DNA from: Trypanosoma brucei | Taxonomy: Eukaryota | DNA length: 64,000 nucleotides | Assembly (NCBI GenBank): GCA_000002445.1 | Contig: CM000207.1 | Location: forward strand, 608,001-672,000 | Reading direction: 5' to 3' | The notes under the pieces: generated by a model | Databases searched by the model: none | What the model saw: the letters and a program-made list of their open reading frames with translations, nothing else | What the model was told of the DNA's origin: nothing | Made by a program: the position numbers and the translations under genes | Part shown: positions 1 through 64,000 of the stretch, piece by piece | How positions within the stretch are numbered: position 1 is the first letter of the stretch | Layout of the letters: every line of letters begins with the position of its first letter

Positions 1-2839
1 TCCCGCCCGCTGCCGCTCTTTGTGATCCCTGTAAATTCATCAAGTAGCCGCCTCTCATCCCAATAGAATACTTACTGGTACGGACGCCGCCGTTCCTACC
101 ACTCACAAAGAACTGGAACAGCATGTGTGTGACGTCGGCCAGCTCAGAATCATAAGCTGTTGATAATAGCGCCGCGCAGCCCACGCAACACTCGAGCATA
201 ATTGCCCTCGCGGAAGGACGGTCATCTTCGTTAGCCTCACGCAGACACAGCAGCCGCTCGAGGGTCGGACGAACCTGCACAGAAGCCTCATGGTAGAGCG
301 CCAACAGTAATGGGGTGCATTCAAACACAGAAAGGCAGAACCCCTCCTCCCCTTGTTCATCGTCTAAGAGACTGGTCACACCACCCATGAAGGCCGCGGC
401 GCTCTTTCCGCCTTCAGTGCTGGCATCACAATCGGCAAATTCATACAGTGGATCACATCCCGGGTACAACGCAGGGGTAAAGAGAGTTGCCGTCCGACCA
501 ATGCCCGGAACGGTTTCCACCAAATGCTTCTCTAATTTCATCACCAACTTAGTCAACTCGGCATCTGTACTTTCCCCGGCACACAAACGCTCCTTGGCGG
601 ACCCTCCATTGACACTCCTTTCCCGCACAAGCAGATCAATAGCATGTACGTACAACAATGTCGCATAGTAAAGCAGCAGACCCCATCCGATACGACAGGC
701 ATCTCCCATCTCGGGAACTTTCAGCTTCTTCTTCGACCCACCCAGAAATACCCCCCGTTGCTCATCAACCTGTTGCATGAGTGGAAGGAGGATCAACTGG
801 TAGAACCTCTCCTGTATCGCAACACAGCCTTGAGTGACAGTCATCGTCCAGAAGCAACGAAACAACCTCCGCAAAATGCCGATCGCGTCGTCCACAGGGT
901 TGCCGGAACCCTGTGTTTCATCTGAAAAAGACCTTGAAGGCGTTTCCCCGGCCCCCGCTCCACTTGACAGGATCACGCGTATAAGTTTGTTGGACGCAGC
1001 ACCGGCGACTTCCAGAAACATCATGGCAACTTCTGGTGACTGCTCGTACTGCGCTACGTGGCCAAGAAGGTCCAGAAGAGTGTTTCCCCTTTCATTACCT
1101 CGGCTACCGTCCAGTGTCGATAAGGATGACGTGGTTAACTGTCCGATAGACATCTCCCTCATGCGCTCCGCCGCAAATCGTCGCACCTCTGCAACCGGAT
1201 GCAGTAGACAAGCGAACAACGGCAGTTGTTCCGTTGACCCAGACGATCCACGGACTTCCAGCAGTTCGTACCGCGCACCACTGAGGTGCCGCGCAAGAAA
1301 CCTTGCGGCAGCATTCTGGGTAGTGACATCATTGAGCAACTGCGACAGCGTAGTATCAAAAACGTGGCAGAAGCGCCTCTCGAGAGCTTGTATCCACATG
1401 GTCACACACTTCCTCCCGGTCGAACTCTGCCCATGTTTACTACCCCCTCGGCCGCTTTGTAACTGCTTCACGCCCAAGTGGACCTCCTCTTCGTTCTCTC
1501 CGTTTTGGTGGTTCGCCATTGTCGCCGTCTCCTCAACGTTGCACGACACTAACGTCGCTATCGTCTCTGCCACAAGTGCATCGTTGAGAGGTAAAAACTC
1601 CACAGCACACTGCACAAACACCAGGACGTCAGACGAAACTGACTGCAGTGAATGGGTCGATTTAAGCCGGTAGAGACAGTCACGCAACAGCACGGAAACA
1701 AGGGTGTCGCATATCCGCGCCTCAGAAGAGTCGATAAACCGGACCCAATGTCCCCACGGAAACGAGAGCATGAACTTAAGTTGGGGCGAAAACGTGACGT
1801 CCAACACAGCCTCGCGCTGAGTATGGAAGAGTACATCAAGAACCGCTAACAGATCAACCACTGAAACGGTGAAAGAGGCGGAACCATCCACACCTGTAGT
1901 CAACAGATGGTAAATTGGTTTCACAACGGCTCTCAGGGTTGCGGATGACAACTTCACCTCATTACTCCACGCCACCAGCGCCACGAGCGCGCTGCACGCA
2001 GCCTCCCGACTGGGTGAAAATCTCGACACCCCGCTGCCATCTAAGTCCTCACCAATCCATGGACTCTCGTCACCTTCATTTACCTCCTGCAACTCAGAAT
2101 TAGACAGTTTCTCTGTTGATCTCCCAACGGTTATGAATTCCACAACAAATGGTAAAAGTACGCGCCATGTTGCCTCGGCGTTGGGGTAGGAAGCCAACTG
2201 AACCGCCACACCGGCGAAAAGCGCGTGTGCAGCGCTGTTGTGAACGCGCATTCGCACCGATATCGCAACGGTAAGACACACGAGTTGCAATACTTTTCTA
2301 CTCACAGCGCACGCCTGCACCAAGTGTTCCCGAAGCAGTGGGGATCCGGTCTCCTGATTTGCTGCAAGGAACTCAAGACCAGTATCTCGCAAATCCAGCA
2401 GCAGCAGCACACGAGAAAACAAACTGTGATCATGGTATGGCAAGAAGGCACGTAGCACCGCTGAAACGTTGTAAACGTGCACCTCATGCACACGTACGAG
2501 ATATTCGAAAACTTGATGCGCTGCAGTAAGAAAAATGTGGGGACTAAGCAGCGTAAGGAACTGTTCCACCGCCTCGTTCAGTTCCTGGTTGGCGTCCCTT
2601 CTAAGTTGCTTCCGCTCTGCACGAGTACCATGTGGGTCAAAGAGTCGGTTAACAAAGAAGTGGAAGCGATTGTCAACCGCAATCAGTGTTTGAAGACCGT
2701 GGACAGCAAGCTGATGTATCTGTTCACGCGAAAAGTTACGTGAATCACCATCGCTGAATAAGAACGACCCGGATAGACGTTTGTCGTCCACTGGTCGATG
2801 CTGCAACTTCTGTAGCTGCGAAGCGAGTTGAGACGACAT
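1..2839 (-). CDS. UTP10/HEATR1-like SSU-processome HEAT-repeat protein. Only the N-terminal ~946 aa lie in the window; the gene continues past position 1 and is absent from the ORF track because it has no in-window stop.
   Basis: I hand-translated the minus-strand frame from the ATG at 2839..2837 and found no stop codon down to position 1. An in-frame TAA lies just upstream at 2854..2852. The N-terminus (MSSQLASQLQKLQ ... LLSPHIFLTAAHQVFEYLVRVHEVHVYNVSAVLRAFLPYHDHSLFSRVLLLL) closely parallels the conserved BP28/HEATR1 N-terminal domain (MTSLAQQLQRL ... LSPYFLL.PAQKCLEWLIHRF.IH.YN ... LPYHET.IFVR). The rest is Leu-rich and helical, consistent with HEAT repeats. All plus-strand ORFs in this interval are short antisense fragments. 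Confidence 0.7.
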   Translation of the reverse strand, partial: MSSQLASQLQKLQHRPVDDKRLSGSFLFSDGDSRNFSREQIHQLAVHGLQTLIAVDNRFHFFVNRLFDPHGTRAERKQLRRDANQELNEAVEQFLTLLSPHIFLTAAHQVFEYLVRVHEVHVYNVSAVLRAFLPYHDHSLFSRVLLLLDLRDTGLEFLAANQETGSPLLREHLVQACAVSRKVLQLVCLTVAISVRMRVHNSAAHALFAGVAVQLASYPNAEATWRVLLPFVVEFITVGRSTEKLSNSELQEVNEGDESPWIGEDLDGSGVSRFSPSREAACSALVALVAWSNEVKLSSATLRAVVKPIYHLLTTGVDGSASFTVSVVDLLAVLDVLFHTQREAVLDVTFSPQLKFMLSFPWGHWVRFIDSSEARICDTLVSVLLRDCLYRLKSTHSLQSVSSDVLVFVQCAVEFLPLNDALVAETIATLVSCNVEETATMANHQNGENEEEVHLGVKQLQSGRGGSKHGQSSTGRKCVTMWIQALERRFCHVFDTTLSQLLNDVTTQNAAARFLARHLSGARYELLEVRGSSGSTEQLPLFACLLHPVAEVRRFAAERMREMSIGQLTTSSLSTLDGSRGNERGNTLLDLLGHVAQYEQSPEVAMMFLEVAGAASNKLIRVILSSGAGAGETPSRSFSDETQGSGNPVDDAIGILRRLFRCFWTMTVTQGCVAIQERFYQLILLPLMQQVDEQRGVFLGGSKKKLKVPEMGDACRIGWGLLLYYATLLYVHAIDLLVRERSVNGGSAKERLCAGESTDAELTKLVMKLEKHLVETVPGIGRTATLFTPALYPGCDPLYEFADCDASTEGGKSAAAFMGGVTSLLDDEQGEEGFCLSVFECTPLLLALYHEASVQVRPTLERLLCLREANEDDRPSARAIMLECCVGCAALLSTAYDSELADVTHMLFQFFVSGRNGGVRTSKYSIGMRGGYLMNLQGSQRAAAGG

Positions 2840-3723
2840 TTGCTCAAGCAGTTACTTAAGCCTTCCACCGCTTGCACCCTCCCCCTTGCAGGTGGTACTG
2901 CTTTCTTTCGCTTTACTGAGATGCTCCAGCAGAATAATTGAGCGAGTTTGTTACGACTCTGATCGAAAGGTAAAAAGAGTTCCTTATATTAAGCGCCAAC
3001 GCACACGAAATCCTTTCCTTCCGCTCTATTCCCACCAATGCTATATCCCTTCGCCTTAATAATGTTAGTACTCGTGACAGACTACTCTTTACTTGTCTCC
3101 TCGTGGGATCCTTATTGCCACGATTATTAGCTACACCGTTCGTAAAACTTCGCCCTGAAACCTTGTCACTGTCCCCAGAGCCCGCAAACAACGAAAAGTA
3201 AAAGTACGTATACGTGCCTATCGACGACAACCGAAAGAAAGCACCACAGAAACCACTCCGCGGCTGCTGTTGTCGTTTCGACTCTTCCCCTGCTTCCTCC
3301 ACCAGTTTTCACCTTCTTCCCTTTCCAATTTCCTACTACTTTTCTGCTTGGCAATCCACACGTCAGGTAGAAGCTGTAGTAGGGAGCCTGCAAACAGCGA
3401 GTGGCAGCTTCTTTATACACGCGGTCGTGTAAGACAGCTAAAACTGGTGTGAACAGTGTAGGGGGGGGGGAAAGCGACAAAAAAAAAATACAAGAAGTGG
3501 TTCGACCGTATTCGATCTAAGGTAAACAACGCGCAAAAAAAACCAAGCATATATGTTACAAGATGGGTGGAAAGGCACAAAGAAAACTAGTCAGCTCGGT
3601 CAGAAACATTACCCTGACCCAGTTAAGAGGTGGAAATGCCCATCAACGTGCGCATCAAACTGGTTCCCAGGAACGCGAAACGGTTAACACGCCGAGACAT
3701 GTCCTTTCATCGCCACGACCATA

Positions 3724-4266
3724 TTATCCCTTCCCACGTGCCCGCTTACGCGTGCGCTTCGTTGCCTCTGCCTCCTCCTGAGCGGCTTCAAGAGTTTTCA
3801 CCCGCTCAACAGTCCCTAGAGCCCCAACGGATGATGCGGTAAAGATTCGATCACTGGGCGTGAAGCGGTGCAACCGCTCGCGATAAGCGGCAACTCTGGC
3901 ATCGAGAGCCGTACCCAACGATGAGCTGCTGGCGGTAGTGCTAGCAGAAGTCGAGGTTGCAGTGGCAGTTGCAGTTGCGGTACACCACAGTTGCTGCCGC
4001 TCCAGGCCAAAACCATCAAAAAGGCAGCCCCCGAGCTCTACATAGTGCCGAAGATAGGTAGTCTCAAGGTCGTATACGCAAACATCCAGCCCCTCTAACT
4101 GCCTCTCTATAGCTTCACGACGAGCCTGCAGATACTGCAACTGCGACTGTGCCGTCGCGGTGCCGTTCTCCTGTGGCTCAGCAAGAGCGGAACTGGCTTT
4201 TACTTCCCTTTTGCTCCCTGGGGGCGCCGCTACCCCTCTACCCCGACCATGACCCCTACCGGACAT
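3724..4266 (-). CDS. Eaf6/MEAF6-like subunit of a NuA4/MYST histone acetyltransferase complex
   Basis: 180-aa ORF with a true ATG at 4266..4264. Central motif LEGLDVCVYDLETTYLRH..GGCLFDGF matches the Eaf6 coiled-coil core (IY.lE..YLe...GNiikGFd). C-terminal DRIFTASSV resembles Eaf6 DRLFS.SSV. Contains a TATATATAT/STS low-complexity insert encoded by a GCAACT hexamer repeat near 3955-3975. Confidence 0.55.
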   Translation of the reverse strand: MSGRGHGRGRGVAAPPGSKREVKASSALAEPQENGTATAQSQLQYLQARREAIERQLEGLDVCVYDLETTYLRHYVELGGCLFDGFGLERQQLWCTATATATATSTSASTTASSSSLGTALDARVAAYRERLHRFTPSDRIFTASSVGALGTVERVKTLEAAQEEAEATKRTRKRARGKG

Positions 4267-5921
4267 GCAACCAGCTCGCGCCTCTAAAGTGCGTGTGAGT
4301 TCTTACAGTCTATTACCCACTGTGGCAACGCTCAGCGTTCACCAGAGGCAATCTGAACTACCTTACGACGGCAGCAACCAAGGAAAAGGCAAAAAAGAGA
4401 GAACACAAAAAAACGATCAAAAGAAAACACAGGTACCGGACAACTGTAAGTAGCACGAAACTAAAGTATTATTTGAGTCCCTCACATACAGACCGCAAGG
4501 TAAGCAGCGCCAACACGCACAAAAGGAGGCAACAAACTGCAAAAAGCGGAGAAGGAACTCAAAGAAAAGAAAAGGGGGGAAACGTCCTTAAGCCCGTTAA
4601 TTTTACATTGTGGTCGGAGAACTGAGAAGGTGCCTCCCACCGCCAGCGGCTTCGATGTAGAACACACAGAGAGGCAGGGGAACAATGAACTTATGAAGGG
4701 GTAAGATTCTGAGAAGATTGCGAAGAAAGAGACAAAGAAAAGAGAGAAAACGCAAAAACAAAGCAGAGGGACGTCGAAATCATCCTGTCTCACGCTGCTT
4801 TTTCCGTTTATTTTCTCTCGTTGGTATCTACTTTTTTTTTTCGTCGTCCACTTCCACCCATCTACTATCAGTAACCCTTTCATTGTCCGTGCTTAATTCC
4901 CCTCCTCCCGCATCCAAAGCGCGAACTGCTCACTCGCTGAAAAATACACGACACCCTCATGCGTCCTTAAAGAAACGGCTGCAACGTTCTGAAGCCAACA
5001 TAAATGTACACAGGAGAACTGCAGCTGAGCAAGATACAAAACGACGGGGGAAGAAAATATTATAAACGCGCCTGGAACAAACAGCGTACAACGTTTTCCT
5101 GTACTTGTATGTGCACAAATGCACAAAGACAGAGAGGTAGACGCACATCTACTCAAGAAACAGATTGACAGTACAGTGGTGGGGTAGCGTTTGAAGCCCA
5201 TATGAGCCACCAAACGCAAATGCGGAAACCGAAAAAGAAAACAGCGATGTAATGGAATGCAGCGCAATACGAATGATGATAATTGGGACAATAAAGTACA
5301 CAATAAAACAATCGTCATACGATGTAAAAGCTCCTAACAACTACCACTATTGCCCGGAGAATTAAACAAGGGGAAAGAAAGTTGCGATGAAAAGCACTGG
5401 TTTAACGAAAGTCTCCCTTAAAATGTTGCGCTGCCACTTTGGAGGAGTCCGCTGTCTCACGAGTATCTCCCAGTACCTTTCCATTGGTTGTACTACCTAG
5501 CCCACTGCTACTTCCAGCCATTGCCTTCCACCCCTTCTCATGTATTGCTATCTAACCCTTGTACACAGAGTTCCACCTCATACCTCCACCACTACCCGCT
5601 TATTTCTCATCCTCTTTACAAACCATCCTCCTCGGCCGCACGAGTCCTTGAACTGCGCCCATCCACCAACGGCGAGGTGGAGCAGCCACAATAGACGCAA
5701 TACCCGACATGGAGACGCCAATCCCAACGCCAGTGATCCACTCACGCCCGCTCACTCACCTCAATTATGAACGACAGGTTCTTACCACTGTATGAGTGTA
5801 CGTATCCGCATACGTCCTTACGTCGTTCGAACCCAGTACAGACAGGGCCCCAGGTTCCCCCTTCCTCTTTTCTGCTGAAGTCAGCTATGCAAAGCCACAT
5901 CCCAAGTCCAACTCCCAATAC

Positions 5922-7409
5922 TCAACGATGTTGGGGAATGAGGTCATAAAGCTGCATTAAGTTGGGGAAGCCATGTTCCCAGAGGGCAGACTGAAACTGG
6001 CGGCTCGTGCGTGTATCGTAGCTGAGCCTTGTTATGATTACCAATAACGAATTGGGGGCACTAAACGACGTCGTGATAGCCTCACGCGGTATGCCCAAAG
6101 AAGAACAGAGGTCTAGCACAACGGCACCCGTCAATCTGCCAAAGTCTTTCTGAATCAAATCACTCCATTCCTCATCAGGGGAAGTCAGACGCAGTCGTGT
6201 GACCCGGGGAACGCACTTGTCCGGCTCAACCTTCATCGGACTGTCAACATGAAGAGAAAACAAATTCATACGTTCTATAAGAGACAGCTGAACCGATGAC
6301 GAAGGCTCATCCGAACAATTTCCGTTATTCTGCGCCGGCTCCACACGTTCGGAGGACATTTGTAATGAAGCCTGATCAGTCGATTGCGGTAATTCTTCCA
6401 CTTGGGTTTGCTTGCAGTTAGACAGTGAATACCTTGACATTCTGTACATCGCCGTGCTCTCAGTTGCACGCAGGATGAGTCGTGTAGTAGCCTCATCGGA
6501 ACTTATCTTCCCGCGGCTTATCTCCTCCTCTACGCTAAGATCACGGCAAACGGCCTCATCAAGTCTCAGCTCCTCTTCAGGTGCTGGTACGTGGCCCTTA
6601 ACCTGTGGAGCCCTGAACAACAGCGAAGCCAATGCGTTTGGAGAACTCAACACAGTCCCGTAACCGCCAGTTCGCTTTACAACACCATCCACCTTCAAGA
6701 GGGTCTTAGTCCCCTCCACTGCAAGTGCTTCCGATGGTGCCGCAAGCTCTAACGGCACATCTGCCATCTGGCCCGTCTCATCTTTTTTCACTTCAACAAT
6801 TACATGAAAGCAGTCGGCGTGGAATTGCACCGTCTGTGGCGTCAGCAACGCAAAAGAATCAAAATCCTTATCCAAGTATGTAACGTACAGCACCTGAAAC
6901 TTAAGAAGTGCAGCCTTATCATGAATTATACCCATGACGTCGTCAAAATTCGCTCCCTCCTCTTCACATGGTGCTGGTACTTTCAACTCGCCCAGTTTGG
7001 CACCGGACTCCGTTGCAAAGCACAAGGTCCAATAGCCGGAGTCGTTGATGCAACAATCAGCCAAACAACGATCGTCTGAGGCTGCCACCGGCTGGCGGAA
7101 TCCGTACTCGACAGCCACTTCGCTGAGTTGTATATTTGGAAGTGCCGACGATGCCTTGCAACCCTTCACTTCAAACGGCATAAGACTCTCAATTGACCTT
7201 GCCGTGTCCATTAGCCCTGGGTTTGGTATGTGTTCCTGATGTGCTCTTAAGCAAACACCATCCGGATATGGCGAGAGCGTCTCCGCAGTTGGTAAAAAAC
7301 GGCCGGGCGTCGTCCCGCTGCGAACCGTCAAGTGGGATCCCGATTCCTTCGGGGGAAGGGTATCCACATAGCGCTCAAAGAAGCCACCACGGGGCGATTT
7401 GTCGATCAT
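5922..7409 (-). CDS. hypothetical protein (496 aa from the first ATG)
   Basis: The 538-aa track ORF begins with TTG. The first in-frame ATG is at 7409..7407 (MIDKSPRGGFFERYV...). Long uninterrupted ORF in the sense orientation of the minus-strand cluster. No recognisable domain. Confidence 0.5.
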   Translation of the reverse strand: MIDKSPRGGFFERYVDTLPPKESGSHLTVRSGTTPGRFLPTAETLSPYPDGVCLRAHQEHIPNPGLMDTARSIESLMPFEVKGCKASSALPNIQLSEVAVEYGFRQPVAASDDRCLADCCINDSGYWTLCFATESGAKLGELKVPAPCEEEGANFDDVMGIIHDKAALLKFQVLYVTYLDKDFDSFALLTPQTVQFHADCFHVIVEVKKDETGQMADVPLELAAPSEALAVEGTKTLLKVDGVVKRTGGYGTVLSSPNALASLLFRAPQVKGHVPAPEEELRLDEAVCRDLSVEEEISRGKISSDEATTRLILRATESTAMYRMSRYSLSNCKQTQVEELPQSTDQASLQMSSERVEPAQNNGNCSDEPSSSVQLSLIERMNLFSLHVDSPMKVEPDKCVPRVTRLRLTSPDEEWSDLIQKDFGRLTGAVVLDLCSSLGIPREAITTSFSAPNSLLVIITRLSYDTRTSRQFQSALWEHGFPNLMQLYDLIPQHR

Positions 7410-7630
7410 AGGAAGGCTTTCAACAAAATTTTCTAAATAACGGTACAAAAAGACGGCCGCACCCAACCGCAAATACACAAAGATGTGTGTAGCTCTATGG
7501 ATGGGTGGGTCCCCGTCAAAAATAAGATATATGAGCAATACCCTTTCAGTCGGACACCTTCTAACAAAAAGGTGAAGAAAAATTTAAAAATATACAGACG
7601 CAGATCGAAATAACAAATCAATAAAACAGA

Positions 7631-8612
7631 GAAGGCAACTATATCAGCACGTTTCCCGTTAAATCTGCTATCAGTACACCCCAACAAGAGGGCACCGTGC
7701 CATTACATTCCATTGCACGAAAGTGCTGAAAAAAGGTACACTCAGTTCGCGGGATCATCACGAAGCAGACGAACACATGCTTCTCCGGAGCCACCAGAAG
7801 GCATCATGCGGCACGAAGTGAAGCTCACTGACCTCGGATTGCCCCGTGTTGTGCCTTGAATGCATGGAGGGGAGAGAGTAGGTTCAAATCAAGAAAGCAC
7901 AGAGGGTGAAGAAAGGATTAGATTAAAACTAAGGCAGACACTCCTGGGGAAGGTACAAAATAACGCATCTCGCACAGTGTCGGCACTAGAGCAGCAGCGG
8001 TACGCCATAACTAGCTTCATTTTCTGTGCTGTACAACACTCACACTCTCACACGCCTCAGGAACCCAAGTGGAAGCAGTCATACCCGTTGGGAGCTAATA
8101 GCGCGTTCTCAGTGTACGGAGAAGTTGATATCACTGTAGTGAAGGCAACTATATCAGCACGTTTCCCGTTAAATCTGCTATCAGTACACCCCAACAAGAG
8201 GGCACCGTGCCATTACATTCCATTGCACGAAAGTGCTGAAAAAAGGTACACTCAGTTCGCGGGATCATCACGAAGCAGACCAACACATGCTTCTCCGGAG
8301 CCACCAGAAGGCATCATGCGGCACGAAGTGAAGCTCACTGACCTCGGATTGCCCCGTGTTGTGCCTTGAATGCATGGAGGGGAGAGAGTAGGTTCAAATC
8401 AAGAAAGCACAGAGGGTGAAGAAAGGATTAGATTAAAACTAAGGCAGACACTCCTGGGGAAGGTACAAAATAACGCATCTCGCACAGTGTCGGCACTAGA
8501 GCAGCAGCGGTACGCCATAACTAGCTTCATTTTCTGTGCTGTACAACACTCACACTCTCACACGCCTCAGGAACCCAAGTGGAAGCAGTCATGCCCGTTG
8601 GGAACTAACCAT
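7631..8612. repeat. Tandem direct duplication of a 510-bp unit, about 1.9 copies. Copy 1 is 7631-8140; copy 2 is 8141 to about 8612 and diverges at its 3' end.
   Basis: The string gaaggcaactatatcagcacgtttcccgttaaatctgc... recurs at 7631 and 8141 with near-identity over about 470 bp; one difference is g/c at 7761 versus 8271. Track ORFs 7860..8369 and 8370..8624 have identical 74-aa N-termini. The first ORF is exactly one unit long (510 nt), with its stop overlapping the next ATG (tgaatg). Confidence 0.9.
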
Positions 8613-9242
8613 ATTGTTCTCTAAACCACGAAATATCAAAAAAGGGGGGAAAAGTGATTACCGTGCTTGGGTATCCCTCAATGAATCTTAGCTCAGCAGT
8701 AAACAATGTAAAAGAAATATAATTGTTACTTTACGATTCCATACCTCTTCCTCGGGTGTCAGGGTTAGTAAAGGGACGGACAAAATGCGACACCGTACAT
8801 TCCGTAAGTTTTTATTTTTCAACCGTATCTTCTCTTTTCTTCTCCTCGTTTCCAACTGCTTTCCCTCTATTCTACCTTCCGCGGTCGAGTGGGGCACCGC
8901 ACAAAACAGTGTGGACCATATCCTTCCCTACAGTAGGAAACGGGCATGGCATAGTGGCCCCCTTCACTACAACGCTGGCACAAAAGGAAAAGCATGAGAC
9001 GTTGTCGATCGGGAGGTGAAAACGCCGATAATTATACAGCTTCACATGCAAAATTCAACGCCAAACACCATCTGTCTGGTGTTCAACCACATCAATTAGA
9101 GTGTGCGTGTGGAGGCGCTCACAAAAAATACATTCATGCTTCCCTGGTACATGGAGTTTGGCATCTCACACTCAACAATCAAACCCCACATGCTCATCTT
9201 GTCACTTTCTATCCTCTAAAAGGCAGATGTTTCTTGCATCGC

Positions 9243-9488
9243 TTAGGCAGTTGCGGTTAACCGCGAGCGGTAGTTTCGGAAAGCGCGTTGAATGACTCGG
9301 GCAGACTTTTCATGAGTGGCAGCCGTCGCCTTCGCGCACCGCGCAGTCGCCCATTGTCGTAGGAACTCGTAAACATCATTAGGCTTCTCGCGGACAGCAT
9401 CGGCAACGAAATCCTCAAGGAGGGGGCCTACACCAATGCGCTCGAGATAGTCGCGCTGTCCCTCGCTGTATTCAAGGCCAAAACTCAT
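9243..9488 (-). CDS. small RIIa-like dimerisation/docking domain plus IQ-motif protein (~81 aa)
   Basis: C-terminal part of track ORF 9243..9836. From the internal Met, MSFGLEYSEGQRDYLERIGVGPLLEDFVADAVREKPNDVYEFLRQWA fits an RIIa/DPY-30-type helix-turn-helix docking motif. It is followed by an IQ motif (VIQRAFRNYRSR). The upstream part of the track ORF is Cys/Phe-rich, low-complexity, and begins with a non-ATG codon. The start coordinate is approximate, within a few nt. Confidence 0.4.
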   Translation of the reverse strand: MSFGLEYSEGQRDYLERIGVGPLLEDFVADAVREKPNDVYEFLRQWATARCAKATAATHEKSARVIQRAFRNYRSRLTATA

Positions 9489-10222
9489 GATGCCCGGTAT
9501 GCACTCACAAACCTTACCTTTCCCCCTCACCCTTCTCAGCACTCTAAACGTATCCAGATGAATCCAGCAGAAGGGTGACAATGAGAAGAGGAAGCAGCAC
9601 TGGCACTGAGAAAAAATACAGTCAGCACATGTCCGCCAACGACTGGCCTTACATGCGGATTCACACACACAACACACGCTCTTATCCTTGTCGACGTTAA
9701 CCAATAAATAGCAAAAAAAAGGTAACCAAACGAAACGTACTGAGGTACGACTTTGGTGTCCAGTGAGTTTTGCTACAACTATGGTTGAAAAAAAAAAAAC
9801 AGTACGTAACTCCAAAACATGAAAACACACACACACACGTTCGCAGCGGCCAAACCAACAAAAAATCGCGCAGAGATCTGAAACATATCATCCAAGGCAA
9901 CACACGGACAGTGAACTAAAATAAAAAAGTATTATAAGATAATTCGGCAGCCAGGAAAGCATGTGCCTTACACCCACACGACAACAGAGCTCTGTGGGTT
10001 GGAAACCCCTGTACGACTGTGTACACAGACCCCATGCCCCACCACCGCATACCCAAATCCCCCTAATATCTGTTCCCATTTGTTATTCCAAACCCGCCTT
10101 CCGAGGTAGTGCACTAACTTACTCGAGGCATAGTGTGAAGACCGGTGTTGCTCAGGGGTTGGTGGGGCTGGGGAGAAAACCCATGTTCCCGTCGGCCCAG
10201 GCAGAGGAAGAAGAGCATAAAG

Positions 10223-10879
10223 CTAATTCTCCCACGAAATTCTACTTCCCAGACTTGAGGGGCACGACCGGCACCGAGGTAAGGTAGCAAAAGACTCCTC
10301 GTAAGGCATTGGCGACAGAAATACATTTGATTCCCGCCGCCGCCGGCGCCAGTGCGGCTGTAAACTTCGGGGGTACTGTTGGTGGGAGTCACCCGTCTGC
10401 TTTTCCTCAACTTCTGTATTGTCAGCGAACCCCTCGGCAAGGGGGCACTCATTAAGCAACCGCCAGTACGGCGAGTCCTGAGTAATGCAACGCTGCTCCC
10501 GTATGCATATCCGCCGTCCAGCTGCCTTTGTGAAGGCTGTGGGAACCCAAATTGTGATAGCTGGTATATCATGATTATCACCACTCTCCACGTCGATGTT
10601 GATCTCGTTCTCAGCGGCGGCATAAAATGCAGTAACGCCCTCTGTAGCGCAGCTTCCGGGCGACTGCATCTTTCCAAAGAACTCCCCATCACAGGATCCA
10701 CATAGAGAAGGCGACTTTTTGTGAACAGGGGACAAGAAGTCAGCAGCAAAGGCGGCGTCTGCATCACCGCGGTCCACAGTAAATCCGTCTGCAGCCGCCG
10801 ACTGTACGGCAACCTCTCGTTCCCGGGAGTATTCACCACCACCTGCGTCCAGTTGGACATTCTCTTTCGCTTCCTCCAT
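10223..10879 (-). CDS. hypothetical acidic protein (218 aa from the first ATG)
   Basis: Track ORF 10223..11068 starts with TTG. The first ATG is at 10879..10877 (MEEAKENVQLDAGGG...). It is in sense orientation of the minus-strand cluster. The competing 306-aa ORF in another frame (10114..11034) is Arg/Ser/Pro-rich and looks like an artefact. No domain recognised. Confidence 0.3.
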   Translation of the reverse strand: MEEAKENVQLDAGGGEYSREREVAVQSAAADGFTVDRGDADAAFAADFLSPVHKKSPSLCGSCDGEFFGKMQSPGSCATEGVTAFYAAAENEINIDVESGDNHDIPAITIWVPTAFTKAAGRRICIREQRCITQDSPYWRLLNECPLAEGFADNTEVEEKQTGDSHQQYPRSLQPHWRRRRRESNVFLSPMPYEESFATLPRCRSCPSSLGSRISWEN

Positions 10880-11123
10880 ATGGCTTTTAGAAGTTTTGAA
10901 TAGTAAGGAATGCCTTCTACTGCGAAGCGAGGCTGGCGCTGACGCCGGCGGCTGTAGCAAGAAAAGGAAAGAGAAAGCACAGCTCGAAAGCTCTTTTTTC
11001 TTGTGCGGGCCCAAATGTGTGTCATGTGATGCAACAGGGCTGGGGTTACGGGGACAAGTGCTATCCAAAATACAGTGGAATCACTTCAAATACCTGCCCA
11101 GCGCATACATCCACCCACACAAT

Positions 11124-11126
<3 letters not shown>

Positions 11127-11161
<35 letters not shown>

Positions 11162-11162
11162 T
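11127..11162. repeat. (TA)n microsatellite, about 17 units
   Basis: tgtatatatatatatatatatatatatatatacatatat, read directly from the sequence. Confidence 0.9.
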
Positions 11163-11778
11163 CGACTGCTACGTCCACAATCAACTTTTTTCTGTGAAAC
11201 AATCCAAAACGGTATAATAAGCAGCAGCAAAAGAAAAAGAATCGCGGGAAAGTTGCTGCGGACGAACCAAGCACCCAGCTAGATGGCCCCTCAGCCACGT
11301 GCCGGAAGAAGCGAGATGAGGAAATTTTGTGTTCATTAAGGAAGGATCCAATCCCGAATCTTCTCCTCGGTTCCTCACTTTTCAACGCAACACAGTCACG
11401 GTGTTAAGAAATCCTGACCACCCTCCTGTCTATCACGTTAAGAGGATTGAAAATGTTACAACGCCTTTCATTGTTTCGCTCAAACTATAGTTACCAACTG
11501 TTGGGTGAACGATTGTTACTCGCATCCCTGCTGCTCATTCACACCCAAGTCCTTTCGTGTAGACTCAGTGAAGCCAACCTGTGAAAAGGTGGGAAACAGT
11601 CCTTGAACGAGGCTCGCACGTGCAGTGAGAAAACACACTACTTATCATCTGGGGGTACGTAATGATGAGCCCAGTTGCTTCATCGTGCATATGTGCTCAG
11701 AAGATTATCGCAGCATTAGATGAAGCACTCCAATTTATTCACTCCCGCACTTCTCTCGCCCCCTCAGAAACCGTTTAC

Positions 11779-12327
11779 TCAGAAAGTTCCTGGACACCTT
11801 GAGTGTTCTCCTGTCGCAAGTGCGGCCACGTCCATGCCGATACTGCTTGGTCCGAACGGTTGCGGCAGCAACTCTGAAAGTCGAAAGAGCCTCGCGTGCT
11901 CCTGGTCAAAAGTAACAAGGACAACAAGAAAGTCGTTCATATTTCCCGATAAATCAGCAACTTCAGCGAGCAGCTGCCGGCAGAATCCACATGGAGGGAC
12001 TGTGGCATCAGCCGCTGCGGCAGCGGCAGTGGGTAGCACACTGCGGCCGTAAATAGCAACCGCTTGCGCGGTACGATACCCATCCATGTTAGCCTTCACA
12101 ATAGCACAAGCCTCGGCACATGTCCCCTTGTAAACACAAGTTTCGTAATTGCAACCCGAAGTAACCTTCCCGTCGTCGTGGAGGAGCGCAGCACCCACCG
12201 CAAAGTTAGAATATGGACAGTAACTTCGCTGGTGGGCACTAACTGCGGTGCGTCCAGCTTGCTGCAGCCCCTCTGGAAGTTGAGATAGTAGCTTCAAGCA
12301 ACCGGTCTTCAATGATGAGCATTGCAT
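11779..12327 (-). CDS. cytidine deaminase (zinc-dependent CDA family)
   Basis: Zinc ligand motifs CAEACAI (C/H-A-E-x-x-A-I) and PCGFCRQ (PCGxCRQ) are present. N-terminal Y..PYSNFAVGAALL matches the CDA substrate-binding segment. The first ATG is at 12327..12325 (MQCSSLK...); the track ORF start at 12366 is GTG. Confidence 0.8.
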   Translation of the reverse strand: MQCSSLKTGCLKLLSQLPEGLQQAGRTAVSAHQRSYCPYSNFAVGAALLHDDGKVTSGCNYETCVYKGTCAEACAIVKANMDGYRTAQAVAIYGRSVLPTAAAAAADATVPPCGFCRQLLAEVADLSGNMNDFLVVLVTFDQEHARLFRLSELLPQPFGPSSIGMDVAALATGEHSRCPGTF

Positions 12328-13015
12328 TGTGACGCGATGCTTCTCCCTATAGTAGTGTCTAAACACGTGGCCGTAACAAAATGGGGAAAAATAGGAAAAG
12401 ATTGCAATGTCGTTCGTTACCGTAACCCCCCCCCCCTGCCTTCGACAACGTTTTTACACACCAGAAAACAGAGAGTGCCATTGGCCGTGGCAAAGCGACA
12501 CCTTCTAGTGATTCGCACGCATATTCCCACACAGTTCTTATAAATGATGCCGCGACCATCTCCTAAAAAGCCCAAATACCCACCAGCCGCAGGGTTGAGT
12601 CGCGGCGACATTAAAAGGAAGATGAGCTTACACAGTGGTGCAGTTCCCCCATCAATTGTACATATGGAAAATACATCTGAAGTACGGGGGGAAATCGCAG
12701 CAAAAAACACAGATACCTTTACGCTTCTACATGTTCACAGGCAAAATAAGAACAAATACCGCGGTGTCTTCCCACAAACTTCGTCCAACCACACACGCAC
12801 ATCACATCAATGCGTCATCGGTGAAGATAACCCACTCCCCCCATAACCTTTCGCGTATTCGCGCACAACCAGCCTATTTGCGCCTCTGAGTGCCGGCTAA
12901 CAGATGTTACCACCGAAGGGAGGTACTCAATTCGCATATCCGATACCCTCGAGCTACAGAAAGACGTACTCGAGGGTGGTGTGTGACGAAATCACATGCA
13001 CTGCCGAGGCCCAGC

Positions 13016-13246
13016 CTATGATCCAGCGGCCGAAGTGGGCGCTTGGCCTCCTGAAGTGTTCTCAGCATTTCTCTCCCTCTGTTTCCGGGAGGCCCACAAG
13101 GCGAAATACTCGCATGCGTTCTCTGGCCGCTCTAAAATCACATCGGCAATGAGAAGTTCAAGCATTCCTCGTACATTGTGCGAGTGCAGGTACTCCTGGT
13201 CCCTCTGAATGCTACTGATGCTTCCCACACTGCTCTTAGAACTCAT
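13016..13246 (-). CDS. small Dpy-30/RIIa-motif protein (76 aa)
   Basis: True ATG at 13246..13244. QEYLHSHNVRGMLELLIADVILERPENACEYFALWASRKQ matches the Dpy-30 motif (...YL...V.P.L..GL..L...RP.DP.EFLA.YL). It is in sense orientation in the minus-strand cluster. Confidence 0.5.
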   Translation of the reverse strand: MSSKSSVGSISSIQRDQEYLHSHNVRGMLELLIADVILERPENACEYFALWASRKQRERNAENTSGGQAPTSAAGS

Positions 13247-13674
13247 CCCCCCAGCGAAATCCCCTGAAACTTTTTCTAATTGATGATGCCCTCGAGCACG
13301 CTACCTTTGCTCTTTCCCTACTGCTGCTGATAGTACGCTTCACATGACAGAAAAAAAAGGTAAGGTAGGTAAAGACACTCCTCAATAACAACACATTCGG
13401 CATGTCCGCACATAACTGCTTTCATCACGCTATGATTTTTTCCACCCCAATGGCAACTAGAACAACACAGGTCGCCAATAAATTGGTCAGCCTTTTATTC
13501 ACATAGAATTTCCCCGTAAAATATCGGTTGACACACAAGCGGACACACAACACCAGTCACCGACAGATTTCAGGGAGGTCACAACATAATGAAATCTAAA
13601 GCCAATAAAACACAGAAGAAACGTATCTCAGGTAATGTCGTGGCGTCCACCCCTTCAGGTTCCTGCCATCAGCT

Positions 13675-14805
13675 TTAGCGCTTTTTACCTATTGGTGGTA
13701 GTTTCCCCTCAGAAGTAGGCGGTGGAACGGGGGTGGGTTGTACTCCCGATTGCGTTCCGGGCATGTGCGAGGCGGCGAATTTGGGCTTTGCGGAATCCAG
13801 CATTGATTCGGGGAGTGGAGGGGGTGGGGGAATAGTTTTCCCGTACGATCGCACGTAGTAACCGAGGTCCTTATCAAAGGACACACCGCACGACGCACAC
13901 TTTTTGCTTGCTTTTGGTCCCTCAAAAATAGAGGTATTTCCGCGGCCGTGTTTACAGGACTTTACGATCTGCTCTTGCTCCTTCAAATGACGAACCATTT
14001 GCCTCTCATACTTCTGTCTCAACTTTCCTTCCACCCTCTCGCGCTCCTCACGCAGAATCACCTGCTCTGGACTATTATAGAAATTCTCGTAAGCTATTCG
14101 CTCCGCTTCCTCGCGCTCTTCCCGCTCTTTTCTCCACAACTCTTCCCACGCATCGCTCTCCTCTGCCACCACCCCGCGCCGGTACCGCACCTCAGTTCCC
14201 ATTACAAATGCGCATGCGGCACGGACGGTGTTTTCTTGCTCCCTCTTCCATTCCTCGAAAGCCCGCAAGTACTCCCCATACGCGGCCTTCTCCTCTACCT
14301 CCCGCCGCCACTCTGCACGGCCTTCTTCGCGCAGGGCCTCCTCAAGGGCATATCGACGTTGATCCTCGATTGCCTCTCTGTCCTTCAGACGTTCAATAAA
14401 ATACAACAGCTCCCTTCCCCTCGCCAACTTCTTGCATTTCTCGACGTTACGCGTCGCTAGTGCTTCAAAAAAAAATAGTGCTTGCTCGACGAGGCGCTCA
14501 CGCGCGTCGGCCTCCATACGCTCTACATCCGACAACTCATCAGCCATTTTCATCCTTAAATACTCCCGCAACGCATCCTCCCTGATGGCACACAGCTCCT
14601 GTGGCTCAAACATGCGGCGAACCGCCAGGCCAGGATGTGAGGTCTTGAGTTTAGAATGGCTCCCCGACAACGAATGAACCGCAGCAGTGGACACCAGAAG
14701 CAGCGGAGCAGAGGCGACAAGGGTGACATCCGGGCCCGAAGGCACACCCACATTAGAGCGCACGACCACATTTTGCGAATCACGGCCAGGGGGAAAAACC
14801 GACAT
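13675..14805 (-). CDS. hypothetical Glu/Arg-rich coiled-coil protein with a Pro-rich C-terminus
   Basis: The track ORF (434 aa) starts with TTG. The first ATG is at 14805..14803 (MSVFPPGRDSQ...). There is an extended charged heptad-like region (EEALREEGRAEWRREVEEKAAYGEYLRAFEEWKREQ...). The C-terminus contains CASCGVSFDK and PPPPPLPE. Called on ORF length, orientation and composition only. Confidence 0.5.
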   Translation of the reverse strand: MSVFPPGRDSQNVVVRSNVGVPSGPDVTLVASAPLLLVSTAAVHSLSGSHSKLKTSHPGLAVRRMFEPQELCAIREDALREYLRMKMADELSDVERMEADARERLVEQALFFFEALATRNVEKCKKLARGRELLYFIERLKDREAIEDQRRYALEEALREEGRAEWRREVEEKAAYGEYLRAFEEWKREQENTVRAACAFVMGTEVRYRRGVVAEESDAWEELWRKEREEREEAERIAYENFYNSPEQVILREERERVEGKLRQKYERQMVRHLKEQEQIVKSCKHGRGNTSIFEGPKASKKCASCGVSFDKDLGYYVRSYGKTIPPPPPLPESMLDSAKPKFAASHMPGTQSGVQPTPVPPPTSEGKLPPIGKKR

Positions 14806-15741
14806 GAGGCACCTGCACCTCACTAGCTTTGGAAACGAAAAAAAACCGGGAAAAAAACGTGAAAGCAGCACCAGGAAAAGAAATGAGGGACCTACAAAAA
14901 AAACAGAACCAATGATGTACAAAGACGTCACAGGTCCTTCCCATTCAGCCAGCTGGGCAAATCGAGCACCTGGGTGCAATACAGTTCACCTGCTTCCAAT
15001 GCTGAAAAAATCGCACCAGCGCGCCCAGCCGTAAGGCTCAAAAATCCCTCCCTCTTTCCGGAAACCACGGGTGAAAACCAGCAACAACGTACTTTGTCCC
15101 ACAAATGAACTAAACCCCGGTCATTCATTCACAAATATACACAAAAGTGAATGAAGCGAAGCCTGCGAACACGCTACGCGTTTGCGCCATAGGCAACCGC
15201 ACATATTACGCATCAACCTTTCCTTCGTACCCAGTCGCTGCGCCAACTCAACATGAAGTGGCCCTGACATCGCTGTTTGGTGGGTGCGAAAAATTGGTGC
15301 TCAGCACCCACAACACAAATGAATGAGGGAACAATAAATAAAAATAAAAATGCACAATACGCGGCAGAACACCATACAGCACAGTCGGACGCAACATTTC
15401 CTCCACCAGAGTCAACGGCACTTCCTCGCATACACTCACCTTAGTGGGCATTAACCACAGTAAGAACAGCATAAAGAGAGGGGAAAGCAACGAGCAGATC
15501 CTCGATTCGAGTAAACACGAGAAGGGTGAAGAAGGGGTGAGCTCACCTGGGAGACATTGCATTAATACACTGCTAGCGAGAGGACGTGTCATCAGAGCAA
15601 CAAAATCAGTTGCTTATAAGTAAGAAGAGGAAAACACCCCCGGACGCGTCTCTGTATGGTTAGTGCCAAGTTTCTGACAGCATCCTGAGCAAATGACGAG
15701 GCAATATTGCGTGGCACAACTTTCCTACCAGCGCCGTGCCA

Positions 15742-17028
15742 TCAAACGATTTTGTCAATCGGCGGGGCGGAAGCCCGATCGCAGCGGAAAACCTCTATCA
15801 GGTCGTTCAACAGTTCCAACCTTCTCATCTGCGTGCCCCCTTCCAGGGTGTAGAGCCGAACACCATTTGAGATGAATGCATCCGACGAAAGAAGCCCTGC
15901 GGGGTCATTTCGCAAATAATCCTCCATCGTTCTGATGGTGCCACCCAACATGGTCGCTGGCGCCTTACCTCGCAACGCTTCATATGGCATCGTCACCACG
16001 TGGGAGGTTGTTGCGTTAACGAGGAGTTGATGAAAGGCATGCCGACAGAGCTCGGATAATGCAAGTGCATCGCAACCATCGGCAACGAATTTTAGTTGCC
16101 GGTTAGAAACCGTGGGCACATCAGTCGACATTAGTTGCGACGCACCCAGAGCGCAGTAGTACTCTCGACTCTTCGTCGCCACATCACAAAACACTTTCAT
16201 TGAGTCCTGAACCTTACCGTTAAACGACAACCATATGCCCGTGTTGAAATCTACAAGGCATTCGTGAAAGTTCTGCACACAAGGAGCAGCTTCACTAACG
16301 TTAATACTGGCAATACTTTGGTAAATGCTATTTGCAAAGGAAGCATTGCCACAAAATAAGGCCAGCGCTGCAAACTGGTGAAGGTGCAACATGCGCCGGA
16401 GCAGCGCGTAGGATCCCATGTCGTCGCCGTCGGCGTTTCCCTCCACCGCAATGAGTTCATTGTATATTCGAAGCGCTTCTGAATACTGTTCTACTTGATA
16501 GTGGCTCACAACCAATGCACGCTGCACTCGCTTGATGCGAGCTACCCAAACTGCAGATGCATATTTTCCCAGATTCTCTCTGCAATCCCGTAAGAGAGCG
16601 TAGAGTCGCTGCTGAGAATCCATCTTCGTGCCGATATACAACGGAATAATGGCGCTAATAAAGCGAAGGGAAAACGGAACAGTAGACTCACTCGTTTTCG
16701 GGTCAATATACCGCTCACTGTTCAGGTCACCTAAAGATTCTACCAGTTTCTTCGCCACGTTGTAGCGCTGCATGTGAAAATTCGCAGTTACCTGCACAAG
16801 AATGAACTGCAACCTCCTTGACAATCCCTCAGCCGTTTCTTCCGTTGCCGCAGCACTCAGTCGCTCTGCGAGCTCCGCAACGGCGCTCCAATTTCCGTCG
16901 GCAGCCAAACACCGCAGACCCGCCTCGTTATGAGGCACACTGTCCAAACCGCGGTCGCAGCGTACTGAGTCCTCCGCTACGGTGCCTAGGAATGACCGTG
17001 CGGACTGCAACGCTGACGGCTGTGGCAT
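15742..17028 (-). CDS. hypothetical protein, helical and possibly TPR-like (428 aa from the first ATG)
   Basis: The track ORF starts with TTG. The first ATG is at 17028..17026 (MPQPSALQSARSF...). Long ORF in the sense orientation of the cluster. No diagnostic motif. Confidence 0.5.
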   Translation of the reverse strand: MPQPSALQSARSFLGTVAEDSVRCDRGLDSVPHNEAGLRCLAADGNWSAVAELAERLSAAATEETAEGLSRRLQFILVQVTANFHMQRYNVAKKLVESLGDLNSERYIDPKTSESTVPFSLRFISAIIPLYIGTKMDSQQRLYALLRDCRENLGKYASAVWVARIKRVQRALVVSHYQVEQYSEALRIYNELIAVEGNADGDDMGSYALLRRMLHLHQFAALALFCGNASFANSIYQSIASINVSEAAPCVQNFHECLVDFNTGIWLSFNGKVQDSMKVFCDVATKSREYYCALGASQLMSTDVPTVSNRQLKFVADGCDALALSELCRHAFHQLLVNATTSHVVTMPYEALRGKAPATMLGGTIRTMEDYLRNDPAGLLSSDAFISNGVRLYTLEGGTQMRRLELLNDLIEVFRCDRASAPPIDKIV

Positions 17029-17621
17029 CCTGCACTTTTTCCACCACACCACTAATTGTCTCCCCTTCTTTGTTTTATCCCCTATTACCCTCCGGCACAA
17101 AGCTCTTCTGGAACGCTCTTTTGTACCGCCAGTGTTGTACAGTGCCAAGAAGTTGCCCCAGGGATAAAAATATATATATTTTTTTTACAAGAAGAGTTGA
17201 AGTTCATAGAATACCCAACAAGCTCAAAGGAGAGAGCCTGCCGCGGGAGACAGCGGAAATGCACAACCGAAAACAACATTGCTGACAACAAAAAACAAGG
17301 CGGGAAATATATTTAATTAGCAGTGCAGAGGACTCGAAAAATAAAAAAAATAACAATGGTGAAAGTGAAGCAAAGTAGGAAAGCACACGGACGAAAATAA
17401 CAAAACGAGAACAAACAAACGAAAAAAGAACTGTATGAAATAATGTGATAAAGTGAATGCAAAAAATTGAAAATAGGGCGGGCATATCTCGTGGATCTAA
17501 ACCGGGTAGCAGCTGAAAAGCACTAGTGAGGGCCAATCCTTCACCCAGAGCGTCTGAGCCTCATACTTGCTACCCAGTGCCCTGCCAAAAGCAGAAAACG
17601 AGCACGTGACTCCCCGAAGTT

Positions 17622-18827
17622 TCACCGCTGGCTGGATGCAACAGTACACTTCACAAACGCTCTTATATTGCTTGTTGGCGAGTAACAGTGCTCCACAACG
17701 GGCACCATGCTGTTGCCCTCGTCATCTCGTTCTGTAGGCCACTTTGAACCAAATTTTAAGAGAAGCTTCAGAAACTCAACAACACTCCTCTTCCGTAAGC
17801 CAAGTACACACCACATTGCGGGAGTGCGTCCCGCATTGTCCTTGTCGTCCACGTGTTGATGGAGCCCGTAGTGCTGGAAGAAATCCAATAGCAGTTCCTT
17901 GCAGCCAAGGCGTGCCGCGTGATGGAGTGCAGTGGCTCCGTGGCTGTCAGGGCGCCACACAACCTTCTTGCCCAAGGTGTGAACAAGTAGCTGCAGGACG
18001 GCGGTGAATCCTGCTTCAGCGGCGGGGTAGAGGGCCTCAACAGCGACCTCATGTGATGCTAATCCGTGGAGTTGCATAAAATACCGAAGGGAATCCGCGT
18101 GTCCGTACAGGGCAGCACGCTGAACACAACGCACGGCGTTTTCCTCCGCAGGCCCCAACGCACAGAAAGGATGTGAAGTATCCAACCAATGCAAAACAGG
18201 AACTGAACCGTACACGAACGCCGTTTCGTACACACTGAGCGACTGCCCCAAAGGCTCAAGGTCCGGATGCGTGTGTTGTCCTAATATGGCGGCCGCTCCA
18301 AAGCGTCGCACCAGGGCAGCAATAAATTCAACATGACCCTTTTTTGCAGCAATATGCGAAAGGTAATTCCCTTCACCATCAGGCAGGGTGAAGGTGATTA
18401 TGTCCAACGGAACTTGTTCGAACGCACATGAGGGCCCTAGAGCATAATTCGTTACATGTACACCCCGAGGCAAAAGAATCCCACCTTCAGCCATACCAAG
18501 TAGAGGGATGCTTCCAAGTTCTGCTGCGAAGTGAGCCACCGTGTAGTTTTCCAACGCCCGGTAGCCTCCGGGAAGCTGTGCTTCACTAAGTTTTTTATTG
18601 AGCAACTGCACCTCATACAAGTGATAGCGTCCGGCGCACTGATTAGTCGCCGTTGCCGGTGTCACACCACCCTGCCCAGTAGTGGCGACTGCCTCAATGA
18701 GCAGAGAGCGCTCATACCATCGATGTAGCACGTCAGCAAAGCAAGAAGCTGAGTTATTTTGCAATGTCTCCTCGACGAAACTGCGGCACCGCTGTGGCTG
18801 GCAAAGTTGGACAATCGTACGTCTCAT
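17622..18827 (-). CDS. ankyrin-repeat protein (401 aa)
   Basis: True ATG at 18827..18825. There are several canonical ANK units, for example GATALHHAARLGCKELLLDFFQHYG, GNYLSHIAAKKGHVEFIAALVRRFG and GRTPAMWCVLG. Confidence 0.7.
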   Translation of the reverse strand: MRRTIVQLCQPQRCRSFVEETLQNNSASCFADVLHRWYERSLLIEAVATTGQGGVTPATATNQCAGRYHLYEVQLLNKKLSEAQLPGGYRALENYTVAHFAAELGSIPLLGMAEGGILLPRGVHVTNYALGPSCAFEQVPLDIITFTLPDGEGNYLSHIAAKKGHVEFIAALVRRFGAAAILGQHTHPDLEPLGQSLSVYETAFVYGSVPVLHWLDTSHPFCALGPAEENAVRCVQRAALYGHADSLRYFMQLHGLASHEVAVEALYPAAEAGFTAVLQLLVHTLGKKVVWRPDSHGATALHHAARLGCKELLLDFFQHYGLHQHVDDKDNAGRTPAMWCVLGLRKRSVVEFLKLLLKFGSKWPTERDDEGNSMVPVVEHCYSPTSNIRAFVKCTVASSQR

Positions 18828-19366
18828 ATCCCAAAGCTACGAGAACCCCATCCTTTGAAACCCACGGGTCACACAGAAAGAGAGGACGAGGAATTGTAAA
18901 TGAAGAAGAGTGCGGGGGAAAAAAACGACAGTCAAATGGTGAGCGACAACACAAGACCATGGCAATCAATGATCATGAAAAAAAAAATATGGTGGCAACA
19001 ACTGAAATCATACCCACCACCCCCGACACACACACACACACTGCAACGTTAACTTGGCCATGTCGTATAAAGAGCCTCCCATCGCAGAATGAGAACCCCC
19101 AACCACAACGAGTTCAACAGCATGATGTCTACACTGATGCGTGCTGAACGCAGCGTACACGCAAAGCGTTCCACGGCGTAGTCACTTCACCAAACAACTA
19201 AAGATAAACATTACCGATTACATACTACGAACGAACAAGAAGAAATGTACCGTCAGAGAGAAAAAACTAAATGTAAAAGTGAAACAAAAATGGAACATTA
19301 AAAAAAAAAGCAACAGTTTCTGTACGTTCGCGGCTACACATTAGCACCAACCATGAGTACGTTTGC

Positions 19367-22300
19367 CTACGAATGGGGTTGTGTGGTGATGGTAAGCGAA
19401 CTCACATACTGCTTCTCCCTGCTAAATATATCAGGTAGTGACTCCACCTCAGCACTGCAACTGCTACTGAATAGGCGGTGCAACAGAAGGTCAGCCGCAG
19501 TCGCTCTCCCTTCAGGTTGGAGGCAGAAACACATGCGTAAGAAATCACAGAGGACAGGGTTGCTTGTAAGTCCATCTACGTAGTAATCAACATCTGTCAT
19601 ATCTGCTAGCATGTGGGGAGTCTCCATAAATAAGGGTGGGCAGTCAAAGAGCTCAGCTGCTACACAACCAACTGACCAAATATCGCATGGGCTGCAGTGA
19701 TCCTCACCACGGTACACCTCAGGCGCCATGTACCGCAACGTGCCCTGTACGTCCTCGCTTCCAACCCCTTGGCGGGCCGTTCCAAAATCAGTGATTTTCA
19801 CAACGTCGCCCTTTATCAGAATATTCTGCGGCTTCACATCACGGTGTGCCACCCCACGCGCGTGCAAATAGGTCAGTGCTGTGAGCAGCTGCCGAAGGAC
19901 CTTGATAACCGTCAGGTCTGGTGGCTTCTGACTTCGGCCGTATATGATGTCGCCCAGTGAACAACAACAAAGCTCCATGAAGAGGTTCACACTGTTTTCT
20001 TTCCGCTCACAGTGAAAGTAGTGAACAATATTTGGGTGATTCAGGCTACACATTATCTTAATTTCATTAAGTAAGGCGTTAATAGACTCCTCTAAGTCCT
20101 CCGTAAAGTAAAACATCTTCACTGCCATCTTCCCCCCTGTCAAATCACTGGTGGCCTCATATACGGCACCGAAAGAACCTCGACCAAGCAGCACACCTTT
20201 CGTCCACGGTGAGTCTTGCCTCAGTGTCAGAATACGTTCTCGCTCCTCCTGCGCGGTAGCTGCATTCTTCCGCAGTGACACTGCAGTGCCGATCGCCATC
20301 AATACCTTACGGACTTCAGTACTCGATATGGGGGTGTTTATAACGTACTGAAACCCCTCTAACGCAAGGCGTACACCCGGTTCAGAGATGGGGACAACAA
20401 TAATATCGTAACTGAGGGAATGTACTAAATCCTGCACCGAGTTTAGCCATCCACGATCGCATACAATCACATCGATATCACTTGGTGATGACTGCAAGCG
20501 CTTCTCTAACTCGCATCGCTCCCGGACACTTGTCAGAGAAACAAACATCGTCCTGAGCAGGATCATAGAAATATTGTGTTGGTCCACAAGGTTTGTTATC
20601 AGCGTCAGCACATTCACAGTGCAATTCACGATGGCACGGGTTTGATCGATAACGTAGCGTTCATTCAGTGCGTCAGCTGGTCGGAAGGTTGCGTCATCAA
20701 TGTCCTCCAGTGCGGCTGTGATTTGGCAAGGAAATCGGAATACAACGGTGCCGTCGTCCTCGCGAATACTTCCACAGGTACTGCGCAAGTGGGGCAGCAA
20801 TTTCTCGCGTAACTCGCTTATCTGGGCTGTGCTTGGCGCTGCCTGGGCAACAGGAGTTGCGACAATCTGTAGAGCAAAGGTATTCCTGGAAGAGTTCAAA
20901 ATCTGCAACCTCAAATGGCATGGGACACGCAGACTATTCAGCAACGTGGCGACAGCTTCCGGGATACATGGATGGAGACAAAGCGTGCCGGGAAACAGCG
21001 AATCAACGCTCGTCTTGTGATCAAGTGGAGACAAGCGGAGCATCTGCCCCAGAAGCTGTTCTGAAGATGTCCACTCCCATTCTGCTAGCATCCCTCGCGC
21101 CAACTCCTCCACTTGCTTCCCGTACCCATATTCCAAGAATGACTGAAGAGGACCAATAACGGACAATCCTCTTGGCGTAACGGCTTTTCCTTCTAAGATC
21201 TCAGATAACGATAAGTTTACTTCCGACACCACGTAGTCGCGAATGTAGGTGCGGTACTCCCCCAAATTGTCCTTTGCATTAGCACAAATAAGAATCCTCC
21301 CAATTAAGGACCCCTCCTGGTTCAATATGGGGACAGCGACAGTGAACAATGTGACGGGAACTGTGGCAAAGGCACGCAGCTTCAGTTTGAGTACCTCACC
21401 TGAAAACACCTGGAGAGGTGCTAAGTCTCGCTCAATGTCCCCTGTTGGGGTTATAACCAAGTCGGAGAGCGGTTTTCCGACACATCCAGACTCGAGAAAC
21501 CCTGTCACAACCTCGGCGGCCATGTTCCACCGGGTTATACGGTATTTGTCATCGAAGCCAATCATCACGACCTGGGCGTCAACGTGCTTTCCTTCAATGT
21601 AACCCAATGCGTTGCCGTAGGGGATTGTGTAGTAGCCGTTCTTTGTATTATGTCCACGAGTAACCTGCGGAACCGCCGCCCCGGCCGACGGCCCCGTTGT
21701 ACTGAGGTCTCCTTCAGACGATGCGGAAGAAAGCAGCACGGTGTACATGCGCTCTTCAAGAATCCAGGTGTGGAGCACCTTCAGTGCCTTCGCCGATGTG
21801 ACAAAGAGGTAAAGGAATCCACAACTAACAACACTCACAAGGAGAAACGCAGTCAACCCTACCAGTAACCCCACGGTGGTTGAGGGTGACAGTGTCGGCA
21901 GCGTCACCAACACAACGAGGGTGAAGACAACGGAAGCCGCAAAAATCGCAATAACAAGTATAAATGCAACAGAGCTGTATGAAACTGCCTCCCTGAGTAG
22001 AACTGACATGAAAGGAAACTCAACATAAGCACATCGCATCCGCTGTGCGACCTCCTCTGCTAAACGCATCACCGGTACCCTCCAGTTCAATGATTGAGGG
22101 CCAACCACAACAATGTCACCCAAAAAAAGATGGCCCATTCGCTTAATCCGTTCATAAATTTCCCAGTCTATACTTCGTTTCTCATCGTTTGTACGGTAAG
22201 CGGAGGCAGGTACCCTGCACAGAACGCTGACTATAGTTTGAATACTGTGGTACGTAGCGAAGGCCTGCTTTGCCTCTTCACACTTGCCATCCGTGTACAC

Positions 22301-22438
22301 ACGCTCAAGTGAGGTAAAGAAATTTTCAACCATATCTGGTAGGGAAAGAATGCTCTCTTGCACATACTGTCTGTCGTCATCTGACGCTAAAATGGGGTGA
22401 GGCAACATCTTTGCTATTCGATCACATGTTGGTCCCAT
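19367..22438 (-). CDS. receptor-like Ser/Thr protein kinase with two TM helices, a PAS-like domain, a receiver-like domain and a STE/MAP3K-like kinase domain
   Basis: The track ORF starts with TTG. The first ATG is at 22438..22436 (MGPTCDRIAKM...). Two hydrophobic helices are present (VAFILVIAIFAASVVFTLVVLVTL and VGLLVGLTAFLLVSVVSCGFLYLFV). The PAS-like segment is ITRWNMAAEVVTGFLESGCVGKPLSDL. The receiver-like segment is IDVIVCDRGW...DIIVVPISEPG. The kinase has LGRGSFGAVY, AVK, HRDVKPQNILI, DFGTA and GTLRYMAPE. Confidence 0.8.
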   Translation of the reverse strand: MGPTCDRIAKMLPHPILASDDDRQYVQESILSLPDMVENFFTSLERVYTDGKCEEAKQAFATYHSIQTIVSVLCRVPASAYRTNDEKRSIDWEIYERIKRMGHLFLGDIVVVGPQSLNWRVPVMRLAEEVAQRMRCAYVEFPFMSVLLREAVSYSSVAFILVIAIFAASVVFTLVVLVTLPTLSPSTTVGLLVGLTAFLLVSVVSCGFLYLFVTSAKALKVLHTWILEERMYTVLLSSASSEGDLSTTGPSAGAAVPQVTRGHNTKNGYYTIPYGNALGYIEGKHVDAQVVMIGFDDKYRITRWNMAAEVVTGFLESGCVGKPLSDLVITPTGDIERDLAPLQVFSGEVLKLKLRAFATVPVTLFTVAVPILNQEGSLIGRILICANAKDNLGEYRTYIRDYVVSEVNLSLSEILEGKAVTPRGLSVIGPLQSFLEYGYGKQVEELARGMLAEWEWTSSEQLLGQMLRLSPLDHKTSVDSLFPGTLCLHPCIPEAVATLLNSLRVPCHLRLQILNSSRNTFALQIVATPVAQAAPSTAQISELREKLLPHLRSTCGSIREDDGTVVFRFPCQITAALEDIDDATFRPADALNERYVIDQTRAIVNCTVNVLTLITNLVDQHNISMILLRTMFVSLTSVRERCELEKRLQSSPSDIDVIVCDRGWLNSVQDLVHSLSYDIIVVPISEPGVRLALEGFQYVINTPISSTEVRKVLMAIGTAVSLRKNAATAQEERERILTLRQDSPWTKGVLLGRGSFGAVYEATSDLTGGKMAVKMFYFTEDLEESINALLNEIKIMCSLNHPNIVHYFHCERKENSVNLFMELCCCSLGDIIYGRSQKPPDLTVIKVLRQLLTALTYLHARGVAHRDVKPQNILIKGDVVKITDFGTARQGVGSEDVQGTLRYMAPEVYRGEDHCSPCDIWSVGCVAAELFDCPPLFMETPHMLADMTDVDYYVDGLTSNPVLCDFLRMCFCLQPEGRATAADLLLHRLFSSSCSAEVESLPDIFSREKQYVSSLTITTQPHS

Positions 22439-22944
22439 TAAGAAAGGTGTAAACGCAGTGGAGATTAACAACGGAGAAAAAAAACGAACAGGGCAAAGGC
22501 AATGAGAGAAAAACCAACTACGTGTTAAGCAATATTGGGGAGGCAAGTGAAAAACAAACTGTTGTTAAAGTTACATCATGCGAGTGATTCTGGCGGCGCC
22601 ACTTGCTATTAACGCCCGCCCACCACCAAATTTAGCCGTGTAAGCGGTAATTGGTACATGACATCTACAACGAAGCCTTCACAAGGGAGGGAACTGCCAG
22701 TGGCCAGTAACGTGTCCCCAAGCTACTGACCCTTTCACCTAATATATTGGCGAGTGATCACGCGCGCTTGTACGACCACCCGAGGCAGCGATCACAAACT
22801 GAGGGCGGAACTGGACAATGCACCCCTCCATCATTCTACCAGCTGTCGAACACTTTAGCCGCACAGAGGGCAATAGCAACCCGTCTCGCCTCCAGATCCG
22901 TACCGGAATAACATTTTTGAAAGAGGCGGAAACCGTCCTCTCTT

Positions 22945-24645
22945 CTATTGCTTTTCTGTTCCCCCCCTGCTTTTGCAACTAGACTTCCGTGAAGAAGATC
23001 TCCGCTTCCTACGGCTATGGCTACGGCTACGGCTACGACTCTTTCTCTTTCTTCTCGGCTTGCCCTTTCGGCGTTTCTTCCTCGAAGGAGAACCCAGGCG
23101 CGTGCCTCTCGAACAGAGCGTAGGTCGCCGGCGGCCCATATGAGGGAACGTAGATGAAAGCTCGGGTGGTATAGGAGGACGCAGGAAGCCCATTGTCCCA
23201 AAGGAGAACCGACGTAAGTCCAGTGATGTAGGATTTACAATAGGAGGCAGGTTAGTACTGCCATTACCAAGCACATCAGCGCTTATCAGCCCATATTCTT
23301 CGCGGCGATCCACGTAGTGGTGGGTAAGTCTGTCGGAGCACGAACCGATATTGTATGTCTTATCATCGTAGCGAACAGGCAAGGTGTCTGTGTATTTGGG
23401 TACGACGGCACGCAGTGCGTCCTCGGTTACTTCATCATCATCAGAACTGTCTCCTTCTGCGACGAAAAGGTTAACCGCAGACCGGCCAACACTATATTGG
23501 CGTCTTCCCTCTCGTTTCACCCGTGGTATATTGCGAAGCAGATCATCTGGTGCAAGGCTGTCGGTAAATGGAGTTGGACTCTTCTCGCGCAGGTGATCAG
23601 CATCGTCTATGTAGTCGTCAAAAGAATCCATGCTCTCACTATCATGGTCAGCGGCTGAATGGCTGAGAAAGCGAAGGAAGTCAAACGTGTAGTTGGCAGG
23701 ATCCACAAGCCCTCGGGATTGGAGAGCCTTTACGACACCCTTGACGTCCTGCTGCACCAGAGTTTCTCCAAGTCGAACGAGCTCCCAAGCACTCTCAGAA
23801 CAGTTTTTCCTTTTGCGTACCATCAGCACAATGCATGAATTATGCCCCACAGTCGTCACTTGCACGGGAACAATTGCTAAGGGAAGTCTTTCATTTGCCT
23901 TTTTTACCGCATAATACACTCCTGTCGCTTCGCAGAGGGGCACCTCTTTCGTAAATAAAGTGGAGCACAAAGAAAAACCGGCGCACATCGACACTTTCTT
24001 CAAGTTTGCAACGACAGTATCACCAGCCACCACCTTCGGACCACCAGCAGGTTCGAGGAAGTTGTCTGAAACTTTACAAGCAGTGTCAACAGAAACCACA
24101 TCGTGCGCCCTATGCAGGAGGCCTTTATCATTCGTCATCCTTCGCCCGACGCCAACATAATCAATCTGTCTCCCATGTTCTCTAAAAAGACAAGCTGTTG
24201 TGTCGAAAAATAATAATGGTTTACCGTCCTCAGGCAAGGGACGATAAAGGGTTATCTCAAGCTCGGTGACGTGACTGCTGATGAGTGAAGATTCGCCTTC
24301 TCCAAGAACTGGAACTGGAGATATCGCCCCTTCGGGGGAGTTAGTTCCTGACTCTGACGAAGTCATCCCCGCTTTGCTCACTTTCCTGACCGAGCCGCGT
24401 CGCTTTCCACGCCTCGACCCGGTCCGAGAGCGACGAGACGAACGACGAGACGAGCGGCGTCGCCTACCCTTTGATTTACTTCTCCGGCCACCTCTACGTT
24501 TTGTTTTAGATTTACTTTTTGATCTCCTCCGCCTCTGGCGCGGGGAACCCGCTCTCGAACCTTTTCTCGTTGGTGGCCCAGTGGGAATCTTTGTCCCACT
24601 CAGCGTCCCGGCTAAGCTCCGATCCTCGTCACTACCAAGATCCAT
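22945..24645 (-). CDS. Arg/Ser-rich (RS-domain) protein with RS/RK tracts at both termini
   Basis: True ATG at 24645..24643. N-terminal RRRRSKSKSKTKRRGGRRSKSKGRRRRSSRRSSRRSRTGSRRGKRR and C-terminal RKRRKGKPRRKRKSRSRSRSHSRRKRRSSSRKS flank a unique central globular region of about 350 aa. This resembles SR-related splicing/RNA-processing factors. Confidence 0.55.
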   Translation of the reverse strand: MDLGSDEDRSLAGTLSGTKIPTGPPTRKGSRAGSPRQRRRRSKSKSKTKRRGGRRSKSKGRRRRSSRRSSRRSRTGSRRGKRRGSVRKVSKAGMTSSESGTNSPEGAISPVPVLGEGESSLISSHVTELEITLYRPLPEDGKPLLFFDTTACLFREHGRQIDYVGVGRRMTNDKGLLHRAHDVVSVDTACKVSDNFLEPAGGPKVVAGDTVVANLKKVSMCAGFSLCSTLFTKEVPLCEATGVYYAVKKANERLPLAIVPVQVTTVGHNSCIVLMVRKRKNCSESAWELVRLGETLVQQDVKGVVKALQSRGLVDPANYTFDFLRFLSHSAADHDSESMDSFDDYIDDADHLREKSPTPFTDSLAPDDLLRNIPRVKREGRRQYSVGRSAVNLFVAEGDSSDDDEVTEDALRAVVPKYTDTLPVRYDDKTYNIGSCSDRLTHHYVDRREEYGLISADVLGNGSTNLPPIVNPTSLDLRRFSFGTMGFLRPPIPPELSSTFPHMGRRRPTLCSRGTRLGSPSRKKRRKGKPRRKRKSRSRSRSHSRRKRRSSSRKSSCKSRGGTEKQ

Positions 24646-25250
24646 TCCCTAAAAAATCACTAAACAAAGAGGGGGTCACGACGTATATGTGCACCCAGAG
24701 AAAGTAACACAGTCACAACCCCAGTAAAATATCGTAGTGTGAGCAATACAACTGGTTTTTAAAAAAAACGAAGCCTCGAGGGCTCAGCTCGTCCGTCCCT
24801 ACAAAAACAACATGCGCTAAGACAAGAGAACTTTTGCTTAGCCACGGCGAACAAGAAGTTGCTGAAGTTCACATAACACAACCGGAAAAAGCAAAAGTGA
24901 AAAAAAGTGGTAACAAAAAAACGGAAAAAATAAATACAAAAAATGGGTAAACTTTCCATGAACCGTAAGCACGAACTACACATAATTGAGCATACAAAAT
25001 AAACATATGCATTATAAACACCTGGAACAAAATAAACAGCAGTGCAAGACACCGGCTAAGCACCATGACCTTGTGATCATATGCAGCAAGGGTGAACTTC
25101 GGGTACTTTCCTCCCCCCCCAAAAAAAAAGCCCCTTAACCCATAATCATGTCAACTTACACAACAAAGAAAAAAATCATCAAATATTAAAAACCGAACGA
25201 AGCAAAATTAAACGTAAAAACAAGTAAGCGATTTTTAAAAAAAGGGTGCA

Positions 25251-25253
<3 letters not shown>

Positions 25254-25282
<29 letters not shown>
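25254..25282. repeat. (TA)n microsatellite
   Basis: aaaatatatatatatatatatatatatatatac, read directly from the sequence. Confidence 0.9.
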
Positions 25283-25286
<4 letters not shown>

Positions 25287-26722
25287 CATACAGTGATAGC
25301 TGATCGTGAGAAGATGCACGGAGGTTTGATAACGACTCATTTTAAAACAATGGCGTACATGGGGGAAATATTTAAGTTCGTTTGTTTTTGTTTTTTTTTT
25401 TTAAACAGGCACATAACCGCCTTTCGTGGAGAATTTTCGGTGTCCACGAGTAGCCATGCCAATAAACCAAGTAAATTTCTTAACTACAGCTTGCCGAGAG
25501 CGAGCGTCTTATCGCTGGAGTCCACAATCGTAAAAATATTCATCACACGTCATACATAAATGGGAAAGAAAAAAACATTAAAATGTAACGTGGCGATGGG
25601 AAAACAAGAATTTTATCCACACAACCTTATGGCTCCACTATTTTCCCCCTCCCCAGCCTCGCGCACAAAATCCTACCAAATTGTCGCTGGTTACATTCTT
25701 CACCCGAAATGAAATGAGCATGTCCTGCATCCAATGAGAGAGTGAGTGAATGGAAGAAGGTCTGTTTTAAAAAGGGGGGGAGGAAGTCGCTCTTCAACAA
25801 GAAAACATGCTCGCCTTCTGCAATCACCATTTAACAAACATGGTTGAAGCAAACGAACCATCTTCCAAAACACTCGTTTTCTAGCTAATAACTACGTATA
25901 TGTATATTATAACTAAATTGACAAATATTCGTATTTGTATATAAACAACGACAACAACACCAATAATAATAATGGTGATAGCAATTGAAAATGTGCACCT
26001 CATTCCCTTAATTGAACACTTCCGTTGAAGCAGTAAATTAAAGGGAAACACAAAGCATTATAATGATCCCACGTTGAGTCCGAGTGGTGCGATTATGTGT
26101 CATTAAAGCGAATATTCCGTGGAAAGAACGGGTCTCAGCAACAGCATCACCTCGTCAGATCAGTATCCACTACCACAGTTCATTATATCATTTAATTTTT
26201 GCAGCATATCAGGTACCGACACTAGTTCTGGCATGTCAAAAACTGCAATAAAAGGGAAATGGCTAGCACAACTGCTCTCAGCCGGAGTTACCCTCAGTCA
26301 CAACAACCCATATAACTAAGCATTTTTATCCTACACTACCAAAGATAGTAAAATAAACAACAATGCTTGACAATGTTTTTACCCAATAAAAAAAAAAGGT
26401 CAGCTGGTGACAAAAGGATAGAAAAGTTAGAGTAAAACAGATACACCGAGAAGAAACATAGCGCACATTCCAAACGCGACAATTATGTTTCGCCCACCCA
26501 GAGAAAACGTATGTATTGTTCCACAACCCTCCGCTACGGTAAGGGGTAAAAGATATATATGTATGTGTCAACAAAACAGGCTAACAAAACGACGGAATAC
26601 AGTCCTTTACATCAACTCAACCCATTGGGTGTTATACTAGTATTGGCTATGGTCCTACTTTAAAACAATCAAAAAAATAAAAAATGGAAGTAATAACCCC
26701 ATCCGTGAAGATACTAAAGCTA

Positions 26723-27313
26723 CTAGTTACTGATTTTGTTCCCATCCTTGAAAATCTCAGGTCGTTCAATGACAGCAGGTGTCTGGAACACATGATCTGG
26801 TATCTCCGCTCCACGATAAAGCGATTCGAGAAGCGAGGCGGCACCTCGGGGAGTGGCCTCCCACTTCATGGTCTCCAGAAGGGACTTTGCCAAAAAATCC
26901 ACGAGCTCAATGTGTGGTATAACCACCTTTGCATAATCGTCATCAGGGTCAGCAAATGCCTCGAGGTGGTGTCCATCCATCTCAACAGTAAGTTGTCCAC
27001 CTTTGTCATCAAGGATTGGGTAAGCTGTGAGGCTGTAACACTTCAATAGTCGATGTGGGTCACCCAAGTGAGGTGGAAGAAACACCCGAATGTATGTCTT
27101 GTTTTCTTTGGCAACTTCACCTAATCGACGCAGAACATCGGCATCACGAGGATCCATCGTCGAGGCGTACTGACTTCTGATGCGGTCATTTACTTCGGGC
27201 TTGCGAAGCATGCAGCTGAAAATTGTGTCCAACGCCGCATTATCCCAACCTTTCCCAAAGAAGTTACGACTCAAAGGCACAGTTGCCAAAAATGGTGTGA
27301 CAAAGCGCTTCAT
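26723..27313 (-). CDS. conserved hypothetical protein (196 aa), possibly organellar
   Basis: True ATG at 27313..27311. The N-terminus MKRFVTPFLATVPLSRNFF is basic and hydroxylated like a mitochondrial presequence. It is the first gene of the minus-strand cluster next to the strand-switch region. No family recognised. Confidence 0.5.
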   Translation of the reverse strand: MKRFVTPFLATVPLSRNFFGKGWDNAALDTIFSCMLRKPEVNDRIRSQYASTMDPRDADVLRRLGEVAKENKTYIRVFLPPHLGDPHRLLKCYSLTAYPILDDKGGQLTVEMDGHHLEAFADPDDDYAKVVIPHIELVDFLAKSLLETMKWEATPRGAASLLESLYRGAEIPDHVFQTPAVIERPEIFKDGNKISN

Positions 27314-28293
27314 CTAAAACAATAGATCGTTCTATTATCTCTTCAACTTATCTGCTCGTTTGAATTGGGCGATCAAAAAAATACAGAAGATGTTTAGAAC
27401 GGTAAAAATAGGGGTTTACAAAAAAAAATCTCATCGGGAACAGGAAAATGATTTTAAACCAAAGAAAACTCTCGCCTTAACCCTCAATATTTTTATTAGT
27501 CGTTAAAAGGTCAAACGGCATTTTCGGTACCTAAATATTCCATGTAAGTAGATAGACAAGAGCCACCGTGCGATACTGACACCGCCTCAAACCATAAATA
27601 AAGCGGCGAGGGAAAACAACCCGACAATAGATGATGGGACCGACAGAAGACATATTTCGGGAACATATTGTTCCATCCAATTGAGGGGGAACAAGCAACG
27701 AAAGCGTTTTGATTAAATCCTATCTCTGCTTAAGTGTTACCTTACATTGACAACAAGTTCTTCTTTGTATCAACGACCACAGCACCAATAGTGAAACAGG
27801 AAGCGCAGATGCTTTCTATTATGTTCAAATATGTATATATATACATATATATACATATATACATGTAGTTATTGACAGTGTTTTCCAATAGTGTTGATAA
27901 GTGTGCTCTCGACTTTGAAACAATAATTTCACTCAACCGAAAACTACGAGAAATCAACGTAGTGTCGTATCACTAACAAAAAACTTAAGGTGAAAAAGTG
28001 CAAGAATAGTGCTAACGCACAGGAAAATCTGAGTGGAGCATTAGAATAATTCCACCATCAACAAACTGAGCATTACTACCCCCAAGACGTTCTTGGTTGA
28101 AATTTACACTCCGAAAAAAATCGTCAATTATGCATCAACTCTTTCCTCACAAAGTACGGTACCTTCAAGGCAACGCGACGTTGAAAGTTAATAAAGCTCA
28201 TGGAACCCATACATCAACCACATGTGCATAAAGCAAAAACATCTTTTTCCTTCAAAACAAGAAATTAGGCCACAAAACTTAAAGATCATTCAA

Positions 28294-28304
28294 CCCCCCC
28301 CCCC
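28294..28304 (-). repeat. G11 homopolymer on the minus strand (C11 on plus) at the minus-cluster edge of the strand-switch region
   Basis: caaccccccccccctcag, followed by G7 at 28328-28334. Read directly. Confidence 0.85.
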
Positions 28305-31300
28305 TCAGTCAGGAGCTCAACACCACAGGGGGGGTACTCATCTCCCACATCATCGATGTTACGATTACCCTCTAAATAAATCCACATAATGTGGCAAAAA
28401 AAACCCTTCTACATAGACTAGAAACGTAAGCAGGTAACGGGAAACAATACTAAGAACATCCTTTGTAAGGAAAAGGAAAACGCAAACATCCCATAGACAA
28501 GAGCCAGGAATCACTGCGTATTTATTAGCATCCCGTGGGCACCCACAAACTGTACGCCGCAAGCAGTAAATTCCACATAATTAAGGTCAAAGTAATGTCA
28601 CTGTAGCGTCAGCTGCACCTTGCTTACCCTTTTAGGTGCCGCCAATAAGCATACCACTTGGACTACCAGACGATGAAAAGTTAGGTGCCCGCCGGCAAAC
28701 CAATACCAAAAATTAATAACAGTAATGATAACTTTCATAAGGGTGGGACCATGTTGTAGGTATGGACGGCATGCCCCACATGGCAACAAGTGAATATACA
28801 CCAACGCCAAATACCAAATGCACAACCTCAAGTTATCATCAAAGAAAAATATTAATATGGGCGGGAAATGACCAGCCTGACATGGGTTGCACTGGCCAGA
28901 GCGCCTCACCAACCAGTCAAAAGGCATATGGCGGGGGCAAGACACTTTCTATCTGTTACTACCCGAATATGCTCACAAAAGCAATGACATCACACAGAGC
29001 CACACTCTCTCTCTCTCGCCCTCCTTGTCTCGGTTGAAGGAGAAGCGTAGCGGGCCGTACCACCTTAGCCGTTCCACGAATCACCTAAGCCAATCCATCA
29101 CAGCATTCAACTCCACACAACATGTAACTCCGGTTCAGATTATACGTACGCAACCCCACCCCAACCCGCTCATCACATAAATTTAAAATATTGCGGTGCA
29201 TCCTCGCCTCGGTTTCTCGAACAAAAACAAGCAACATCCGCAAAAACTAAACAAAGTAGAGGGACCAAATATGAAAAGGCATAGAATGCGTCGACCCTCA
29301 GCAGCCGTCTCGAAACTGTTGGTGCCGCACCACACACCACAACAACTGCAGCAACAACAACCGCATTCGCTACCCATGGGATAAGAGGGGGGAAATGAGC
29401 AGGTGGGAGCGTGTTCAGGAAATTCTCCACGGCGAGGTAGCCCCTGAGTAGCGACAACCCGAAGCAGAAAGACTTGGGAAGGGGTGGTCGAGCCACAGCA
29501 GTGGCAACCAATCGACGCGCACCGCCAGCATACGCCAGACGGGGAAAGGACTCCCACGCCACCCCGCATTACAAGCAGCGCCGCCACCACAGCGCCGCAG
29601 AAAATAAGGTAAAGTCAGGGGGGAAAACACTCCAACCAGCAACGCGGTACAAATTCCCATACCTTTACCCATGCAGGAGTCGCCAACGTGCCTCAACCCC
29701 CAATACCCCTCGTCAGGAATAGATTGAAATGGAAGAGTATGAAAATAATCTGTCGCGTGACGTCCAACAGTAGCGTTACGGTTCAAGAATGGACACCAGA
29801 ACCCCCTACCACGCAGTTGTGCCAAACACCCAACAAAAAACACAGTCCGGACGAAGTCACCTCGCACCGGCCATATGGAGGTGAGTCCCAGGCCTGCCCC
29901 GCCCAGCACTAAGCACAATGCTGCCCATCTCTCTTATACAGAACGAACAAGGTCAAAAAATGTGCAAACTGCGAAAAAAGCCATCTTCTCTACACCGAAA
30001 GGGCAAATTTCAACCGGTGGAAGAAAAACGACCCCATCCACCCCTCACAAGAGCACCGGCTGCCGGCTGTGACTCAAAGAGAAAAGGAATGCCCATCCTC
30101 TTTCTTGAACACACGGCGATAGTACTTACGTTGCGGCGTTTCGCCGCAAAAAACTTATCCGCACGTCACAGCACACAGCGCAGTTTCCCCGTCCCACATT
30201 CACATCCGGCCGCTTCCCTGCGCCCCAAAAAGGTTATCGCGGGACGACCGGACGACACCTACCCCTTGGTGTGCGCTAAGCCCGTCCCCTCAGTTGACGA
30301 CAGAGATTCTGCACTTTATTGGCGCGCGTTTGGTATCTGCAACGACAAAAAACGTGGTGGGGAACCCCCACCGCAATATTCATCAAAAAAAAAAAAAGCT
30401 GGCGTTGTACGCGACACAACTTGCTAATGGAACTACCCTGTTGCAAACCGAGTGCCACGGGCCACTAAGGACAATGAACGCCACACAACGTTATTTACTG
30501 TTTTGGTGTGTGCCGCAACTCCGAAGAGCCACCAATTTCACTGCAAATATCCTTAAGAGAATCATATCCGTGGAAACACGATAACTTGGGGAAGCCGAAA
30601 CTCATCACACAGGAGAAACTTGGAAATACTAAGGACTAGAGAAATACCCACAGCCATACCGACGCACAGCTGCAACAGTCATTCATGATGGACCGCCCGC
30701 CGCAGCCCGGTGGGTAGAACAATATCGGGGACCCTTGTTCCGTGACAATGGGGTTGGCCAAAATGGAGAATGAGACGGATGCTTCCGCAAGTAATATTGA
30801 GCGGAAACGCCATGCAGCACAGAGGCGAACGTCTTTATATGGCGGTGCTCGACTCCAACGGTGTCAAGAGAAACGTTACAAAATGAGTATATCCAATAAA
30901 AACGGCCTGAAACGTCAGCGGCCGAGTTTAGTACAGTGCTTCCAGGCAGCGACCGCCGGATTTGGAAACAGAACAACGAGGCAACACCATTCCACGCACC
31001 AGTTAGTGATGGCCTGCGCCACGATGCCATCAAAACGCTACAAACACGTACTGCGGGTATACCGAAGGGTAAAAACACTACTGGAATAAGATAATGGAAA
31101 AGGGTTAGTTCCTGTTGAAAACGAACAGCATAAATTCGTGCTAAGACTCTTGAGAACCCCCAGTAGTTCCTAATTCCCAACCCTTCTTGACGACAAACTT
31201 GGTGTGAGAATCACATCGCACCGAGGGAGAAGATGGGCAATTACTCCATAACTCCGAATATATCTGAAGGGTTAAATCCTGTCCCATCTCCTTCCCCGCC

Positions 31301-33599
31301 CGACACTGACCATTTCAAAGGTGATAGAAAGAGAAAACTGTGAGAACATATGGCGACAGGTGAAACGGTGAAAGTCCAAGCGGGGGTTTAGCCACGCCAT
31401 CCTCTTTATTGTTTGTTCCAAATCACCTCAAACAGCGAGCTAAATGAGGGGTGCGCAACAAATTCGCAAACATGGTGCATCAAGCTCACCTACTCTCTAC
31501 ACCGCCTTCTTTCCAACAGATCAAGTGGCAGCAGCTCAATTGGACGAATCTCCCCGACTCCAACAAGTATAGTTTAACAAAGGTTAAACAAAAAGCACAA
31601 TCCCAAAACTCTGCTGTTACTAGCCGCAACTGCTTTCTTTCCCAACCTACGTCCCCTACTGCGGAACTAAATCACCAAAATAGTTTCCTCCCTAACACCC
31701 AAGCGATAAGGAGCAAGGCTGCTAATGAATATGCGCCACGGAATGAGCGCCGCACCTACGAATAGGACACGTAAACACATTGGTAGACTCAAAAAAAAAA
31801 AAAGAGGCATATATAGTCCAGAAAATCCTTTCGAGCTACTGCGACCCTGACAAGCTCCGACAACCACGTCAAAGCAAAACTATATTCCTCTCGTCACCTA
31901 TTGACAATCCGAGGTTTGTAGCGTTCTGTTCACATCAGGAAAAAGAATATGGTCCTGCACTATTCAAAACGAAAAAGAGAAGGCTACTACCGACAAGGCT
32001 CCTCAGATTGAGAACTCCTTTCTCGACAGTGTGGGATTCAATAGCCCGAGCACTGCGTGCACCCCGACTCGGAGCGGCAGGGAAACGATCATGCAGGGAA
32101 TCGAGCACCGCCACATTTTCCCTCATTTTTTTGGAAGAATGCGGTGGGGTCACGACGGCAAGTAACCAACATGATCACAGGCGTGACGGGTGGAGAGAGC
32201 GGGGAAGATGCGGTTGAGTTGGCTCAGCTGATCATCGTTAGGGGTGTAGTTTGCAAGAGGGGAGTGGAATGTTACCTGAAATGGGAAGCCGTCGATTAAA
32301 CATTCAGTGAAGTCATAAGAAAAGCCGGACCTTCTGGACTACCCTATGCATAATGAGTTGGATGCTGCCAAGTGTTAGTGTAACAAAGTGGGGAAGACTT
32401 ACCGCAAAAGGAAAGCTTGGTGTGGATCGTTTTCGGGGTTGCAAGCACGGCCCTATCCCTCGAGTGGGCTGAGGGAAGATGCGCCGTGCGAAGAGAAAAA
32501 TAGAGGTGTCCGTTGCCATCCACCACCAAACCTGAACAGAAGGTTCTGCTGAATTGGATATGCCGAGCGGTGGAGAAACTTTCATATTTGATAAGGCAGA
32601 AAGACGGCTGAGTTACGCAGAAGGATCGGTAAGCTGCCACGTGACTTCCGAGGGGGGAGGGCTGCAATGAAGATTGTGCTTGAAAGGCCTCTAAGAGAAA
32701 CGGCATACAAGGCAAAGGGTGGGGTCCGGGTTAGAGACGTTCAACAAATTCGAACCGTCCCTCTTTTCTTTAAAGGCGGAACCAACACGTATAAAAGGTT
32801 ACGTCCTTCGCCCTATATGGAGAAGGGATCGGTGCAGCTCGTTAGGAATATGCCCCTATAAGTGCATTATGTTTTCTATTGCTCTAATTTTTATTGAAAC
32901 TAATTACCCGGCTACGGGGGCGGGTCTACAACCGGAACACCCTCCGTGCGGCACTAATACCGTGATATAGTTGTCGATTCAAAAGGCATCAGCGGTGAAT
33001 ACTTCAATTTTAACGCAGCAGTTTGAGGGCCGTCACGCACGGTATCAACGCTTTCTCTCATACCCCTTCTGCTAGGAAAGATATGGAAGCGGCGCGGAGA
33101 CAAGAGAAATTTCCCGCTTGGTTTTTCTTCTGGCGCAACGAAACGGTTCGGATGATATCTAGGATGGCTGAGCAACTGCATCAACCGAATGAGAGACGCG
33201 GTTGGTGCAGAATAGAGCAAATAATGAGGAGTCGCCGCCCCCTACACACACACACACATAATGTGAAGTTTAGTCGGAACAGCTCATACCTCGCGTGGTG
33301 GATAAACGTTTGGCGCCCAGTGATACGCCCGGGCAGTGATGCGGTATCGTTCCAGCGATTAACGTGGGTTGCTCATGCGACGGGGAAAAAAATCTGTAGA
33401 AAGGGTTGGACAAGGAACGAGTTGGAAAAACGCCTCAGAACGCGATGGGAATGTCGGGGATTGTGCATATCCTTTGTATGCGCGTGACTGTCCAGGACGC
33501 CCAAACACCCGAGAGTGCGCGCCATCAAACACAGAGGGGCGCTGCTATCCGAAACGAGCGACACCCAATGCGTGCACGTGTGGTTGTGTGGGAGAGCGC

Positions 33600-33615
33600 G
33601 GGGGGGGGGGGGGGG
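33600..33615 (+). repeat. G16 homopolymer
   Basis: gcgcgggggggggggggggggagtgg, read directly. It lies about 770 bp upstream of the first plus-strand gene. Confidence 0.85.
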
Positions 33616-33795
33616 AGTGGTGGGCTCGATGGCTGAAAGATACGGCTAATACGATGGTGCCCGATGTCTGCGGTGTCTGAAAACGCGTTTTATAGCAGTC
33701 CAACCAGGGGTGTGTATGGCGCACAAGGATTGAGGAGGAGAGTCAGCAGTAGGAACGCAATCGCAGGTAATGGCAGGAGGGGGTGCGTGTGTGTT

Positions 33796-33808
33796 GGGGG
33801 GGGGGGGG
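33796..33808 (+). repeat. G13 homopolymer
   Basis: gtgttgggggggggggggcagtg, read directly. Confidence 0.85.
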
Positions 33809-34260
33809 CAGTGCGGTGGTGATGTATTGCCGAGGTCGGTGCATTTTATGCCGGTGCTGGCAGTTGTTAGTGAATAAGAACGCTGGGACATAGTTCTGTG
33901 GGCCTTATTCGGTAGGGTACAGTCTTTTTTTCTTGTTGTCATGCCTATGTGTGGGGAAGTGGGGATGCGGGTCAGCACCGTGGTTTATGTGACTCTTGTT
34001 GCTGTGCCCTCGCTCGTTGATGCATTTCACCATCAGCTTTACAGATGTGTGCGCTTCTTACGTTAATGGATGCTGACGTCGGCATTTTTTTTTTTGATGC
34101 TATTGATGGGTTTGGTAAAGTGTTACCTGGAGATTGTAGAAACTTGCGGGCGGTCAGGTGTAATTTTTTTAAATCGGTCCCTTCCATGTGAAATGACTAA
34201 GTGTTGTGTTCACTACTGGCAAGGTATGATTTCCTGGACTCAACTTTAACGTTTAGAATG

Positions 34261-34290
34261 GTTTGTCATTTTTTTCCTCGTTTTTTTGTA
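34261..34290 (+). promoter_or_regulatory. polypyrimidine tract; candidate trans-splicing signal upstream of the first plus-strand gene
   Basis: tttttttcctcgtttttttgtacaactgcc, with AG dinucleotides downstream before the ATG at 34371. Inferred from general trypanosomatid mRNA processing. Confidence 0.4.
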
Positions 34291-34370
34291 CAACTGCCTC
34301 TGATTATTGTTGTGAGTTTTTCTTCAATTATATTTTGTCCTACGCTTTGGGCACTTTCCGGCCTTAAGAT

Positions 34371-35522
34371 ATGACGGCAGTGGTGAATGAGTTCCTTAAG
34401 CGCGGTGTACGAGCGTTAGCAGCTCGCCAGGATTCCGTTCTTGTGATGGGTAACGAAGGAGGTGACATGGACACCGTGATTGGCTCTATATTTCTGGCGA
34501 TGTACCTGGAAAAGCGTGACGTATTTGGTGTTGGTAGTTACGTTCCTGTACTAAACTTCGAAAAGGATGACTTACCACTGCGACAAGATGTGGTTAAGTT
34601 ACTGTCACGACACAACGTTTCTACAGACAGTATTTACTCAGTCAAGCAAAGTGGGAATGGTGTGGATTTCCTGGACCTACATCAAATGAAGCTTCCCATC
34701 GTTTTGTATGATCACAACAAGCTAAGTCCTGAGCAGGTTTATTTGGGAGAAAGGATCGTGGGTGTGGTCGACCATCACGAAGATGAGCAACTATACGTGG
34801 ATCAGACCAAATGCCTCCGAAGGATTTGCAAGACGGGTTCGGCTTGCACCCTTGTTGCAGAACTTTTCAACGAGGCGGGGTTGGAGGTTCCGTGCCCTGA
34901 GCTCCTCTTAGCCCCAATTGTAGTAGATACTGTAAACTTTGAACCGTCGCAAAAGAGGGTAACTGAACGAGACATTTTGGCCTCCAGGCTGCTGGTTGGG
35001 CGGGACGATTGCGGCGACTACCTGACGGGCATGTTTAAAGAACTAATGGCGTGGAAAAATGATATCCACTGCCTCACTGTTCCTCAGCACCTACGGCGGG
35101 ACTATAAAAACTTTGAATTTCCCTTTATTAGTGCTGAAAACAAGATATTGCGAGTTGGAATAAGCAGTATTTCGTGTCGTTCTGACGAATTACTATCCGT
35201 CCATGGTGTGAGTAGTGTGTCATCAAATTGCATTGAATTCATCAAACAGAGGTCAATCGACATGCTTCTCTTGACCTTCGCTGGTGAAAGAACTCCAGGG
35301 AGTTACTGTCGTCAGTTAGGTGTTGTTGCGAAGGATGAGGGACTCGCGGCTCTGCAAGCCTATTGTAAGAAATCACCCAGCGGGCTCGACTTTACTCTTC
35401 TGGAGGATGTAACAGTTAATGAGTGGGCCTTTTCAATTTACGAGCTGAGCGACCCTTCCGTGTCTCGGAAAAAGTTGGTTCCATCGCTGACTAGTTTTTT
35501 GTCAGTGTGGAACAATTTGTAA
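34371..35522 (+). CDS. DHH-family phosphoesterase (exopolyphosphatase/prune-like; DHH plus DHHA2)
   Basis: True ATG. Motifs present are GNEGGDMDT (motif I DxD), LYDHN (motif II), VVDHHEDEQ (DHH motif III) and a C-terminal DHHA2-like region. 383 aa. Confidence 0.75.
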   Translation: MTAVVNEFLKRGVRALAARQDSVLVMGNEGGDMDTVIGSIFLAMYLEKRDVFGVGSYVPVLNFEKDDLPLRQDVVKLLSRHNVSTDSIYSVKQSGNGVDFLDLHQMKLPIVLYDHNKLSPEQVYLGERIVGVVDHHEDEQLYVDQTKCLRRICKTGSACTLVAELFNEAGLEVPCPELLLAPIVVDTVNFEPSQKRVTERDILASRLLVGRDDCGDYLTGMFKELMAWKNDIHCLTVPQHLRRDYKNFEFPFISAENKILRVGISSISCRSDELLSVHGVSSVSSNCIEFIKQRSIDMLLLTFAGERTPGSYCRQLGVVAKDEGLAALQAYCKKSPSGLDFTLLEDVTVNEWAFSIYELSDPSVSRKKLVPSLTSFLSVWNNL

Positions 35523-37345
35523 AGATAAAAGAAAAAGAAAAATGGACCATTTTGTTATGTTGATCTGTCTTGTTGTGACCGGCACTATTACTTTAAGGCT
35601 AAACTCCATGTGAGAATGTCCGTAATAACACAACTTCGCACTGTCCTTTCGTTGTATTTGTTGGTGATGGGAACTTGCTTGCACTGGTCGTACCAATGAT
35701 GTTGCCTACTGTTGTTTTCTATATAAACTGTTGGTGACTGCGTCTACTGTTGCGCCATCGAAGGGAAAGATAGAGTAGCACCATGACGTCTAGGTCTTTT
35801 TAGTTATGATTTGCGGTCGCCCCGACTGGTGTACCTGCCACGATTCCATAACTCCTGACCCCTCCTCCTGAACAGCCTGAGCTTATCGATTTGCTTCGCG
35901 GGGGGCATGCTGCTGTGCTACCAGCCAGTTACACTAAGTATTGAAAATAAACATCGAGGCGTCTTTTTCTGGGGAACTTTGGAGTGCGGGGTTTCAATTT
36001 TACTGGAGTGTCGCAAAACTAGTAACGAGTCTGGTTGAGTGCTCCGACTTTAACCTTTGCCATGTAAGGAAAGGTACGTAGGTCCGCAGCCTCACAAGCA
36101 GTGATTTTAATAAACTCTTCGAACTTCTTTACCTCGCACGAGATTGTAGCTGCTGATACGTCACACTTGTTTTGCTGATCATGCGAAATACTCAGGTTTG
36201 TTGTTGGTGGACACTCTTCCTTTGCCCTAGCTTCCATGAAAGGTGCATGAATACTAAGAAAAATAGTGAAGACGGAGATATGTTGTACGAATGGGTGTGC
36301 CGTCTTTGTTAGATGTGGTTCAAACCACAACGTCATATACGCGTATACTTGGGAACCAAAAAGTGGCGTTGAAGTTGAGTGTCTTTTTTGCCTGTTGTAA
36401 TGAAACTGGAACAGATTTCTCTCTTCAGTGATGTTACTTTGTTAATGCACTTTCTGTGTTGGCCCGACAGTGTCGACAGAATGCACAACCAGAAGGAAAA
36501 AGAGTTAGAGGCTCTAACCGAGATGTTGGCGGCATGAAGAATGATGGTAAAATTGATTTCCCCCTTTGAACTGGAAGAACATCTTGTCAGTGCATCAGTT
36601 CCTGGGGGGGGGGGTGCCTTATTCTTTGTTGTTAATATTGTTTGGCCACACAGATAACAGTTGAATTCAACTGCTGATTGATGCTAACTATGTCAAAATC
36701 TACATTGTTGCTTATATGCGCGTGTCTGCGAAAGCAGATTGTTATCGGTTCGATTGGCTACATATGCATGCCCGCATTTCAGAACTGAATGTCTGTTCGA
36801 GATCCCGTTGCCGCACAGAATCTGGCGTGAAAACACAAGGGGATGCATTCAAGGGATCACACTTGCGATGGGGGAGTGCAATAATTCACACCCGGAAATC
36901 GGGAAGGAATTAGTTCTCACGCTCCCTTTTATTTTGTATTCCTTTGGGAGTGCTGAGGTGCATGTGACGTGCTGCCACTTGAGTTATTTCCACGTTGAAG
37001 ACGAAGGCTGAAATGGCCGCTCGTTAAAGTGTCGTTCCAAGGATACTAATGAAATTCATCAATATTCCAGTTGAACGATACATTGGCAGGTTGTTATATG
37101 CTCCGTTTAACGGCAATCCTTACTGAGTGGCCGCGGTTGGCTCATCACGGCTATTTTCCTTTTAGTTTCATCATAAGCATTCAGTAGAAAGTTACTATTA
37201 TTCTTGATATTTTGGTGGTTGTGATGTGGAGTTAAAAGGCTTTATGCAACTCTTCTTGTTACATCGCTGTTGCTGCTATGTGTGCAGTTTTTTCTTCCAG
37301 TAGGCTGAAGGCGGTACCCATATTTTTGCTGAACCAAATTTACAA

Positions 37346-37516
37346 ATGTCGCGCGGCAACCAACGGGAACTTGCTCGCGAAAAGAACTTGAAAAAGAAGG
37401 AGAAGACAAAGGGGCAACGGGACGACGGATTAACTTTCGCCCAACGAAAAGAAGCTGATGCCGAGCGGATGCGCAGAAAGCAAGCGGAGGCTGATGCGCG
37501 GAAGACTGGTTGTTGA
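37346..37516 (+). CDS. SERF/4F5-family small EDRK-rich protein (56 aa); absent from the ORF track because it is under 60 aa
   Basis: ATG at 37346, TGA at 37514-37516. MSRGNQRELAREKNLKKKEKTKGQRDDGLTFAQRKEADAERMRRKQAEADARK is near-identical in its first 14 residues to the SERF/4F5 signature MTRGNQRELARQKN. It is on the sense strand of the plus-strand cluster. Confidence 0.6.
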   Translation: MSRGNQRELAREKNLKKKEKTKGQRDDGLTFAQRKEADAERMRRKQAEADARKTGC

Positions 37517-37943
37517 ATATGATTTGTTGCGCGGGGCTTCCCATAGGACCCATGAAACTTGTCGACCTATTTGCTAGATACCTGATGGTTTCCCTGTTTT
37601 CTGCCAGAACACAACATTCGTTGAGCCTTCAGTTGAACACCCAATGGTTTCCGGACTGCATGCCAAATACAAGAAACTGGGGGTTGCGGTATGCCGTGTC
37701 TCCCCTTTTTAAATATGAGTAATGAAGGACACGACTTGCATTAATAAAGGACACACTATCCTCCACGATTCTGAGAAGAGCAGTTCAAAAGGAGGGATTA
37801 ACCACAGGACCGCAGATGTTACTTGTTCCTCAATTTTTCAAATAACGTTCAACACTACTCGGCTAGTTGTTTTGCTATTCATTTTCTCCCCCCAATGATC
37901 TTTCATTTTTTCCATCTGGCATTACCTTCTGCGAGTGCAGATT

Positions 37944-38450
37944 ATGTCGTACTACGACAAGTCTGACAAAATAGGCTATGACGACACTGACAAAGAGCTT
38001 AACGAAGAGCTGGAGGAGATGCTCGCTCGAACACCCCCTCATATTCAACGACATTTGCAACATCGTATTCACGATGGCATACTGCAGCGTATGAAAGAGG
38101 ATACCGCGCGAAGGTGCTGGGAGTTCATCAAAAAGTATGAAACATGTGTCAATAGCGTCAAGCCATATGACTTAACGGACTGCCGTCCCCATAGGGACGC
38201 CCTCAATGATTGTGCCCACGAGGTGAACCGCGAACAAATCTATCAAAAGTATCGTATGATGTATCTCCGAGGTGAACTTCTCAGATTACATGAGAGCCGC
38301 CTTGGTCAAAAAATGGAGACCATGAAGGTCCGTGCACCCGATTCGATTAGGGGATGGAAGCCGGACTATGCACCGAAGTATGCGGAAATGATGTCAGATA
38401 TTGGACTAAATTTGGGGCCGGAGGCGGCGGACGAGCGAAAGCTCAGCTAA
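37944..38450 (+). CDS. twin Cx9C (CHCH-domain) protein, likely mitochondrial intermembrane-space
   Basis: The first ATG is at 37944 (MSYYDKSDK...); the track start at 37935 is GTG. Two Cx9C motifs are present: CWEFIKKYETC and CRPHRDALNDC. Confidence 0.6.
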   Translation: MSYYDKSDKIGYDDTDKELNEELEEMLARTPPHIQRHLQHRIHDGILQRMKEDTARRCWEFIKKYETCVNSVKPYDLTDCRPHRDALNDCAHEVNREQIYQKYRMMYLRGELLRLHESRLGQKMETMKVRAPDSIRGWKPDYAPKYAEMMSDIGLNLGPEAADERKLS

Positions 38451-38614
38451 CAGGTGAAAAAGTGCGCTTCGCTTTCAAAGAAAAAACTTTTTTCCGGAGG
38501 AGTGGAGGGGTGACCGGCCTGCTGTCGGTTTCTATTTCTGTAACCAGGATTCCTTTTCTTTTTTTAAAAAAAAACACGACCTTCCACCATTGTGTTTGTA
38601 TTATAGAAGACTAC

Positions 38615-39835
38615 ATGTTGCATGCCGTTCGCCTACTCTCATGTTGGCGTCCCGCTGCCATTCAACACTTGCCCGACGTTGCCCCCCACGCACCGGTTCA
38701 GGAGGTCGAAAAGTCGCATGCTCGATATCGGCCGCTCTCTCTGAGGGCTAGACAGACTCTTTCGGAAAAATCTGATGACCTTCAGTATCACGTCGTGACT
38801 CAGGAATGGTTTGGGGAACGTGTTGACAGCTTTCTTACATGCCATTATCCCCAGTGGGACTACGAAACTATCAAAAGATTGGTGCAGCAGGGACACATAT
38901 ATAGGTATAGGAAGAACGGGAAAAAGAAATTTACTCGTCTCACAGACAGATTGGAGTTCGATGAACTGCTTGTCGTACCAACACGAGCCTTCTGGGAGAA
39001 GCAACTTGCTCCCCCCAGTGGTGTCCTAGAGGAGACTGACGGGCCGAAGTTTAAGTTGTCAGCTACTGCACGAGAAATGGCTCATAATATGGTGCTATTT
39101 AAAAACGAGCATGTTATAGTAATAAACAAGCCCCATGGTTTACCTATGATGCCGACAGACGACCCTCAGGAGATGAGTATAGCTGCGATGTTGCCAGCCT
39201 GGAAATTCACGAACGTTGCGAAGCCAGTTGTTTGTCATAACCTAGACAGGGAAACTAGTGGGTGCGTTGTGCTAGCTAGGACAAGAAATGCACATCGTAT
39301 GCTGGGTCGAATGTTTGTGAAGCGGGTGGTACCCAATAGTGTGTACTGGAGTTTCTGCGTTGGTAAACCAACGGTTAATTATGGTAGGGTGCGTATGCAC
39401 TTTGACATAACCAGGGGGAATAAAGGCGATATTATCGTTGCAAGGCCTTCGCCGACCAAGACGTCCAAAGTGGCTATCGCTGAGTTTGTTGTCAATGCAA
39501 GCGCCCTAGAGTTTGGTAGCTTTATTTCCTTTTATCCGCTAACAACCCGTCGCCACCAGGAACGAATTATGGCAGCACATGCCCTGCGCTGTCCGGTGTT
39601 GGGGGATGCTAAGTATGGAGGCGACGCGGCCTTTCCATCGTCGCTGTCGCTTTTTTGGGATCCTGAAAACAAGGGTTTGCCACTTCATCTACATCATCGC
39701 AAAATTCAATTACCCTACAAAAATACGGCGGGGGAGTTTATTTGTGTCACTGCCCCTCTTCCCACCCAAATGGAGAAGACATTTAAAAAACTTGGATGGC
39801 CATGTGAAGTGGACGACCCGCTGATACCGGGCTGA
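38615..39835 (+). CDS. RluA-family pseudouridine synthase (406 aa from the first non-overlapping ATG)
   Basis: Catalytic motif HNLDRETSGCVVLART (the HRLDxxTSG consensus with the catalytic Asp) plus ...ITRGNKGDIIVARPSP and S4-like N-terminal features. The track ORF starts at 38354 and overlaps the upstream gene. ATG at 38615 (MLHAVRLLSCWRP...) gives a presequence-like N-terminus. Confidence 0.8.
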   Translation: MLHAVRLLSCWRPAAIQHLPDVAPHAPVQEVEKSHARYRPLSLRARQTLSEKSDDLQYHVVTQEWFGERVDSFLTCHYPQWDYETIKRLVQQGHIYRYRKNGKKKFTRLTDRLEFDELLVVPTRAFWEKQLAPPSGVLEETDGPKFKLSATAREMAHNMVLFKNEHVIVINKPHGLPMMPTDDPQEMSIAAMLPAWKFTNVAKPVVCHNLDRETSGCVVLARTRNAHRMLGRMFVKRVVPNSVYWSFCVGKPTVNYGRVRMHFDITRGNKGDIIVARPSPTKTSKVAIAEFVVNASALEFGSFISFYPLTTRRHQERIMAAHALRCPVLGDAKYGGDAAFPSSLSLFWDPENKGLPLHLHHRKIQLPYKNTAGEFICVTAPLPTQMEKTFKKLGWPCEVDDPLIPG

Positions 39836-40182
39836 TATCAATGAATCCCAACGCGCACCCTGTCATGAGGTAGCTTTGTCGTGTGTCTCTTCTAGTTTCT
39901 CTCCGGGTGTTGCTTGCGGGAGCGAGTGCCTCGCGTCGACCGGTTGTAAGACTAGGGTCGATGGACGGTACACGTTGGTGAAAGAACTGAACGGGTGTTG
40001 TTTGACCTTTGCTTTCCTCGCTCTTCCTCCGTCGCTGTTTATATACTTACTCGCTGCTAGAATGAAGATTTTCTTTTCGTGTTTTCACTTCTTTACTCCT
40101 TTTTGCGATGGGTCCACATGCTATATCTAAAAGCATCGGTTAAAATCTGATAGCGTGGGAACAAGTCATTGGCGTGCATGGA

Positions 40183-41253
40183 ATGAACCGAGCGGCTCGC
40201 ATTATTCCCCCACACCGGTACCGCACCGCAGACGGCGAGCAGTTTACGATCAGACATATCAGGAACCGCACCGCATATAACAGCGAGTGGGTAGAGGTCC
40301 GTGAGCGGCTTGTGAGTGGCGCCTCACTGTTACCACAAGTTTTGGATGTAGCGAGCGATTCGTCGTTGTCAGTAATTTTTATTGCTGTTGGAAGTGAGGA
40401 ATCTGCGGAGACCGGGATCATGGGCTATGTTGTTGTAAATATGAGCTTCATAGCATCAAAAACCGTCTCAGTTGCATGGATATCCGTTTTGAATCGCTTC
40501 CGTGGGAGACACGTGGGCCGTTCTCTGTTGCACCATGTAGATAGCTTCTGTCGGGCAAACATGATAAATCACATAGAGGCTATGCGGACGGATGGTTTGA
40601 CGAATCTGTTTAAAAAGTGTGGATTTCGTTTGTCAGCTTCTCCTGTCATATTCAAATCAAAGGCACAACGAAAAGACGTTCAGTTACCCAGCCAACCGCA
40701 AGTCCCCTATTGTATCACCAGCGGTGCCGTAACCCTCCGTTGCACAACTGCGGAAGACAGAAAAGGGTGGTCTTTATGTATTTTGGAAGCGTGCAGCTAC
40801 CTATCCGGCTGTACTGAACTAGTTGTAAATGCCTTTTCGGCCGATTTTCGTGTTTCTGCAGTGAACAGCGAAACTAAACGCATAATAGGGATTGTATCAA
40901 TTGACTCCACTGGATGGATCCCGCTCATTGCATGCCTCCAAGAGTATCGTGGCCAAGGTCTGGGCTCATTTATGATGTTTATTGCTATGGAATGGCTCAG
41001 GCGGCAAGGTGGCAGCGAGGTCACCTTGAGCCCATTAAATGCAAGCGTTGTCAACTTCTACAAGCGTTGGTCCTTTGTCGTGGACAAGAAGTCTGCAGGG
41101 AAGAGAAAGCGTTGCGACGATGGGATCCCTATCCTTGTAAGGAGGCTTAGCGAGGGCGAACGCTTTCTGCCGGATGGGTATGAACTGGAAGATTTCGTTC
41201 ATTTCGCTTCATCAAAGCAGAATGATACCCTCAGGGTGGCTGGGAGCGGCTGA
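40183..41253 (+). CDS. GNAT-family N-acetyltransferase with two acetyltransferase-like halves
   Basis: The first ATG is at 40183; the track start at 40174 is GTG. Acetyl-CoA binding motif A occurs twice: RFRGRHVGRSLL and YRGQGLGSFMMFIAMEWLRRQG. Confidence 0.7.
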   Translation: MNRAARIIPPHRYRTADGEQFTIRHIRNRTAYNSEWVEVRERLVSGASLLPQVLDVASDSSLSVIFIAVGSEESAETGIMGYVVVNMSFIASKTVSVAWISVLNRFRGRHVGRSLLHHVDSFCRANMINHIEAMRTDGLTNLFKKCGFRLSASPVIFKSKAQRKDVQLPSQPQVPYCITSGAVTLRCTTAEDRKGWSLCILEACSYLSGCTELVVNAFSADFRVSAVNSETKRIIGIVSIDSTGWIPLIACLQEYRGQGLGSFMMFIAMEWLRRQGGSEVTLSPLNASVVNFYKRWSFVVDKKSAGKRKRCDDGIPILVRRLSEGERFLPDGYELEDFVHFASSKQNDTLRVAGSG

Positions 41254-41665
41254 GGTGGACAACAAGGAATTTGTCCACGCGGCGAAACTATCAACTCATA
41301 TAACATTAATTAACGCGGCACATGATGGTCGTTGTTCGAGGTGGGCCCCATGGTGTACTAGATATATGCTATGTTGCCACCGGATCCTGATCGCACCCTA
41401 GTGTTTACTTCCTCATCTTGTTTGTATTGTGCCTTTCGTACTTTTGTCTTTTCCACCTTCGGGCTGCTTAGCAACCTATTCATTGAAGTTTTTTCCCCTC
41501 TAGGGTTGTCGTCGTATCGATTGCACGGGGCGTGAAAAGTGAACCGCCCACGTATCGCTCGCATCACCTTCGAGTGGGTAGAAAGTACGAGTCCACACCG
41601 CGTAAGACGTGCTCGTGTGACCGAGCCAGGCAAAGCGGAGTAACTCAGTTCGAAGTAAGGGGAAA

Positions 41666-41989
41666 ATGTCGGTAGTGGATGTTTATAGCGTGGAACAGTT
41701 CAGAAACATAATGAGCGAAGACATTCTCACAGTGGCTTGGTTTACTGCCGTGTGGTGCGGTCCATGCAAAACTATCGAGAGACCTATGGAGAAGATTGCG
41801 TACGAATTTCCAACGGTGAAGTTTGCCAAAGTGGATGCTGACAACAATTCTGAAATAGTGTCCAAGTGCAGGGTGTTACAGCTCCCTACCTTCATTATCG
41901 CGAGGAGCGGAAAAATGCTTGGACATGTGATTGGAGCTAACCCTGGAATGCTGAGACAAAAATTAAGAGATATCATCAAAGACAACTAA
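41666..41989 (+). CDS. thioredoxin
   Basis: True ATG. The active site WCGPCK is in the canonical context (VAWFTAVWCGPCKTIERPM). Length 107 aa. Confidence 0.85.
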   Translation: MSVVDVYSVEQFRNIMSEDILTVAWFTAVWCGPCKTIERPMEKIAYEFPTVKFAKVDADNNSEIVSKCRVLQLPTFIIARSGKMLGHVIGANPGMLRQKLRDIIKDN

Positions 41990-42509
41990 GAGTTCCGGAG
42001 AAAAGGGGCACAGTACAGCGAGTCATACCCCTTTTTTCACAGCACCACGGGGGGAAGTCAGTGGGGTATGGGAATAACAAATCAGGATGGTAAGTCCCAC
42101 TGGCATCTTTTTTTTTTTCTTAAAAGCTTCGGCTGTGCACTGGTGTATGGCGTTTTCTCAGAGTGTAGTAAAGGGAAAATGGAGCAGAATTTCACCGCGT
42201 TCCGGGGAGGGGAACGTGTGTGTGTGTGTGTTCTCGCCACATCGCATCCAACTGATGAAGGTAGCTTTCTTGCTTGCGTTCATTGGCAACAATTGTGGGA
42301 TCTCTGTTCGTTCTGCTTCGTGCAGACTCTGGTTTTCTGATTTGCATTGCGTTAACACCGTTCCCGTGCATTTAAGGAAGGAAGCACACTTGTGGAGACC
42401 ATAGGAAAAGCGCAGAGTAGCTTTACAAGTTGAAAGCATTTCATTTGTGCGAGAGTCCCGTACACACGGGAGTGAAGTCAGTTTAAGTGCGGTTTTGCCC
42501 CTATAGCCT

Positions 42510-43271
42510 ATGCCGACCGGTGCCGCCAGGCTGAATTTCCTTCAGATAAAGGAGCAGCAGCAGCTGAACCGCGAACGCCTCCGAGAAGCAGCAGTAGAGG
42601 AACAGCGTGCCAAGGAGGCTCTGTGTCGCCAGAAGGAGCAGTACAGCCACGTGCAGTCCCATGGGTATGGGCGAGTTGTCGGTAAACCCGCCAGCGACGT
42701 GCAGATAAAAGTGTATATACGCGAGTGCGATGGTGAAAGGGCGCAATGTCATACTTTTATGGAGAGTGAAGCTATGAGACACAATGCTAGCTGCAAGCAA
42801 GAAGGGAAGCCAAGGCCTGCACAACCTCCTAGGCAAAAGGTGCAGAAGCTGCCCCCCGTTGCTGCGCCGCCACAAAAGAAACAGGAGCACACTCAACAGC
42901 AACAACAGCGGTTGTCAGGCCCAGCCAATGCATCCGACACCCAACGGGGAATCGTGCCAAAATACTTACTGCAGCGGAAGGCTGAGCTGGCAGCACAGAA
43001 GGAGGCCACGCAACGTGAAGCAGAACGACAGAGGGAAATAGCCAGATATCCCCCGGGGCATCGTCTCGTAAGCGAGGAAGAAAGGAAGGAAACACTTGAA
43101 AAGCTTGCCGCTAGGCGACGCGAGTTGGAAATGGAACTTCACAAAATTCCCATCCGCTATGATACACAATCAATCAAGGAAAGGAGGTCGAAGATAGAAA
43201 ACGAGCTGAGTGAAATTGAGGCTGCGGAGCGAAAGTTTGGTTCAGCAAAGGAGCTCTTCGTTCCCATATAG
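42510..43271 (+). CDS. enkurin-domain protein (ciliary/flagellar)
   Basis: True ATG. The C-terminal approx 100 aa (IVPKYLLQRKAELAAQKE...YPPGHRLVSEEERKETLEKLAARRRELEMELHKIPIRYDTQSIKERRSKIENELSEIEAAERKF) follow the enkurin domain pattern (IPKYL..RK.E...E...P.G...L.E.ER.E.L..L...L...L..LP...DT...K.RK..LE..L.EIE.AI). Confidence 0.6.
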   Translation: MPTGAARLNFLQIKEQQQLNRERLREAAVEEQRAKEALCRQKEQYSHVQSHGYGRVVGKPASDVQIKVYIRECDGERAQCHTFMESEAMRHNASCKQEGKPRPAQPPRQKVQKLPPVAAPPQKKQEHTQQQQQRLSGPANASDTQRGIVPKYLLQRKAELAAQKEATQREAERQREIARYPPGHRLVSEEERKETLEKLAARRRELEMELHKIPIRYDTQSIKERRSKIENELSEIEAAERKFGSAKELFVPI

Positions 43272-45125
43272 GTTCGAAACGATAGACAATGCGTATAGAT
43301 TTGTATATGAACAGGGGCTTTCCCTCTCGTCGTATCCACGACTGCCTCCAATGTACCCGGTAAGGGAACACAATTTTTGGTTATTTCACTGTTGTGGAGC
43401 GGCGCCATTTAGTTCGAAAATGTTCTCCCCCCCTGAATAAAATGCATGCATGTGTTAGCTGTAGTACCTCTCTCGTTATATTTTGGAATTTACAAGCGCA
43501 GACTTACGACCACCACCCGGAGCTTCCGTTTGCTATCATTCTGCGATGTGCATGCAACAACGGGCTTGCGATGCGTCACGTGTTGATATTGTCTCAACGG
43601 CTCAACTCTCTGGGTCCCTTTTTTCCACCACTGCAGCAAGTAGTTTTATGTCCTTGATTAACAGGAATCATGGGGCCACACCCTCTTTCCCACTCCCGCA
43701 CCGTTGAGTCGTTTCTGCAAGCTTGTTACGAACACTCTGTAGACAAACAAAGGGTGGTATGTAAACGTATATATGTACCCCGGGAGCGCGTGCTCGTCGA
43801 GATTCGGTGACGGATGGAGGTATCGCAGCTAACCAGTGGCGTTGTGTTCCCTTAGCGGGGGGCAAAGTAAAACATCACCGCGAGAGGTGGTTGGACTCGA
43901 GGTAGCTGGGGAGGCGCGGCGCTGGAAAAAAAAGAGATCGTAGTTTGAAGGAGGGGGTGCAGTGGACACGGCAGGTTCGGCGAGAGAGTTGGGTCCCTTA
44001 TTCCGTGTGGAAGAAAGGGAAGACTCTCAAATTGTTGTCACTACCTCCGTAATTATGCATCGGGACATTGCTGGGTTCACTAACACCGTCATTTTCCTCG
44101 GGCCAGGCTCAAAGAAAAGGGGGGGGTCGGAGATACGGTTGACGATAGCACTTGGCGGCAATTGTTTTGCAGGTTGCACAGCTAGTCAGCTTGGGTCCTG
44201 ACGTGATGTGGAAGTGTGTCCCTTTTGTCTGCCACCGGCGTGAGGTCTCAACGTGACCTCGGCAGCCGTAACCGTAGAAGTGGGCGAATCGGGTGGAAGT
44301 TCCGAGTACTTTTGTCGTTTCGCGGGTTCACTACAAGGGACAGGATTCGACGTCCGCGGGTTCGCTTCTCGTCGTGTCCTGCTGTTTTGCTCAAACGATC
44401 TTTTTCCTACGGGTTCACAAGGTTGGCTGTTGCCACTCCGTAGCTACCAGGAACGTCTGTTGCGTTAATGAAACTTCTATGCACCTTTGCGATGCAGAAG
44501 CTGAGGTGAATTGGCTTTGGATCTGGTTACGATCGTAACCCACCAAGGTGCCCGGTTGTACGTCGGCTGATTGCGCATCTGCGTCCCCGTCATTTACCTA
44601 GAGTTACTGTGTTACGTGAAAAAAAGAGAGCTGTAGTTTGTGCCCCTGCTGCGCGATGAATGAGGGAGCTTCCCGGATGGAGAAAGTATCGAGTGCAGCG
44701 CCAGTTGGAGGGGAGGGAAAACCTCATGATTTTGTTCATCCATTGAGAATACTTGTGCCGTAATAAATGCTCACGTTTTTTCGCCCCTCACTACGGAGTT
44801 TTTCATACTTCACTGCTGTTGATGTCCTTTGTCCGACTGTTTGTTGTTCTCGGCACCCATATTACGCGCGGTGGTGTCTATACTGTAACTGAGCCATGCA
44901 GAGGTGCAATTCATCACCTTGCAACTGGCTAATGTCCTCACCTTATCCACCCCGTCATCTCCCGTAGCCTTTGTTTTGCTCGTTCACCTGGACAAGGGCC
45001 GGCGGCTTCCTCTTAAAGTGAAACAAGTTGTAAAAAAAAAAAGTGATTGTATAACTCTTTGAAACTCAACTTTCTCTTTTGGCTGTGAAAGAAGGTCGTG
45101 CGCAGTGTTCTTTCAAACTTTAACC

Positions 45126-48100
45126 ATGGCCACATCTCTTGTGCAGTTGTATTGCTACGACCTCAGCGGAGGGATGGCGGAGTCCATGAGCCTCATGTTG
45201 ATTGGGCGCCATTTGGAAGCAATATGGCACACTGGAATTGTTGTGTATGGAAAGGAGTACTATTTTGACGGCGGGGTTGGCATTGTTCACTCCTCACCCG
45301 GTGGATCTCACTTTGGCACGCCAAAACGGGTAGAAACACTCGGTACAACAACGAAAGGCGAAGGCGAGTTTCTTGAATGGGTTAAGCAGCGAAGGCTTGA
45401 TACATTTGGCCCAACACACTACAATCTCCTTAACCGAAATTGTAACCACTTCACGCAAGCGGCAGCGCAGTTTCTCGTAGAGCGTGACATTCCTAGTGAA
45501 ATCCGCGATATGATTCCCACTGTGCTGGATACTCCCCTTGGCCGCATGCTTAAACCCATGCTGGAAATGGCCACCAGAGGCTTGGAAGCATCCGCAAAGA
45601 CATCACAACTTTCTACTTCACCGCGGAAGAAAGTATCAAACACCACTGAAACGCCCACTGTGAGTGATTCCTCTACCTCCCTCGACGTTGCAACTGGCCT
45701 GAACTCGGAGAAATCTCATCTCTCAGTGGAGGAGCATGAAGAAGTAATGCTTGTCCGTGCGATGCTGCAGAGTAATGAATTGCTCTCGTCAGGGACGCGG
45801 GAAGGCTTTAACACGACGATGGGAGCACTTATCCTGCTTCGGATGGTCATAACAAATATCCTGAGGAATCCAACTCAACTCAAGTACAGGACGCTTTCTA
45901 CTCAAGATAAGGAGTATAAGTCGAAAATAGCACCTCTGGAAGAGTTTGGTGCAGCCGATATACTGCGTCTCTGTGGGTTCCGTCTGTTGCAGCACCCGAC
46001 GTTGAATCAAGCTGTGTGGTTCCTGAGTGATGCGGACGGCAGTGAAGATGTTCTGGCCATAATGGTGACCCACATCACCGAGTTGATTGAGTTGGTGGAA
46101 AGTGAGTATCAATCAGAGTTTTGCGCAGTAGAGGGAGATCCAAATATAGGGACTTTCCATAAAGAAAAATACCCAGTTCCCCCCCTTACGTCAAACGCGA
46201 GTGATCCAGGGGACAGGGCAATGGAGGTCATAATGCACGACGCTGTGAAACCTATCTCTTCGCTTGAAGACTTGATGAATTGGTCCCCTACATCACCTGG
46301 AGCAATTACCCCAGCAGCGCCGTGTCGCCGCCGCGTGCAGGCCAGTGTGGAAGATGGTCCGAGGCTTTTAATTTGCCATGACATGAAGGGTGGTTATCTT
46401 CCAACTGACTACGAGCACTTCGCTGTCTGTAATAGACTGATGAAGGGTGCATCAGCTCTCGTCCCGTCGGTGGTGAATTGTAGCTATACGGTGAGTTACT
46501 GGCATCATGTGGACTACTTTGTTTACTTTTCGCACAACTTCGTTACGGTTCCCCCAAAGGAGTGGATCAGCTACGCCCACCGCGAGGGGGTTCCAGCCCT
46601 TGGAACGTTTATTACCGAAGGCGAAAGCTTAACTCTTCGCAAGATTCTACATGATGCCCAAAGTTCGGCGTCCACCATTAGGAAGTTGGTGGATTTATGT
46701 GATGCACACAACTTTGATGGATACCTTATGAATATCGAAACAAATTTAGATGAAACCCTTGCAAAGCGCTTGATAACGTTCGTGGCTACGTTAAAGAAAT
46801 CCCTCAACAAATCGCGACCGCCTAACTCTGGGGAGCGCTTTGTATTCTGGTACGATGCTGTCACTGTGGAGGGAATCGTTTCGTATCAGAACGGTCTAAC
46901 GTCCAAGAATAAGCCCTTTTTTGATGTCTGCAACGGCTTGTTCACAAACTATGGCTGGAGACCGTACAGTCTCCCTTTATCCACTGCGATTGCGGGGCAA
47001 AGAAATCGCGATGTGTTTGTTGGTGTTGACATATTTGGCCGTGGTGTCTACGGAGGCGGAGGATACGATAGCCATAAAGCTGCAGACTGTGCATCTGGTG
47101 CAAAGCTTTCCATTGCCATTTTCGCGCCTGGTTGGACTTCTGAATGCGTAGGAAATGGCTGTCGCGAAAATTTTCAGCGTAACGACGCGCACATGTGGAG
47201 TAAAATGCAGGATATATGGACTACCAAGTATCTTGAGTTGGACACTTTGCCGGTATGGACGTGCTTCCTTGACGAAGTTGGAACACAATTCTTCGTGAAT
47301 GGAGCTCCCGTTTTGGGTTGCGTTTCCAATCAAAATAGCCTTGGAAGCGGTGTAAAGTGCAGTAATGATGACACTGATTTTTTTTTCCCTGAGTGGTGCC
47401 AAATTTCACAGACACACATAAAGCCTTGTTACAAGCTGGTGCGCGGTGGGGCGGAGGGGGATCCATGGTGTGTGCTGCCGTTCGAAGTGGTGGGTAAAGA
47501 TGGGTGCCACACCAATAAAGATGGACAGACTGTGCCCCTCGATTGGTCGACAAAACAGGTGTGGATGGGTAACCGTAGCATGAGCTTCGCCGCTCCGCCA
47601 AACGCTACCGTTCCACTTATGCGATGGAAGGTACGTCTTGAAGTCGGAGCAGCTGACGGTGAGAAGACGTCCGACGCGCTGGCGTTCCTTGACATTGCCT
47701 GGTTGTGTAACGCCGTAGATGCGCAAGCGCACTCCGTGCGCTGCGTGTGTGTCGAGGGTGTAAATGGCTCTTCCACGACACGGGTCGTGTTTGACGAGCA
47801 GCTTGCATCCCCAGAGAGAATAATTGTCGTAGCAACTGTGGGAAATTGGCAGATTGTTCGTTACGTAATTCCGGACAACGTTACATGGACGCACGTCACT
47901 TGTTTGTCGATACTAAACCCCTCTGAGAATGAATCACTTGTTTGCACTGTGGGTGGCGTTGCCCTGACTGAGCCGACATACGATAATTCCACCAGTGTGT
48001 TGCTTTTGGGGGATGCACAAATCTTGCCCTCAACTTCGTATACGGTGGACAAAACATCAGACCCAACCACATGCGTAGTCACACTTGACGTGCCGAATGA

Positions 48101-48281
48101 ACTGAGAAAAAAATCAAACAAGGTCATTCTGTTCGCGAAAATTGGGTTTCCGGGTGGAAAACTTCTGAGTGCGTACTTGGGAACGCATGAGATATCGAAG
48201 CAAATTCTGTTACCGTTGAATATACCGTCTGATGCTTTTGTTTACGAAATGTTCTTCTATGGATCAGCTTCTGGAAACTAA
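45126..48281 (+). CDS. three-domain protein: N-terminal PPPDE/DeSI papain-fold peptidase, central PUB (p97-binding) domain, C-terminal GH85 endo-beta-N-acetylglucosaminidase (ENGase)
   Basis: The first ATG is at 45126; the track start at 45105 is GTG. PPPDE: catalytic His context WHTGIVVYGKEYYFDGG and catalytic Cys in YNLLNRNCNHFTQ. PUB: NPTQLKYRTLSTQDKEYKSKIAPLEEFGAADILRLCGF. GH85: LICHDMKGGY and the catalytic N-x-E in DGYLMNIETN (compare human ENGase DGWLINIEN). Confidence 0.8.
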   Translation: MATSLVQLYCYDLSGGMAESMSLMLIGRHLEAIWHTGIVVYGKEYYFDGGVGIVHSSPGGSHFGTPKRVETLGTTTKGEGEFLEWVKQRRLDTFGPTHYNLLNRNCNHFTQAAAQFLVERDIPSEIRDMIPTVLDTPLGRMLKPMLEMATRGLEASAKTSQLSTSPRKKVSNTTETPTVSDSSTSLDVATGLNSEKSHLSVEEHEEVMLVRAMLQSNELLSSGTREGFNTTMGALILLRMVITNILRNPTQLKYRTLSTQDKEYKSKIAPLEEFGAADILRLCGFRLLQHPTLNQAVWFLSDADGSEDVLAIMVTHITELIELVESEYQSEFCAVEGDPNIGTFHKEKYPVPPLTSNASDPGDRAMEVIMHDAVKPISSLEDLMNWSPTSPGAITPAAPCRRRVQASVEDGPRLLICHDMKGGYLPTDYEHFAVCNRLMKGASALVPSVVNCSYTVSYWHHVDYFVYFSHNFVTVPPKEWISYAHREGVPALGTFITEGESLTLRKILHDAQSSASTIRKLVDLCDAHNFDGYLMNIETNLDETLAKRLITFVATLKKSLNKSRPPNSGERFVFWYDAVTVEGIVSYQNGLTSKNKPFFDVCNGLFTNYGWRPYSLPLSTAIAGQRNRDVFVGVDIFGRGVYGGGGYDSHKAADCASGAKLSIAIFAPGWTSECVGNGCRENFQRNDAHMWSKMQDIWTTKYLELDTLPVWTCFLDEVGTQFFVNGAPVLGCVSNQNSLGSGVKCSNDDTDFFFPEWCQISQTHIKPCYKLVRGGAEGDPWCVLPFEVVGKDGCHTNKDGQTVPLDWSTKQVWMGNRSMSFAAPPNATVPLMRWKVRLEVGAADGEKTSDALAFLDIAWLCNAVDAQAHSVRCVCVEGVNGSSTTRVVFDEQLASPERIIVVATVGNWQIVRYVIPDNVTWTHVTCLSILNPSENESLVCTVGGVALTEPTYDNSTSVLLLGDAQILPSTSYTVDKTSDPTTCVVTLDVPNELRKKSNKVILFAKIGFPGGKLLSAYLGTHEISKQILLPLNIPSDAFVYEMFFYGSASGN

Positions 48282-49530
48282 AAGGAGCTCGTCCGAAGGT
48301 GAAAAGTTGAAGATACAAATTGACTTGTGCAGGCACCCTTTTTAATTTCTGTTCCCCTCATTCCAATGCAGGTTTCTTTTTACCACATTAATTCTACTTA
48401 TCGCTTCTTTCTTGCTGCTTGAGAGCTTGTAACCTCACTGGGCGTCATGACACTGTTACCATGCAACGGAGGGTGGTAAAAATGTTTCACAGCCTTTTTC
48501 TTTCTGTGTCAACCTTTTTTCTCTGGTTTCTTCGGAGTAAACGTCAACGGCTTGTACGCAGAGAGTCACGACTTGCACGGGATTTCTTTTTGGCGTACTG
48601 TCCACGGAAAGTTTCGTGTGGTTGGAAGGGTGAGTAAACCGTGTCGTGGCGGTTTTGCTCCAACTCTTTTCTCTTCATTCTTAGTAGCTTGCTGCTTACT
48701 CCGCTGTATGTTGCGCATCCGCCGAACAGCCTTCAGCTTCCTTGGAGGGTTTGCGATCGCTGACTTCTACGTAAATTGCACGAATCTTGATGATATACAA
48801 AACGAACTGGGTGTGCAGGGCGTTGAGCGTGTTGCGAGTCCCAATTATTTTTCTTGGATATTCCGTTCCACACCTGTGAAACCGCAACAACCCGCATTTG
48901 GCTCGACGCTGCGTGAAGACGTCGAGTTGCTGTTCCAGAAGTCTCCCCTCTCCGGAGCGGCCCTGGTTTTCACAGCGGTGTCACTTGGAGGCATTTGGTC
49001 ATTGCTTGGTTCCTGCGCGGCTGTTGTGCTTGATGGGGATGAGGGTAGCGAGCGCTACGATGCTCTGAAGCGTTGGCTGAATGGATAGGCTCGCCGTTAG
49101 TGAAGACGGTGTACTCTGGTGCCTGTGTTTGTGGTGACAATTCGCTGTTTCTAAAGCTACGAAACGAACTGGCTTGTTTGGTGGGTGTGGTATCTGCTAT
49201 TGTTCTTTGTGAATACGTGTTTGTCAATTACAAAATTTGGGTTTGGTGGTAGCTATGGAGTGGTAAATTATAATGGCGGTATTAATGGCAGCAGTGAAGT
49301 TGAAAATAACCTTGATGCGTTCTATTCCCTTCGTGTTTTCCCCATTTATTTGACTACCTCGCTCCTTTAATCAACGCTTTGTGCAGAGAAGCCGCACAAC
49401 GGTCTTCTAGGAAGTTGAAGTGCCTCCGTGTGCATTAAACAGTGGAGCCGGTAGAGGGGAGTAATACCGGGAGCACCTGTAGTTCCATTTGTTGTTGGTA
49501 TCTGGGCGGGTGCTGTCTCCGTCCCTGTCT

Positions 49531-50487
49531 ATGGCAATCGTCGGGGACTCGTTAAATAAGAGGCGCAACTACACCGTCTGCGGTCTTGTTAGCAACCCGT
49601 TGTTCCAGAAGTGCGCGGAGGTCGCTCAGTATGTGGCAGAAGAGTACAGTGATGAATTTTATGTAGATATATTCCGTGAGATGCCTTGCGAGTTCTACAG
49701 TCGTAGAGAGCAGCTGTTAAACAGTAAGAAGATAGAGGACGGTGGAATGGAGGTCATCGTCCTTGTGGGCGCCGATGGGCACACCGGCCCCACCAACGGA
49801 GAGGGCGAGGCAATGTCCGGGGATGACTTCCTGAACATGATGCAGAAGGCAACTTGCTTTCGAGTTCTTAACATCCCACCCGAGAGACCTGACTCTTACG
49901 AAAATATGGCGCATCTTTCGTGGAAGAATTACCTTCGGGAGCGGGGGAACACTTACTGCTGGATGGAAATAAGCATTGGTGAGATGGTCCACGGGCGCGT
50001 TACGTTTGAACTTTACTCGCGCGTAGTGCCCCACACCTGCAGCAACTTCTGGCACCTCTGTAAGGGCGACCTGAGTCGGGATGCGGACGAGGGAGAAGAG
50101 CAGGTGCCAATACTAAGCTACAAAAATTCAACCTTCTTCCGCACTTTGCATGGAGCGTGGGTGATGGGCGGTGACATCAGTGGAGGGAATGGTCGGGGTG
50201 GATATTCCATTTACGGTCGTTACTTCCCGAATGAGTCTTATGCCATTCCCCACGATAGGGTTGGGGTGCTTGGAATGTGCAATGACGGCGGAGACACCAA
50301 CGCATCTTCTTTTTACATCACAATGAAGGCCATGCAATGGATGAACGGCCGCTACGTGGCGTTTGGCCGTGTGGTCGACGGCTTGGAAGTCGTACATGCT
50401 ATCCACGCAGTAGATGTAAAACACAATCAGTGTCCGAAAAAGGTGATAACCATAAGTGACTGCGGTGTGATTGACCTTACAGAGTGA
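49531..50487 (+). CDS. cyclophilin-type peptidyl-prolyl cis-trans isomerase with a ~160-aa N-terminal extension
   Basis: The cyclophilin domain includes GRVTFELYSRVVPHTCSNFWHLCKG, FFRTLHGAWVMGGDISGGNGRGGYSIYG, FYITMKAMQWMNGRYVAFGRVVDGLEVV and KHNQCPKKVITISDCG. The first ATG is at 49531; the track start at 49489 is TTG. Confidence 0.85.
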   Translation: MAIVGDSLNKRRNYTVCGLVSNPLFQKCAEVAQYVAEEYSDEFYVDIFREMPCEFYSRREQLLNSKKIEDGGMEVIVLVGADGHTGPTNGEGEAMSGDDFLNMMQKATCFRVLNIPPERPDSYENMAHLSWKNYLRERGNTYCWMEISIGEMVHGRVTFELYSRVVPHTCSNFWHLCKGDLSRDADEGEEQVPILSYKNSTFFRTLHGAWVMGGDISGGNGRGGYSIYGRYFPNESYAIPHDRVGVLGMCNDGGDTNASSFYITMKAMQWMNGRYVAFGRVVDGLEVVHAIHAVDVKHNQCPKKVITISDCGVIDLTE

Positions 50488-51204
50488 TTAGAGGTGCTTT
50501 AGAAACTGTAGACGGGGAAAGTGAGATAGGGAAAAGATGGGAGTGTTGTTATGCGGAGAATTTCTTTGACAGCCTTCGTCCTGACCCGGCTTGCCAAGCT
50601 TTTCATTTTCTCATCTAATGTGCATGTCTTGGAAATCGCTCTCGGTTGGCGGCCCGTCCTTTCTAAACTTCTTCTTTTCACGTGCTTCAACCCCCCCTTT
50701 CTGTCCCTTCCTGGCTTCATGCTCACACAGGGTCGACGGCCCTCTTGTACATAAAGCGTCACGGGTGGAACTAATGTGTTTCTTTCTTTGAGCAGGTTTG
50801 TCAACTGTTGCGTCCCCTCTGGGAGGTGGAAACTGCAGAAAGCCATCAGAAGGAGAAGGGACAATGGACGAGAGTGCGGGGGGGGGGGAGAAATAAAAGT
50901 GTGTATGCGCAATGAGGCGGATAGAAGGACTGAAAAGGGATCCATTGGGGAAGGGGGCATCGTTTACTGTTTCCACGGAGTGATGTAAACCTCACAAGAT
51001 ACTTTGGGTCTTGTGTGTGGGAGCGTATGTATAAATAACTCGATTGGTGGCACATTCAGCAGGTCCACTACTATTAATCGCAGGGTGATTTATCCTGTTC
51101 ACACAACGCGCCCCTTACTCTCGTTCCCTTGCCTACCAACCCCATCTTTTCGTTTTTTTGCGTGTGCACCGCACGCGCGGAAGTCCTTCTTTTGCATTAC
51201 CGGG

Positions 51205-53595
51205 ATGGGAAGGAAGGATGACGCCATTAAAAAGTTAATATCGCTTAATTTTAGTAAAAGCAAGGCAACAGAAGCACTTAAGGAGGCTAATGGAGACTTT
51301 GACGTTGCCCTGAGAATTTTGCAGAACAAAAAAGTGAAAGAACAACAGGTTCCGGTGAAATCATTGGCAGAAAAGCCAAAGTTGAGCGGTAATGATGACC
51401 GCGTGGGTGACGGTGGTGAGGTGAAGCAAAGGAAACACCCGTGTATAGTGCAATACAAAAAATGCCAATATGGAAAGTTCTGTCGACTTCGTGACTACCC
51501 GGGTGATGTCTGCATCAACTACTTCAATGGTACTTGCTTGTATGGAAACTTCTGCAAGAGACGACACTATGTTGATGGAGTAGACATACGGGCCGACCAA
51601 CGTCCGGAGACAAGTAGTGGAATAGTTAAGCACCAGTCGGGCACCATCCGTATATCCAGGTCATGTGGCAATGGGGTGTTTGTTGGGGATGTGATACAGT
51701 GTGTTGACGAGGAATCGTCTTCCCAGCTTGCCGGTGCAACTCCTGAGCCATGCCGCTTTAATCTCATCCAGGGCTCGGAACCTACGTATACGGATCCCAG
51801 AGCTCTAGATTGGCAGTCGCGTGCTACTTCCGTCATCGGTACCACCCCAACTCCATTCTTGGATGCAGTAAGGCAAAATGCGCAGAAACAGGCTTTCGAA
51901 GAGGTCGCACCAACCTCTCCCGTCCCACTTTCAGTAACTTCTAGGGCTATCTCAAGGAATAAACACCCCTGTATAGCGCAGCGCGGTTGCTGTAAATACG
52001 GAAAGAACTGCCTTCATGCAGACAGGGACGCAGACGTTTGCGTGTTCTTTCTGAACGGAAGATGTGCGAGGGAAGGTTCCTGCAAGTACCGACATGAAAG
52101 CGATGCGGAATATTTGAGACGTGTTCGACCTGATTTATGGGGTGGAGGCTGCGATGACGCTAGCCAAGGCGGCGAGACGGTACCACTAACCGCCGAGAAG
52201 GTGTTGAAGGATGTGACAAGAGCGCGGTGGTGTCAAGCTGATGATGGGGAGGTTAAGGATGGGGAAAGATACCAACAAACCGGTGTTTCCCTCTCGGATT
52301 TTCTTCCGACCGCGCGTGTGGACGACGCACCCGAGGGCGGTACCCAGCGGGGGGAGCACGATGAAGATTCGATGGCACCTGACCAAAGCGGGGACAATGA
52401 GTTTGCCTCGCTTCTGAGTTTGATTGATGCGTTCCCAAGCGCCGAACCATATTTGTTGCTGCACGCCCTTCGCTGCGCTGACGGTAATCCCCATTACGCC
52501 GCCGACGTCATAAACCGAGTGAGTAATATTGATTCCACTGAGGATATCGATCTTTGCTTCCTAGCAAGCCGCTTGGAAGACGAGGATGAGGAGAGAGAGG
52601 CCGCAATCCGGGACAAACACGAGTGGTTTCTCACACTCTGCACGCTGTTTCCAGGCGTAGACACACCGTCGATTCAAGCGGTGTTGGATCGATGTGGAGG
52701 GGAATACGGAGAGGCCTACGACATTTTGCTTTGCCAAAGTGGTTCAGTAACAGCGAAGGCTTATGGGACCGCCTGGAGCGGTAAAGTTAAGGGAAGCGAA
52801 GAGGCTCGCGTGGAGAAGTTGTGCGGCATGTACCCGGGACTTCCCAAGGACGTGGTACAGAATGCCTTCGGGACTGCTGATGGCAATTTTCTCGTGGCAA
52901 GCGGTATATTGAATGATATGACCAAAGATATGTTGGTGGCGGGAGACGTTGTTGCTGATAGCCACCCCTGTCCGGCTCGCGGAAAGGTTGTTGTTACGAC
53001 GAAGCGAACGTCCGAAGAAGATGAACCGAAGAAGGTGTCGTTCCAGTTTCCGGTGAGCAGCCCATCACGCGAGGAAGTGGAGGCGTTTTACAACAGTGTG
53101 AAGAACGAGGTACGAGAGCTTGGTGATTGGCGACGGGTGCGAGAGCAGGCGTATATCATCAACAGTTGTCGTATCCGCGTGCTCAAGCACGCTGCAGCGG
53201 CATACCGACGTGGTGACGGCGAAGCCGCCAAGACTCTTAGTCGTCATGGGAAAGAACTTGGTGCCCAGTATCAGCGTCTCAACCGCATTGCGATGGTCGC
53301 ACTGGAGCGGGAGCGTCTGTATAGTAGCCCAGTCGTCACGCTTGACCTCCATGGCTTCCACGTTGAGGAGGCGATCGAGGTAGTGCGACGTCGTGTGAAG
53401 TTGTGCCAGCAGAAAGGTGTGAGGAACCTGCAAATTGTCACTGGCAGTGGCAAGCACAGCCGTGGCGGGAACTCTGCCCTTCACTCCGCAGTGCTGAAGC
53501 AGCTTCAGGAGGATACGCAACTAGACGGCATCGTTAAAATCGGGTCAATAAAACCTGCTTTTTTTGACGTTCAAATTGCACCGCGGCGTAAGTAA
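51205..53595 (+). CDS. UBA/CUE, tandem CCCH zinc-finger and Smr-domain protein (Cue2/N4BP2-like; candidate no-go-decay mRNA endonuclease)
   Basis: The first ATG is at 51205; the track start at 51004 is TTG. The N-terminal UBA is LISLNFSKSKATEALKEANGDFDVALRIL. There are two pairs of CCCH fingers (HPCIVQYKKCQYGKFCRLRDY...CINYFNGTCLYGNFCKRRH and HPCIAQRGCCKYGKNCLHADRD...CVFFLNGRCAREGSCKYRH). CUE-like segments include AEPYLLLHALRCADGNPHYAADVI and LFPGVDTPSIQAVLDRCGGEYGEAYDIL. The C-terminal Smr has TLDLHGFHVEEAIEVV and IVTGSGKHSRGG. Confidence 0.75.
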   Translation: MGRKDDAIKKLISLNFSKSKATEALKEANGDFDVALRILQNKKVKEQQVPVKSLAEKPKLSGNDDRVGDGGEVKQRKHPCIVQYKKCQYGKFCRLRDYPGDVCINYFNGTCLYGNFCKRRHYVDGVDIRADQRPETSSGIVKHQSGTIRISRSCGNGVFVGDVIQCVDEESSSQLAGATPEPCRFNLIQGSEPTYTDPRALDWQSRATSVIGTTPTPFLDAVRQNAQKQAFEEVAPTSPVPLSVTSRAISRNKHPCIAQRGCCKYGKNCLHADRDADVCVFFLNGRCAREGSCKYRHESDAEYLRRVRPDLWGGGCDDASQGGETVPLTAEKVLKDVTRARWCQADDGEVKDGERYQQTGVSLSDFLPTARVDDAPEGGTQRGEHDEDSMAPDQSGDNEFASLLSLIDAFPSAEPYLLLHALRCADGNPHYAADVINRVSNIDSTEDIDLCFLASRLEDEDEEREAAIRDKHEWFLTLCTLFPGVDTPSIQAVLDRCGGEYGEAYDILLCQSGSVTAKAYGTAWSGKVKGSEEARVEKLCGMYPGLPKDVVQNAFGTADGNFLVASGILNDMTKDMLVAGDVVADSHPCPARGKVVVTTKRTSEEDEPKKVSFQFPVSSPSREEVEAFYNSVKNEVRELGDWRRVREQAYIINSCRIRVLKHAAAAYRRGDGEAAKTLSRHGKELGAQYQRLNRIAMVALERERLYSSPVVTLDLHGFHVEEAIEVVRRRVKLCQQKGVRNLQIVTGSGKHSRGGNSALHSAVLKQLQEDTQLDGIVKIGSIKPAFFDVQIAPRRK

Positions 53596-53949
53596 CTGCC
53601 GCAAATATGGTATTACCAAGGACTTCACGCTTCATGGGACGGGGTCTCCTATAGGAGAAAATGGGGATTTACTTGATAAGTTTTTGTGCTGCCGCAGTGT
53701 TTGGCTCGGCGGAAAGAGGCTTCAATTGGAGGCCAACTAAGGGGTAAGGGTGTTATAGGGGGATGACTGGCGACTCTGACGCCGCCGACGGTAACTTGCA
53801 CTCTGTCCAATAATAAAATTGACTCATTTTATTGTTTTTTGTTGCTTTGCCGTGGTTGCCTGATTGTGTAGCTGTTTGGATTGAGCACTGTTGCTGGTGC
53901 GTAAAAAGGTTACTTTCTGCAGTGCCCAGAGGAGTGAAGAGGTGTTAGG

Positions 53950-54741
53950 ATGTCCACCAGCAGCCGCGGTATTTTGATTGCCGGGTTGACGAACCGTGCT
54001 CGAACACAGATGGCGGAGGGTATTCTCCGTCGACTGACAGCGGGAACCATATTTATAAAGAGCGGCGGTGTGCATCACGAGTCAACCATACATCCGCTTG
54101 CAGTTAAAGTCATGAAAGATATCGGCATTGACATTAGCAAACAGTCTGTGACGTCACTCGAAGCCGCACGCAGGCAACAGAACACGTACGACGTATACAT
54201 TAGCATTGACTGCAGTTACGAGCGGCGAACACTGGATAAATCGCAACCACCACGTGCGGAGGTTCGGCGTCGGGAGAGTTTCACCGTAGAATATGGAGAC
54301 GACGGTAGTGGTCCCAGAGGCGGCGATGACCCGGTGCGTTACGACCCGCTACTAGTTCCGCGCACCCCATCTCACTGGAGTGTTGGTGTTGACGCAACCG
54401 ACGTGCGGCGTCGCTGGCAGATATGGAGTCCCCGGGACCCCTCCATATTTCATGAAACCTCCACGCGGAAGTTTCAGGATCACTTATACGAAGGGGAGCC
54501 ACTCTTCATGCAGTTACGACAATGCCCTTGGAGAACTCAGGCGAAAGTTTCTGAGCGATGGGAGATGGATGAAGTGGCAATACGATATCCTGTGGAGCGT
54601 CATAGCGCACATGAGCTTCGTTTTGTGCAGGCGCGCGAGCAGCTGTTGCAGAGGTCTTTCGATCTGCTCACAAAACTTGAGAAGCATTATGGTGAAAGGC
54701 TCCTGCTTGACAGAGCGCTACTGGAGGAATTTATTTCATAG
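53950..54741 (+). CDS. ArsC/LMW-PTP-like protein with substituted catalytic cysteines (predicted pseudo-phosphatase/pseudo-arsenate-reductase), plus a ~170-aa unique C-terminal region
   Basis: True ATG. The N-terminal 90 aa align to B. subtilis ArsC (LMW-PTP fold): ILIAGLTNRARTQMAEG versus ILFLCTGNSCRSQMAEG, and SGGVHHESTIHPLAVKVMKDIGIDISKQ versus [27 protein letters not shown]. The P-loop Cys-X5-Arg nucleophile Cys is Gly and the second Cys is Ala; the Arg is retained. Confidence 0.55.
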   Translation: MSTSSRGILIAGLTNRARTQMAEGILRRLTAGTIFIKSGGVHHESTIHPLAVKVMKDIGIDISKQSVTSLEAARRQQNTYDVYISIDCSYERRTLDKSQPPRAEVRRRESFTVEYGDDGSGPRGGDDPVRYDPLLVPRTPSHWSVGVDATDVRRRWQIWSPRDPSIFHETSTRKFQDHLYEGEPLFMQLRQCPWRTQAKVSERWEMDEVAIRYPVERHSAHELRFVQAREQLLQRSFDLLTKLEKHYGERLLLDRALLEEFIS

Positions 54742-55195
54742 CGCCTCAGCCACGTGTACACACGTATATACATATTTATCACACACAAGTGCGTCTAGGC
54801 GTATCGAGCCGATATCGTTTTGCTTGAGTGGCAATCCTATTACTTCTTTCAGTGAGTAAAGAATAAGACAAGCAATATGTGACACACGTTTTGCTGCCAC
54901 ACCGTGGTCGTGCTGGGCTCTAGCGACCTCCGCCCGATCGGGTGTCTTGTTTCCTCTCCCACGTTTAAGCATTTTCTTCATTTCACCACTTTTGTTAGCA
55001 ACGTAAACATTGTTTAGTTTTTTGCCCTGGGCGGTTGAAGATTCGACAGCCAACAGTTTGTCACTTTCTGACGGCGCAGGCACAGGCACAGGTTACAGGG
55101 GCGAGGGGCGTGTGTCGTGTGTTGAGCCCTCTTTGTGCCGGTAGGTGAGAGCGAAGAGTATACACCAGCGGTTTTTAGGCGCGACGTAGTGCGCG

Positions 55196-55747
55196 ATGTA
55201 TAATGGCATCGCTCCGATCAACGTCAAAGGGACGGGCCTCAGTGGTTACGTGCAGCGTAGTAGGTCGGCGGTCACACAGCTGGCAAAATTCACTCCCGCT
55301 GAGTACACGGATGATATGCTAACAACGGCGAAGGCGAATCCACTGGAGGCGTTGCGGTCGGCAAAGGAGAACAAAGAACTTTCAGGACAGCTGGAACATC
55401 ACAGGTCCCTACGTGCCATCAAACTAAAGGTCCTTCTTTACCGCGAGGAGCGTGAGGCTGCTGGCGTACCACCTGATGTGATTAGCCGAGAGTGCGCAAC
55501 ACTTCATGGGTCGCTACTCCGTAATTACATGGAGGAGGCTCAAGAGGCAAGACGTTTGGGGGCAGCAGAGTTGGCACAAAAGACTGCGGAGAGATTCGCC
55601 TCCGCATTTCAAGTAAGACCCGGCTCACTGGGGGATGCTTTCGACCGGCGTCATCGTGAGGTGGAAAGACAGGCCGCGGAAGGGGCTCGCAAAGAGGCGA
55701 TAGAGCGGCGGATTGTGGAACGGGTGAAGCGTATCAAGGGAGAGTAA
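55196..55747 (+). CDS. cwf21-domain protein (Cwc21/SRRM2 N-terminal-like spliceosomal factor)
   Basis: True ATG. MYNGIAPINVKGTGLSGYVQRSRS matches the SRRM2/Cwc21 N-terminus [24 protein letters not shown]. Length 183 aa, with a downstream basic/acidic helical region. Confidence 0.7.
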   Translation: MYNGIAPINVKGTGLSGYVQRSRSAVTQLAKFTPAEYTDDMLTTAKANPLEALRSAKENKELSGQLEHHRSLRAIKLKVLLYREEREAAGVPPDVISRECATLHGSLLRNYMEEAQEARRLGAAELAQKTAERFASAFQVRPGSLGDAFDRRHREVERQAAEGARKEAIERRIVERVKRIKGE

Positions 55748-56490
55748 GGGGGTGGGGGAGGAATCGCACCAAGAATGTAGTGCGTGACTTTCTGGTTCTA
55801 CTCAGTTCTTCACAAATATGTTGCATTAGCTCCTTGACTTGCACAGCATTTGTTAAGTGTGTTGCACGGGGGCGGTTGTGTCCTCTTTTCCTTTCCTCTG
55901 TTGAATCGCTACCTCTTCTATATTTTTCTGCGCCACTATACTCTGGAAGTGTGCTCTAGGTAGAGGGTACCAAAAGAAGAGCGAACTTTGGAGAAAGTAG
56001 AGGAGGGTGGAACTATCACCACTGATATTCTAACAAAAGCTAAGCCCGTGTTCCCATCAAAACTGGAGCGGAGTGAGGGGGATAAGTGCGCAGTGAGTCA
56101 CAAGGTTCAGTTACAAGTGGAATAACTGAGGGAGTGACGGGAAAGTGGGGGAAAGGCAAAGGATCAATAATTTTGTACTGTCCTGTGGTCTCGGGAAGGG
56201 GAGGGCGAGCGATAAGGGTGCGCCGTCCGCTGGTTCCTGTGTTTCATGCAGTTAGTTAAGAGTGAGGAGGCGGTTAAAACAGTGACAAATAGCGAAATTG
56301 CGACGAAGAAAAAGCGTGCGAAGGTGCTAGTTGTGAATTGAGAAGAGGAAAGAAAAGGTCGAATTGGGGCGTGTTCAAGTCAAGATCAACTTAATAAGTC
56401 AGAAGTGAGGTAATATCTACAGCAAGAGGAGAAGTCAGAGTACGGGGGCAAAACTCTTAGTGAAATTAACAAAACGGCGTGCTGTTGTTG

Positions 56491-57261
56491 ATGGGAAGTT
56501 GTTGTGCGAAGAGCGACACTTCGGTTGACATCGATGATAGCGGCCGTGGAGTGGAACGGGATACTGAAGATGATAACAACGTATACATCCTCCAGTATCA
56601 GTCGCGTGGAGAGGTGCTGAAAATGCTTGAACTGGAACCAACACCTCACGAAGCAAGTGTGATGACACAGTCTCCCAGCTTACCAACGGATGGACCAGCG
56701 GCGGAGGAGTGCGCTGAGGCGGAGCTTTCTGACCCCCTTTCCTGTTCGTCGACAACTATCGTAACAGTACGGAGTGAGCGGAGGGCAGCCGATCGTTTTT
56801 CAGCCAACTCGCTGACCTGGACGTTGCCAGAGGTAAGTGCGACGACGGTGAGTACCCGCTTCGACCACGCACGAACGACATCGTTCATGGGGAGCGATGA
56901 CGATTTCTCTTCAGTGGAGTGGAGCGCTAACTCTAGAAAAGATAGGCGGTTAATGCTGCTGCGGGACAGAGATCGAGCCGCGCAGCGTGATATGGTAATG
57001 AACGAGATGGATCAAAGGCGGTTCATTGCTGAACACGCCAACCGAGCACACCGGGCTATCCTGGTGACGTACATTAGGAACCGTCTCGAGATAGAGAGGA
57101 GGGTTTCGTACGAGGAGTTCCTCGTAGAACGAAATGCATTTCTTCTACATGAGTTGGAGGCGAGGGAACCGTTGGTGCGGCGTACTGTAGAGCTACAAGC
57201 ACATTCAGAGCTCCTCAACAAAATGCAACAGCAGCGCTTGCTTCGGAACCGTGGTAAATGA
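56491..57261 (+). CDS. hypothetical protein with an N-terminal dual-acylation motif (MGSCC)
   Basis: The first ATG is at 56491; the track start at 56479 is GTG. MGSCCAKS has Gly2 plus Ser6 (N-myristoylation consensus) with adjacent Cys4/Cys5 (palmitoylation). The rest is acidic and low-complexity, then helical. Confidence 0.5.
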   Translation: MGSCCAKSDTSVDIDDSGRGVERDTEDDNNVYILQYQSRGEVLKMLELEPTPHEASVMTQSPSLPTDGPAAEECAEAELSDPLSCSSTTIVTVRSERRAADRFSANSLTWTLPEVSATTVSTRFDHARTTSFMGSDDDFSSVEWSANSRKDRRLMLLRDRDRAAQRDMVMNEMDQRRFIAEHANRAHRAILVTYIRNRLEIERRVSYEEFLVERNAFLLHELEAREPLVRRTVELQAHSELLNKMQQQRLLRNRGK

Positions 57262-58603
57262 GTCAGCGTTTTGGGGTGCGGGACACTTTGCCTCGGTGGG
57301 GGCTGAGGAAATGACTTGATCTTGCAATATGAAGCGGTGAAATCAGGTTGCGGGCTATTTTATCGCTTACTAACAGTTCTCGGATGTCCCCGTCGTCGTA
57401 CCCACCTTAGGCAAACGGGGATCGCGTTTATTTTTCCTCCAAGGTCTCGGATGTGCGGGATGCAGGTTGTGGCGGTGGGGAGGGGAAGAGGGAGGAAGAT
57501 CGTCTTCTCGTCATTAATTAATTTCCAGTTGCACTTCGTAGTGGGTGCCACTTGCTGTTGACTGTTTTTTTAATGTTTGTTTGTTTCACTCCTCTTTTAG
57601 GAAATAATCCACGGTAGCGGTGACGTGTATATGCCCGTACATCTGACCCGAAGGGGGAAGTGGGGTGTCGCCTCAAAACGTAAACCGTTTTATATTTTCC
57701 TTTACTGCCACATGGGTGCATGTTGGTAGCGTTGCTTGACTGTAAGACGTGCCCATGTGCGTTTTCTCTCATTTTACCCCTGACGGTTTACCCGTTTCGT
57801 CCGTGTGCTACACCCCCTTTTCTTTGTTTTGTGTTTGTTGCTTTCATTGTTGCTAACGCGTGCGGTTTATGTGTTTCTCAGTCAGTGGTAGAGCAGGCGG
57901 GATGGGCATATTACCACTGCACTTCTTCTATTTTAAAAGCCACGTGCAATCGGCACGAATGTGAGGGTTCTGCCGCAGCATATGCACTAGTGCTGTACAG
58001 GCCTTCCATCCACGGAGAGTGAGAGAAGGTCTCCCTATTGATATCTGTTGCTCTCTCTTTCTTCCCTATTTCTGGGGAGGACCTAGAGAAGTTAGGATAC
58101 TTCCACAGTGCATATTCAATCCCTATATTCCTTGATCATTGTTTTTCTTTTTTCTTTTTGCGTTCCTTCCTTCCCACTTATTCACTAGTGAAGTCTGTCT
58201 TCTCCGACCTCTGGTGGTGTTCTGTTTGTAAAAGATGAAGCCCCGCTCGAGCGGAAAGAGGGAAAATAACAAGAGGGGGAAGCGAGCTGATAGAACGATG
58301 TGAGTAGTGTGTCACCGTAAAACGAGACAAACACACGACAGGGAGAAAATCGTGTCAATAGGGATGAACAAGAAGAAAACAAAAGATGTAACTTCACTTA
58401 ATCGTTTATTTACCGGAACATTTTTTTAAATTGTACTATGTTGTAGTTGCTAAACCTGACATTATGCACTAAATTTCTCGTTTTTGTTTCTGTAGTCCTT
58501 CACTCTTATTATACTCCCTCTTTCTTCCTTTCGGACTCTCTTTTGTACCCTTCGTTATGCGATGGGGAAATAATTCTCTCCCATTTCTAATAGCTGAGCA
58601 GTA

Positions 58604-58864
58604 ATGGCTTCGGTGAATATGGAGGACTGGATACAGAAGCCTGCGGTGTGTGTCACCGTGTTTGGCGAGTCGCATGAAGGGTTGTTACAGGGGATAGACA
58701 ACAATTTCAACACCGTGTTAAAGCAATCCGTAGGAAACAAGGAAAATGAGCTGACCTTTGTGCGAGGCGAGTCCGTTGTGTACGTTGGTTTCAGCGATAT
58801 AGCTGAGAGTACGGTGCCGGAAGGAAACGCTGGGTGTGGTAGTGTGGCTTCCACCACTTCTTAG
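58604..58864 (+). CDS. Sm/LSm-fold protein (86 aa)
   Basis: True ATG. The Sm1-like segment is VCVTVFGESHEGLLQGIDNNFNTVLKQS (G-x-L-x-G-x-D-x-x-x-N-x-V-L). The Sm2-like segment is LTFVRGESVVYVGF (the RG motif). Confidence 0.65.
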   Translation: MASVNMEDWIQKPAVCVTVFGESHEGLLQGIDNNFNTVLKQSVGNKENELTFVRGESVVYVGFSDIAESTVPEGNAGCGSVASTTS

Positions 58865-59205
58865 TGGAGGTGCTAGCATCACGTTGCGCATGGTTAGGTT
58901 ACGTTGTACCTGTCATGGCTTGCGTCCTTGGACCATGAAGTAAAAGGAGGGGTTGTGGGTTTCCGTTTTGGCCGCTTACTTGGATGTTGCGTTTTACAGC
59001 TTAAAACCGTGGCTTTAGCTTTATCTGCCGCTCCTTGTCTTTCGCCCGTTCTTTGCATTTATTTTTCTTCCCCCCCCCCCGCTACATAACTTGTGTTAAA
59101 TGCACACAAGTGCGATTCTCCGGTGTACTCGTCTGTGCTTGAAGTGTGGATATTGAGAATATTGCACTTTTATGGTTGGTATCCTCTTTTAACCTAACAT
59201 TAGCA

Positions 59206-59559
59206 ATGTCTTCGCTTCCCGGGGTGGCGAGGTATGAACGCATGACCACGCGAAACAAGATTCAGTTCTTCTGGTGGTCCATGCTTGTGATGGGTTTTGC
59301 CTATCAGTTCCTCCAAATGACCGTGCTGCGCGTTCAGCCAAAACGTGAGGAACAGATGTACAGCCATATCCGTGAACTCTACGGCGATCAGTTGCCGCCA
59401 GAGCTTATCGAAATCGCGAAGCGGCAGCGCGAAGCACAGGACGCTTTGACACTGTCAAATATGATACGCACGCCAACGCCTGGTGAGACGGCTGGGGCAC
59501 TGCAGCACGCATTGGACCCGCGTCGTATCGCGCAGTTGCGGAGCCACAACGGGTATTAG
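59206..59559 (+). CDS. hypothetical small membrane protein (117 aa from the first ATG)
   Basis: The track start at 59146 is GTG. ATG at 59206 gives MSSLPGVARYERMTTRNKIQFFWWSMLVMGFAYQFLQ, with one predicted TM helix. In sense orientation. No family recognised. Confidence 0.35.
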   Translation: MSSLPGVARYERMTTRNKIQFFWWSMLVMGFAYQFLQMTVLRVQPKREEQMYSHIRELYGDQLPPELIEIAKRQREAQDALTLSNMIRTPTPGETAGALQHALDPRRIAQLRSHNGY

Positions 59560-59948
59560 GATACAGGAGGAAACGATCGGGCATCCGAATATTCTTGAGA
59601 GAAGTTGAGGGGTGAAGAAACTCGTCGTGGGACGCTCGCACCGTTGAGTATACTTCACTAGTTTGCCACTGTGCGGCAGGGCCCACTTGCGTACAGGAAA
59701 TCACGGGGAAGGGGGTTCGGGGCGATGTTGTTACACTCGTCTTTGGTTAAACTAATTAGTTAGAACAGAGGTCAATGTGCACCAACCACCCAACACGTAT
59801 ATCTTTGTGCCTTTATTTTATAACATTTGTTTCTTATTTAGGGAAGCGATTAACAGCTTCGTACAAACAGCGGACCCATTTAGTGAATAGGAACACGGGA
59901 GGTGTTGCAAGGGGAGTTGAAGTAAGCCGCTGATTGTATTTCGCGGCG

Positions 59949-60209
59949 ATGCGCATTTTCGTACACGTACGGGAGAAGGTCATTAAGTTAGAGTGCGGTG
60001 ATGGCACACAGAACGTAATATGGTTGGGCAACGCTGCCATGGTGCACTACGACTCTTCGTTTGGTCAGAAATATGGTTCCCCGAAGTACATACAAAAGGA
60101 GGGTGGCACCATGTGTGATCCGAATGCGCGTGTTTGTGATGTGTTGGACGATAACCAACATGTCTTCGCTGTGCTGGATAACATCGAGGAGGTTGTCACA
60201 GATGCGTAG
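59949..60209 (+). CDS. hypothetical small protein (86 aa)
   Basis: The track start at 59934 is TTG. The first ATG is at 59949 (MRIFVHVREKVIKLECGDGTQNVIWLGNAA...). The alternating hydrophobic pattern suggests a small beta-rich fold. In sense orientation. Not recognised. Confidence 0.3.
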   Translation: MRIFVHVREKVIKLECGDGTQNVIWLGNAAMVHYDSSFGQKYGSPKYIQKEGGTMCDPNARVCDVLDDNQHVFAVLDNIEEVVTDA

Positions 60210-60765
60210 TTCAATGTATGTTATTGCTCCCCCTTCAACACAACTTTTGAGTCCTCTTGTTTTAAGTGAGGATGAGCACATTGAGAGGGGATAGTTTTTT
60301 TTGGGGGGGAGGGAGGGGGTTTGCAGAAGCATATCCGTATGGATGTGTTTACACAACGGCGCGGCATTTGGGTGAATTGGGATGCAATCAGCGGTCATAA
60401 AACACCATATTTCCATTTAATGTTTCGGTTTGCAGTTGTTCTTGATTTGTCCGTTTCCACAGTTTTCTTTTAAGACTGTGTGTCGAGCGCAAACCCGGGG
60501 AAAGAGGAAAGGTGTTCATCCCTCGAATTTTCAGTATGTTTCGCCCTAATCCCTTCCTTCCGCGTCAGTATCACTTGAATCTTCATTTTATTTGCATATT
60601 TGCTCTCGCACTGGCGTGCCGAACCCAGTATCGTACCCAGATGGGATATTCCCCTTTCCGCACTTTTTTTTTTTGCAATCTCTATTCTCTATGTTTTCTT
60701 TTTGTTTTGGTTGTTGTTTTGCGCCCCACGCACGTTGGCGCGCTAAAGCAGTTTCCGACTAGAAG

Positions 60766-61566
60766 ATGGAGAGGAGTAATTCCCGGAGGAGGGTGTCACA
60801 GTCCGCTCCAAAGGGAGAAAATGAATGGAGCAAGGTGCCCCGATGCGTGCGCGAGGCTCTGGCCTCGGCCATTGTTGGCGCTCTACCGGGTGAATCACGA
60901 CGTCGTTTGACTCCAAATAGGAATCCCTCAAGGGCGAAAAGCACGTGCGCGAACAAAATCGTAGTACCGCAGCTGACAGAAGAGTTTCTTCATCGGAGTG
61001 TTCAGACTTTTGAGGATGCGGCGGTCTTGCGTGCTGAGGCTGTGCGAAGTTACGCGCAATTCCACAACACTGTGGAGATGCTTCGGGAAGTGATGCGCAA
61101 CCAGCTAGGCGCACTGTGGTATACGGCGCTTCAGTTGGATCCTGAGTTTGTGATTGACCTGCAGCAACAAAACGGACTAAGTGGGAGTGACCTGATTCCC
61201 AACGACGTGGTTATTGAGGGCGAGTCGCTTAAGCGGCTAGAAGGACTGGAGACGTTGCTACAGGAAATGAACAACAACATGGAGGTGTTACGTTCGAGCT
61301 CGGTACGTTTTGCCGCGTGTGTTCTATCAGATGAAGAGAAGTTGTCGATGGGGCTAGACCCACTGAGACTACCACGGGAAGACGTCTTGCGGTACGCCGT
61401 TGCGCCTAGCACCAGGCGCAATTCAAGTAGTCGTGGACGGCAAAGCAATAAAGACGACTCAAGCAACCATGGGCGTCGTAGCGCCTCGGCGCGGAGGCCA
61501 ACTCTCAGGCCGGACGAAACAGAGGCGCGATTGAAGCGTTTTAGAGCATATGCTGCTCGACGGTAG
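60766..61566 (+). CDS. hypothetical protein (266 aa)
   Basis: True ATG. It has a basic N-terminus, a central helical region and a basic Ser/Arg-rich C-terminus. In sense orientation. No domain recognised. Confidence 0.45.
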   Translation: MERSNSRRRVSQSAPKGENEWSKVPRCVREALASAIVGALPGESRRRLTPNRNPSRAKSTCANKIVVPQLTEEFLHRSVQTFEDAAVLRAEAVRSYAQFHNTVEMLREVMRNQLGALWYTALQLDPEFVIDLQQQNGLSGSDLIPNDVVIEGESLKRLEGLETLLQEMNNNMEVLRSSSVRFAACVLSDEEKLSMGLDPLRLPREDVLRYAVAPSTRRNSSSRGRQSNKDDSSNHGRRSASARRPTLRPDETEARLKRFRAYAARR

Positions 61567-62430
61567 GCCTTCCCTTCCCTTCCCTTTCCTTTTTTTTTTG
61601 ACGAAGTCATGCCACGTGCGTTCCAGCGGTGGAAATGGCACTGACGTTAGGAGCCGTTTGCAGCGGTAAACCAACTTTAAAGAGGCGAGGTTAGTATCTA
61701 CCGTTCGTGGTGCCCGATGGGATATTTGTCTCCTCTCTGGGCTGCAGTTGAACTTGAGGGTTAGGGTTAGTGAGTTACGTTTCTTCTGTCGTAACCAACA
61801 CAACACTTCTGGGATGTCCGTTTTGTTTCTTGATGTTTTGATTGGAAAAGGGAGAGTTTCTTGATAAAGCTGCCAACAGGGAACAAACTTCTGCGTGCAT
61901 CGACTGTCTCATTGTTTTTGTATGAAGGGAAAGCGAAAATATATGTATGCATACATATATACACTCATAGATGCATGCTTGTGGATAGACAACCGCGCTC
62001 GTGTTTGAGTTTTAGGGCGCACATGCTGTACCTGGGCCACCCGATTGGCGGGAGAATGGAGTTGGCGCCTCGTCCGCACTGACTAATTATTGCTTATGCT
62101 TCAAATTCAGGATGCAGGTATTCTCTTTCTTTCAGCGATGATCACATTTATAAAAGTAGGACAACTGTTCTGTGATCTTTTGATCCTTTTTTTTTTCACT
62201 GTGCATAACCTCATAGCAGCCGTTGTGGAGGTGCCCGCTTTAAAGGCGAAGGACAACGTCAAGGGACACTGAGGCCCAATAGAAAGACACAAGACAAAAA
62301 GTAGGGGGATAAAGGGTCGAGGCGTGGGTAAGGAAGTGGAAGAAAAATAGATAAAGAGACGCGAGAAGGCGAGTGAAAGGAAGGAGCAGGTCGCGTTCGC
62401 TGTACCCAGTGGTTGGTAACCGCCTTGCTG

Positions 62431-64000
62431 ATGCATGTGGCCTCTCCCGAGGATATTAAACACGAGATCGAGGATGGCAGAGGTGAGTGGCGGTATGTAC
62501 CACCGTGTGTGCGACAGGCATTGGCGCTTGTTCTTCCAACGACACCGAAAAGGTGTTCAAGGTCGCGGAGCGTTACGAGCGGCTGCTGTGCTCCTCGCAT
62601 GCTTTTGCCACTGCGGGGGAGTGGTCCAAAGACAGATGTGATGGAGGCTGTGGAGGCAGCGCAGTTGGCGGAGCAGCCACTCGCGGTCGCTGGGAGGGAG
62701 CTGCTAAGTTCTTCCAAAGTTTTGGCGAAGCATCTCCCAAAGCAAAGGAGAATTCCTCCCGGCAAGCCTGTTGTCAGGGTGTGTTCAAGCTGTGGTGGAC
62801 CTCTGCAGGAAACTGGGGCGCCTGGCAAGAGATGTGAAGAACGCCCCCGTAGTGGTCGCAAGGGGCGCAGTGCATCTTGTGTGTTGGACGCACACTCCAT
62901 GGGGGAGCGTACACAACTACCCGGTGATACCTCTTCAAGTGTTCCCGGGGTGACTCGCCGAACCTCCAGCGGTGAACAAACCAGTCGAAGAACCCACAAT
63001 ACCGCACGCGTCGTCCAGCCAATTAACATGGAGGCCTCGAAAATCAAACGTGTGGAGTGCATTCGGCACCGTCGGGAGGTGACGGACGCCCTGTTGCATA
63101 TGGTTGAGGCAGTGAAGGTGCTGAGCAAGGAAGTGGACACAACGGTTGTGAAATCTGTTACAGACGCCATGCGCCTTGATCCCCGACGAGCGAAAGACGT
63201 TCGAGGGGAGGTTGCACCGGTTGCCTCTCCATCGGAAGAGCAACAGGAGGCACTAAAGGGACTGTCTAATTCCGTACGGTGGCTGACGAATGCGACGAAC
63301 GAACTGGTGGCCGTTTTCCTAACCCCGGAGGAAAAGCGGTTTCTTGGTTTAAATACGCATAGACTCCAGACGCGTAAGGAACGATCAACTATGTACCAAT
63401 ACGCAAAAACATATCGTAGAAGGGACGGAGGCTTGCCGCCTCCTCCCCCTGGCGTTGGTGAAAATATTACAGGGGACTTGAAAGAGGGGCCTAGGGAAAA
63501 CCAAGATGGTGAGGGAGATGCTGACGAAGAAGATGTCTCAGGGAAGGGCAAAAGCAGAGGGGAGGGCGTACAAAGAAGCGAAGGAGGCAAATCCGCTGAG
63601 GTTTCTTCTAAAGGGGCAATAGGGAAAACGGAATGTGGCGCGGGGGTCCGTTCCCCATCGGGCGCGGCTGCTGGTGCTGAAGATCACAACCCGGAAGTAG
63701 GGATGAAGGGCGGTTGCGTGGAAATGTCGAATAATACACAGCGCTCTTCCCAACTCTCAAGCGTGCAGGCTTCCAGGAGGGAGGAAAAGTTGTCTGAGGA
63801 TAACCAAGTGAAGAAAAGACTTTCTGTGTCGACGCGTGGCACCGCTGAGGAGGTGTCGGCGAGCAACGCCCAGGGAAGTCCTGGGCAAGCGAAATTGTCT
63901 GTCGGCCGTGCTTCGGCATCGGACGTTGCAAACCCGTCCGTGAGCAGTACGGGAGCGAGGAACTCTTTACCGAAGCGAAGAAAGGCCAGTGATTCTCAGT
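62431..64000 (+). CDS. hypothetical protein, partial. It runs off the right edge of the window and is absent from the ORF track. The start is uncertain; candidate ATGs are at 62431, 62599, 62641 and 63028.
   Basis: The plus-strand frame (codon starts with coordinate mod 3 = 1) is open from the TGA at 62374-62376 to position 64000; I checked it codon by codon. Downstream of 63028 the sequence is protein-like (MEASKIKRVECIRHRREVTDALLHMVEAVKVLSKEVDTTVVKSV...). The 443-aa minus-strand ORF 62259..63590 over the same DNA is Ser/Pro/Leu/Arg low-complexity, typical of an antisense artefact. Confidence 0.45.
   Translation, partial: MHVASPEDIKHEIEDGRGEWRYVPPCVRQALALVLPTTPKRCSRSRSVTSGCCAPRMLLPLRGSGPKTDVMEAVEAAQLAEQPLAVAGRELLSSSKVLAKHLPKQRRIPPGKPVVRVCSSCGGPLQETGAPGKRCEERPRSGRKGRSASCVLDAHSMGERTQLPGDTSSSVPGVTRRTSSGEQTSRRTHNTARVVQPINMEASKIKRVECIRHRREVTDALLHMVEAVKVLSKEVDTTVVKSVTDAMRLDPRRAKDVRGEVAPVASPSEEQQEALKGLSNSVRWLTNATNELVAVFLTPEEKRFLGLNTHRLQTRKERSTMYQYAKTYRRRDGGLPPPPPGVGENITGDLKEGPRENQDGEGDADEEDVSGKGKSRGEGVQRSEGGKSAEVSSKGAIGKTECGAGVRSPSGAAAGAEDHNPEVGMKGGCVEMSNNTQRSSQLSSVQASRREEKLSEDNQVKKRLSVSTRGTAEEVSASNAQGSPGQAKLSVGRASASDVANPSVSSTGARNSLPKRRKASDSQ

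What the first reader, a model, noticed from the sequence alone, without database searches (positions are those of the whole stretch)
19367..22438. Receptor-like kinase with TM helices, a PAS-like domain, a receiver-like domain and a STE-type Ser/Thr kinase
The domain order is that of a bacterial sensor (TM sensor, PAS, REC-like) but with a eukaryotic MAP3K-like kinase as output. The kinase motifs are intact: VAVK, HRDVKPQN, DFG, APE. The REC-like segment contains a DVIVCD acidic pocket. Trypanosomatids lack receptor tyrosine kinases, so a TM-PAS-kinase is one of the few candidate transmembrane signalling kinases.
Basis: partly seen in the sequence, partly recalled or inferred. Interest (0 to 1): 0.5.

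Follow-up and report, generated by a model that had tools for sequence, protein, structure and literature searches.

The report
Membrane kinase with fossil histidine-kinase cassette

Summary
The minus-strand ORF at 19367-22438 is real. It is 100% identical to a T. brucei protein kinase (Q38FL3), which is Tb927.9.3120, named DAK by Jensen et al. 2021 (PMC8519429).

- Two strong TM helices, conserved in 15 orthologues.
- A PAS domain: Pfam 21.5 bits here, matched in 15 of 15 orthologues.
- An intact STE-like kinase.

The unit is therefore a whole hybrid histidine-kinase cassette fused to a eukaryotic kinase. An N-terminal four-helix bundle was also missed.

"Receptor-like" is not supported. The TM pair is a hairpin with an 8-residue loop and no ectodomain, both ends are predicted cytosolic, and published tagging puts the protein in the ER.

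The cassette looks catalytically dead:
- The H-box His is Ser.
- The N, G1, F and G2 ATP-binding motifs are absent.
- The receiver keeps only the Asp and the Pro; the acidic pair and the Lys are gone.

It most likely acts as a dimerising, allosteric scaffold for the kinase. Architecture already known; moderate to low interest.

The parts
19367..22438 (-). Whole ORF as reported, stop codon included (1023 aa from the first ATG). It is Tb927.9.3120 / DAK.
   Evidence: 100% identity to XP_011776352 (T. b. gambiense); TREU927 XP_803617/Q38FL3 sits in the same >=90%-identity cluster. link it to Tb09.160.1780 = Tb927.9.3120.
22406..22408 (-). Probable true start codon (M11 of the reported ORF), giving a 1013-aa protein.
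   Evidence: Nearly all orthologue sequences begin, or have an internal Met, at MLPHPILA. Candidate splice-acceptor AGs at 22415/14 and 22410/09 lie downstream of the first ATG. Published domain numbering is offset by 10.
22034..22381 (-). N-terminal four-helix bundle (aa 20-135), predicted cytosolic.
21899..21970 (-). TM helix 1 (aa 157-180).
   Evidence: Kyte-Doolittle peak of 3.14, conserved in 15 orthologues. Helical in the AF2 model.
21875..21898 (-). 8-residue Pro-rich loop (PTLSPSTT), the only extracytoplasmic or luminal segment.
   Evidence: the loop is 8 aa in all orthologues. Summed K+R is 8, against 37 and 30 in the two flanks.
21797..21874 (-). TM helix 2 (aa 189-214). It continues as a helix into the cytosol.
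21278..21631 (-). PAS domain (aa 270-387).
   Evidence: PF00989 scores 21.5 bits here and is matched in 15 of 15 orthologues. The profile hits PAS of 5iu1_A at E 7e-7 and phytochrome B PAS. The model has a beta-alpha-beta PAS topology, but at low pLDDT.
21083..21265 (-). DHp-like helical hairpin (aa 392-452). S405 (nt 21224-21226) occupies the H-box histidine position.
20720..21082 (-). CA-like (Bergerat-fold) pseudo-ATPase domain (aa 453-573). It lacks the N, G1, F and G2 boxes.
20324..20623 (-). Receiver-like (beta-alpha)5 domain (aa 606-705). D661 (nt 20456-20458) aligns with CheY D57.
20216..20323 (-). Long conserved helix linking REC alpha5 to the kinase N-lobe (aa 706-741, '...EERERILTLRQ').
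   Evidence: Model helix spans cassette residues 452-487. Near-invariant columns E732-W745.
19469..20200 (-). Eukaryotic protein kinase domain (aa 747-990), STE-like, with all catalytic motifs intact.
   Evidence: Pkinase E 1e-53. Motifs. Invariant columns. Best PDB hits are TAO3 at 5.9e-33 and MAP3K2 at 2.6e-29.

Best explanation
The gene is Tb927.9.3120 (DAK), a kinetoplastid-wide kinase anchored in an endomembrane.

**Domain order**
- a cytosolic four-helix bundle
- a TM hairpin
- PAS
- a DHp-like hairpin
- a CA-like domain
- a receiver-like domain
- a conserved linker helix
- an active STE11-type Ser/Thr kinase

**Shown here.** The histidine-kinase cassette is a fossil. In T. brucei it has no phospho-acceptor His and no ATP-binding motifs. 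The receiver lacks the Mg-binding acidic pair and the conserved Lys.

**Inferred mechanism.** The cassette no longer relays phosphate. It serves instead as a dimerisation and allosteric module:
- The DHp-like hairpin would hold two chains together at the membrane.
- The cytosolic PAS domain, and possibly the four-helix bundle or the TM hairpin, would take the input.
- The conformational change would pass through the CA-like and REC-like domains and the rigid linker helix.
- That would set the activity of the kinase domain, probably by trans-autophosphorylation.
- The kinase would then act as the top tier of a MAPK-type cascade.
For: **Identity**
- 100% match to T. b. gambiense XP_011776352; the TREU927 protein (Q38FL3) is a member of the same >=90%-identity cluster.
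- The only catalytic two-TMD STE11 kinase on chromosome 9 with two T. cruzi alleles is Tb09.160.1780.
- The DAK paper cites the same B. saltans orthologue, A0A0S4IKM7 = P0015, and kinase-domain numbering offset by 10.

**Folds**
- The cassette model has the secondary-structure order PAS / two-helix hairpin / alpha-beta sandwich / (beta-alpha)5 / long helix.

**Dead catalytic sites**
- The H-box His is Ser405. This follows from alignment to a genuine PAS-HisKA-HATPase_c-REC protein and from hhalign.
- In the CA-like domain, the N-box 'NA' is deleted.
- G1 (DxGxG) is replaced, and 21 residues including the F box are deleted.
- G2 (GLGLGL) is replaced by ISELRE.
- None of 32 family members has the Gly motifs.
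- In the receiver, D12 is I, D13 is T and K109 is T. D57 is D in 26 of 32 sequences and P110 is P in 32 of 32.

**Active kinase.** All catalytic motifs are present and the catalytic residues are invariant.

**Coupling.** The REC-kinase linker is the most conserved non-kinase stretch. Every distant relative keeps cassette plus kinase together.

**Topology.**

**Published data.** ER localisation, and the paper also notes that the His is mutated while the Asp is kept.
Against: - The cassette model has only moderate confidence: mean pLDDT 62.6, with PAS and the inter-domain loops low.
- Sequence support for DHp-CA is weak. hhalign gives 11% probability in global mode and hmmsearch finds no PDB hit. 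The motif-by-motif alignment of the CA domain could therefore be shifted.
- D661 is conserved in 26 of 32 sequences (invariant in the 21 closest), which hints at some retained function that a pure scaffold model does not explain.
- The Bodo clade keeps a His at the H-box column, and a Thr at the T87 position.
- Nothing here tests dimerisation, PAS ligand binding or kinase regulation. No knock-down phenotype is known in T. brucei, and the L. mexicana orthologue is dispensable.
- The published localisations disagree: ER in T. brucei, lysosome and flagellum in L. mexicana. Both come from tagged, possibly over-expressed protein.
Confidence: 0.7

Rival explanations
1. DAK is a working hybrid histidine kinase. 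The CA domain phosphorylates the DHp, phosphate passes to D661 of the receiver, and phospho-REC switches the Ser/Thr kinase on, as in the yeast Sln1-Ssk1-Ssk2 logic condensed into one chain.
For: - The domain order is complete and collinear.
- D661 aligns with CheY D57 and is kept in 26 of 32 relatives.
- Five relatives keep a His at the H-box column.
Against: - In T. brucei and the other Trypanosoma sequences in the alignment the H-box residue is Ser.
- No family member has G1 or G2 glycines or the N-box Asn-Ala, so ATP binding by the CA-like domain is implausible.
- The receiver lacks the D12/D13 pair and K109, which are needed for Mg-dependent phosphotransfer.
- The two relatives with 'HE' at the H box have Ala at the D57 position.
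- No Pfam HisKA, HATPase_c or Response_reg signal appears in any of 23 relatives scanned.
Confidence: 0.05
2. DAK is a true receptor kinase at the cell surface that binds an extracellular ligand.
For: - Two confident TM helices.
- Trypanosomatids have few TM kinases.
- The L. mexicana orthologue shows some flagellar signal.
Against: - The only segment on the far side of the membrane is an 8-residue loop.
- Both large domains flank the hairpin on the K/R-rich, cytosolic side.
- Tagged protein colocalises with BiP in the ER in bloodstream T. brucei.
Confidence: 0.05
3. The sensed input is a property of the membrane itself (lipid packing, thickness or ER stress), read by the TM hairpin and juxtamembrane helices. 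This would be like DesK or the Ire1/PERK lipid-stress mode, with PAS playing only a structural role.
For: - Hairpin topology with no ectodomain.
- TM2 continues as one long helix into the cytosol.
- ER localisation, and the DesK/LytS analogy raised by the authors.
- Conserved Pro and Gly residues at the hairpin turn and within TM2.
Against: - PAS is the best conserved non-kinase block, with many invariant residues (W304, N305, AAE, TGF). That argues for a specific function.
- About 50 poorly conserved residues separate TM2 from PAS, so rigid coupling is doubtful.
- There is no experimental link to lipid or ER stress.
Confidence: 0.15
4. The REC, DHp and CA resemblance is a chance or over-interpreted similarity, and the region between PAS and kinase is a lineage-specific linker.
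For: - No Pfam or PDB sequence hit for aa 392-745.
- hhalign probability for DHp-CA is only 11%.
Against: - REC hhalign E 5e-6, with the Asp and the cis-Pro in register.
- The most distant relatives carry a near-canonical E...D...S/A...K-P set of receiver residues.
- Independent HHpred probabilities above 95% in the literature.
Confidence: 0.03

Closest known systems
Tb927.9.3120 / DAK ('dual ancestor kinase'), Jensen et al. 2021, PLoS One (PMC8519429)
   Same: It is this gene. The paper reports two TMDs, PAS, HHpred DHp-CA-REC, a C-terminal ePK at aa 737-980, the His mutated and the Asp kept, ER localisation, and conservation from trypanosomatids to Bodo saltans.
   Different: Nothing differs in kind. 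Added here:
- Residue-level evidence that the CA-like domain has lost its N, G1, F and G2 boxes.
- Evidence that the receiver has lost D12/D13 and K109.
- A confident N-terminal four-helix-bundle model.
- The 8-residue loop and N-in/C-in topology.
- A wider metagenomic family, some members of which keep the H-box His.
Hybrid histidine kinases (PAS-HisKA-HATPase_c-REC), e.g. yeast Sln1, Pseudomonas GacS, and P0181 found here
   Different: The H-box His, ATP-binding motifs, acidic pair and Lys are all missing. No Pfam signatures are detected. The output is a fused eukaryotic kinase. The TM pair encloses no sensor domain.
Plant ethylene receptor ETR1 with CTR1, subfamily-2 ethylene receptors, and the phytochrome C-terminal PAS-PAS-HKRD module
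   Same: - A membrane (ER) protein with a histidine-kinase-like and receiver module controlling a MAP3K-type kinase.
- Degenerate HK domains used as scaffolds. This point comes from my own knowledge of the plant literature.
- The ETR1 CA domain and phytochrome appear among the structural hits.
- PAS is closest in sequence to the moss CTR1-like PAS 5iu1_A and to phytochrome B PAS.
   Different: In plants the HK-like receptor and the MAP3K are separate proteins, the kinase is Raf-like (TKL) rather than STE, and the sensor is a TM copper/ethylene site or a bilin. No orthology is shown here.
Pseudo-receiver domains (plant PRRs, cyanobacterial CikA and KaiA) and atypical, phosphorylation-independent response regulators
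   Same: The receiver fold is retained with an incomplete catalytic quintet and used as an interaction or allosteric module. This is established knowledge.
   Different: DAK keeps the D57-equivalent Asp and sits inside a full fossil HK cassette fused to a kinase.
Other multi-TMD STE11 kinases of T. brucei (RDK1 Tb927.11.14070, Tb927.3.5650, Tb927.9.12400, FHK, MEKK1)
   Same: Trypanosomatid kinases with a C-terminal ePK domain, several TM helices, and bacterial-type signalling modules upstream. Several localise to the ER.
   Different: Their accessory modules are cyclase-like, FHA or sensor domains. Only DAK has the PAS-DHp-CA-REC cassette.

Membership tests
Eukaryotic protein kinase (Pfam PF00069) | Full-length domain match, plus the Gly loop, VAIK Lys, alphaC Glu, HRD, DFG and APE motifs. 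| tested here: met
   E 1e-53, 182.8 bits against a cut-off of 31.7. GRGSFGAV, MAVK (K774), E792, HRDVKPQN, DFG and APE are present, and the catalytic residues are invariant.
STE group / STE11 (MAP3K) family | The kinase domain groups with STE11/MEKK kinases rather than other groups. | tested here: inconclusive
   The best solved matches are TAO3 (STE20) at 5.9e-33 and MAP3K2 (STE11) at 2.6e-29, but PLK3 at 2.9e-29 and CDKL1 at 1.6e-28 are nearly as good. Parsons et al. 2005 classify it as STE/STE11. No phylogeny was run here.
PAS domain (PF00989 clan) | Profile match above threshold, and the five-stranded beta-sheet PAS fold. | tested here: met
   21.5 bits against a gathering score of 22.6 in T. 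brucei, just below threshold. Matched at E<=0.01 in 15 of 15 orthologues, best E 1.5e-7. The profile hits solved PAS 5iu1_A at E 7e-7. The fold is modelled only at low pLDDT.
Histidine kinase DHp (HisKA) | A helical hairpin carrying the phospho-acceptor His of the H box. | tested here: not met
   The hairpin is present. The H-box column is Ser405 in T. brucei, and His in only 5 of 32 relatives. There is no PF00512 hit.
Histidine kinase CA domain (HATPase_c, Bergerat fold) | An alpha/beta sandwich fold, plus the N box (Asn), G1 (DxGxG), F box and G2 (GxGxG) for ATP-Mg binding. | tested here: not met
Response-regulator receiver (PF00072) | A (beta-alpha)5 fold. | tested here: met
Response-regulator receiver (PF00072) | The catalytic quintet D12, D13, D57, T/S87 and K109 (CheY numbering). 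| tested here: not met
   I614, T615, D661, S685 and T702. Only D57 (and P110) are conserved across the family. The CheY reference sequence was verified against 1a0o_A. No PF00072 hit even at E<=10.
Receptor protein kinase | An extracytoplasmic ligand-binding domain, a membrane span, a cytosolic kinase, and plasma-membrane location. | tested here: not met
   An 8-residue loop is the only non-cytosolic segment, and the charge bias indicates N-in/C-in. ER localisation is reported. Localisation itself cannot be tested with these tools.

The most novel reading that the evidence does not exclude
DAK would be a fully fossilised one-chain two-component system. An ancestral PAS-HK-REC-ePK fusion lost His, ATP binding and receiver chemistry in steps: the His survives in the Bodo clade and two environmental lineages, and K109 survives only in the most distant relatives. 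The pseudo-phosphorelay scaffold, together with a previously undescribed cytosolic four-helix bundle, would now act as an allosteric, PAS-gated dimer switch for an ER-resident MAP3K. The conserved D661 would serve as a non-phosphorylated latch on the linker helix. This would be a eukaryotic example of a His-Asp relay rewired into pure conformational signalling. It would also give trypanosomatids an intracellular metabolite or redox sensor at the head of a MAPK cascade.
Probability: 0.4. Interest if true: 0.5.

Novelty: already known. Interest (0 to 1): 0.3.

Why it matters
Trypanosomatids lack receptor tyrosine kinases, heterotrimeric G proteins and canonical two-component systems. How they sense their hosts is therefore an open problem. 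DAK is one of only ten TM kinases in T. brucei, and the only one carrying a whole hybrid histidine-kinase cassette. It is a natural fusion of the two great phospho-signalling systems.

The analysis here points experiments away from phosphotransfer and towards other questions: PAS ligands, dimerisation, and coupling through the linker helix.

The protein and its architecture are already published. No phenotype is known in T. brucei, and the L. mexicana orthologue is dispensable. The finding is therefore correct and of some biological interest, but it is not a discovery.

Tried and rejected
- **Pfam and NCBIfam on the single protein.** Neither gave a REC, HisKA or HATPase_c signal, even at E<=10.
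- **hmmsearch of the cassette profile against all PDB sequences.** Only the PAS part matched.
- **Two word-indexed homologue searches.** They returned only 16 orthologues and no Leishmania sequence. The Leishmania orthologue was confirmed indirectly. The published L. mexicana tagging primer encodes MLAHPILASE, the family N-terminus.
- **Cluster look-ups for taxonomy of distant relatives and PAS donors.** These gave no organism names apart from Paulinella micropora for one multi-PAS protein. The published claim of a bacterial origin for the cassette could be neither supported nor refuted.
- **Foldseek against AFDB.** The library was unavailable.
- **A working phosphorelay, a surface receptor, and a chance resemblance.** I considered and rejected all three; see the rival explanations.
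Full report
**1. What is there**

The interval 19367-22438 holds one long minus-strand ORF. From its first ATG it encodes 1023 aa. The protein is 100% identical to T. brucei gambiense XP_011776352, and the TREU927 protein XP_803617 (UniProt Q38FL3, on a 3.06-Mb chromosome record) belongs to the same >=90%-identity cluster.

Parsons et al. 2005 list two STE/STE11 kinases with two TM domains on chromosome 9. Only Tb09.160.1780 has catalytic T. cruzi orthologues on two alleles, as ours does.

Jensen et al. 2021 (PMC8519429) describe Tb927.9.3120 with a kinase domain at aa 737-980 and the Bodo saltans orthologue A0A0S4IKM7. Our Pfam kinase match is 747-990, an offset of 10, and our hit P0015 is that same Bodo protein. 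The gene is therefore Tb927.9.3120, which those authors named DAK, 'dual ancestor kinase'.

The offset has a simple explanation. Nearly all orthologue sequences begin, or have an internal Met, at 'MLPHPILA', which is M11 here. The first AG dinucleotides after the upstream polypyrimidine tract lie between the two ATGs. The real start is probably 22408, giving 1013 aa.

**2.

*Kinase.* Pkinase matches at E 1e-53. GRGSFGAV, MAVK, HRDVKPQN, DFG and APE are present, and the catalytic residues are invariant across 15 orthologues. Against solved structures the best matches are STE kinases: TAO3 at 5.9e-33 and MAP3K2 at 2.6e-29. PLK3 and CDKL1 are almost as close. 'STE-type' is therefore reasonable but rests mainly on the published classification.

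*TM helices.* There are two Kyte-Doolittle peaks, 3.14 at aa 157-180 and 2.44 at aa 189-214. Both are present in every orthologue and are modelled as helices at pLDDT 81-91 by 10-residue block.

*PAS.* PF00989 scores 21.5 bits in T. brucei, one bit under the gathering score. It matches in 15 of 15 orthologues, best E 1.5e-7. A family profile hits the solved PAS domain of a moss CTR1-like MAP3K (5iu1_A, E 7e-7) and then the phytochrome B PAS repeats.

**3.

**4. Topology**

The two TM helices are joined by an 8-residue Pro-rich loop in every orthologue. Summed over 15 sequences, K+R counts are 37 in the 16 residues before TM1, 8 in the loop and 30 in the 18 residues after TM2. By the positive-inside rule, both the N-terminal bundle and the whole cassette and kinase are cytosolic, and nothing substantial faces the other side.

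Published tagging places the T. brucei protein in the ER. The L. mexicana orthologue LmxM.26.1730 was placed in lysosome and flagellum. Its knockout is viable, and I did not analyse its bar-seq fitness trajectory. 'Receptor-like' in the sense of an extracellular ligand receptor is not supported.

**5. Is the cassette functional?**

I enlarged the family to 32 sequences using an exhaustive profile search. That search gave 845 hits at E<=1e-3. Most matched only the PAS part. About 20 matched the whole cassette, and every distant one tested also carries a C-terminal Pkinase and no Pfam HisKA, HATPase_c or Response_reg.

*DHp.* A local hmmsearch aligns the DAK segment 'Y-l-v-S-E-v-n' to 'T-V-T-H-E-L-R-S-P-L' of P0181. 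P0181 is a genuine 9xPAS-HisKA-HATPase_c-REC protein. hhalign against 40 real HKs gives the same register. The phospho-acceptor position is Ser405 in T. brucei. Across the family it is Ser in 11 sequences, His in 5 and other residues in 16. The His carriers are the Bodo clade ('HR') and two metagenomic relatives ('HE').

*CA-like domain.*
- The N-box Asn-Ala is deleted.
- G1 (DxGxG) is replaced, and 21 residues including the F box are missing.
- G2 'GLGLGL' aligns with 'ISELRE'.
- No family member has the glycine motifs.
- The terminal strand 'G-x-v-x-l-x-FPCQ' still mirrors the HK 'GS-x-F-x-f-x-lP'.

This alignment has low statistical support (hhalign 11% in global mode). The absence of any Gly-rich motif in the region does not depend on register.

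*Receiver.* D12 is I614, D13 is T615, T87 is S685 (variable across the family) and K109 is T702. Lys is present only in the three most distant relatives. D57 is D661 (26 of 32) and P110 is P703 (32 of 32).

No family member combines His, ATP motifs and a complete receiver. The two sequences with 'HE' at the H box have Ala at the Asp position. I conclude that His-Asp phosphotransfer is very unlikely, and that the cassette is a fossil kept for structural or allosteric reasons.

**6. Proposed mechanism (inferred, not shown)**

- The DHp-like hairpin dimerises two membrane-anchored chains.
- The cytosolic PAS domain receives the input. Possible alternatives or additions are the four-helix bundle or the hairpin itself. 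PAS is the best conserved non-kinase block.
- The change propagates through the CA-like and REC-like domains and the near-invariant helix 'EERERILTLRQDSPW', which runs straight from REC alpha5 into the kinase N-lobe.
- This sets the activity of an otherwise intact STE11-type kinase.

The close conservation of D661 is not explained by this model and is the main loose end.

**7. Comparison with what is known, and verdict**

This is DAK itself, so the architecture is already known. In function it resembles:
- hybrid histidine kinases, though it fails their catalytic membership tests;
- plant ETR1/CTR1 and the phytochrome HKRD modules, where degenerate HK domains act as scaffolds for Ser/Thr kinase signalling (my own knowledge of that literature);
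- pseudo-receiver domains.

The published suggestion of a bacterial origin could not be tested. The closest PAS matches include both eukaryotic and unassigned metagenomic proteins.

Novelty: already known. Interest: about 0.3.

Noticed in passing
window 22406-22438 (-): The first ATG (22438) is probably not used. Nearly all orthologue sequences begin, or have an internal Met, at the second ATG (22408). The first AGs after the polypyrimidine tract (22415/14 and 22410/09) lie between the two ATGs. GenBank models of 1023 aa would then be 10 residues too long.
   Followed up: partly
P0013-P0015 (Bodo clade) and P0120, P0123 (metagenomic relatives); alignment column of S405: Five of 32 family members keep a His at the H-box position ('HR' or 'HE'), and the Bodo clade also keeps Thr at the T87 position. 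None has ATP-binding motifs, and the two 'HE' sequences have Ala in place of the receiver Asp. This suggests stepwise, lineage-specific decay of an ancestral phosphorelay.
   Followed up: partly
P0013-P0015, between REC beta4 and beta5 (alignment columns ~850-1030 of A1): The Bodo-clade proteins carry a 110-190-residue low-complexity insert inside the receiver-like domain. In P0015 it contains an internal duplication ('NDAMPHPRVTEFDEDEMNEDDFSPVA...' occurs twice).
   Followed up: no
window 21278-21631 (-), PAS domain: The closest solved relative by sequence is the PAS domain of a moss CTR1-like (ANR) MAP3K, 5iu1_A, at E 7e-7. Plant phytochrome B PAS repeats come next, rather than a bacterial sensor PAS. 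This is relevant to the published 'bacterial incursion' idea but is not resolved here.
   Followed up: partly
window 45105-48281 (+): A 1058-aa ORF combines a PPPDE/Peptidase_C97 domain, a PUB domain and a glycoside hydrolase family 85 (ENGase) domain in one chain. This looks like a deglycosylation and ubiquitin-like-protease fusion.
   Followed up: no
window 22945-24645 (-): The upstream neighbour is a 566-aa ORF with no Pfam match. Both termini are extremely Arg/Ser/Lys-rich, for example 'RRRRSKSKSKTKRRGGRRSKSKGRRRRSSRRSSRRSR'.
   Followed up: no
window ~24000-34000: There are no ORFs of 200 aa or more between 24645 and 34371. GC drops to 0.41-0.43 at 24-28 kb, and GC skew changes sign near 32 kb. 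Coding switches from the minus to the plus strand. This looks like a divergent strand-switch region between two polycistronic units.
   Followed up: no
window 17622-18827 (-), 34371-35522 (+), 38354-39835 (+), 51004-53595 (+): Other neighbours by Pfam are an ankyrin-repeat protein immediately downstream of DAK, a DHH/DHHA2 phosphoesterase, a pseudouridine synthase, and a DUF1771-Smr protein. None has an evident functional link to the kinase.
   Followed up: no
LmxM.26.1730 (L. mexicana orthologue; literature): Localisation differs between species and tags. It is ER for C-terminally tagged, over-expressed T. brucei DAK, and lysosome plus flagellum for N-terminally tagged L. mexicana protein. 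The word-indexed homologue searches returned no Leishmania sequence at all.
   Followed up: partly

What the first reader, a model, noticed from the sequence alone, without database searches (positions are those of the whole stretch)
27314..34370. Long (~7 kb) divergent strand-switch region with outward-facing G-runs on both strands
Gene orientation flips from all-minus to all-plus across a 7-kb gene-free gap, which is the expected architecture of a bidirectional RNA polymerase II transcription start region in trypanosomatids. The only conspicuous sequence features are long guanine homopolymers positioned on the strand that will be transcribed outward. These are G11 on the minus strand at 28294-28304, and G16 and G13 on the plus strand at 33600-33615 and 33796-33808. 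G-tracts have been associated with divergent start regions in trypanosomes. The gap is large for such a region and is GC-rich in its centre (29.2-30.7 kb), where many overlapping composition-driven ORFs occur on both strands.
Basis: partly seen in the sequence, partly recalled or inferred. Interest (0 to 1): 0.5.

Follow-up and report, generated by a model that had tools for sequence, protein, structure and literature searches.

The report
Known trypanosome bidirectional transcription start region
This 7-kb gap is an ordinary, already mapped place on Trypanosoma brucei chromosome 9 where RNA polymerase II starts transcribing two gene clusters in opposite directions, and its long G-runs are the published sequence hallmark of such regions.

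Summary
The window is T. brucei chromosome 9, and Tb927_09_v4 coordinate = window + 608,000. Genes to the left run on the minus strand, ending with cytochrome oxidase subunit V (COXV, 26723-27313). Genes to the right run on the plus strand, starting with the exopolyphosphatase PPX/XPP (34371-35522).

Kolev et al. 2010 (Table S14) list both flanking units as "Divergent" pol II units. Wedel et al. 2017 found G10 to be the 10-mer most enriched on the coding strand at the 5' end of start regions.

Three refinements:
- **The gap is transcribed.** A published trans-spliced, polyadenylated RNA, Tb9.NT.18, maps to 31684-32929 (+). Plus-strand initiation therefore lies about 1.9 kb upstream of G16. The composition switch is at about 32.07-32.12 kb.
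- **No hidden genes were found.** No tRNA, Rfam, Pfam or retroelement signal appeared in the gap.
- **The size reflects a rearrangement.** The right half is the XPP side of the classic Leishmania chromosome 1 strand-switch region. That region is 1.2-1.8 kb in T. cruzi, T. theileri and L. donovani. The left partner differs in T. brucei.

G-run lengths are not conserved in T. b. gambiense. Interest is low.

The parts
26723..27313 (-). Cytochrome c oxidase subunit V (Tb09.160.1820), first gene of the minus-strand transcription unit
   Evidence: It is 99% identical to T. equiperdum COXV. The published poly(A) site at 634,511 with a 3'UTR of 212 nt fits window + 608,000.
27314..34370 (.). Divergent strand-switch region: two back-to-back dispersed RNA polymerase II transcription start regions
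   Evidence: Based on ORF orientation, the skew flip, the strand-polar start-region 10-mers and Kolev 2010 Table S14.
27314..32070 (-). Left part with minus-sense composition (plus strand A+C-rich). I infer it is the untranslated leader and start region of the COXV unit. It includes the GC-rich centre (29.0-30.5 kb) with composition-driven ORFs.
   Evidence: GT excess is -0.10 to -0.29 in every 500-bp bin. Minus-strand start-region 10-mers peak at 29-30 kb with 8 hits. Codon log-likelihood of the ORFs is <=0.08 against 0.10-0.23 for real genes. The annotated ORFs Tb09.160.1830-1900 gave no transcript (Kolev Table S2).
28294..28304 (-). G11 on the minus (sense) strand
   Evidence: Seen. In T. 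b. gambiense it reads CCCCTC with a 5-nt deletion, so it is not conserved.
32070..32115 (.). Point where strand composition switches (minimum of cumulative G-C and GT-AC skew)
31630..31683 (+). Polypyrimidine tract (31631-31662) and AG (31682-31683): trans-splice acceptor of Tb9.NT.18
   Evidence: The sequence is. The transcript 5' end at 639,684 equals window 31,684. The site is conserved in T. b. gambiense.
31684..32929 (+). Tb9.NT.18, a published low-abundance trans-spliced and polyadenylated transcript of 1,245 nt (about 0.43 RNA per cell), probably non-coding
   Evidence: Kolev 2010 Table S7. It holds no ATG-initiated ORF of 100 aa or more.
33051..33487 (+). Second processing unit: a polypyrimidine tract and AG (33051-33075), then an ATG ORF at 33083-33487 (134 aa). 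The ORF is probably Tb09.160.1920 and is not a conserved coding gene.
   Evidence: The sequence is. The ORF is cut by a stop and by frameshifts in T. b. gambiense and T. equiperdum, while the polyY-AG is conserved. Codon log-likelihood is -0.057. The assignment to Tb09.160.1920 is inferred from ID order.
33590..33624 (+). G16 (33600-33615) within the only canonical G-quadruplex motif of the gap
   Evidence: The run is G11 in T. b. gambiense.
33796..33808 (+). G13, preceded by a (GT)n-like stretch at 33783-33794
   Evidence: It is interrupted (G5TGGTGGG) in T. b. gambiense.
34085..34290 (+). T-rich polypyrimidine tracts (T11 at 34085-34095; 34269-34290) upstream of PPX. I infer these are the trans-splice signals of the first conserved plus-strand gene.
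34371..35522 (+). DHH/DHHA2 exopolyphosphatase (PPX/XPP), first conserved gene of the plus-strand unit. It is the orthologue of the XPP gene that flanks the Leishmania chromosome 1 strand-switch region.
   Evidence: Pfam, homologues, synteny and Puechberty 2007.

Best explanation
The region is a divergent strand-switch region of Trypanosoma brucei chromosome 9 (Tb927_09_v4 about 635,314-642,370). It is a pair of back-to-back dispersed RNA polymerase II start regions.

Polymerase enters over a broad zone around the composition switch at about 31.6-32.1 kb. Leftward, it transcribes on the minus strand through about 4.4 kb of non-coding leader to the first trans-splice site just upstream of COXV. 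Rightward, it transcribes on the plus strand.

The plus-strand primary transcript is cut by coupled trans-splicing and polyadenylation into three pieces. These are the low-abundance RNA Tb9.NT.18 (31684-32929), a second short unit starting near 33,076, and then the PPX mRNA.

The G- and T-rich sense-strand sequences, including G11, G16 and G13, belong to the known 'GT-rich promoter' signature. According to published work, that signature disfavours nucleosomes, favours H2A.Z deposition and makes initiation directional.

Shown here:
- the anatomy and strand polarity of the signature;
- the absence of hidden genes;
- the match of published transcript ends to splice signals in the sequence;
- the synteny break.

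Taken from the literature: that this locus starts transcription in both directions.

Inferred: where exactly the starts lie, and what the G-runs do.

The gap is 7 kb rather than 1.2-1.8 kb because, in African trypanosomes, a rearrangement split the ancestral XPP/PAXP strand switch. The XPP half is now joined head-to-head to the COXV unit.
For: - **Identity.** Rfam finds the TB9Cs1 snoRNA cluster. The window is 98.4% identical to T. b. gambiense chromosome 9. Four published coordinates fit window + 608,000 exactly: the Tb09.160.1830 ORF, the COXV poly(A) site and the 3' ends of Tb09.160.1980 and 1990.
- **Polarity.** The GC-skew and GT-excess minima lie at 32,070-32,115. G>=4 runs occur at 7.6/kb on the plus strand against 1.7/kb for C in 32.0-34.4 kb.
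- **Published signature.** In Wedel 2017 Dataset EV1, GGGGGGGGGG is the top 10-mer, with 132 coding-strand against 17 non-coding-strand occurrences in the 5' fifth of 199 start regions. Scanning the window with the 157 listed 10-mers that I used gives minus-strand hits left of 31.1 kb and plus-strand hits right of 32.1 kb, with few exceptions (in the gap, only the (AC)n at 33250). The window maximum is at 33-34 kb. GT-rich elements drive directional transcription and H2A.Z deposition.
- **Published mapping.** Kolev 2010 Table S14 lists both units as 'Divergent'. The paper reports 5'-triphosphate RNA enrichment 'at every divergent transcription unit'.
- **Transcript in the gap.** The 5' end of Tb9.NT.18 coincides with an AG preceded by a polypyrimidine tract. 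Its poly(A) site at 32,929 lies about 145 nt upstream of the next polyY-AG at 33,051-33,075, as expected for coupled processing.
- **No genes.** Kolev Table S2 lists Tb09.160.1830-1900 and 1930 as giving no transcript.
- **Synteny.** The right side is conserved in T. vivax, T. cruzi, T. theileri and L. donovani chromosome 1. The left-side genes of those species are absent from the window. COXV lies elsewhere in T. cruzi, behind a desaturase gene. Puechberty 2007 names this strand switch as a synteny breakpoint with the XPP cluster inverted in T. brucei.
Against: - No transcription or chromatin data could be mapped here. Start positions inside the gap are inferred from one splice site and from base composition.
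- The Tb9.NT.18 acceptor at 31,684 lies about 400 bp inside DNA that still has minus-sense composition. The simple picture of a switch point equal to the boundary between two start regions is therefore only approximate.
- The G-runs are poorly conserved even in T. b. gambiense (C11 lost, G16->G11, G13 interrupted). They are absent from the orthologous regions of T. cruzi, T. vivax and T. theileri. Their exact form is therefore not required, and a role for them at this locus is unproven.
- ATG ORFs of 100 aa or more are somewhat more frequent than a second-order Markov model predicts (8 against 3.9 +/- 1.8, P about 0.02).
Confidence: 0.92

Rival explanations
1. The G-runs are by-products of mutation, not functional elements. 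On this view they arise from homopolymer slippage added to transcription-associated strand skew. The start region would work equally well without them.
For: The lengths differ between subspecies. C11 is CCCCTC, G16 is G11 and G13 is G5TGGTGGG in T. b. gambiense. No runs of 7 or more occur at the orthologous region in T. cruzi or T. vivax, and only G7/C7 in T. theileri. G/C runs of 10-11 also occur inside transcription units, two of them on the antisense strand. The G16 and G13 runs lie about 1.9 kb downstream of the earliest evidence of plus-strand transcription.
Against: Genome-wide, G10 is the 10-mer most enriched on the coding strand at the 5' end of start regions, 132 against 17. Synthetic GT-rich elements drive directional transcription and H2A.Z deposition. 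A G12 also sits on the XPP-sense strand of the L. donovani orthologue. The matching poly(C) tract is conserved in position in 15 Leishmania species.
Confidence: 0.3
2. Besides starting transcription, the gap serves as an ORC1/CDC6 binding site and possibly as an early replication origin, as some transcription-unit boundaries do in T. brucei.
For: Tiengwe et al. 2012 report extensive functional interaction between replication initiation and transcription in the T. brucei genome. That ORC1/CDC6 sites concentrate at transcription-unit boundaries is my recollection of that paper, which I did not read. The gap has A-runs on the plus strand to the left (A13 at 30385 and 31791) and T-runs to the right (T11 at 34085), plus a G4 motif. 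That layout resembles the poly(dA)/poly(dT) origin topology described in PMC13179062.
Against: In PMC13179062, start, termination and head-to-tail regions were not enriched in origins mapped by short nascent strands. Only a minority of boundaries act as origins (my recollection of Tiengwe 2012). The A/T-run pattern is simply the transcription-linked skew. In Leishmania, deleting the orthologous strand switch did not affect chromosome stability.
Confidence: 0.2
3. The GC-rich centre (about 28.9-31.2 kb) is a decayed gene or retroelement left by the rearrangement that created this strand switch.
For: The locus is a synteny breakpoint. The T. vivax counterpart is about 16.5 kb and holds an RVT_1 fragment. 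The centre has CDS-like GC content and the lowest stop-codon density of the gap, 59/kb. Long ORFs show a modest excess.
Against: No Pfam domain appeared in any frame at E<=1. There was no tblastn hit at E<=1 in the centre to T. cruzi L1Tc proteins or to the genes that flank COXV or XPP in other species. The only sub-1 hits in the gap are two short alignments (E = 0.038 and 0.58) to one unannotated 122-aa T. vivax ORF, which I read as chance. The gap shows no nucleotide similarity to the other species' loci, no dispersed repeats and no codon bias. Low T on the plus strand and low A on the minus strand deplete stop codons on both strands, which explains the ORFs.
Confidence: 0.07
4. The gap contains a real, unannotated gene (protein-coding or structural RNA), so it is two shorter intergenic regions rather than one long strand switch.
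For: Tb9.NT.18 is a genuine processed RNA. Kolev Table S14 lists Tb09.160.1920, which lies inside the gap, as the first annotated ORF of the plus unit.
Against: Tb9.NT.18 has no ATG ORF of 100 aa or more and is present at about 0.4 copies per cell. The 134-aa ORF at 33083-33487 is broken in T. b. gambiense and T. equiperdum. There are no Rfam or tRNA hits. Between subspecies the gap diverges like intergenic DNA, at 1-3.4 substitutions per 100 bp against 0-0.4 for coding sequence. Both RNAs are on the outward plus strand, so they would not change the divergent architecture in any case.
Confidence: 0.08

Closest known systems
T. brucei divergent strand-switch regions / RNA pol II transcription start regions (Siegel 2009; Kolev 2010; Wedel 2017)
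   Same: Divergent units, no canonical promoter, broad bidirectional initiation, and a GT-rich coding strand with G-runs at the 5' end. The locus itself is in Kolev's Table S14.
   Different: Nothing essential differs. The non-coding span (7.06 kb) is several times that of the orthologous regions in other genera. It is asymmetric, with about 4.7 kb on the minus side and 2.3 kb on the plus side of the skew switch.
Leishmania major chromosome 1 strand-switch region (Martinez-Calvillo 2003; Puechberty 2007)
   Same: The right-hand flank is the orthologous XPP gene and cluster. A homopolymer G tract lies on the XPP-sense strand upstream of XPP in both. It is G12 at -1111 in L. donovani, and G16 and G13 at -771 and -575 here. 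Bidirectional initiation is reported for both.
   Different: The partner cluster differs: PAXP in Leishmania, T. cruzi and T. theileri, and COXV here. The length is 0.9-1.8 kb there against 7 kb here. There is no sequence similarity. T. cruzi, T. theileri and T. vivax lack the tract, so it is probably recurrent rather than inherited.
Retroelement-rich or centromeric strand-switch regions of T. brucei and T. cruzi (Obado 2007, PMC1868937)
   Same: It is a long strand-switch region at a synteny breakpoint. The T. vivax counterpart carries a reverse-transcriptase fragment.
   Different: There are no retroelement domains, no AT-rich tandem repeat arrays and no dispersed repeats.
Mammalian CpG-island-type dispersed bidirectional promoters
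   Same: Broad, bidirectional initiation without a TATA box, defined by composition and chromatin. Kolev 2010 and Wedel 2017 both draw this analogy.
   Different: Here the promoter drives polycistronic units of tens of genes. mRNA 5' ends are made by trans-splicing, not by initiation.

Membership tests
Trypanosomatid divergent strand-switch region / pol II transcription start region | Two polycistronic gene clusters that read away from each other | tested here: met
   Minus-strand genes lie left of 27313 and plus-strand genes right of 34371. Opposite-strand ORFs are shadows.
Trypanosomatid divergent strand-switch region / pol II transcription start region | Strand-asymmetric composition (G over C, T over A on the coding strand) that flips inside the region | tested here: met
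   Cumulative skew minima lie at 32,070-32,115.
Trypanosomatid divergent strand-switch region / pol II transcription start region | GT-rich 10-mers and G-runs enriched on the coding strand near the 5' end of each start region (Wedel 2017) | tested here: met
   I scanned with 157 of the published 10-mers. Polarity is strict, and the window maximum of 18 hits lies at 33-34 kb (+). The minus side is more modest, with 8 hits at 29-30 kb.
Trypanosomatid divergent strand-switch region / pol II transcription start region | No protein-coding, pol I or pol III genes that would explain the gap otherwise | tested here: met
   The protein word search saturated its candidate list, so that single negative is weak.
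Trypanosomatid divergent strand-switch region / pol II transcription start region | Primary (5'-triphosphate) transcripts arising in both directions | tested here: met
   I did not recompute this. Kolev 2010 Table S14 lists both flanking units as 'Divergent' putative pol II units.
Trypanosomatid divergent strand-switch region / pol II transcription start region | Enrichment of H2A.Z, H2B.V, H4K10ac, H3K4me3, BDF3 and SPARC | not testable with these tools
   This needs ChIP-seq tracks, for example Siegel 2009, Wedel 2017 (GSE98061) or Staneva 2022.
Orthologue of the Leishmania chromosome 1 XPP/PAXP strand-switch region | Flanked on one side by XPP (exopolyphosphatase) and its cluster | tested here: met
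   The protein is 40% identical to L. donovani XPP on chromosome 1. The downstream order (SERF-like, Cmc1-like, pseudouridine synthase, GNAT, thioredoxin, enkurin) is conserved.
Orthologue of the Leishmania chromosome 1 XPP/PAXP strand-switch region | Flanked on the other side by PAXP (WD40) and its cluster | tested here: not met
   None of the left-flank proteins of T. cruzi, T. theileri or L. donovani hit the window. The left flank is COXV. Puechberty 2007 reports the same break. Only half of the region is orthologous.
Retroelement-bearing or centromeric strand-switch region | Reverse-transcriptase, endonuclease or RNase H remnants, or AT-rich tandem repeat arrays | tested here: not met
Replication origin | ORC1/CDC6 binding and early replication | not testable with these tools
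   This needs ChIP-chip, MFA-seq or SNS-seq tracks.

The most novel reading that the evidence does not exclude
This strand switch is a chimera that shows start regions are modular. An inversion in the African-trypanosome lineage split the ancestral XPP/PAXP bidirectional promoter. The XPP half still fires here, next to a new partner. The PAXP half may survive as the 'Internal' start that Kolev lists at Tb09.160.2340. COXV is the third gene of its unit in T. cruzi, behind a 187-aa gene and a desaturase. In T. brucei it became a first gene behind 4.4 kb of orphan, minus-skewed DNA that now acts as its start region.

In addition, the plus-strand start lies inside minus-sense DNA, because the Tb9.NT.18 acceptor is at 31,684. 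The two start regions therefore interdigitate, and the G16 and G13 runs would mark a second, internal start cluster or a nucleosome barrier rather than the promoter edge.
Probability: 0.3. Interest if true: 0.35.

Novelty: already known. Interest (0 to 1): 0.1.

Why it matters
It matters little as a discovery. This kind of region, its G-run signature and this very locus are all in the literature. It is useful as a check that the scan recognises trypanosomatid start regions from sequence alone. It is also a tidy example of two points. A strand-switch region can be a rearrangement breakpoint and still work as a promoter. Homopolymer length at such sites is evolutionarily fluid.

Tried and rejected
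- **Retroelement or pseudogene in the centre.** I translated the gap in six frames with stops masked and searched Pfam at E<=1. Nothing matched.
- **Remnants of flanking genes.** I ran tblastn with T. cruzi L1Tc-like ORFs, the desaturase, the 187-aa gene, the PAXP-side genes and the T. vivax gap ORFs. None gave a credible hit in the gap. The best were two short alignments (E = 0.038 and 0.58) to one unannotated 122-aa T. vivax ORF.
- **Conserved non-coding element.** I compared the gap by blastn and nhmmer with the T. vivax, T. cruzi, T. theileri and L. donovani loci. Nothing matched.
- **Structural RNA.** Rfam at gathering threshold and at E<=1, plus ARAGORN. The only hit was a chance mir-297 match on a (TA)n repeat.
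- **Repeats.** Only (TA)n, (AC)n and homopolymers were found.
- **Homologues of gap ORFs.** A concatenated-ORF search returned nothing, but its candidate list hit the 8,000 cap, so that negative is weak. An exhaustive HMMER search with the best-scoring ORF (29173-29562, minus) returned nothing.
- **T. congolense locus.** It is not on record.
- **Papers.** Siegel 2009 and Cordon-Obras 2022 are not held in the library. What I say about them rests on my own knowledge or on citing papers.
- **One script timed out** and was rerun.

Full report
**What the window is.** Rfam finds two tandem copies of the snoRNA cluster TB9Cs1 (H1/H2/H3) at 7.8-8.6 kb on the minus strand. The exopolyphosphatase encoded at 34371-35522 is found with an identical sequence on T. 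b. gambiense chromosome 9 (FN554972.1) and in T. equiperdum. The window is 98.4% identical to the gambiense chromosome over 12 kb.

Published TREU927 coordinates fit window + 608,000 exactly at four independent points:
- the ORF Tb09.160.1830 (636,762-637,037 = 28762-29037);
- the COXV poly(A) site at 634,511, with a 3'UTR of 212 nt;
- the 3' ends of Tb09.160.1980 and Tb09.160.1990.

The window is therefore T. brucei TREU927-like chromosome 9, positions 608,001-672,000 of version 4.

**The observation.** The three homopolymers are exactly as described: C11 at 28294-28304, G16 at 33600-33615 and G13 at 33796-33808. The last minus-strand gene is cytochrome c oxidase subunit V (26723-27313). The first conserved plus-strand gene is a DHH/DHHA2 exopolyphosphatase. 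The two start codons are 7,057 bp apart. A minus ORF of at least 950 aa runs off the left end of the window. A plus ORF of at least 541 aa runs off the right end, and it explains the 443-aa antisense ORF near 63 kb.

Such G-runs are wildly improbable under a Markov model. Homopolymers are frequent throughout this genome, however. Eight G/C runs of 10 or more occur in the window, and five of them lie outside the gap. The G11 alone therefore means little. The notable points are the two longest runs lying 180 bp apart, and all three gap runs being on the outward strand.

**Polarity.** GC skew and G+T excess are negative on the plus strand up to about 32.07-32.12 kb and positive after that. The switch is therefore off-centre, with about 4.7 kb of minus-sense DNA and about 2.3 kb of plus-sense DNA. 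G>=4 runs reach 7.6/kb on the plus strand of the right part, against 1.7/kb for C.

I scanned the window with 157 of the 10-mers that Wedel et al. 2017 list as at least 6-fold enriched on the coding strand of 199 start regions. The top entry in that list is GGGGGGGGGG, at 132 against 17 in the 5' fifth. Hits are almost purely minus-strand left of 31.1 kb and plus-strand right of 32.1 kb. The highest bin in the window is 33-34 kb, with 18 hits, mostly from the two G-runs and an adjacent GT-rich stretch. A minus-strand maximum of 8 hits lies at 29-30 kb.

**Is anything hidden in the gap?** I found nothing:
- no tRNA, and no Rfam family at gathering threshold or at E<=1;
- no Pfam domain in the ORFs or in stop-masked six-frame translations;
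- no credible similarity to retroelement proteins or to genes that flank the orthologous loci elsewhere;
- no nucleotide similarity to the T. vivax, T. cruzi, T. theileri or L. donovani loci;
- no dispersed repeats.

The ORFs of the GC-rich centre have codon log-likelihoods of -0.11 to 0.08, against 0.10-0.23 for the window's real genes. There are 8 ATG ORFs of 100 aa or more, against 3.9 +/- 1.8 expected when trinucleotide content is kept. Their density is not far from that of other intergenic stretches, at about 1.1 per kb against about 0.6 per kb pooled and up to 1.1 per kb in single stretches. The plus strand is T-poor there (17%), so stop codons are depleted on both strands. 'Composition-driven' is a fair description.

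Searches for homologues found none. One of the two was limited by a saturated candidate list. Between T. b. brucei and T. b. gambiense, the gap diverges at 1-3.4 substitutions per 100 bp, like other intergenic DNA. Coding sequence diverges at 0-0.4.

**Published data for this locus.** Kolev et al. 2010 (PMC2936537) mapped putative pol II units with 5'-triphosphate RNA-seq. Their Table S14 lists 'Tb09.160.1820 -> Tb09.160.0340, minus, Divergent' and 'Tb09.160.1920 -> Tb09.160.2290, plus, Divergent'. Their Table S2 lists the annotated gap ORFs Tb09.160.1830-1900 and 1930 as giving no detectable transcript.

Their Table S7 lists one novel trans-spliced, polyadenylated RNA inside the gap. This is Tb9.NT.18, at 639,684-640,929 on the plus strand, which is window 31684-32929, at about 0.43 copies per cell. 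In the window sequence, position 31684 is preceded by AG (31682-31683) and by a polypyrimidine tract (31631-31662). The published end therefore matches a canonical acceptor.

The poly(A) site at 32,929 lies about 145 nt upstream of a second polypyrimidine-AG (33051-33075). That signal is followed 8 nt later by the ATG of a 134-aa ORF (33083-33487), which is probably Tb09.160.1920. This ORF carries a premature stop and frameshifts in T. b. gambiense and T. equiperdum, while the splice signal is conserved. It is an RNA-processing unit, not a conserved gene.

The consequence is that plus-strand transcription starts left of about 31,630. That is about 1.9 kb upstream of G16, in DNA whose composition is still minus-sense.

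**Evolution and size.** The plus-strand cluster is syntenic in T. vivax, T. cruzi, T. theileri and L. donovani chromosome 1. It runs PPX, a SERF-like ORF, a Cmc1-like ORF, pseudouridine synthase, GNAT, thioredoxin and enkurin.

In T. cruzi, T. theileri and L. donovani, the gene-free distance upstream of PPX is only 1.2, 1.6 and about 0.9-1.8 kb. The divergent partner there is a WD40 (PAXP) cluster, none of whose genes is in this window. That is the classic Leishmania chromosome 1 strand-switch region. Puechberty et al. 2007 (PMC1805754) describe XPP and PAXP flanking it, a conserved poly(C) tract at the mapped initiation site, conservation in T. cruzi (1,211 bp), and a synteny break with the XPP cluster inverted in T. 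brucei.

On the other side, COXV and its downstream genes are syntenic with T. cruzi. There, however, COXV lies about 130 kb away on the same contig, behind a 187-aa gene and a fatty-acid desaturase. An unidentified trypanosomatid contig also has the desaturase followed by COXV. In T. vivax, COXV and PPX are again divergent neighbours, but about 16.5 kb apart with extra ORFs and a reverse-transcriptase fragment.

The 7-kb gap is thus a junction specific to African trypanosomes. I could not identify where its left 4.4 kb came from.

**The G-runs.** In the XPP-sense orientation, L. donovani has G12 at -1111 from the start codon. This matches the Leishmania poly(C) tract. T. brucei has G16 and G13 at -771 and -575. 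T. cruzi and T. vivax have no run of 7 or more there, and T. theileri has only G7/C7.

Within the T. brucei group the lengths change. In gambiense they read CCCCTC, G11 and G5TGGTGGG. The T. equiperdum assembly breaks into Ns right at both runs, so its lengths are unreliable. The runs are therefore a recurrent, length-fluid feature rather than a conserved element. The only canonical G4 motif in the gap is at 33590-33624.

**Mechanism.** The region is a dispersed bidirectional pol II promoter. That the locus initiates in both directions is shown by the literature. The polarity of the signature, the first plus-strand processing sites and the absence of other genes are shown here.

I infer that initiation is concentrated around 31-32 kb. 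I also infer that the minus primary transcript runs about 4 kb to the COXV acceptor near 27.33-27.45 kb. The G/T-rich sense strand, G-runs included, would then help exclude nucleosomes, recruit H2A.Z and bias direction, as Wedel 2017 showed with synthetic elements.

**Comparison and verdict.** The locus meets every testable defining feature of a T. brucei divergent start region. It is only half-orthologous to the Leishmania chromosome 1 strand switch. It is not a retroelement-bearing or centromeric strand switch. A replication-origin role cannot be judged here. The finding is correct, well interpreted and already known, so interest is low.

Noticed in passing
window 7628-8619 (-): There are two tandem copies (510-bp period, 99% identical) of the snoRNA cluster TB9Cs1 (H2, H1, H3). 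This is a known cluster, and it is what identified the chromosome.
   Followed up: partly
window 26500-28500: This 2-kb block covers COXV and the 1.2 kb upstream of it, including the G11. It diverges only 0.4 per 100 bp between T. b. brucei and T. b. gambiense, like coding sequence. The rest of the gap diverges at 1-3.4 per 100 bp. I count about 5 substitutions where about 18 would be expected. It could reflect constraint on the COXV-proximal leader, or a local genealogy effect.
   Followed up: no
window 30000-30500 and 33500-34000: These are the two most divergent 500-bp bins between the subspecies, at 3.4 and 3.1 substitutions per 100 bp plus indels. The second bin holds both G-runs.
   Followed up: no
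window 24759-26403 (-): The published novel transcript Tb9.NT.17 (1,644 nt) fills the AT-rich stretch (GC 0.37-0.41) between COXV and the next minus-strand gene. No ORF of note lies there.
   Followed up: no
L004 about 1-10000 and L010 1-10000 (T. vivax SOPI01000070.1): In T. vivax the COXV-PPX interval is about 16.5 kb. It holds several ORFs without Pfam hits on both strands, and an RVT_1 fragment at L004 6479-6835. The same junction has evolved differently there and carries retroelement debris.
   Followed up: partly
L002 about 3235-3292 and 3458-3485 (T. equiperdum CZPT02001311.1): The assembly has runs of N immediately after both G-runs. These homopolymers apparently break short-read assemblies, so published G-run lengths at such sites should be treated with caution.
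   Followed up: partly
window 37346-37510 (+): A small SERF-like ORF of about 56 aa (Tb09.160.1980) is conserved with T. cruzi. It is too short for the default ORF list.
   Followed up: partly
window 62259-63590 (-): A 443-aa ORF without Pfam hits lies antisense to a plus-strand ORF that is open from about 62,377 to the window end. It is most likely a shadow ORF.
   Followed up: partly
window 33244-33258: An (AC)7.5 microsatellite lies inside the 134-aa ORF. Its length differs among the three T. brucei-group genomes and causes the frameshifts that break the ORF.
   Followed up: yes
L009 20409-20438 (L. donovani chr 1): A C30 homopolymer lies about 10.4 kb downstream of XPP inside the plus-oriented cluster, on the antisense strand.
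   Followed up: no

What the first reader, a model, noticed from the sequence alone, without database searches (positions are those of the whole stretch)
45126..48281. PPPDE/DeSI peptidase fused to a PUB domain and a GH85 ENGase in one 1051-aa polypeptide
All three modules are recognisable and the catalytic residues of both enzymatic domains look intact: PPPDE His/Cys in WHTGIVVYG and NRNCNHF, and the GH85 N-x-E in YLMNIET. PUB domains recruit p97/VCP in ERAD and classically sit on PNGase rather than on ENGase. PPPDE/DeSI domains are deSUMOylating or deubiquitinating papain-fold peptidases. A single protein combining a ubiquitin-like-protein peptidase, a p97 adaptor module and a cytosolic N-glycan-trimming glycosidase would couple two ERAD clean-up activities. 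I do not know it as a described architecture.
Basis: partly seen in the sequence, partly recalled or inferred. Interest (0 to 1): 0.75.

Follow-up and report, generated by a model that had tools for sequence, protein, structure and literature searches.

The report
Trypanosome ENGase fused to PPPDE and PUB
This is the known Trypanosoma brucei gene for the cytosolic sugar-trimming enzyme ENGase (Tb927.9.3400); it really is fused to a ubiquitin-type peptidase domain and a PUB domain, a fusion shared by kinetoplastids and diplonemids that I found discussed in no paper, though the PUB domain has lost most of the residues that normally grip p97/VCP.

Summary
Window 45126-48281 (+) is one uninterrupted 1051-aa ORF with Pfam PPPDE/Peptidase_C97 (E=1.5e-31), PUB (2.8e-13) and GH85 (2.1e-78). 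The catalytic residues are conserved across 20 orthologues: PPPDE H35/Y99/C106 and GH85 Y576 in all 20, GH85 N536/E538 in 19. A confident AlphaFold model matches DeSI-1/2, PNGase-PUB and the whole of Endo-A.

The gene is not new. It is T. brucei Tb927.9.3400 (XP_803644.1), deposited as a putative ENGase. Tiengwe et al. 2018 named it TbENGase and proposed it as the ERAD deglycosylase, because T. brucei lacks PNGase. The passages I retrieved from that paper do not mention the extra domains, and no searchable paper pairs PPPDE with ENGase or GH85.

The fusion is found in Trypanosoma, Leishmaniinae, Bodo and Diplonema. Most non-Trypanosoma lineages add a DM9 lectin-family repeat. PPPDE+PUB also occurs without GH85, for example in Cryptosporidium.

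Only two of the five canonical p97-tail-binding PUB residues survive in T. brucei (V,N,Y,S,D instead of Y,N,Y,R,N), so VCP recruitment is not assured. PPPDE chemistry is also debated: deubiquitinase, deSUMOylase or depalmitoylase.

Verdict: a real, conserved, uncharacterised variant of cytosolic ENGase. The ERAD-coupling idea is plausible but untested. Interest is moderate.

The parts
45126..48281 (+). Complete coding sequence of T. brucei Tb927.9.3400 (TbENGase), 1051 aa plus stop codon
   Evidence: ORF, one stop; its 90%-identity cluster holds XP_803644.1 / Q38FI8; gene ID and name
45126..45575 (+). PPPDE / Peptidase_C97 (DeSI-type) domain, aa 1-150. Triad His35 (45228-45230), Tyr99 (45420-45422), Cys106 (45441-45443)
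   Evidence: Pfam E=1.5e-31; 3ebq/2wp7, E~1e-31; rmsd 1.3-1.5 A, TM 0.87-0.92 normalised to target; H35, Y99, C106 invariant in 20 orthologues; His-Tyr-Cys triad definition; most conserved module, 53-71% identity
45585..45686 (+). Disordered, poorly conserved linker 1, aa 154-187
   Evidence: pLDDT below 50; linker aa 151-200 is 11-24% identical
45738..45782 (+). Conserved acidic helix EEVMLVRAMLQSNEL (aa 205-219) that fits a UIM-like pattern (ExxΦxxAxxxS). Status uncertain
   Evidence: conserved in orthologues; helix 201-215, pLDDT about 90; pattern match; no Pfam UIM hit even at E up to 10
45798..46061 (+). PUB domain, aa 225-312. Pocket-equivalent residues V/N/Y/S/D lie within LILLRMVITNILRNPTQLKYRTLSTQDK (45828-45911)
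   Evidence: Pfam 50 bits, cut-off 34.3; profile hits PNGase-PUB 2ccq/2hpl and UBXD1-PUB, E~2e-7; 2ccq, TM 0.72 normalised to target; pocket comparison
46062..46325 (+). Linker 2, aa 313-400: long helix, then a disordered stretch (aa 333-358). This is the position where orthologues outside Trypanosoma carry a ~250-aa insert with a DM9 repeat
   Evidence: secondary structure and pLDDT; insert in alignment columns ~600-880; DM9 in Porcisia, Diplonema, Papus, P0087; no DM9 reported for the T. brucei protein at E up to 1
46326..47225 (+). GH85 catalytic TIM-barrel, aa 401-700. Asn536-Ile-Glu538 (46731-46739), Tyr576 (46851-46853)
   Evidence: E=2.1e-78; alignment to Endo-A N171/E173/Y205; N536/E538 in 19 of 20, Y576 invariant; Endo-A, Endo-D
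47226..48278 (+). C-terminal beta-sandwich region, aa 701-1051, corresponding to the non-catalytic C-terminal part of Endo-A-type ENGases
   Evidence: all-beta, high pLDDT; alignment to 2vtf spans ~740 columns, TM 0.68 normalised to target, so it covers more than the barrel; own CTD HMM also finds a weak match in two animal GH85 proteins

Best explanation
The ORF encodes the single cytosolic GH85 endo-beta-N-acetylglucosaminidase of Trypanosoma brucei (Tb927.9.3400, TbENGase). It consists of a complete Endo-A-like ENGase (TIM barrel plus a C-terminal beta-sandwich region) preceded by a DeSI-type PPPDE cysteine isopeptidase and a PUB domain.

[quoted passage not shown] On the same substrates, the N-terminal PPPDE domain removes ubiquitin (or a ubiquitin-like modifier). 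The PUB domain, possibly helped by an adjacent UIM-like helix, docks the enzyme onto the VCP/ubiquitin machinery at the ER.

Shown here: the continuous ORF, the three domains, the folds, the conserved catalytic residues, strong purifying selection on PPPDE, the absence of a signal peptide or TM segment, and the distribution of the fusion across kinetoplastids and diplonemids.

Inferred: both enzyme activities, the substrates, the localisation, and above all the VCP docking.
For: Domains and folds. Catalytic residues conserved in 20 orthologues: H35/Y99/C106 and Y576 invariant, N536/E538 in 19 of 20. PPPDE is the best-conserved module, at 53-71% identity against 42-64% for GH85, so it is not a decaying relic. 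No hydrophobic segment reaches the TM range and the N-terminus is the PPPDE domain itself, consistent with a cytosolic protein. The fusion is kept in Trypanosoma, Leishmaniinae, Bodo and Diplonema, with PPPDE+GH85 in Papus. Most non-Trypanosoma orthologues add a DM9 repeat, a family with high-mannose N-glycan lectins, which fits glycoprotein targeting. Tiengwe et al. 2018 report that T. brucei lacks PNGase, that ERAD substrates accumulate fully deglycosylated in the cytosol under MG132, that this gene is the proposed deglycosylase, and that ubiquitylated intermediates could not be detected, which the authors say could be due to deubiquitylation. C97 enzymes act as deubiquitinases or deSUMOylases, and DeSI1 is reported as a deubiquitylase for hydrophobic and TM proteins. 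PPPDE+PUB proteins elsewhere also carry UBL, UBA and STI1 domains. Leishmania VCP ends in DDLYS and binds other PUB proteins.
Against: The PUB pocket is degenerate. The first Tyr is never kept in the family. The R55 equivalent is Ser in 25 of 35 fusion proteins and the N58 equivalent is Ser, Asp or Thr in 33 of 35; T. brucei has Asp, and the same N-to-D change in UBXD1 costs 20-fold in affinity. No protein called acetylglucosaminidase, glycosyl hydrolase or PPPDE appears in the text-searchable supplements of the Leishmania VCP interactome study (one file was cut when stored), and that study lists only three other PUB proteins. PPPDE1/2 have weak peptidase but strong S-depalmitoylase activity on artificial substrates. 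No biochemical or genetic test of this protein was found. The absence of PNGase is taken from the literature and was not re-tested here.
Confidence: 0.5

Rival explanations
1. Same enzyme, but the PUB domain is not a VCP-tail binder. Like SPATA2-PUB, it has a remodelled pocket and binds a different partner or motif, possibly an internal PIM-like motif of another protein, or it regulates the neighbouring PPPDE domain. Any link to ERAD would then not run through direct VCP C-terminus docking.
For: Only 2 of 5 canonical pocket residues are kept. SPATA2-PUB has Val at the first Tyr, binds no PIM and instead binds the USP domain of the deubiquitinase CYLD. UBXD1 N201D weakens binding 20-fold. No protein named as an ENGase, glycosyl hydrolase or PPPDE appears in the searchable supplements of the Leishmania VCP pull-downs. 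Diplonema keeps a more canonical pocket (I,N,Y,R,N), which suggests a later shift in kinetoplastids.
Against: N41 and K50/Y51 equivalents are retained in most members. The kinetoplastid VCP tail is itself slightly different (DDLYS rather than DDLYG), so co-variation is possible. The pocket residues of the Leishmania PUB proteins that do bind VCP were not examined here. The Leishmania orthologue may be listed only as a hypothetical protein in the pull-down tables.
Confidence: 0.3
2. The PPPDE domain is not a ubiquitin or SUMO isopeptidase but a thioesterase or amidase of another kind, for example an S-depalmitoylase. It would strip lipid or other acyl modifications from substrates that the ENGase half deglycosylates, or act independently.
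For: PPPDE1 and PPPDE2 showed high palmitoyl-thioesterase activity on two artificial substrates and only weak peptidase activity. The C97 family sits among NlpC/P60-like amidases and lipid-metabolising enzymes.
Against: The substrates in that study were artificial, and the authors could not assess physiological relevance. PPPDE is repeatedly fused to ubiquitin-system modules (PUB, UBL, UBA, PUL, thioredoxin). A 2026 preprint reports deubiquitylase activity for DeSI1.
Confidence: 0.15
3. The ENGase half works mainly in housekeeping breakdown of free oligosaccharides (converting fOS-GlcNAc2 to fOS-GlcNAc1 in the cytosol), as in mammals, not on glycoproteins. Some other activity deglycosylates ERAD substrates, and the PPPDE-PUB cassette serves a separate function that happens to be fused.
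For: Free-oligosaccharide trimming is the canonical role of cytosolic ENGase in mammals (abstract of PMC2909182). Tiengwe et al. note that the enzyme would need a broader specificity than EndoH to remove both Man9- and Man5-type glycans.
Against: No PNGase is reported in T. brucei, yet ERAD substrates become fully deglycosylated. A fusion to ubiquitin-system domains kept across kinetoplastids and diplonemids, with a lectin-family domain in most non-Trypanosoma lineages, argues for protein-linked substrates.
Confidence: 0.15
4. Artefact: two or three adjacent genes are read as one because of a sequencing or assembly error.
For: None found. The T. congolense model (P0003) lacks most of PPPDE, which could superficially suggest separate genes.
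Against: There is a single ORF without stops. Full-length fusions with PPPDE, PUB and GH85 in the same order occur in 35 proteins of my set, from independent genome assemblies and, for Diplonema, a transcriptome. P0003 still retains the last 21 PPPDE residues at its N-terminus, so it is a truncated model. The whole-chain model has pTM 0.71.
Confidence: 0.01

Closest known systems
Cytosolic GH85 ENGase (human ENGASE; bacterial Endo-A / Endo-D as structural references)
   Same: GH85 Pfam domain, the N-x-E plus Tyr catalytic residues, and an overall Endo-A-like fold covering TIM barrel and beta-sandwich region. Deposited and cited as the T. brucei ENGase.
   Different: It carries about 400 extra N-terminal residues with PPPDE and PUB domains. 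None of the animal GH85 proteins returned by the search has these (P0025-P0035 have GH85 with or without PF25529). It is proposed to act in a cell without PNGase.
Cytosolic PNGase / NGLY1 with its N-terminal PUB domain
   Same: A de-N-glycosylating enzyme fused to a PUB domain; the closest PDB sequence match to this PUB domain is PNGase-PUB. The presumed pathway is the same: ERAD substrate clean-up before the proteasome.
   Different: The catalytic domain and chemistry are different: a GH85 glycosidase leaving Asn-GlcNAc, against a transglutaminase-fold amidase converting Asn to Asp. The PUB pocket lacks Y38, R55 and N58 equivalents. An additional PPPDE domain is present.
DeSI-1 / DeSI-2 (PPPDE2 / PPPDE1), MEROPS family C97
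   Same: 42% identity in the Foldseek alignment, rmsd 1.3-1.5 A, and an invariant His-Tyr-Cys triad.
   Different: The mammalian proteins are small stand-alone domains. Here the domain heads a 1051-aa multidomain enzyme. Substrate class is unknown in both cases to some degree: deubiquitinase, deSUMOylase or depalmitoylase.
PPPDE+PUB proteins of other protists (e.g. Cryptosporidium 'PPPDE peptidase/PUB domain containing protein', 393 aa)
   Same: The same two-domain cassette in the same order, with a similarly non-canonical first pocket residue (I,N,Y,K,S at the five pocket positions).
   Different: No GH85 or DM9. Some carry UBA, UBL or STI1 domains instead.
p97/VCP-associated deubiquitinases (OTU1/YOD1 type)
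   Same: The concept of a cysteine isopeptidase docked to the VCP machinery. Leishmania OTU1 co-purifies with VCP.
   Different: Different protease fold and a different VCP-binding module. That OTU1/YOD1 docks through a UBX-like domain is my own background knowledge and was not checked here. VCP association of the present protein is unproven.

Membership tests
Glycoside hydrolase family 85 (ENGase) | Significant match to the GH85 profile | tested here: met
   PF03644, E=2.1e-78, 264 bits (cut-off 22.2). Endo-A E=7e-20.
Glycoside hydrolase family 85 (ENGase) | Catalytic Asn-x-Glu and the downstream Tyr (Endo-A N171, E173, Y205) | tested here: met
   The alignment places N536, E538 and Y576 opposite them; conserved in 19, 19 and 20 of 20 orthologues respectively.
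Glycoside hydrolase family 85 (ENGase) | TIM barrel followed by a C-terminal beta-sandwich region, as in Endo-A | tested here: met
   TM 0.68 normalised to 2vtf over about 740 alignment columns.
Glycoside hydrolase family 85 (ENGase) | [quoted passage not shown] | not testable with these tools
   No biochemical data found.
Peptidase family C97 (PPPDE / DeSI) | Significant match to the PPPDE profile and the permuted papain fold | tested here: met
   PF05903, E=1.5e-31; 2wp7 rmsd 1.3 A, 3ebq rmsd 1.5 A.
Peptidase family C97 (PPPDE / DeSI) | His-Tyr-Cys catalytic centre (PPPDE1 H38, Y101, C108) | tested here: met
   H35, Y99 and C106 are invariant in 20 orthologues. The triad definition is from PMC9012467. 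H35 and C106 align with the DeSI residues.
Peptidase family C97 (PPPDE / DeSI) | Isopeptidase activity on ubiquitin or SUMO conjugates | not testable with these tools
   Activity is disputed even for the mammalian enzymes.
PUB domain (p97/VCP C-terminus binders) | Significant match to the PUB profile and PUB fold | tested here: met
   PF09409, 50 bits (cut-off 34.3). PNGase-PUB E=1.7e-7; 2ccq TM 0.72 normalised to target.
PUB domain (p97/VCP C-terminus binders) | PIM-binding pocket YxxN(x)9Y plus R55 and N58 (PNGase numbering; PMC6995525) | tested here: not met
   T. brucei has V,N,Y,S,D. Among 35 fusion proteins the first Tyr is kept in none, the R55 equivalent is R or K in 6, and the N58 equivalent is N in 2.
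PUB domain (p97/VCP C-terminus binders) | Physical binding to the VCP C-terminal tail | not testable with these tools
No protein named as an ENGase, glycosyl hydrolase or PPPDE appears in the searchable Leishmania VCP pull-down supplements, which is inconclusive.
Ubiquitin-interacting motif (UIM) | Match to the UIM profile or consensus (acidic-Φ-x-x-A-x-x-x-S-x-x-acidic) on an exposed helix | tested here: inconclusive
   The consensus pattern is present and conserved at aa 205-219 and the stretch is helical. There is no Pfam UIM hit for 7 orthologues at E up to 10. The high pLDDT suggests the helix may pack against the PUB domain.
DM9 repeat (mannose / high-mannose lectin family) | Match to PF11901 between PUB and GH85 | tested here: not met
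   Not reported for the T. brucei protein, and the corresponding insert is absent from all Trypanosoma rows. Present in Porcisia, Diplonema, Papus and P0087.

The most novel reading that the evidence does not exclude
In kinetoplastids and diplonemids, at least some of which lack PNGase, ENGase took over the role of the ERAD deglycosylase by capturing a pre-existing PPPDE-PUB cassette, together with a DM9 high-mannose lectin-family module in most non-Trypanosoma lineages. The result would be one polypeptide that recognises, deubiquitylates and de-N-glycosylates retrotranslocated glycoproteins. That would be a convergent counterpart of the metazoan PUB-PNGase. The built-in deubiquitinase would explain why ubiquitylated ERAD intermediates could not be detected in T. 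brucei. The remodelled PUB pocket would then indicate either co-evolution with the kinetoplastid VCP tail (DDLYS) or a new docking partner.
Probability: 0.3. Interest if true: 0.7.

Novelty: new variant of a known kind. Interest (0 to 1): 0.5.

Why it matters
Trypanosomes degrade misfolded glycoproteins, including GPI-anchored ones, by ERAD although they have no PNGase. This gene is the only proposed deglycosylase (PMC6233060).

If its PPPDE and PUB modules are active, deglycosylation, removal of ubiquitin or a ubiquitin-like modifier, and docking to the extraction machinery would sit in one enzyme. That would give a direct, testable explanation for two puzzles in that paper: the undetectable ubiquitylation of ERAD intermediates, and the need for a broad glycan specificity.

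It would also offer a natural experiment on what happens when cells rely on ENGase alone, producing Asn-GlcNAc proteins. In the mammalian literature, loss of Engase partly rescues the lethality of Ngly1-knockout mice (PMC5398483, title).

It would provide a physiological context for the poorly understood PPPDE/DeSI family. It would also provide a case of a PUB domain whose p97-binding pocket has drifted.

The protein has no human counterpart with this architecture.

Tried and rejected
- Mis-joined genes or a frameshift: rejected. The ORF is continuous and the fusion recurs in many independent assemblies.
- UIM between PPPDE and PUB: the pattern fits by eye and by regular expression, but Pfam gives no hit for seven orthologues. 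Left as uncertain.
- Looking for the orthologue in the Leishmania VCP interactome: no protein called acetylglucosaminidase, glycosyl hydrolase or PPPDE appears in the text-searchable supplements. This is inconclusive, because one file was cut when stored and the orthologue may be listed as a hypothetical protein. LiPUB1-3 have chromosome 9, 11 and 36 gene IDs; I did not establish whether any of them is the orthologue.
- Reading Iyer, Koonin & Aravind 2004, which defined PPPDE and may mention fusions: the paper is not held.
- Inter-domain geometry and the PUB pocket in the AlphaFold model: coordinates are not exposed, so they could not be analysed.
- Modelling a PUB-VCP tail complex: not possible with the tool restrictions.
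- Independent test for absence of PNGase in kinetoplastids: judged impractical with the capped homology searches, so the claim rests on PMC6233060.
- Genomic neighbours (enkurin-domain, cyclophilin, GNAT, pseudouridine synthase and Smr proteins): no functional link, as expected for trypanosome polycistronic units.
- tRNA scan of the window: nothing found.


Full report
**Observation.** Window 45126-48281 (+) is a single ORF of 1051 codons with one terminal stop. The mechanical ORF begins at a GTG at 45105, but the first ATG is 45126, and orthologues begin at the same Met. A pyrimidine-rich stretch lies just upstream. Pfam finds Peptidase_C97/PPPDE (aa 6-146, E=1.5e-31), PUB (aa 229-302, E=2.8e-13) and Glyco_hydro_85 (aa 453-699, E=2.1e-78), all well above the curated cut-offs.

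**Identity.** The protein's 90%-identity cluster holds T. brucei brucei TREU927 XP_803644.1 / Q38FI8 and the T. b. gambiense and T. equiperdum proteins, all 1051 aa and all deposited as 'endo-beta-N-acetylglucosaminidase, putative'. A TB9Cs1 snoRNA cluster elsewhere in the window fits T. brucei chromosome 9. Tiengwe et al. 2018 (PMC6233060) list this gene as TbENGase, Tb927.9.3400. [quoted passage not shown] They show that ERAD reporters accumulate fully deglycosylated in the cytosol under MG132, and they propose this ENGase as the deglycosylase. They also report that they could not detect ubiquitylation of the intermediate, possibly because of deubiquitylation. In the passages retrieved, that paper does not mention PPPDE or PUB domains. 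It is the only searchable paper containing the gene ID. No searchable paper pairs PPPDE with ENGase, GH85 or endo-beta-N-acetylglucosaminidase, and none follows up the trypanosome ENGase.

**Anatomy.** An AlphaFold2 model built on 43 sequences is confident (mean pLDDT 88, pTM 0.71). The only low-confidence segments are aa 154-187, 333-358 and a loop at 734-745. Foldseek against the PDB gave these matches (TM scores normalised to the target):

| Region | Best PDB match | Fit |
|---|---|---|
| aa ~400-1051 | Endo-A (2vtf, 3fha, 3fhq) | TM 0.68 over ~740 alignment columns |
| PPPDE | DeSI-1 (2wp7) | rmsd 1.3 A, TM 0.87, 42% identity |
| PPPDE | DeSI-2 (3ebq) | rmsd 1.5 A, TM 0.92, 42% identity |
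| PUB | PNGase-PUB (2ccq) | TM 0.72 |

The Endo-A match covers the TIM barrel plus the C-terminal beta-sandwich region. The HMMER alignment to Endo-A places query N536, E538 and Y576 opposite N171, E173 and Y205. H35 and C106 align with the DeSI catalytic His and Cys. Y99 completes the His-Tyr-Cys centre described for PPPDE1.

**Conservation.** In an alignment of 20 orthologues, H35, Y99, C106 and Y576 are invariant. N536 and E538 are present in 19 of 20; the exception, P0024, has D..Q and also lacks a PUB domain. PPPDE is the most conserved module: 53-71% identity to the nine orthologues compared, against 42-64% for GH85, 28-56% for the helix-plus-PUB region and 11-24% for linker 1. No 19-residue window reaches TM-like hydropathy (maximum 1.44), and the N-terminus runs directly into the PPPDE fold, so the protein is most likely cytosolic.

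**Distribution.** A word-indexed search and an exhaustive HMMER scan with aa 1-310, classified with HMMs from my own alignments, found 35 proteins with PPPDE+PUB+GH85 plus the C-terminal region. A few more have PPPDE+GH85 with the PUB domain undetected. Named sources are many Trypanosoma species, Leishmaniinae (Porcisia, Novymonas, Leishmania), Bodo saltans, the prokinetoplastid Papus ankaliazontas (PPPDE+DM9+GH85) and Diplonema japonicum. The fusion therefore most likely predates the kinetoplastid-diplonemid split. The T. congolense entry is an N-terminally truncated model, not a separate gene, because it retains the last 21 PPPDE residues.

Outside Trypanosoma, most orthologues carry a ~250-aa insert between PUB and GH85. 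In four proteins scanned directly (Porcisia, Diplonema, Papus, P0087), and in three further Leishmaniinae-type proteins by precomputed Pfam, the fusion includes a Pfam DM9 repeat. That family includes lectins specific for mannose and high-mannose N-glycans. Pfam reported no DM9 for the T. brucei protein, and the insert is absent from all Trypanosoma sequences.

The PPPDE+PUB cassette also exists without GH85. It occurs in 14 mostly short proteins (285-623 aa) and, in reverse order, in 4 others. Examples are the Cryptosporidium 'PPPDE peptidase/PUB domain containing protein' and a protein that adds UBL, STI1 and UBA domains. Other PPPDE proteins are fused to PF08324, which I recall from memory as the PUL domain, and to thioredoxin (PF00085).

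**The PUB caveat.** The UBXD1-PUB study (PMC6995525) defines the p97-tail pocket as YxxN(x)9Y plus R55 and N58 in PNGase numbering. The second Asn hydrogen-bonds the C-terminal carboxylate. UBXD1 N201A and N201D raise KD 5-fold and 20-fold respectively. Mutating PNGase R55 abolishes binding. [quoted passage not shown]

A profile of this family aligned to PNGase-PUB and UBXD1-PUB, and an HMM-guided alignment of all PUB hits, give V,N,Y,S,D for T. brucei. Among the 35 fusion proteins the first Tyr is never kept, the R55 equivalent is Ser in 25, and the N58 equivalent is Ser, Asp or Thr in 33. Diplonema (I,N,Y,R,N) and P0067 (V,N,Y,K,N) are closer to canonical.

So the domain is a PUB by sequence and fold, but the feature that defines p97-tail binding is not met. 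Leishmania VCP ends in DDLYS and binds other PUB proteins (LiPUB1, LiPUB2). That study lists three PUB proteins, and no protein named as an ENGase, glycosyl hydrolase or PPPDE appears in its searchable supplements. This is inconclusive, because the orthologue may be listed as a hypothetical protein.

**A possible fourth element.** A conserved acidic helix (aa 205-219, EEVMLVRAMLQSNEL; ETLQLALAMLESSI in Bodo-like sequences) fits the UIM pattern and is modelled as a confident helix. Pfam's UIM model does not hit it, and it may simply be the first helix of an extended PUB domain.

**Mechanism.** The best-supported reading is a cytosolic ENGase that de-N-glycosylates retrotranslocated ERAD substrates in a PNGase-less cell. 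The strongly constrained PPPDE domain would remove ubiquitin or a ubiquitin-like modifier from the same clients. The PUB region would provide docking to the VCP/ubiquitin machinery.

- Shown: architecture, folds, catalytic residues, selective constraint, lack of targeting signals, and phylogenetic persistence.
- Inferred: both activities, the substrates, the localisation and the docking.
- Literature support for the PPPDE part: C97 enzymes are summarised as deubiquitinases or deSUMOylases, and DeSI1 is reported as a deubiquitylase for hydrophobic and transmembrane proteins (preprint).
- Literature against: PPPDE1/2 show weak peptidase but strong S-depalmitoylase activity on artificial substrates.

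Rival readings are: a SPATA2-like, non-VCP role for the PUB domain; a non-ubiquitin chemistry for PPPDE; a mainly free-oligosaccharide role for the GH85 half; and an assembly artefact, which is rejected.

**Comparison and novelty.** The protein is a member of GH85 and of peptidase family C97 by every feature testable here. It is a PUB-fold protein that fails the pocket test. It works like a combination of cytosolic ENGase and PUB-PNGase with a VCP-associated deubiquitinase, but that is analogy, not demonstration. The gene and its ENGase annotation are known, and the domain combination is visible in precomputed Pfam annotations. What I could not find in any searchable paper is a description or test of the fusion. 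I therefore rate it a new variant of a known kind, of moderate interest. It is a clear, cheap-to-test hypothesis for trypanosome ERAD rather than a surprise at the level of a new system.

Noticed in passing
window 7779-8619 (-): Two tandem copies of the trypanosomatid H/ACA snoRNA cluster TB9Cs1 (H2, H1, H3), all at or above Rfam gathering scores. The second H3 copy only just passes (35.5 against 35 bits).
   Followed up: no
window ~24650-34370: An ORF-poor, more AT-rich stretch (GC 0.41-0.43 at 24-28 kb). Genes on the left are on the - strand and genes on the right are on the + strand, and GC skew changes sign near 32 kb. This looks like a divergent strand-switch region between polycistronic units. 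No tRNA or Rfam hit lies in it.
   Followed up: partly
window 51004-53595 (+): An 863-aa ORF with DUF1771 and Smr domains and a weak UBA-like match. From memory this resembles the Cue2 / N4BP2-type architecture. It lies two genes downstream of the ENGase.
   Followed up: no
P0012 aa 519-559; P0057 aa 328-428; P0070 aa 322-384; P0087 aa 362-396: Orthologues in Porcisia (Leishmaniinae), Diplonema, Papus and an unnamed lineage carry a DM9 repeat (PF11901, a family with mannose / high-mannose lectins) between the PPPDE/PUB region and GH85 (PUB was not detected in Papus P0070). Precomputed Pfam lists it for three more Leishmaniinae-type proteins. Trypanosoma lacks the whole insert.
   Followed up: partly
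P0024 / P0049 (unnamed NCBI/JGI contig, 10.7 kb): A divergent lineage has PPPDE+GH85 but no detectable PUB domain. The GH85 N-x-E is replaced by D-x-Q while the PPPDE triad is intact. This may be a glycosidase-dead relative.
   Followed up: no
P0003 (T. congolense, 917 aa): The deposited protein model starts inside the PPPDE domain and keeps only its last 21 residues. This is probably an annotation or assembly truncation rather than a real domain loss.
   Followed up: no
P0088 (623 aa, unnamed); P0096 (Cryptosporidium, 393 aa): PPPDE+PUB proteins outside Euglenozoa combine the cassette with UBL, STI1 and UBA domains (P0088) or a weak UBA match (P0096). This points to a recurrent link between this cassette and ubiquitin-system domains.
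   Followed up: partly
window 42510-43271 (+) and 49489-50487 (+): The immediate neighbours are an enkurin-domain protein upstream and a cyclophilin-type PPIase with a long N-terminal extension downstream. Neither has an evident functional link to the ENGase.
   Followed up: no

What the first reader, a model, noticed from the sequence alone, without database searches (positions are those of the whole stretch)
51205..53595. UBA + 2x tandem CCCH + CUE + Smr protein: candidate Cue2/N4BP2-type endonuclease with added RNA-binding zinc fingers
The C-terminal Smr domain (LDLHG...TGSGKHS) preceded by ubiquitin-binding UBA/CUE modules is the architecture of the yeast no-go-decay endonuclease Cue2 and human N4BP2. 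Here two pairs of C-x8-C-x5-C-x3-H fingers are inserted as well. CCCH fingers are the dominant RNA-binding fold in kinetoplastids. This could link ubiquitin-marked stalled ribosomes to mRNA cleavage in an organism that regulates almost entirely post-transcriptionally.
Basis: partly seen in the sequence, partly recalled or inferred. Interest (0 to 1): 0.55.

Follow-up and report, generated by a model that had tools for sequence, protein, structure and literature searches.

The report
Known trypanosome zinc-finger Smr endonuclease ZC3H27
The gene is real and intact, but it is the already catalogued Trypanosoma brucei protein ZC3H27, whose Leishmania counterpart (LdCSBP) was shown in 2011 to be a ubiquitin-modulated RNA-cutting enzyme; only its proposed role at stalled ribosomes remains untested.

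Summary
Window 51205-53595 (+) is a 796-codon ORF that is 100% identical to T. b. brucei TREU927 XP_803648.1. Published cloning primers and the listed molecular weight identify it as Tb927.9.3460 = ZC3H27.

**Domain calls**
- DUF1771 (the "N-ext" helical extension) and Smr score above Pfam's cut-offs. LDLHG and G-x-G-x-HS are invariant in 14 kinetoplastid orthologues.
- UBA, CUE and CCCH are sub-threshold in this sequence alone. Family-wide HMM hits, an AlphaFold model and profile-profile comparison support them.
- There are three CUE-like bundles, not one.
- The zinc fingers are not two pairs of C-x8-C-x5-C-x3-H. They are two "HC6H" modules, each a non-canonical H-x-C-x6-C-x5-C knuckle followed by one C-x7-C-x5-C-x3-H finger.
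- The arginine matching Cue2 R402 / N4BP2 R1731 is Ser748 here. That position varies across the wider family.

**What is already known**
- Kramer 2010 equates ZC3H27 with Leishmania LdCSBP.
- LdCSBP binds CAUAGAAG, is ubiquitinated, and has Smr RNA-endonuclease activity modulated by ubiquitination.
- CCCH + DUF1771 + Smr proteins also occur in fungi and an oomycete.

A no-go-decay role is plausible but untested. The architecture is already known, so interest is modest.

The parts
51205..53595 (+). Complete coding sequence of T. brucei ZC3H27 (Tb927.9.3460; 796 aa plus stop)
   Evidence: ORF and translation. 100% identical to XP_803648.1 of T. b. brucei TREU927. The published Tb927.9.3460 primers match window 51201-51218 and 53578-53595 exactly. 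Calculated MW is 87.94 kDa against 87.96 kDa in Kramer 2010 Table S1.
51110..51183 (+). Pyrimidine-rich tract followed by the first AG (51182-51183), 22 nt upstream of the ATG; candidate trans-splicing signal (inferred only)
   Evidence: Read directly from the sequence. All orthologues start at the equivalent Met, so the upstream TTG at 51004 listed by the ORF finder is not the start.
51205..51345 (+). N-terminal UBA domain (aa 1-47)
   Evidence: Pfam UBA-type hits at E 9e-5 to 2e-3, below cut-off. UBA found in 9 of 14 orthologues. AlphaFold three-helix bundle, pLDDT 78-91. Foldseek matches Mud1 UBA (target TM 0.91, rmsd 0.5) and Ede1 UBA (target TM 0.88).
51436..51567 (+). Zinc module 1, 'HC6H' (aa 78-121): H-x-C-x6-C-x5-C knuckle plus a C-x7-C-x5-C-x3-H finger
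   Evidence: Spacing computed. H78, C80, C87, C93, C103, C111, C117 and H121 are invariant in 14 orthologues. Weak zf-CCCH hits. pLDDT about 80. The motif was named in PMC6648352.
51964..52095 (+). Zinc module 2, 'HC6H' (aa 254-297), same spacing as module 1
   Evidence: H254, C256, C263, C269, C279, C287, C293 and H297 are invariant. zf-CCCH_10 E 3.7e-5 and zf_CCCH_4 E 1.2e-4 on the excised segment. Aligns to a tandem pair of CPSF30 (CPSF4) zinc fingers, chain residues 128-167 (6fuw_C, E 1.4e-4). pLDDT 75-86.
52387..52518 (+). CUE-like three-helix bundle 1 (aa 395-438), with an A-F-P motif
   Evidence: AlphaFold helices 395-409, 415-424 and 429-438, pLDDT 82-87. hhalign against CUE 2 gives 96% probability, E 3.5e-9. 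P411, P415, L419, L422, R423 and G427 are invariant.
52621..52740 (+). CUE domain 2 (aa 473-512), with L-F-P and a C-terminal LL motif
   Evidence: Pfam CUE at aa 480-510, E 0.011 here. CUE is found in 12 of 14 orthologues, best E 4e-15. F482, P483 and L508 are invariant.
52801..52935 (+). CUE-like three-helix bundle 3 (aa 533-577), with M-Y-P here and M-F-P in most orthologues
   Evidence: AlphaFold helices 533-542, 548-557 and 562-585, pLDDT 77-84. hhalign against CUE 2 gives 95% probability, E 2.5e-8. M542 and L569 are invariant; P544 and N570 are nearly invariant. No Pfam hit on its own.
53068..53322 (+). DUF1771 / 'N-ext' helical extension of the Smr domain (aa 622-706)
   Evidence: Pfam DUF1771 at aa 643-704, E 1.3e-13, 51.5 bits against a cut-off of 28.7; found in 14 of 14 orthologues. 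Long helices 622-639, 642-669 and 672-706. The NONU-1 paper describes DUF1771 as the N-ext of Smr.
53335..53577 (+). Smr domain (aa 711-791), beta-alpha-beta-alpha-beta-beta fold
   Evidence: Pfam Smr E 1.8e-10, above cut-off; found in 14 of 14 orthologues. N4BP2 Smr match (2vkc E 1.1e-7). AlphaFold secondary structure. The top Foldseek hits are all Smr domains: N4BP2, MutS2, YdaL and SmrB.
53341..53355 (+). LDLHG motif (aa 713-717) holding the DxH catalytic pair D714/H716
   Evidence: Invariant in all 14 orthologues. Aligns to N4BP2 D1692/H1694. DxH is required in Cue2 and NONU-1.
53440..53460 (+). TGSGKHS motif (aa 746-752); Ser748 occupies the position of Cue2 R402 / N4BP2 R1731
   Evidence: Alignment to N4BP2 TGRGNHS, with residue numbering. 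G747, G749, H751 and S752 are invariant and position 748 varies.

Best explanation
The ORF is T. brucei ZC3H27 (Tb927.9.3460), the orthologue of Leishmania donovani LdCSBP. It is best read as a modular, ubiquitin-controlled endoribonuclease.

- **Cutting:** the C-terminal Smr domain, with its DUF1771/N-ext helices, cleaves RNA using the invariant Asp714-x-His716 pair.
- **RNA binding:** two HC6H zinc modules bind RNA. In Leishmania the target is the CAUAGAAG 'cycling' octamer of S-phase mRNAs.
- **Ubiquitin sensing:** one UBA and three CUE-like bundles read ubiquitin. This could be ubiquitin attached to the protein itself, which modulates the nuclease in Leishmania. It could also be ubiquitin on other proteins such as stalled ribosomes, as for Cue2/NONU-1.

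**Shown here:** gene identity, domain anatomy, motif conservation and orthology.

**Taken from the literature for the orthologue:** octamer binding, ubiquitination and RNA cleavage.

**Inferred:** that the T. brucei protein does the same, and what its in vivo substrates are.
For: **Identity**
- 100% identical to XP_803648.1.
- Published primers match exactly.
- Molecular weight matches.

**Orthology to Leishmania**
- 31-33% identity over 98-99% of the length to Leishmania and Leptomonas proteins with the same domain order.
- Kramer 2010 lists ZC3H27 = Tb09.160.2090 = LmjF01.0210 and calls it CSBP, citing the LdCSBP paper.

**Domains**
- DUF1771 and Smr score above Pfam cut-offs.
- Family-wide counts out of 14: CUE 12, UBA 9, zf_CCCH_4 10.
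- AlphaFold domain models, Foldseek hits to Smr, UBA and CUE structures, and hhalign of the three CUE repeats.

**Motifs**
- LDLHG and G-x-G-x-HS are invariant.

**Biochemistry of the orthologue**
- It binds CAUAGAAG and is ubiquitinated.
- The Smr domain alone cuts both DNA and RNA, while the full-length protein shows sequence-specific RNA cleavage.
- DxH is shared with LdCSBP and SOT1, and is required in NONU-1 and Cue2.

**Zinc module**
- The HC6H module is shared with the other octamer-binding proteins CSBPA/B (ZC3H39/40), and with a Diplonema 'cycling sequence binding protein'.
Against: - No experiment on the T. brucei protein itself was found.
- It was not selected in either arm of the genome-wide tethering screen.
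- Only 1 RNA-array slide was positive (signal ratios 1.12 and 1.27). The authors say negative array results cannot be interpreted.
- RNAi gave no growth defect, and gave a growth advantage at day 6 in bloodstream forms.
- The Arg equivalent to Cue2 R402 is Ser748.
- In Crithidia, mRNA cycling persisted without CSBPA/B, so the biological meaning of octamer binding is unsettled.
- The LdCSBP papers themselves are not held in the library. Their content is taken from reviews that cite them.
Confidence: 0.62

Rival explanations
1. It is a Cue2/NONU-1-type no-go/non-stop decay endonuclease. The UBA and CUE modules dock on ubiquitinated collided ribosomes, the Smr domain cuts the mRNA at the ribosome, and the zinc fingers only help to hold the mRNA. 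It overlaps with the best explanation and differs mainly in the in vivo substrate.
For: - One UBA and three CUE-like modules upstream of N-ext-Smr mirror the four ubiquitin-binding modules plus Smr of Cue2, and the two CUE domains plus N-ext-Smr of NONU-1.
- DxH is invariant.
- The closest solved relative by sequence is the N4BP2 Smr domain.
- Foldseek also finds Smr domains that sit on collided disomes: MutS2 (8qpp) and SmrB (7qgr).
- A mild or absent growth phenotype is typical of cue2 and nonu-1 mutants.
Against: - No trypanosome data on no-go decay or on this protein at ribosomes were found.
- The residue matching Cue2 R402 is Ser.
- The orthologue was reported to cleave in a sequence-specific way without ribosomes.
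- Whether T. brucei has other N-ext-Smr proteins could not be checked here.
Confidence: 0.3
2. It is an RNA-binding and ubiquitin-binding adaptor whose Smr domain is catalytically weak or inactive in T. brucei, acting as a scaffold or ribosome-binding module rather than a nuclease.
For: - Ser748 replaces the Arg implicated in RNA cleavage in Cue2 and SOT1.
- Tethering did not select it as a repressor.
- B. subtilis MutS2 uses its Smr domain on collided ribosomes without cutting mRNA (reference title seen).
Against: - DxH and G-x-G-x-HS are invariant across kinetoplastids, which indicates selection on the active-site region.
- The L. donovani protein has Gln at the same position, yet LdCSBP is reported to be active.
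- The position varies (T, A, S, K, Q, E) in many DUF1771-Smr proteins across eukaryotes.
- Cue2 R402A only weakens activity.
Confidence: 0.08
3. It is a DNA-nicking Smr protein acting in repair or recombination, as first proposed for N4BP2/B3BP and the MutS2 Smr domains.
For: - Smr domains of N4BP2, MutS2 and YdaL nick DNA in vitro, and the isolated LdCSBP Smr domain also cut DNA.
- One automated annotation of an orthologue reads 'DNA-nicking Smr family endonuclease'.
Against: - Full-length LdCSBP showed only RNA cleavage.
- The protein carries CCCH-type RNA-binding modules and no DNA-repair domain.
- The eukaryotic N-ext-Smr clade is now tied to mRNA surveillance.
Confidence: 0.04

Closest known systems
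Leishmania donovani LdCSBP (mRNA cycling sequence binding protein; LmjF01.0210 orthogroup = ZC3H27)
   Same: - Colinear over the full length: UBA, two zinc modules, CUE, DUF1771, Smr.
- Named as the same orthogroup in Kramer 2010.
- Same LDLHG and G-x-G-x-HS motifs.
   Different: - Only 31-33% identical.
- Linker lengths differ.
- Residue 748 is Ser in T. brucei and Gln in L. donovani.
- None of the Leishmania biochemistry (octamer binding, ubiquitination, RNA cleavage) has been repeated for T. brucei.
Yeast Cue2 / C. elegans NONU-1 / human N4BP2 (no-go and non-stop decay Smr endonucleases)
   Same: - C-terminal Smr domain with a DxH motif.
- The N-ext (DUF1771) extension, as in NONU-1 and N4BP2.
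- Several CUE/UBA modules upstream.
- The best PDB match is the N4BP2 Smr domain.
   Different: - No P-loop polynucleotide kinase domain.
- Carries two HC6H zinc modules.
- The Arg of TG-R-G (Cue2 R402, N4BP2 R1731) is Ser.
- A ribosome-collision role has not been tested.
Fungal and oomycete tandem-CCCH + DUF1771 + Smr proteins (for example Fennellomyces KAI8139680.1, Calcarisporiella XP_069249573.1, Bremia lactucae XP_067816839.1)
   Same: - Tandem zinc fingers followed by DUF1771-Smr, with a CUE hit at about the Pfam cut-off in Fennellomyces (21.0 against 21.1 bits).
- G-(T/S)-G-H-HS lacks the Arg, as here.
   Different: - Their fingers are two canonical adjacent CCCH units in a single tandem.
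- The kinetoplastid protein has two copies of the HC6H variant, an N-terminal UBA and three CUE-like bundles.
- They are uncharacterised.
Kinetoplastid CSBPA/CSBPB = ZC3H39/ZC3H40
   Same: - They share the HC6H zinc module.
- They bind the same CAUAGAAG octamer in Crithidia.
- They also have a link to ubiquitin, through a U-box.
   Different: - No Smr, CUE or UBA domain.
- They are U-box proteins that form a hetero-oligomer and regulate respiratome mRNAs in T. brucei.
Plant PPR-SMR proteins (for example SOT1)
   Same: The same design principle: a sequence-reading RNA-binding array fused to an Smr endoribonuclease.
   Different: - PPR repeats instead of zinc fingers.
- Located in organelles.
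- No ubiquitin-binding modules.

Membership tests
Smr domain, eukaryotic subfamily 2 (Pfam PF01713) | Profile HMM match above the curated cut-off | tested here: met
   41.3 bits against a cut-off of 25.7, E 1.8e-10, aa 713-772. Found in 14 of 14 orthologues.
Smr domain, eukaryotic subfamily 2 (Pfam PF01713) | LDxH motif and central TGxG motif | tested here: met
   LDLHG at 713-717 and TGSG at 746-749. The motif definitions come from PMC3858433.
Smr domain, eukaryotic subfamily 2 (Pfam PF01713) | IF3-C-like beta-alpha-beta-alpha-beta-beta fold | tested here: met
   AlphaFold elements E711-714, H720-737, E741-745, H758-769, E777-782 and E786-791. Foldseek target TM-scores are 0.66 to the N4BP2 Smr domain and 0.79 to the MutS2 Smr domain. 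pLDDT is only 50-82 in this region.
Cue2 / NONU-1 / N4BP2 surveillance endonucleases | Smr at the C-terminus with the N-ext (DUF1771) extension | tested here: met
   DUF1771 at aa 643-704, E 1.3e-13, directly before Smr. N-ext is described.
Cue2 / NONU-1 / N4BP2 surveillance endonucleases | CUE/UBA-fold ubiquitin-binding modules upstream of Smr | tested here: met
   One UBA and three CUE-like bundles. Actual ubiquitin binding cannot be tested here.
Cue2 / NONU-1 / N4BP2 surveillance endonucleases | Catalytic DxH pair (Cue2 D348/H350; N4BP2 D1692/H1694) | tested here: met
   D714/H716 are invariant.
Cue2 / NONU-1 / N4BP2 surveillance endonucleases | Arg of TG-R-G (Cue2 R402; N4BP2 R1731) | tested here: not met
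   Ser748 aligns to N4BP2 R1731. The position varies in kinetoplastids and in many DUF1771-Smr proteins. Cue2 R402K is neutral and R402A is a partial loss, so this is a soft criterion.
Cue2 / NONU-1 / N4BP2 surveillance endonucleases | P-loop polynucleotide kinase domain (N4BP2 and NONU-1 only) | tested here: not met
   No kinase family appears in the Pfam scan up to E = 10. Cue2 also lacks it.
Cue2 / NONU-1 / N4BP2 surveillance endonucleases | Cleaves mRNA at collided, ubiquitinated ribosomes | not testable with these tools
   No trypanosome study was found.
ZC3H27 / LdCSBP orthogroup (kinetoplastids) | Identity with the catalogued gene Tb927.9.3460 / Tb09.160.2090 | tested here: met
   100% identical to XP_803648.1. 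Primers match exactly. MW 87.94 against 87.96 kDa.
ZC3H27 / LdCSBP orthogroup (kinetoplastids) | Full-length colinear homology to the Leishmania protein, with two zinc modules, UBA, CUE and Smr | tested here: met
   31-33% identity over 98-99% coverage. Two HC6H modules are present in full-length-matching family members from Trypanosoma, Leishmania, Angomonas, Phytomonas Hart1 and Neobodo.
ZC3H27 / LdCSBP orthogroup (kinetoplastids) | Binds CAUAGAAG RNA; is ubiquitinated; ubiquitination modulates Smr RNase activity | not testable with these tools
   Known only for L. donovani, through reviews.
Canonical tandem CCCH (TTP-type C-x8-C-x5-C-x3-H pairs) | Two adjacent C-x8-C-x5-C-x3-H fingers | tested here: not met
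   No C-x8 finger is present. Each module is H-x-C-x6-C-x5-C followed by C-x7-C-x5-C-x3-H. Pfam zf-CCCH scores below cut-off.

The most novel reading that the evidence does not exclude
ZC3H27 is the kinetoplastid ribosome-collision (no-go/non-stop decay) endonuclease, and its HC6H fingers bias it towards CAUAGAA-containing S-phase mRNAs. If so, periodic or stress-dependent mRNA decay in trypanosomes would be carried out by translation-coupled, ubiquitin-gated endonucleolytic cleavage. That would merge sequence-specific decay and surveillance decay in one enzyme.
Probability: 0.15. Interest if true: 0.6.

Novelty: already known. Interest (0 to 1): 0.3.

Why it matters
Trypanosomes control gene expression almost entirely after transcription, and no no-go-decay endonuclease has been described for them in the literature searched. 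ZC3H27 is an obvious candidate because it has the Cue2/NONU-1 layout.

[quoted passage not shown] What it does provide is a specific, testable link between the older LdCSBP work and the newer Cue2/NONU-1 field. A D714A/H716A knock-in with stall reporters in T. brucei would settle it.

Tried and rejected
- **Short-query protein search.** A word-indexed search with only the C-terminal 157 aa returned nothing, not even the protein itself. I treat this as an index limitation. The exhaustive HMMER search with the full protein replaced it.
- **Exact-sequence contig look-up.** It found no record, although the protein equals XP_803648.1. No genomic context was obtained that way.
- **mRNA-bound proteome paper.** Lueong 2016 is not held, so that dataset was not checked.
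- **Upstream TTG start at 51004.** Rejected: all orthologues begin at the Met of 51205, and the published primers start there.
- **Antisense ORFs inside the gene** (51099-51458, 52186-52494, 53065-53520, minus strand). Treated as chance ORFs within a plus-strand polycistron.
- **Foldseek with the whole multi-domain model.** E-values were weak (best 7e-3) because of the 796-residue query. Only the identity of the top hits and their target TM-scores were used.
- **Catalytic death from the missing Arg.** Considered and rejected as unlikely, because the position varies across the family, including the L. donovani orthologue of the experimentally active LdCSBP.
- **Other Smr proteins in T. brucei.** I could not determine whether the genome encodes another N-ext-Smr protein, because no T. 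brucei proteome is available in these tools.


Full report
**1. What is there**

Window 51205-53595 (+) is one uninterrupted ORF of 796 codons plus a stop. The ORF finder extends it to a TTG at 51004. All 13 aligned orthologues begin at the Met encoded at 51205. A pyrimidine-rich tract (51110-51160) and an AG (51182-51183) lie just upstream, which fits a trans-splice acceptor (inference).

The gene sits in a plus-strand run of ORFs from about 34.4 kb to about 61.6 kb. Its neighbours are a cyclophilin ORF (49489-50487) and a low-molecular-weight phosphatase-like ORF (53950-54741). The short antisense ORFs inside it are taken as chance.

**2. Identity**

- The protein is 100% identical to XP_803648.1 / EAN76436.1 of T. 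brucei brucei TREU927, and 98% identical to the T. equiperdum copy annotated 'zinc finger protein family member'.
- Erben et al. 2014 (PMC4055773, Table S6) list cloning primers for 'Tb927.9.3460 ZC3H27'. Their gene-specific parts match the window exactly at 51201-51218 and 53578-53595.
- The calculated mass is 87.94 kDa. Kramer et al. 2010 (PMC2873481, Table S1) give 87.96 kDa for ZC3H27 = Tb09.160.2090, with LmjF01.0210 as the L. major orthologue.

The finding is therefore Tb927.9.3460 / ZC3H27.

**3. Domain anatomy**

*Pfam on the single sequence.* DUF1771 (aa 643-704, E 1.3e-13) and Smr (aa 713-772, E 1.8e-10) both score above the curated cut-offs. UBA-type (aa 6-41), CUE (aa 480-510) and CCCH-type hits are below cut-off.

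*Pfam across 14 orthologues.*

| Family | Members with a hit | Best E |
|---|---|---|
| DUF1771 | 14/14 | 1.3e-13 |
| Smr | 14/14 | 1.8e-10 |
| CUE | 12/14 | 4e-15 |
| zf_CCCH_4 | 10/14 | 1.1e-6 |
| UBA | 9/14 | 9.5e-6 |

*AlphaFold model (built on the 14-sequence alignment; mean pLDDT 60.9, with disordered linkers and confident domains).*
- Three-helix bundle at aa 2-47.
- Two compact zinc modules at aa 76-133 and 252-312.
- Three further three-helix bundles at aa 395-438, about 470-519 and 533-585.
- Long helices at aa 622-706.
- A beta-alpha-beta-alpha-beta-beta unit at aa 711-791.

*Foldseek against the PDB.* The top hits are Smr domains: N4BP2 2d9i, MutS2 2zqe, YdaL, and MutS2 and SmrB bound to collided disomes. 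UBA domains follow (Mud1 with target TM 0.91, Ede1 with 0.88), along with a CUE domain (SMARCAD1 CUE1, 0.77). E-values are weak because the query is long.

*Profile-profile comparison.* The three internal bundles are homologous to one another: CUE1-CUE2 at 96%, CUE2-CUE3 at 95% and CUE1-CUE3 at 74% probability. Each carries the (A/L/M)-(F/Y)-P motif typical of CUE domains. The N-terminal UBA is not detectably related to them.

The protein therefore has four UBA-fold modules, not two.

**4. Zinc fingers**

A direct pattern scan finds no C-x8-C-x5-C-x3-H. There are two canonical C-x7-C-x5-C-x3-H fingers (aa 103-121 and 279-297), as in Kramer's table. Each is preceded by H-x-C-x6-C-x5-C (aa 78-93 and 254-269), which lacks a His at C+4.

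The full pattern H-x-C-x6-C-x5-C-x9-C-x7-C-x5-C-x3-H occurs twice, and all eight Cys/His of each copy are invariant. This is the 'HC6H' motif that Trenaman et al. 2019 (PMC6648352) defined for ZC3H39/40 and noted in Tb927.9.3460.

The exhaustive HMMER search found many HC6H-only proteins. One is a Diplonema protein named 'cycling sequence binding protein' that has two copies. Module 2 aligns to a tandem pair of CPSF30 (CPSF4) zinc fingers (chain residues 128-167), with Asp273 opposite a CPSF30 histidine in its C-x3-H motif. That eight ligands bind two zinc ions per module is an inference.

**5. Smr active site**

The alignment to human N4BP2 places LDLHG (713-717) on N4BP2 LDLHG, and TGSGKHS (746-752) on TGRGNHS. 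D'Orazio et al. 2019 (PMC6598757) identify Cue2 D348, H350 and R402, equivalent to N4BP2 D1692, H1694 and R1731, as the relevant residues. R402A is only a partial loss and R402K is neutral.

Counting from D1692 places R1731 at the R of TG-R-G. The T. brucei residue there is Ser748. D714 and H716 are invariant in the family, as are G747, G749, H751 and S752. Position 748 is S, R, C, Q, V or E, and Gln in L. donovani. Among more distant DUF1771-Smr proteins the same position is R, K, T, A, S, Q, E or M.

That residue is evidently not essential to the family.

**6. What is already known**

- Kramer 2010 states that 'CSBP (ZC3H27)' has UBA and CUE domains, and that the Leishmania protein is mono- and poly-ubiquitinated.
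- Kramer & Carrington 2011 (PMC3070815) describe LdCSBP as binding the CAUAGAAG octamer, with two CCCH, UBA and CUE domains, and as being ubiquitinated.
- Liu et al. 2013 (PMC3858433) summarise Bhandari et al. 2011 (FEBS Lett 585:809). The LdCSBP Smr domain alone cuts DNA and RNA, and the full-length protein shows sequence-specific RNA cleavage. The title of that paper says ubiquitination modulates the activity.
- The NONU-1 preprint cites LdCSBP as one of two characterised endoribonucleases sharing the DxH motif, and describes DUF1771 as an N-terminal extension of Smr.
- CAUAGAN is the most conserved 3'-UTR motif in trypanosomatids in one computational survey.

**7. T. brucei functional data**

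In Erben 2014 Table S7, sheet 3, the row for Tb927.9.3460 shows:
- RNAi code 'b6', meaning a growth advantage in bloodstream forms at day 6, with no growth-disadvantage code.
- No MKT1 association.
- Read ratios of 0 in both the PGKB and BLA tethering screens.
- One positive RNA-array slide.

The authors warn that negative array results cannot be interpreted. Full-text searches found no trypanosome work on Cue2-like no-go decay and no further mention of the gene.

**8. Distribution and relatives**

The exhaustive search gives 30 representatives below E 1e-30. Those sampled belong to Trypanosoma, Leishmania, Leptomonas, Porcisia, Angomonas, Phytomonas, Neobodo and Apiculatamorpha, so the family spans the kinetoplastids. 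A weaker match (E 2.5e-40) is from Novymonas.

Outside kinetoplastids, the hits are DUF1771-Smr proteins. Several combine a tandem CCCH pair with DUF1771-Smr, sometimes with CUE as well: Fennellomyces and Calcarisporiella (Mucoromycota) and Bremia lactucae (oomycete). Their motif is G-(T/S)-G-H-HS. Fusing CCCH to Smr is therefore not a kinetoplastid invention. The HC6H variant, its duplication and the UBA plus three-CUE array are the lineage-specific parts.

**9. Mechanism**

*Best supported (confidence about 0.6).* It is a ubiquitin-controlled endoribonuclease in which the HC6H modules bind RNA, the N-ext-Smr unit cuts, and the UBA and CUE modules sense ubiquitin. Anatomy and orthology are shown here. 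The activities are known only for the Leishmania orthologue. Transfer to T. brucei is inferred.

The architecture argues for it, but there is no experimental support.

*Minor rivals.* A non-catalytic adaptor role is disfavoured by the invariant DxH. A DNA-nicking role is disfavoured by the RNA-binding modules and by the behaviour of full-length LdCSBP.

**10. Verdict**

- The resemblance to Cue2/N4BP2 holds at the level of architecture and the DxH motif. The Arg criterion fails.
- The protein is a named gene whose orthologue's RNA-endonuclease activity and link to ubiquitin have been published since 2007-2011.
- Novelty: already known. Interest: modest (0.3). It rests only on the untested possibility that this is the trypanosome collision endonuclease.

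Noticed in passing
window 45105-48281 (+): A single 1058-aa ORF combines a PPPDE/Peptidase_C97 domain (aa 13-153), a PUB domain (aa 236-309) and a glycoside hydrolase family 85 endo-beta-N-acetylglucosaminidase domain (aa 460-706). This fusion of deglycosylation and ubiquitin-system modules looks unusual.
   Followed up: no
window ~24645-34371: This is a divergent strand-switch region. All long ORFs are on the minus strand up to 24645 and on the plus strand from 34371. GC drops to 0.41-0.43 at 24-28 kb, and the GC skew changes sign near 32 kb. It is probably a polycistron transcription start region.
   Followed up: no
proteins P0048, P0049, P0051, P0057 and others: The HC6H zinc module occurs, usually twice, in many short proteins without an Smr domain. 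One is a Diplonema papillatum protein named 'cycling sequence binding protein'. The module shared by CSBPA/B-type proteins and ZC3H27 may be the element that reads the CAUAGAAG octamer.
   Followed up: partly
proteins P0061, P0071, P0083: Mucoromycota fungi and the oomycete Bremia lactucae encode tandem-CCCH + DUF1771 + Smr proteins, with or without CUE, carrying G-(T/S)-G-H-HS. These are uncharacterised relatives with the same design outside the kinetoplastids.
   Followed up: partly
proteins P0017, P0018 against window 51205-53595: The T. b. gambiense DAL972 copy and one T. b. equiperdum copy are 789 aa rather than 796 aa, so there is a 7-residue length difference within the T. brucei group. 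Its position was not mapped.
   Followed up: no
window aa 140-164 of the ORF (about 51622-51696): AlphaFold predicts a small three-stranded beta sheet between the two zinc modules, at low confidence (pLDDT 50-58). No family match was found for it.
   Followed up: no
window 50877-50888: A run of about ten G residues lies in the intergenic region upstream of the gene.
   Followed up: no
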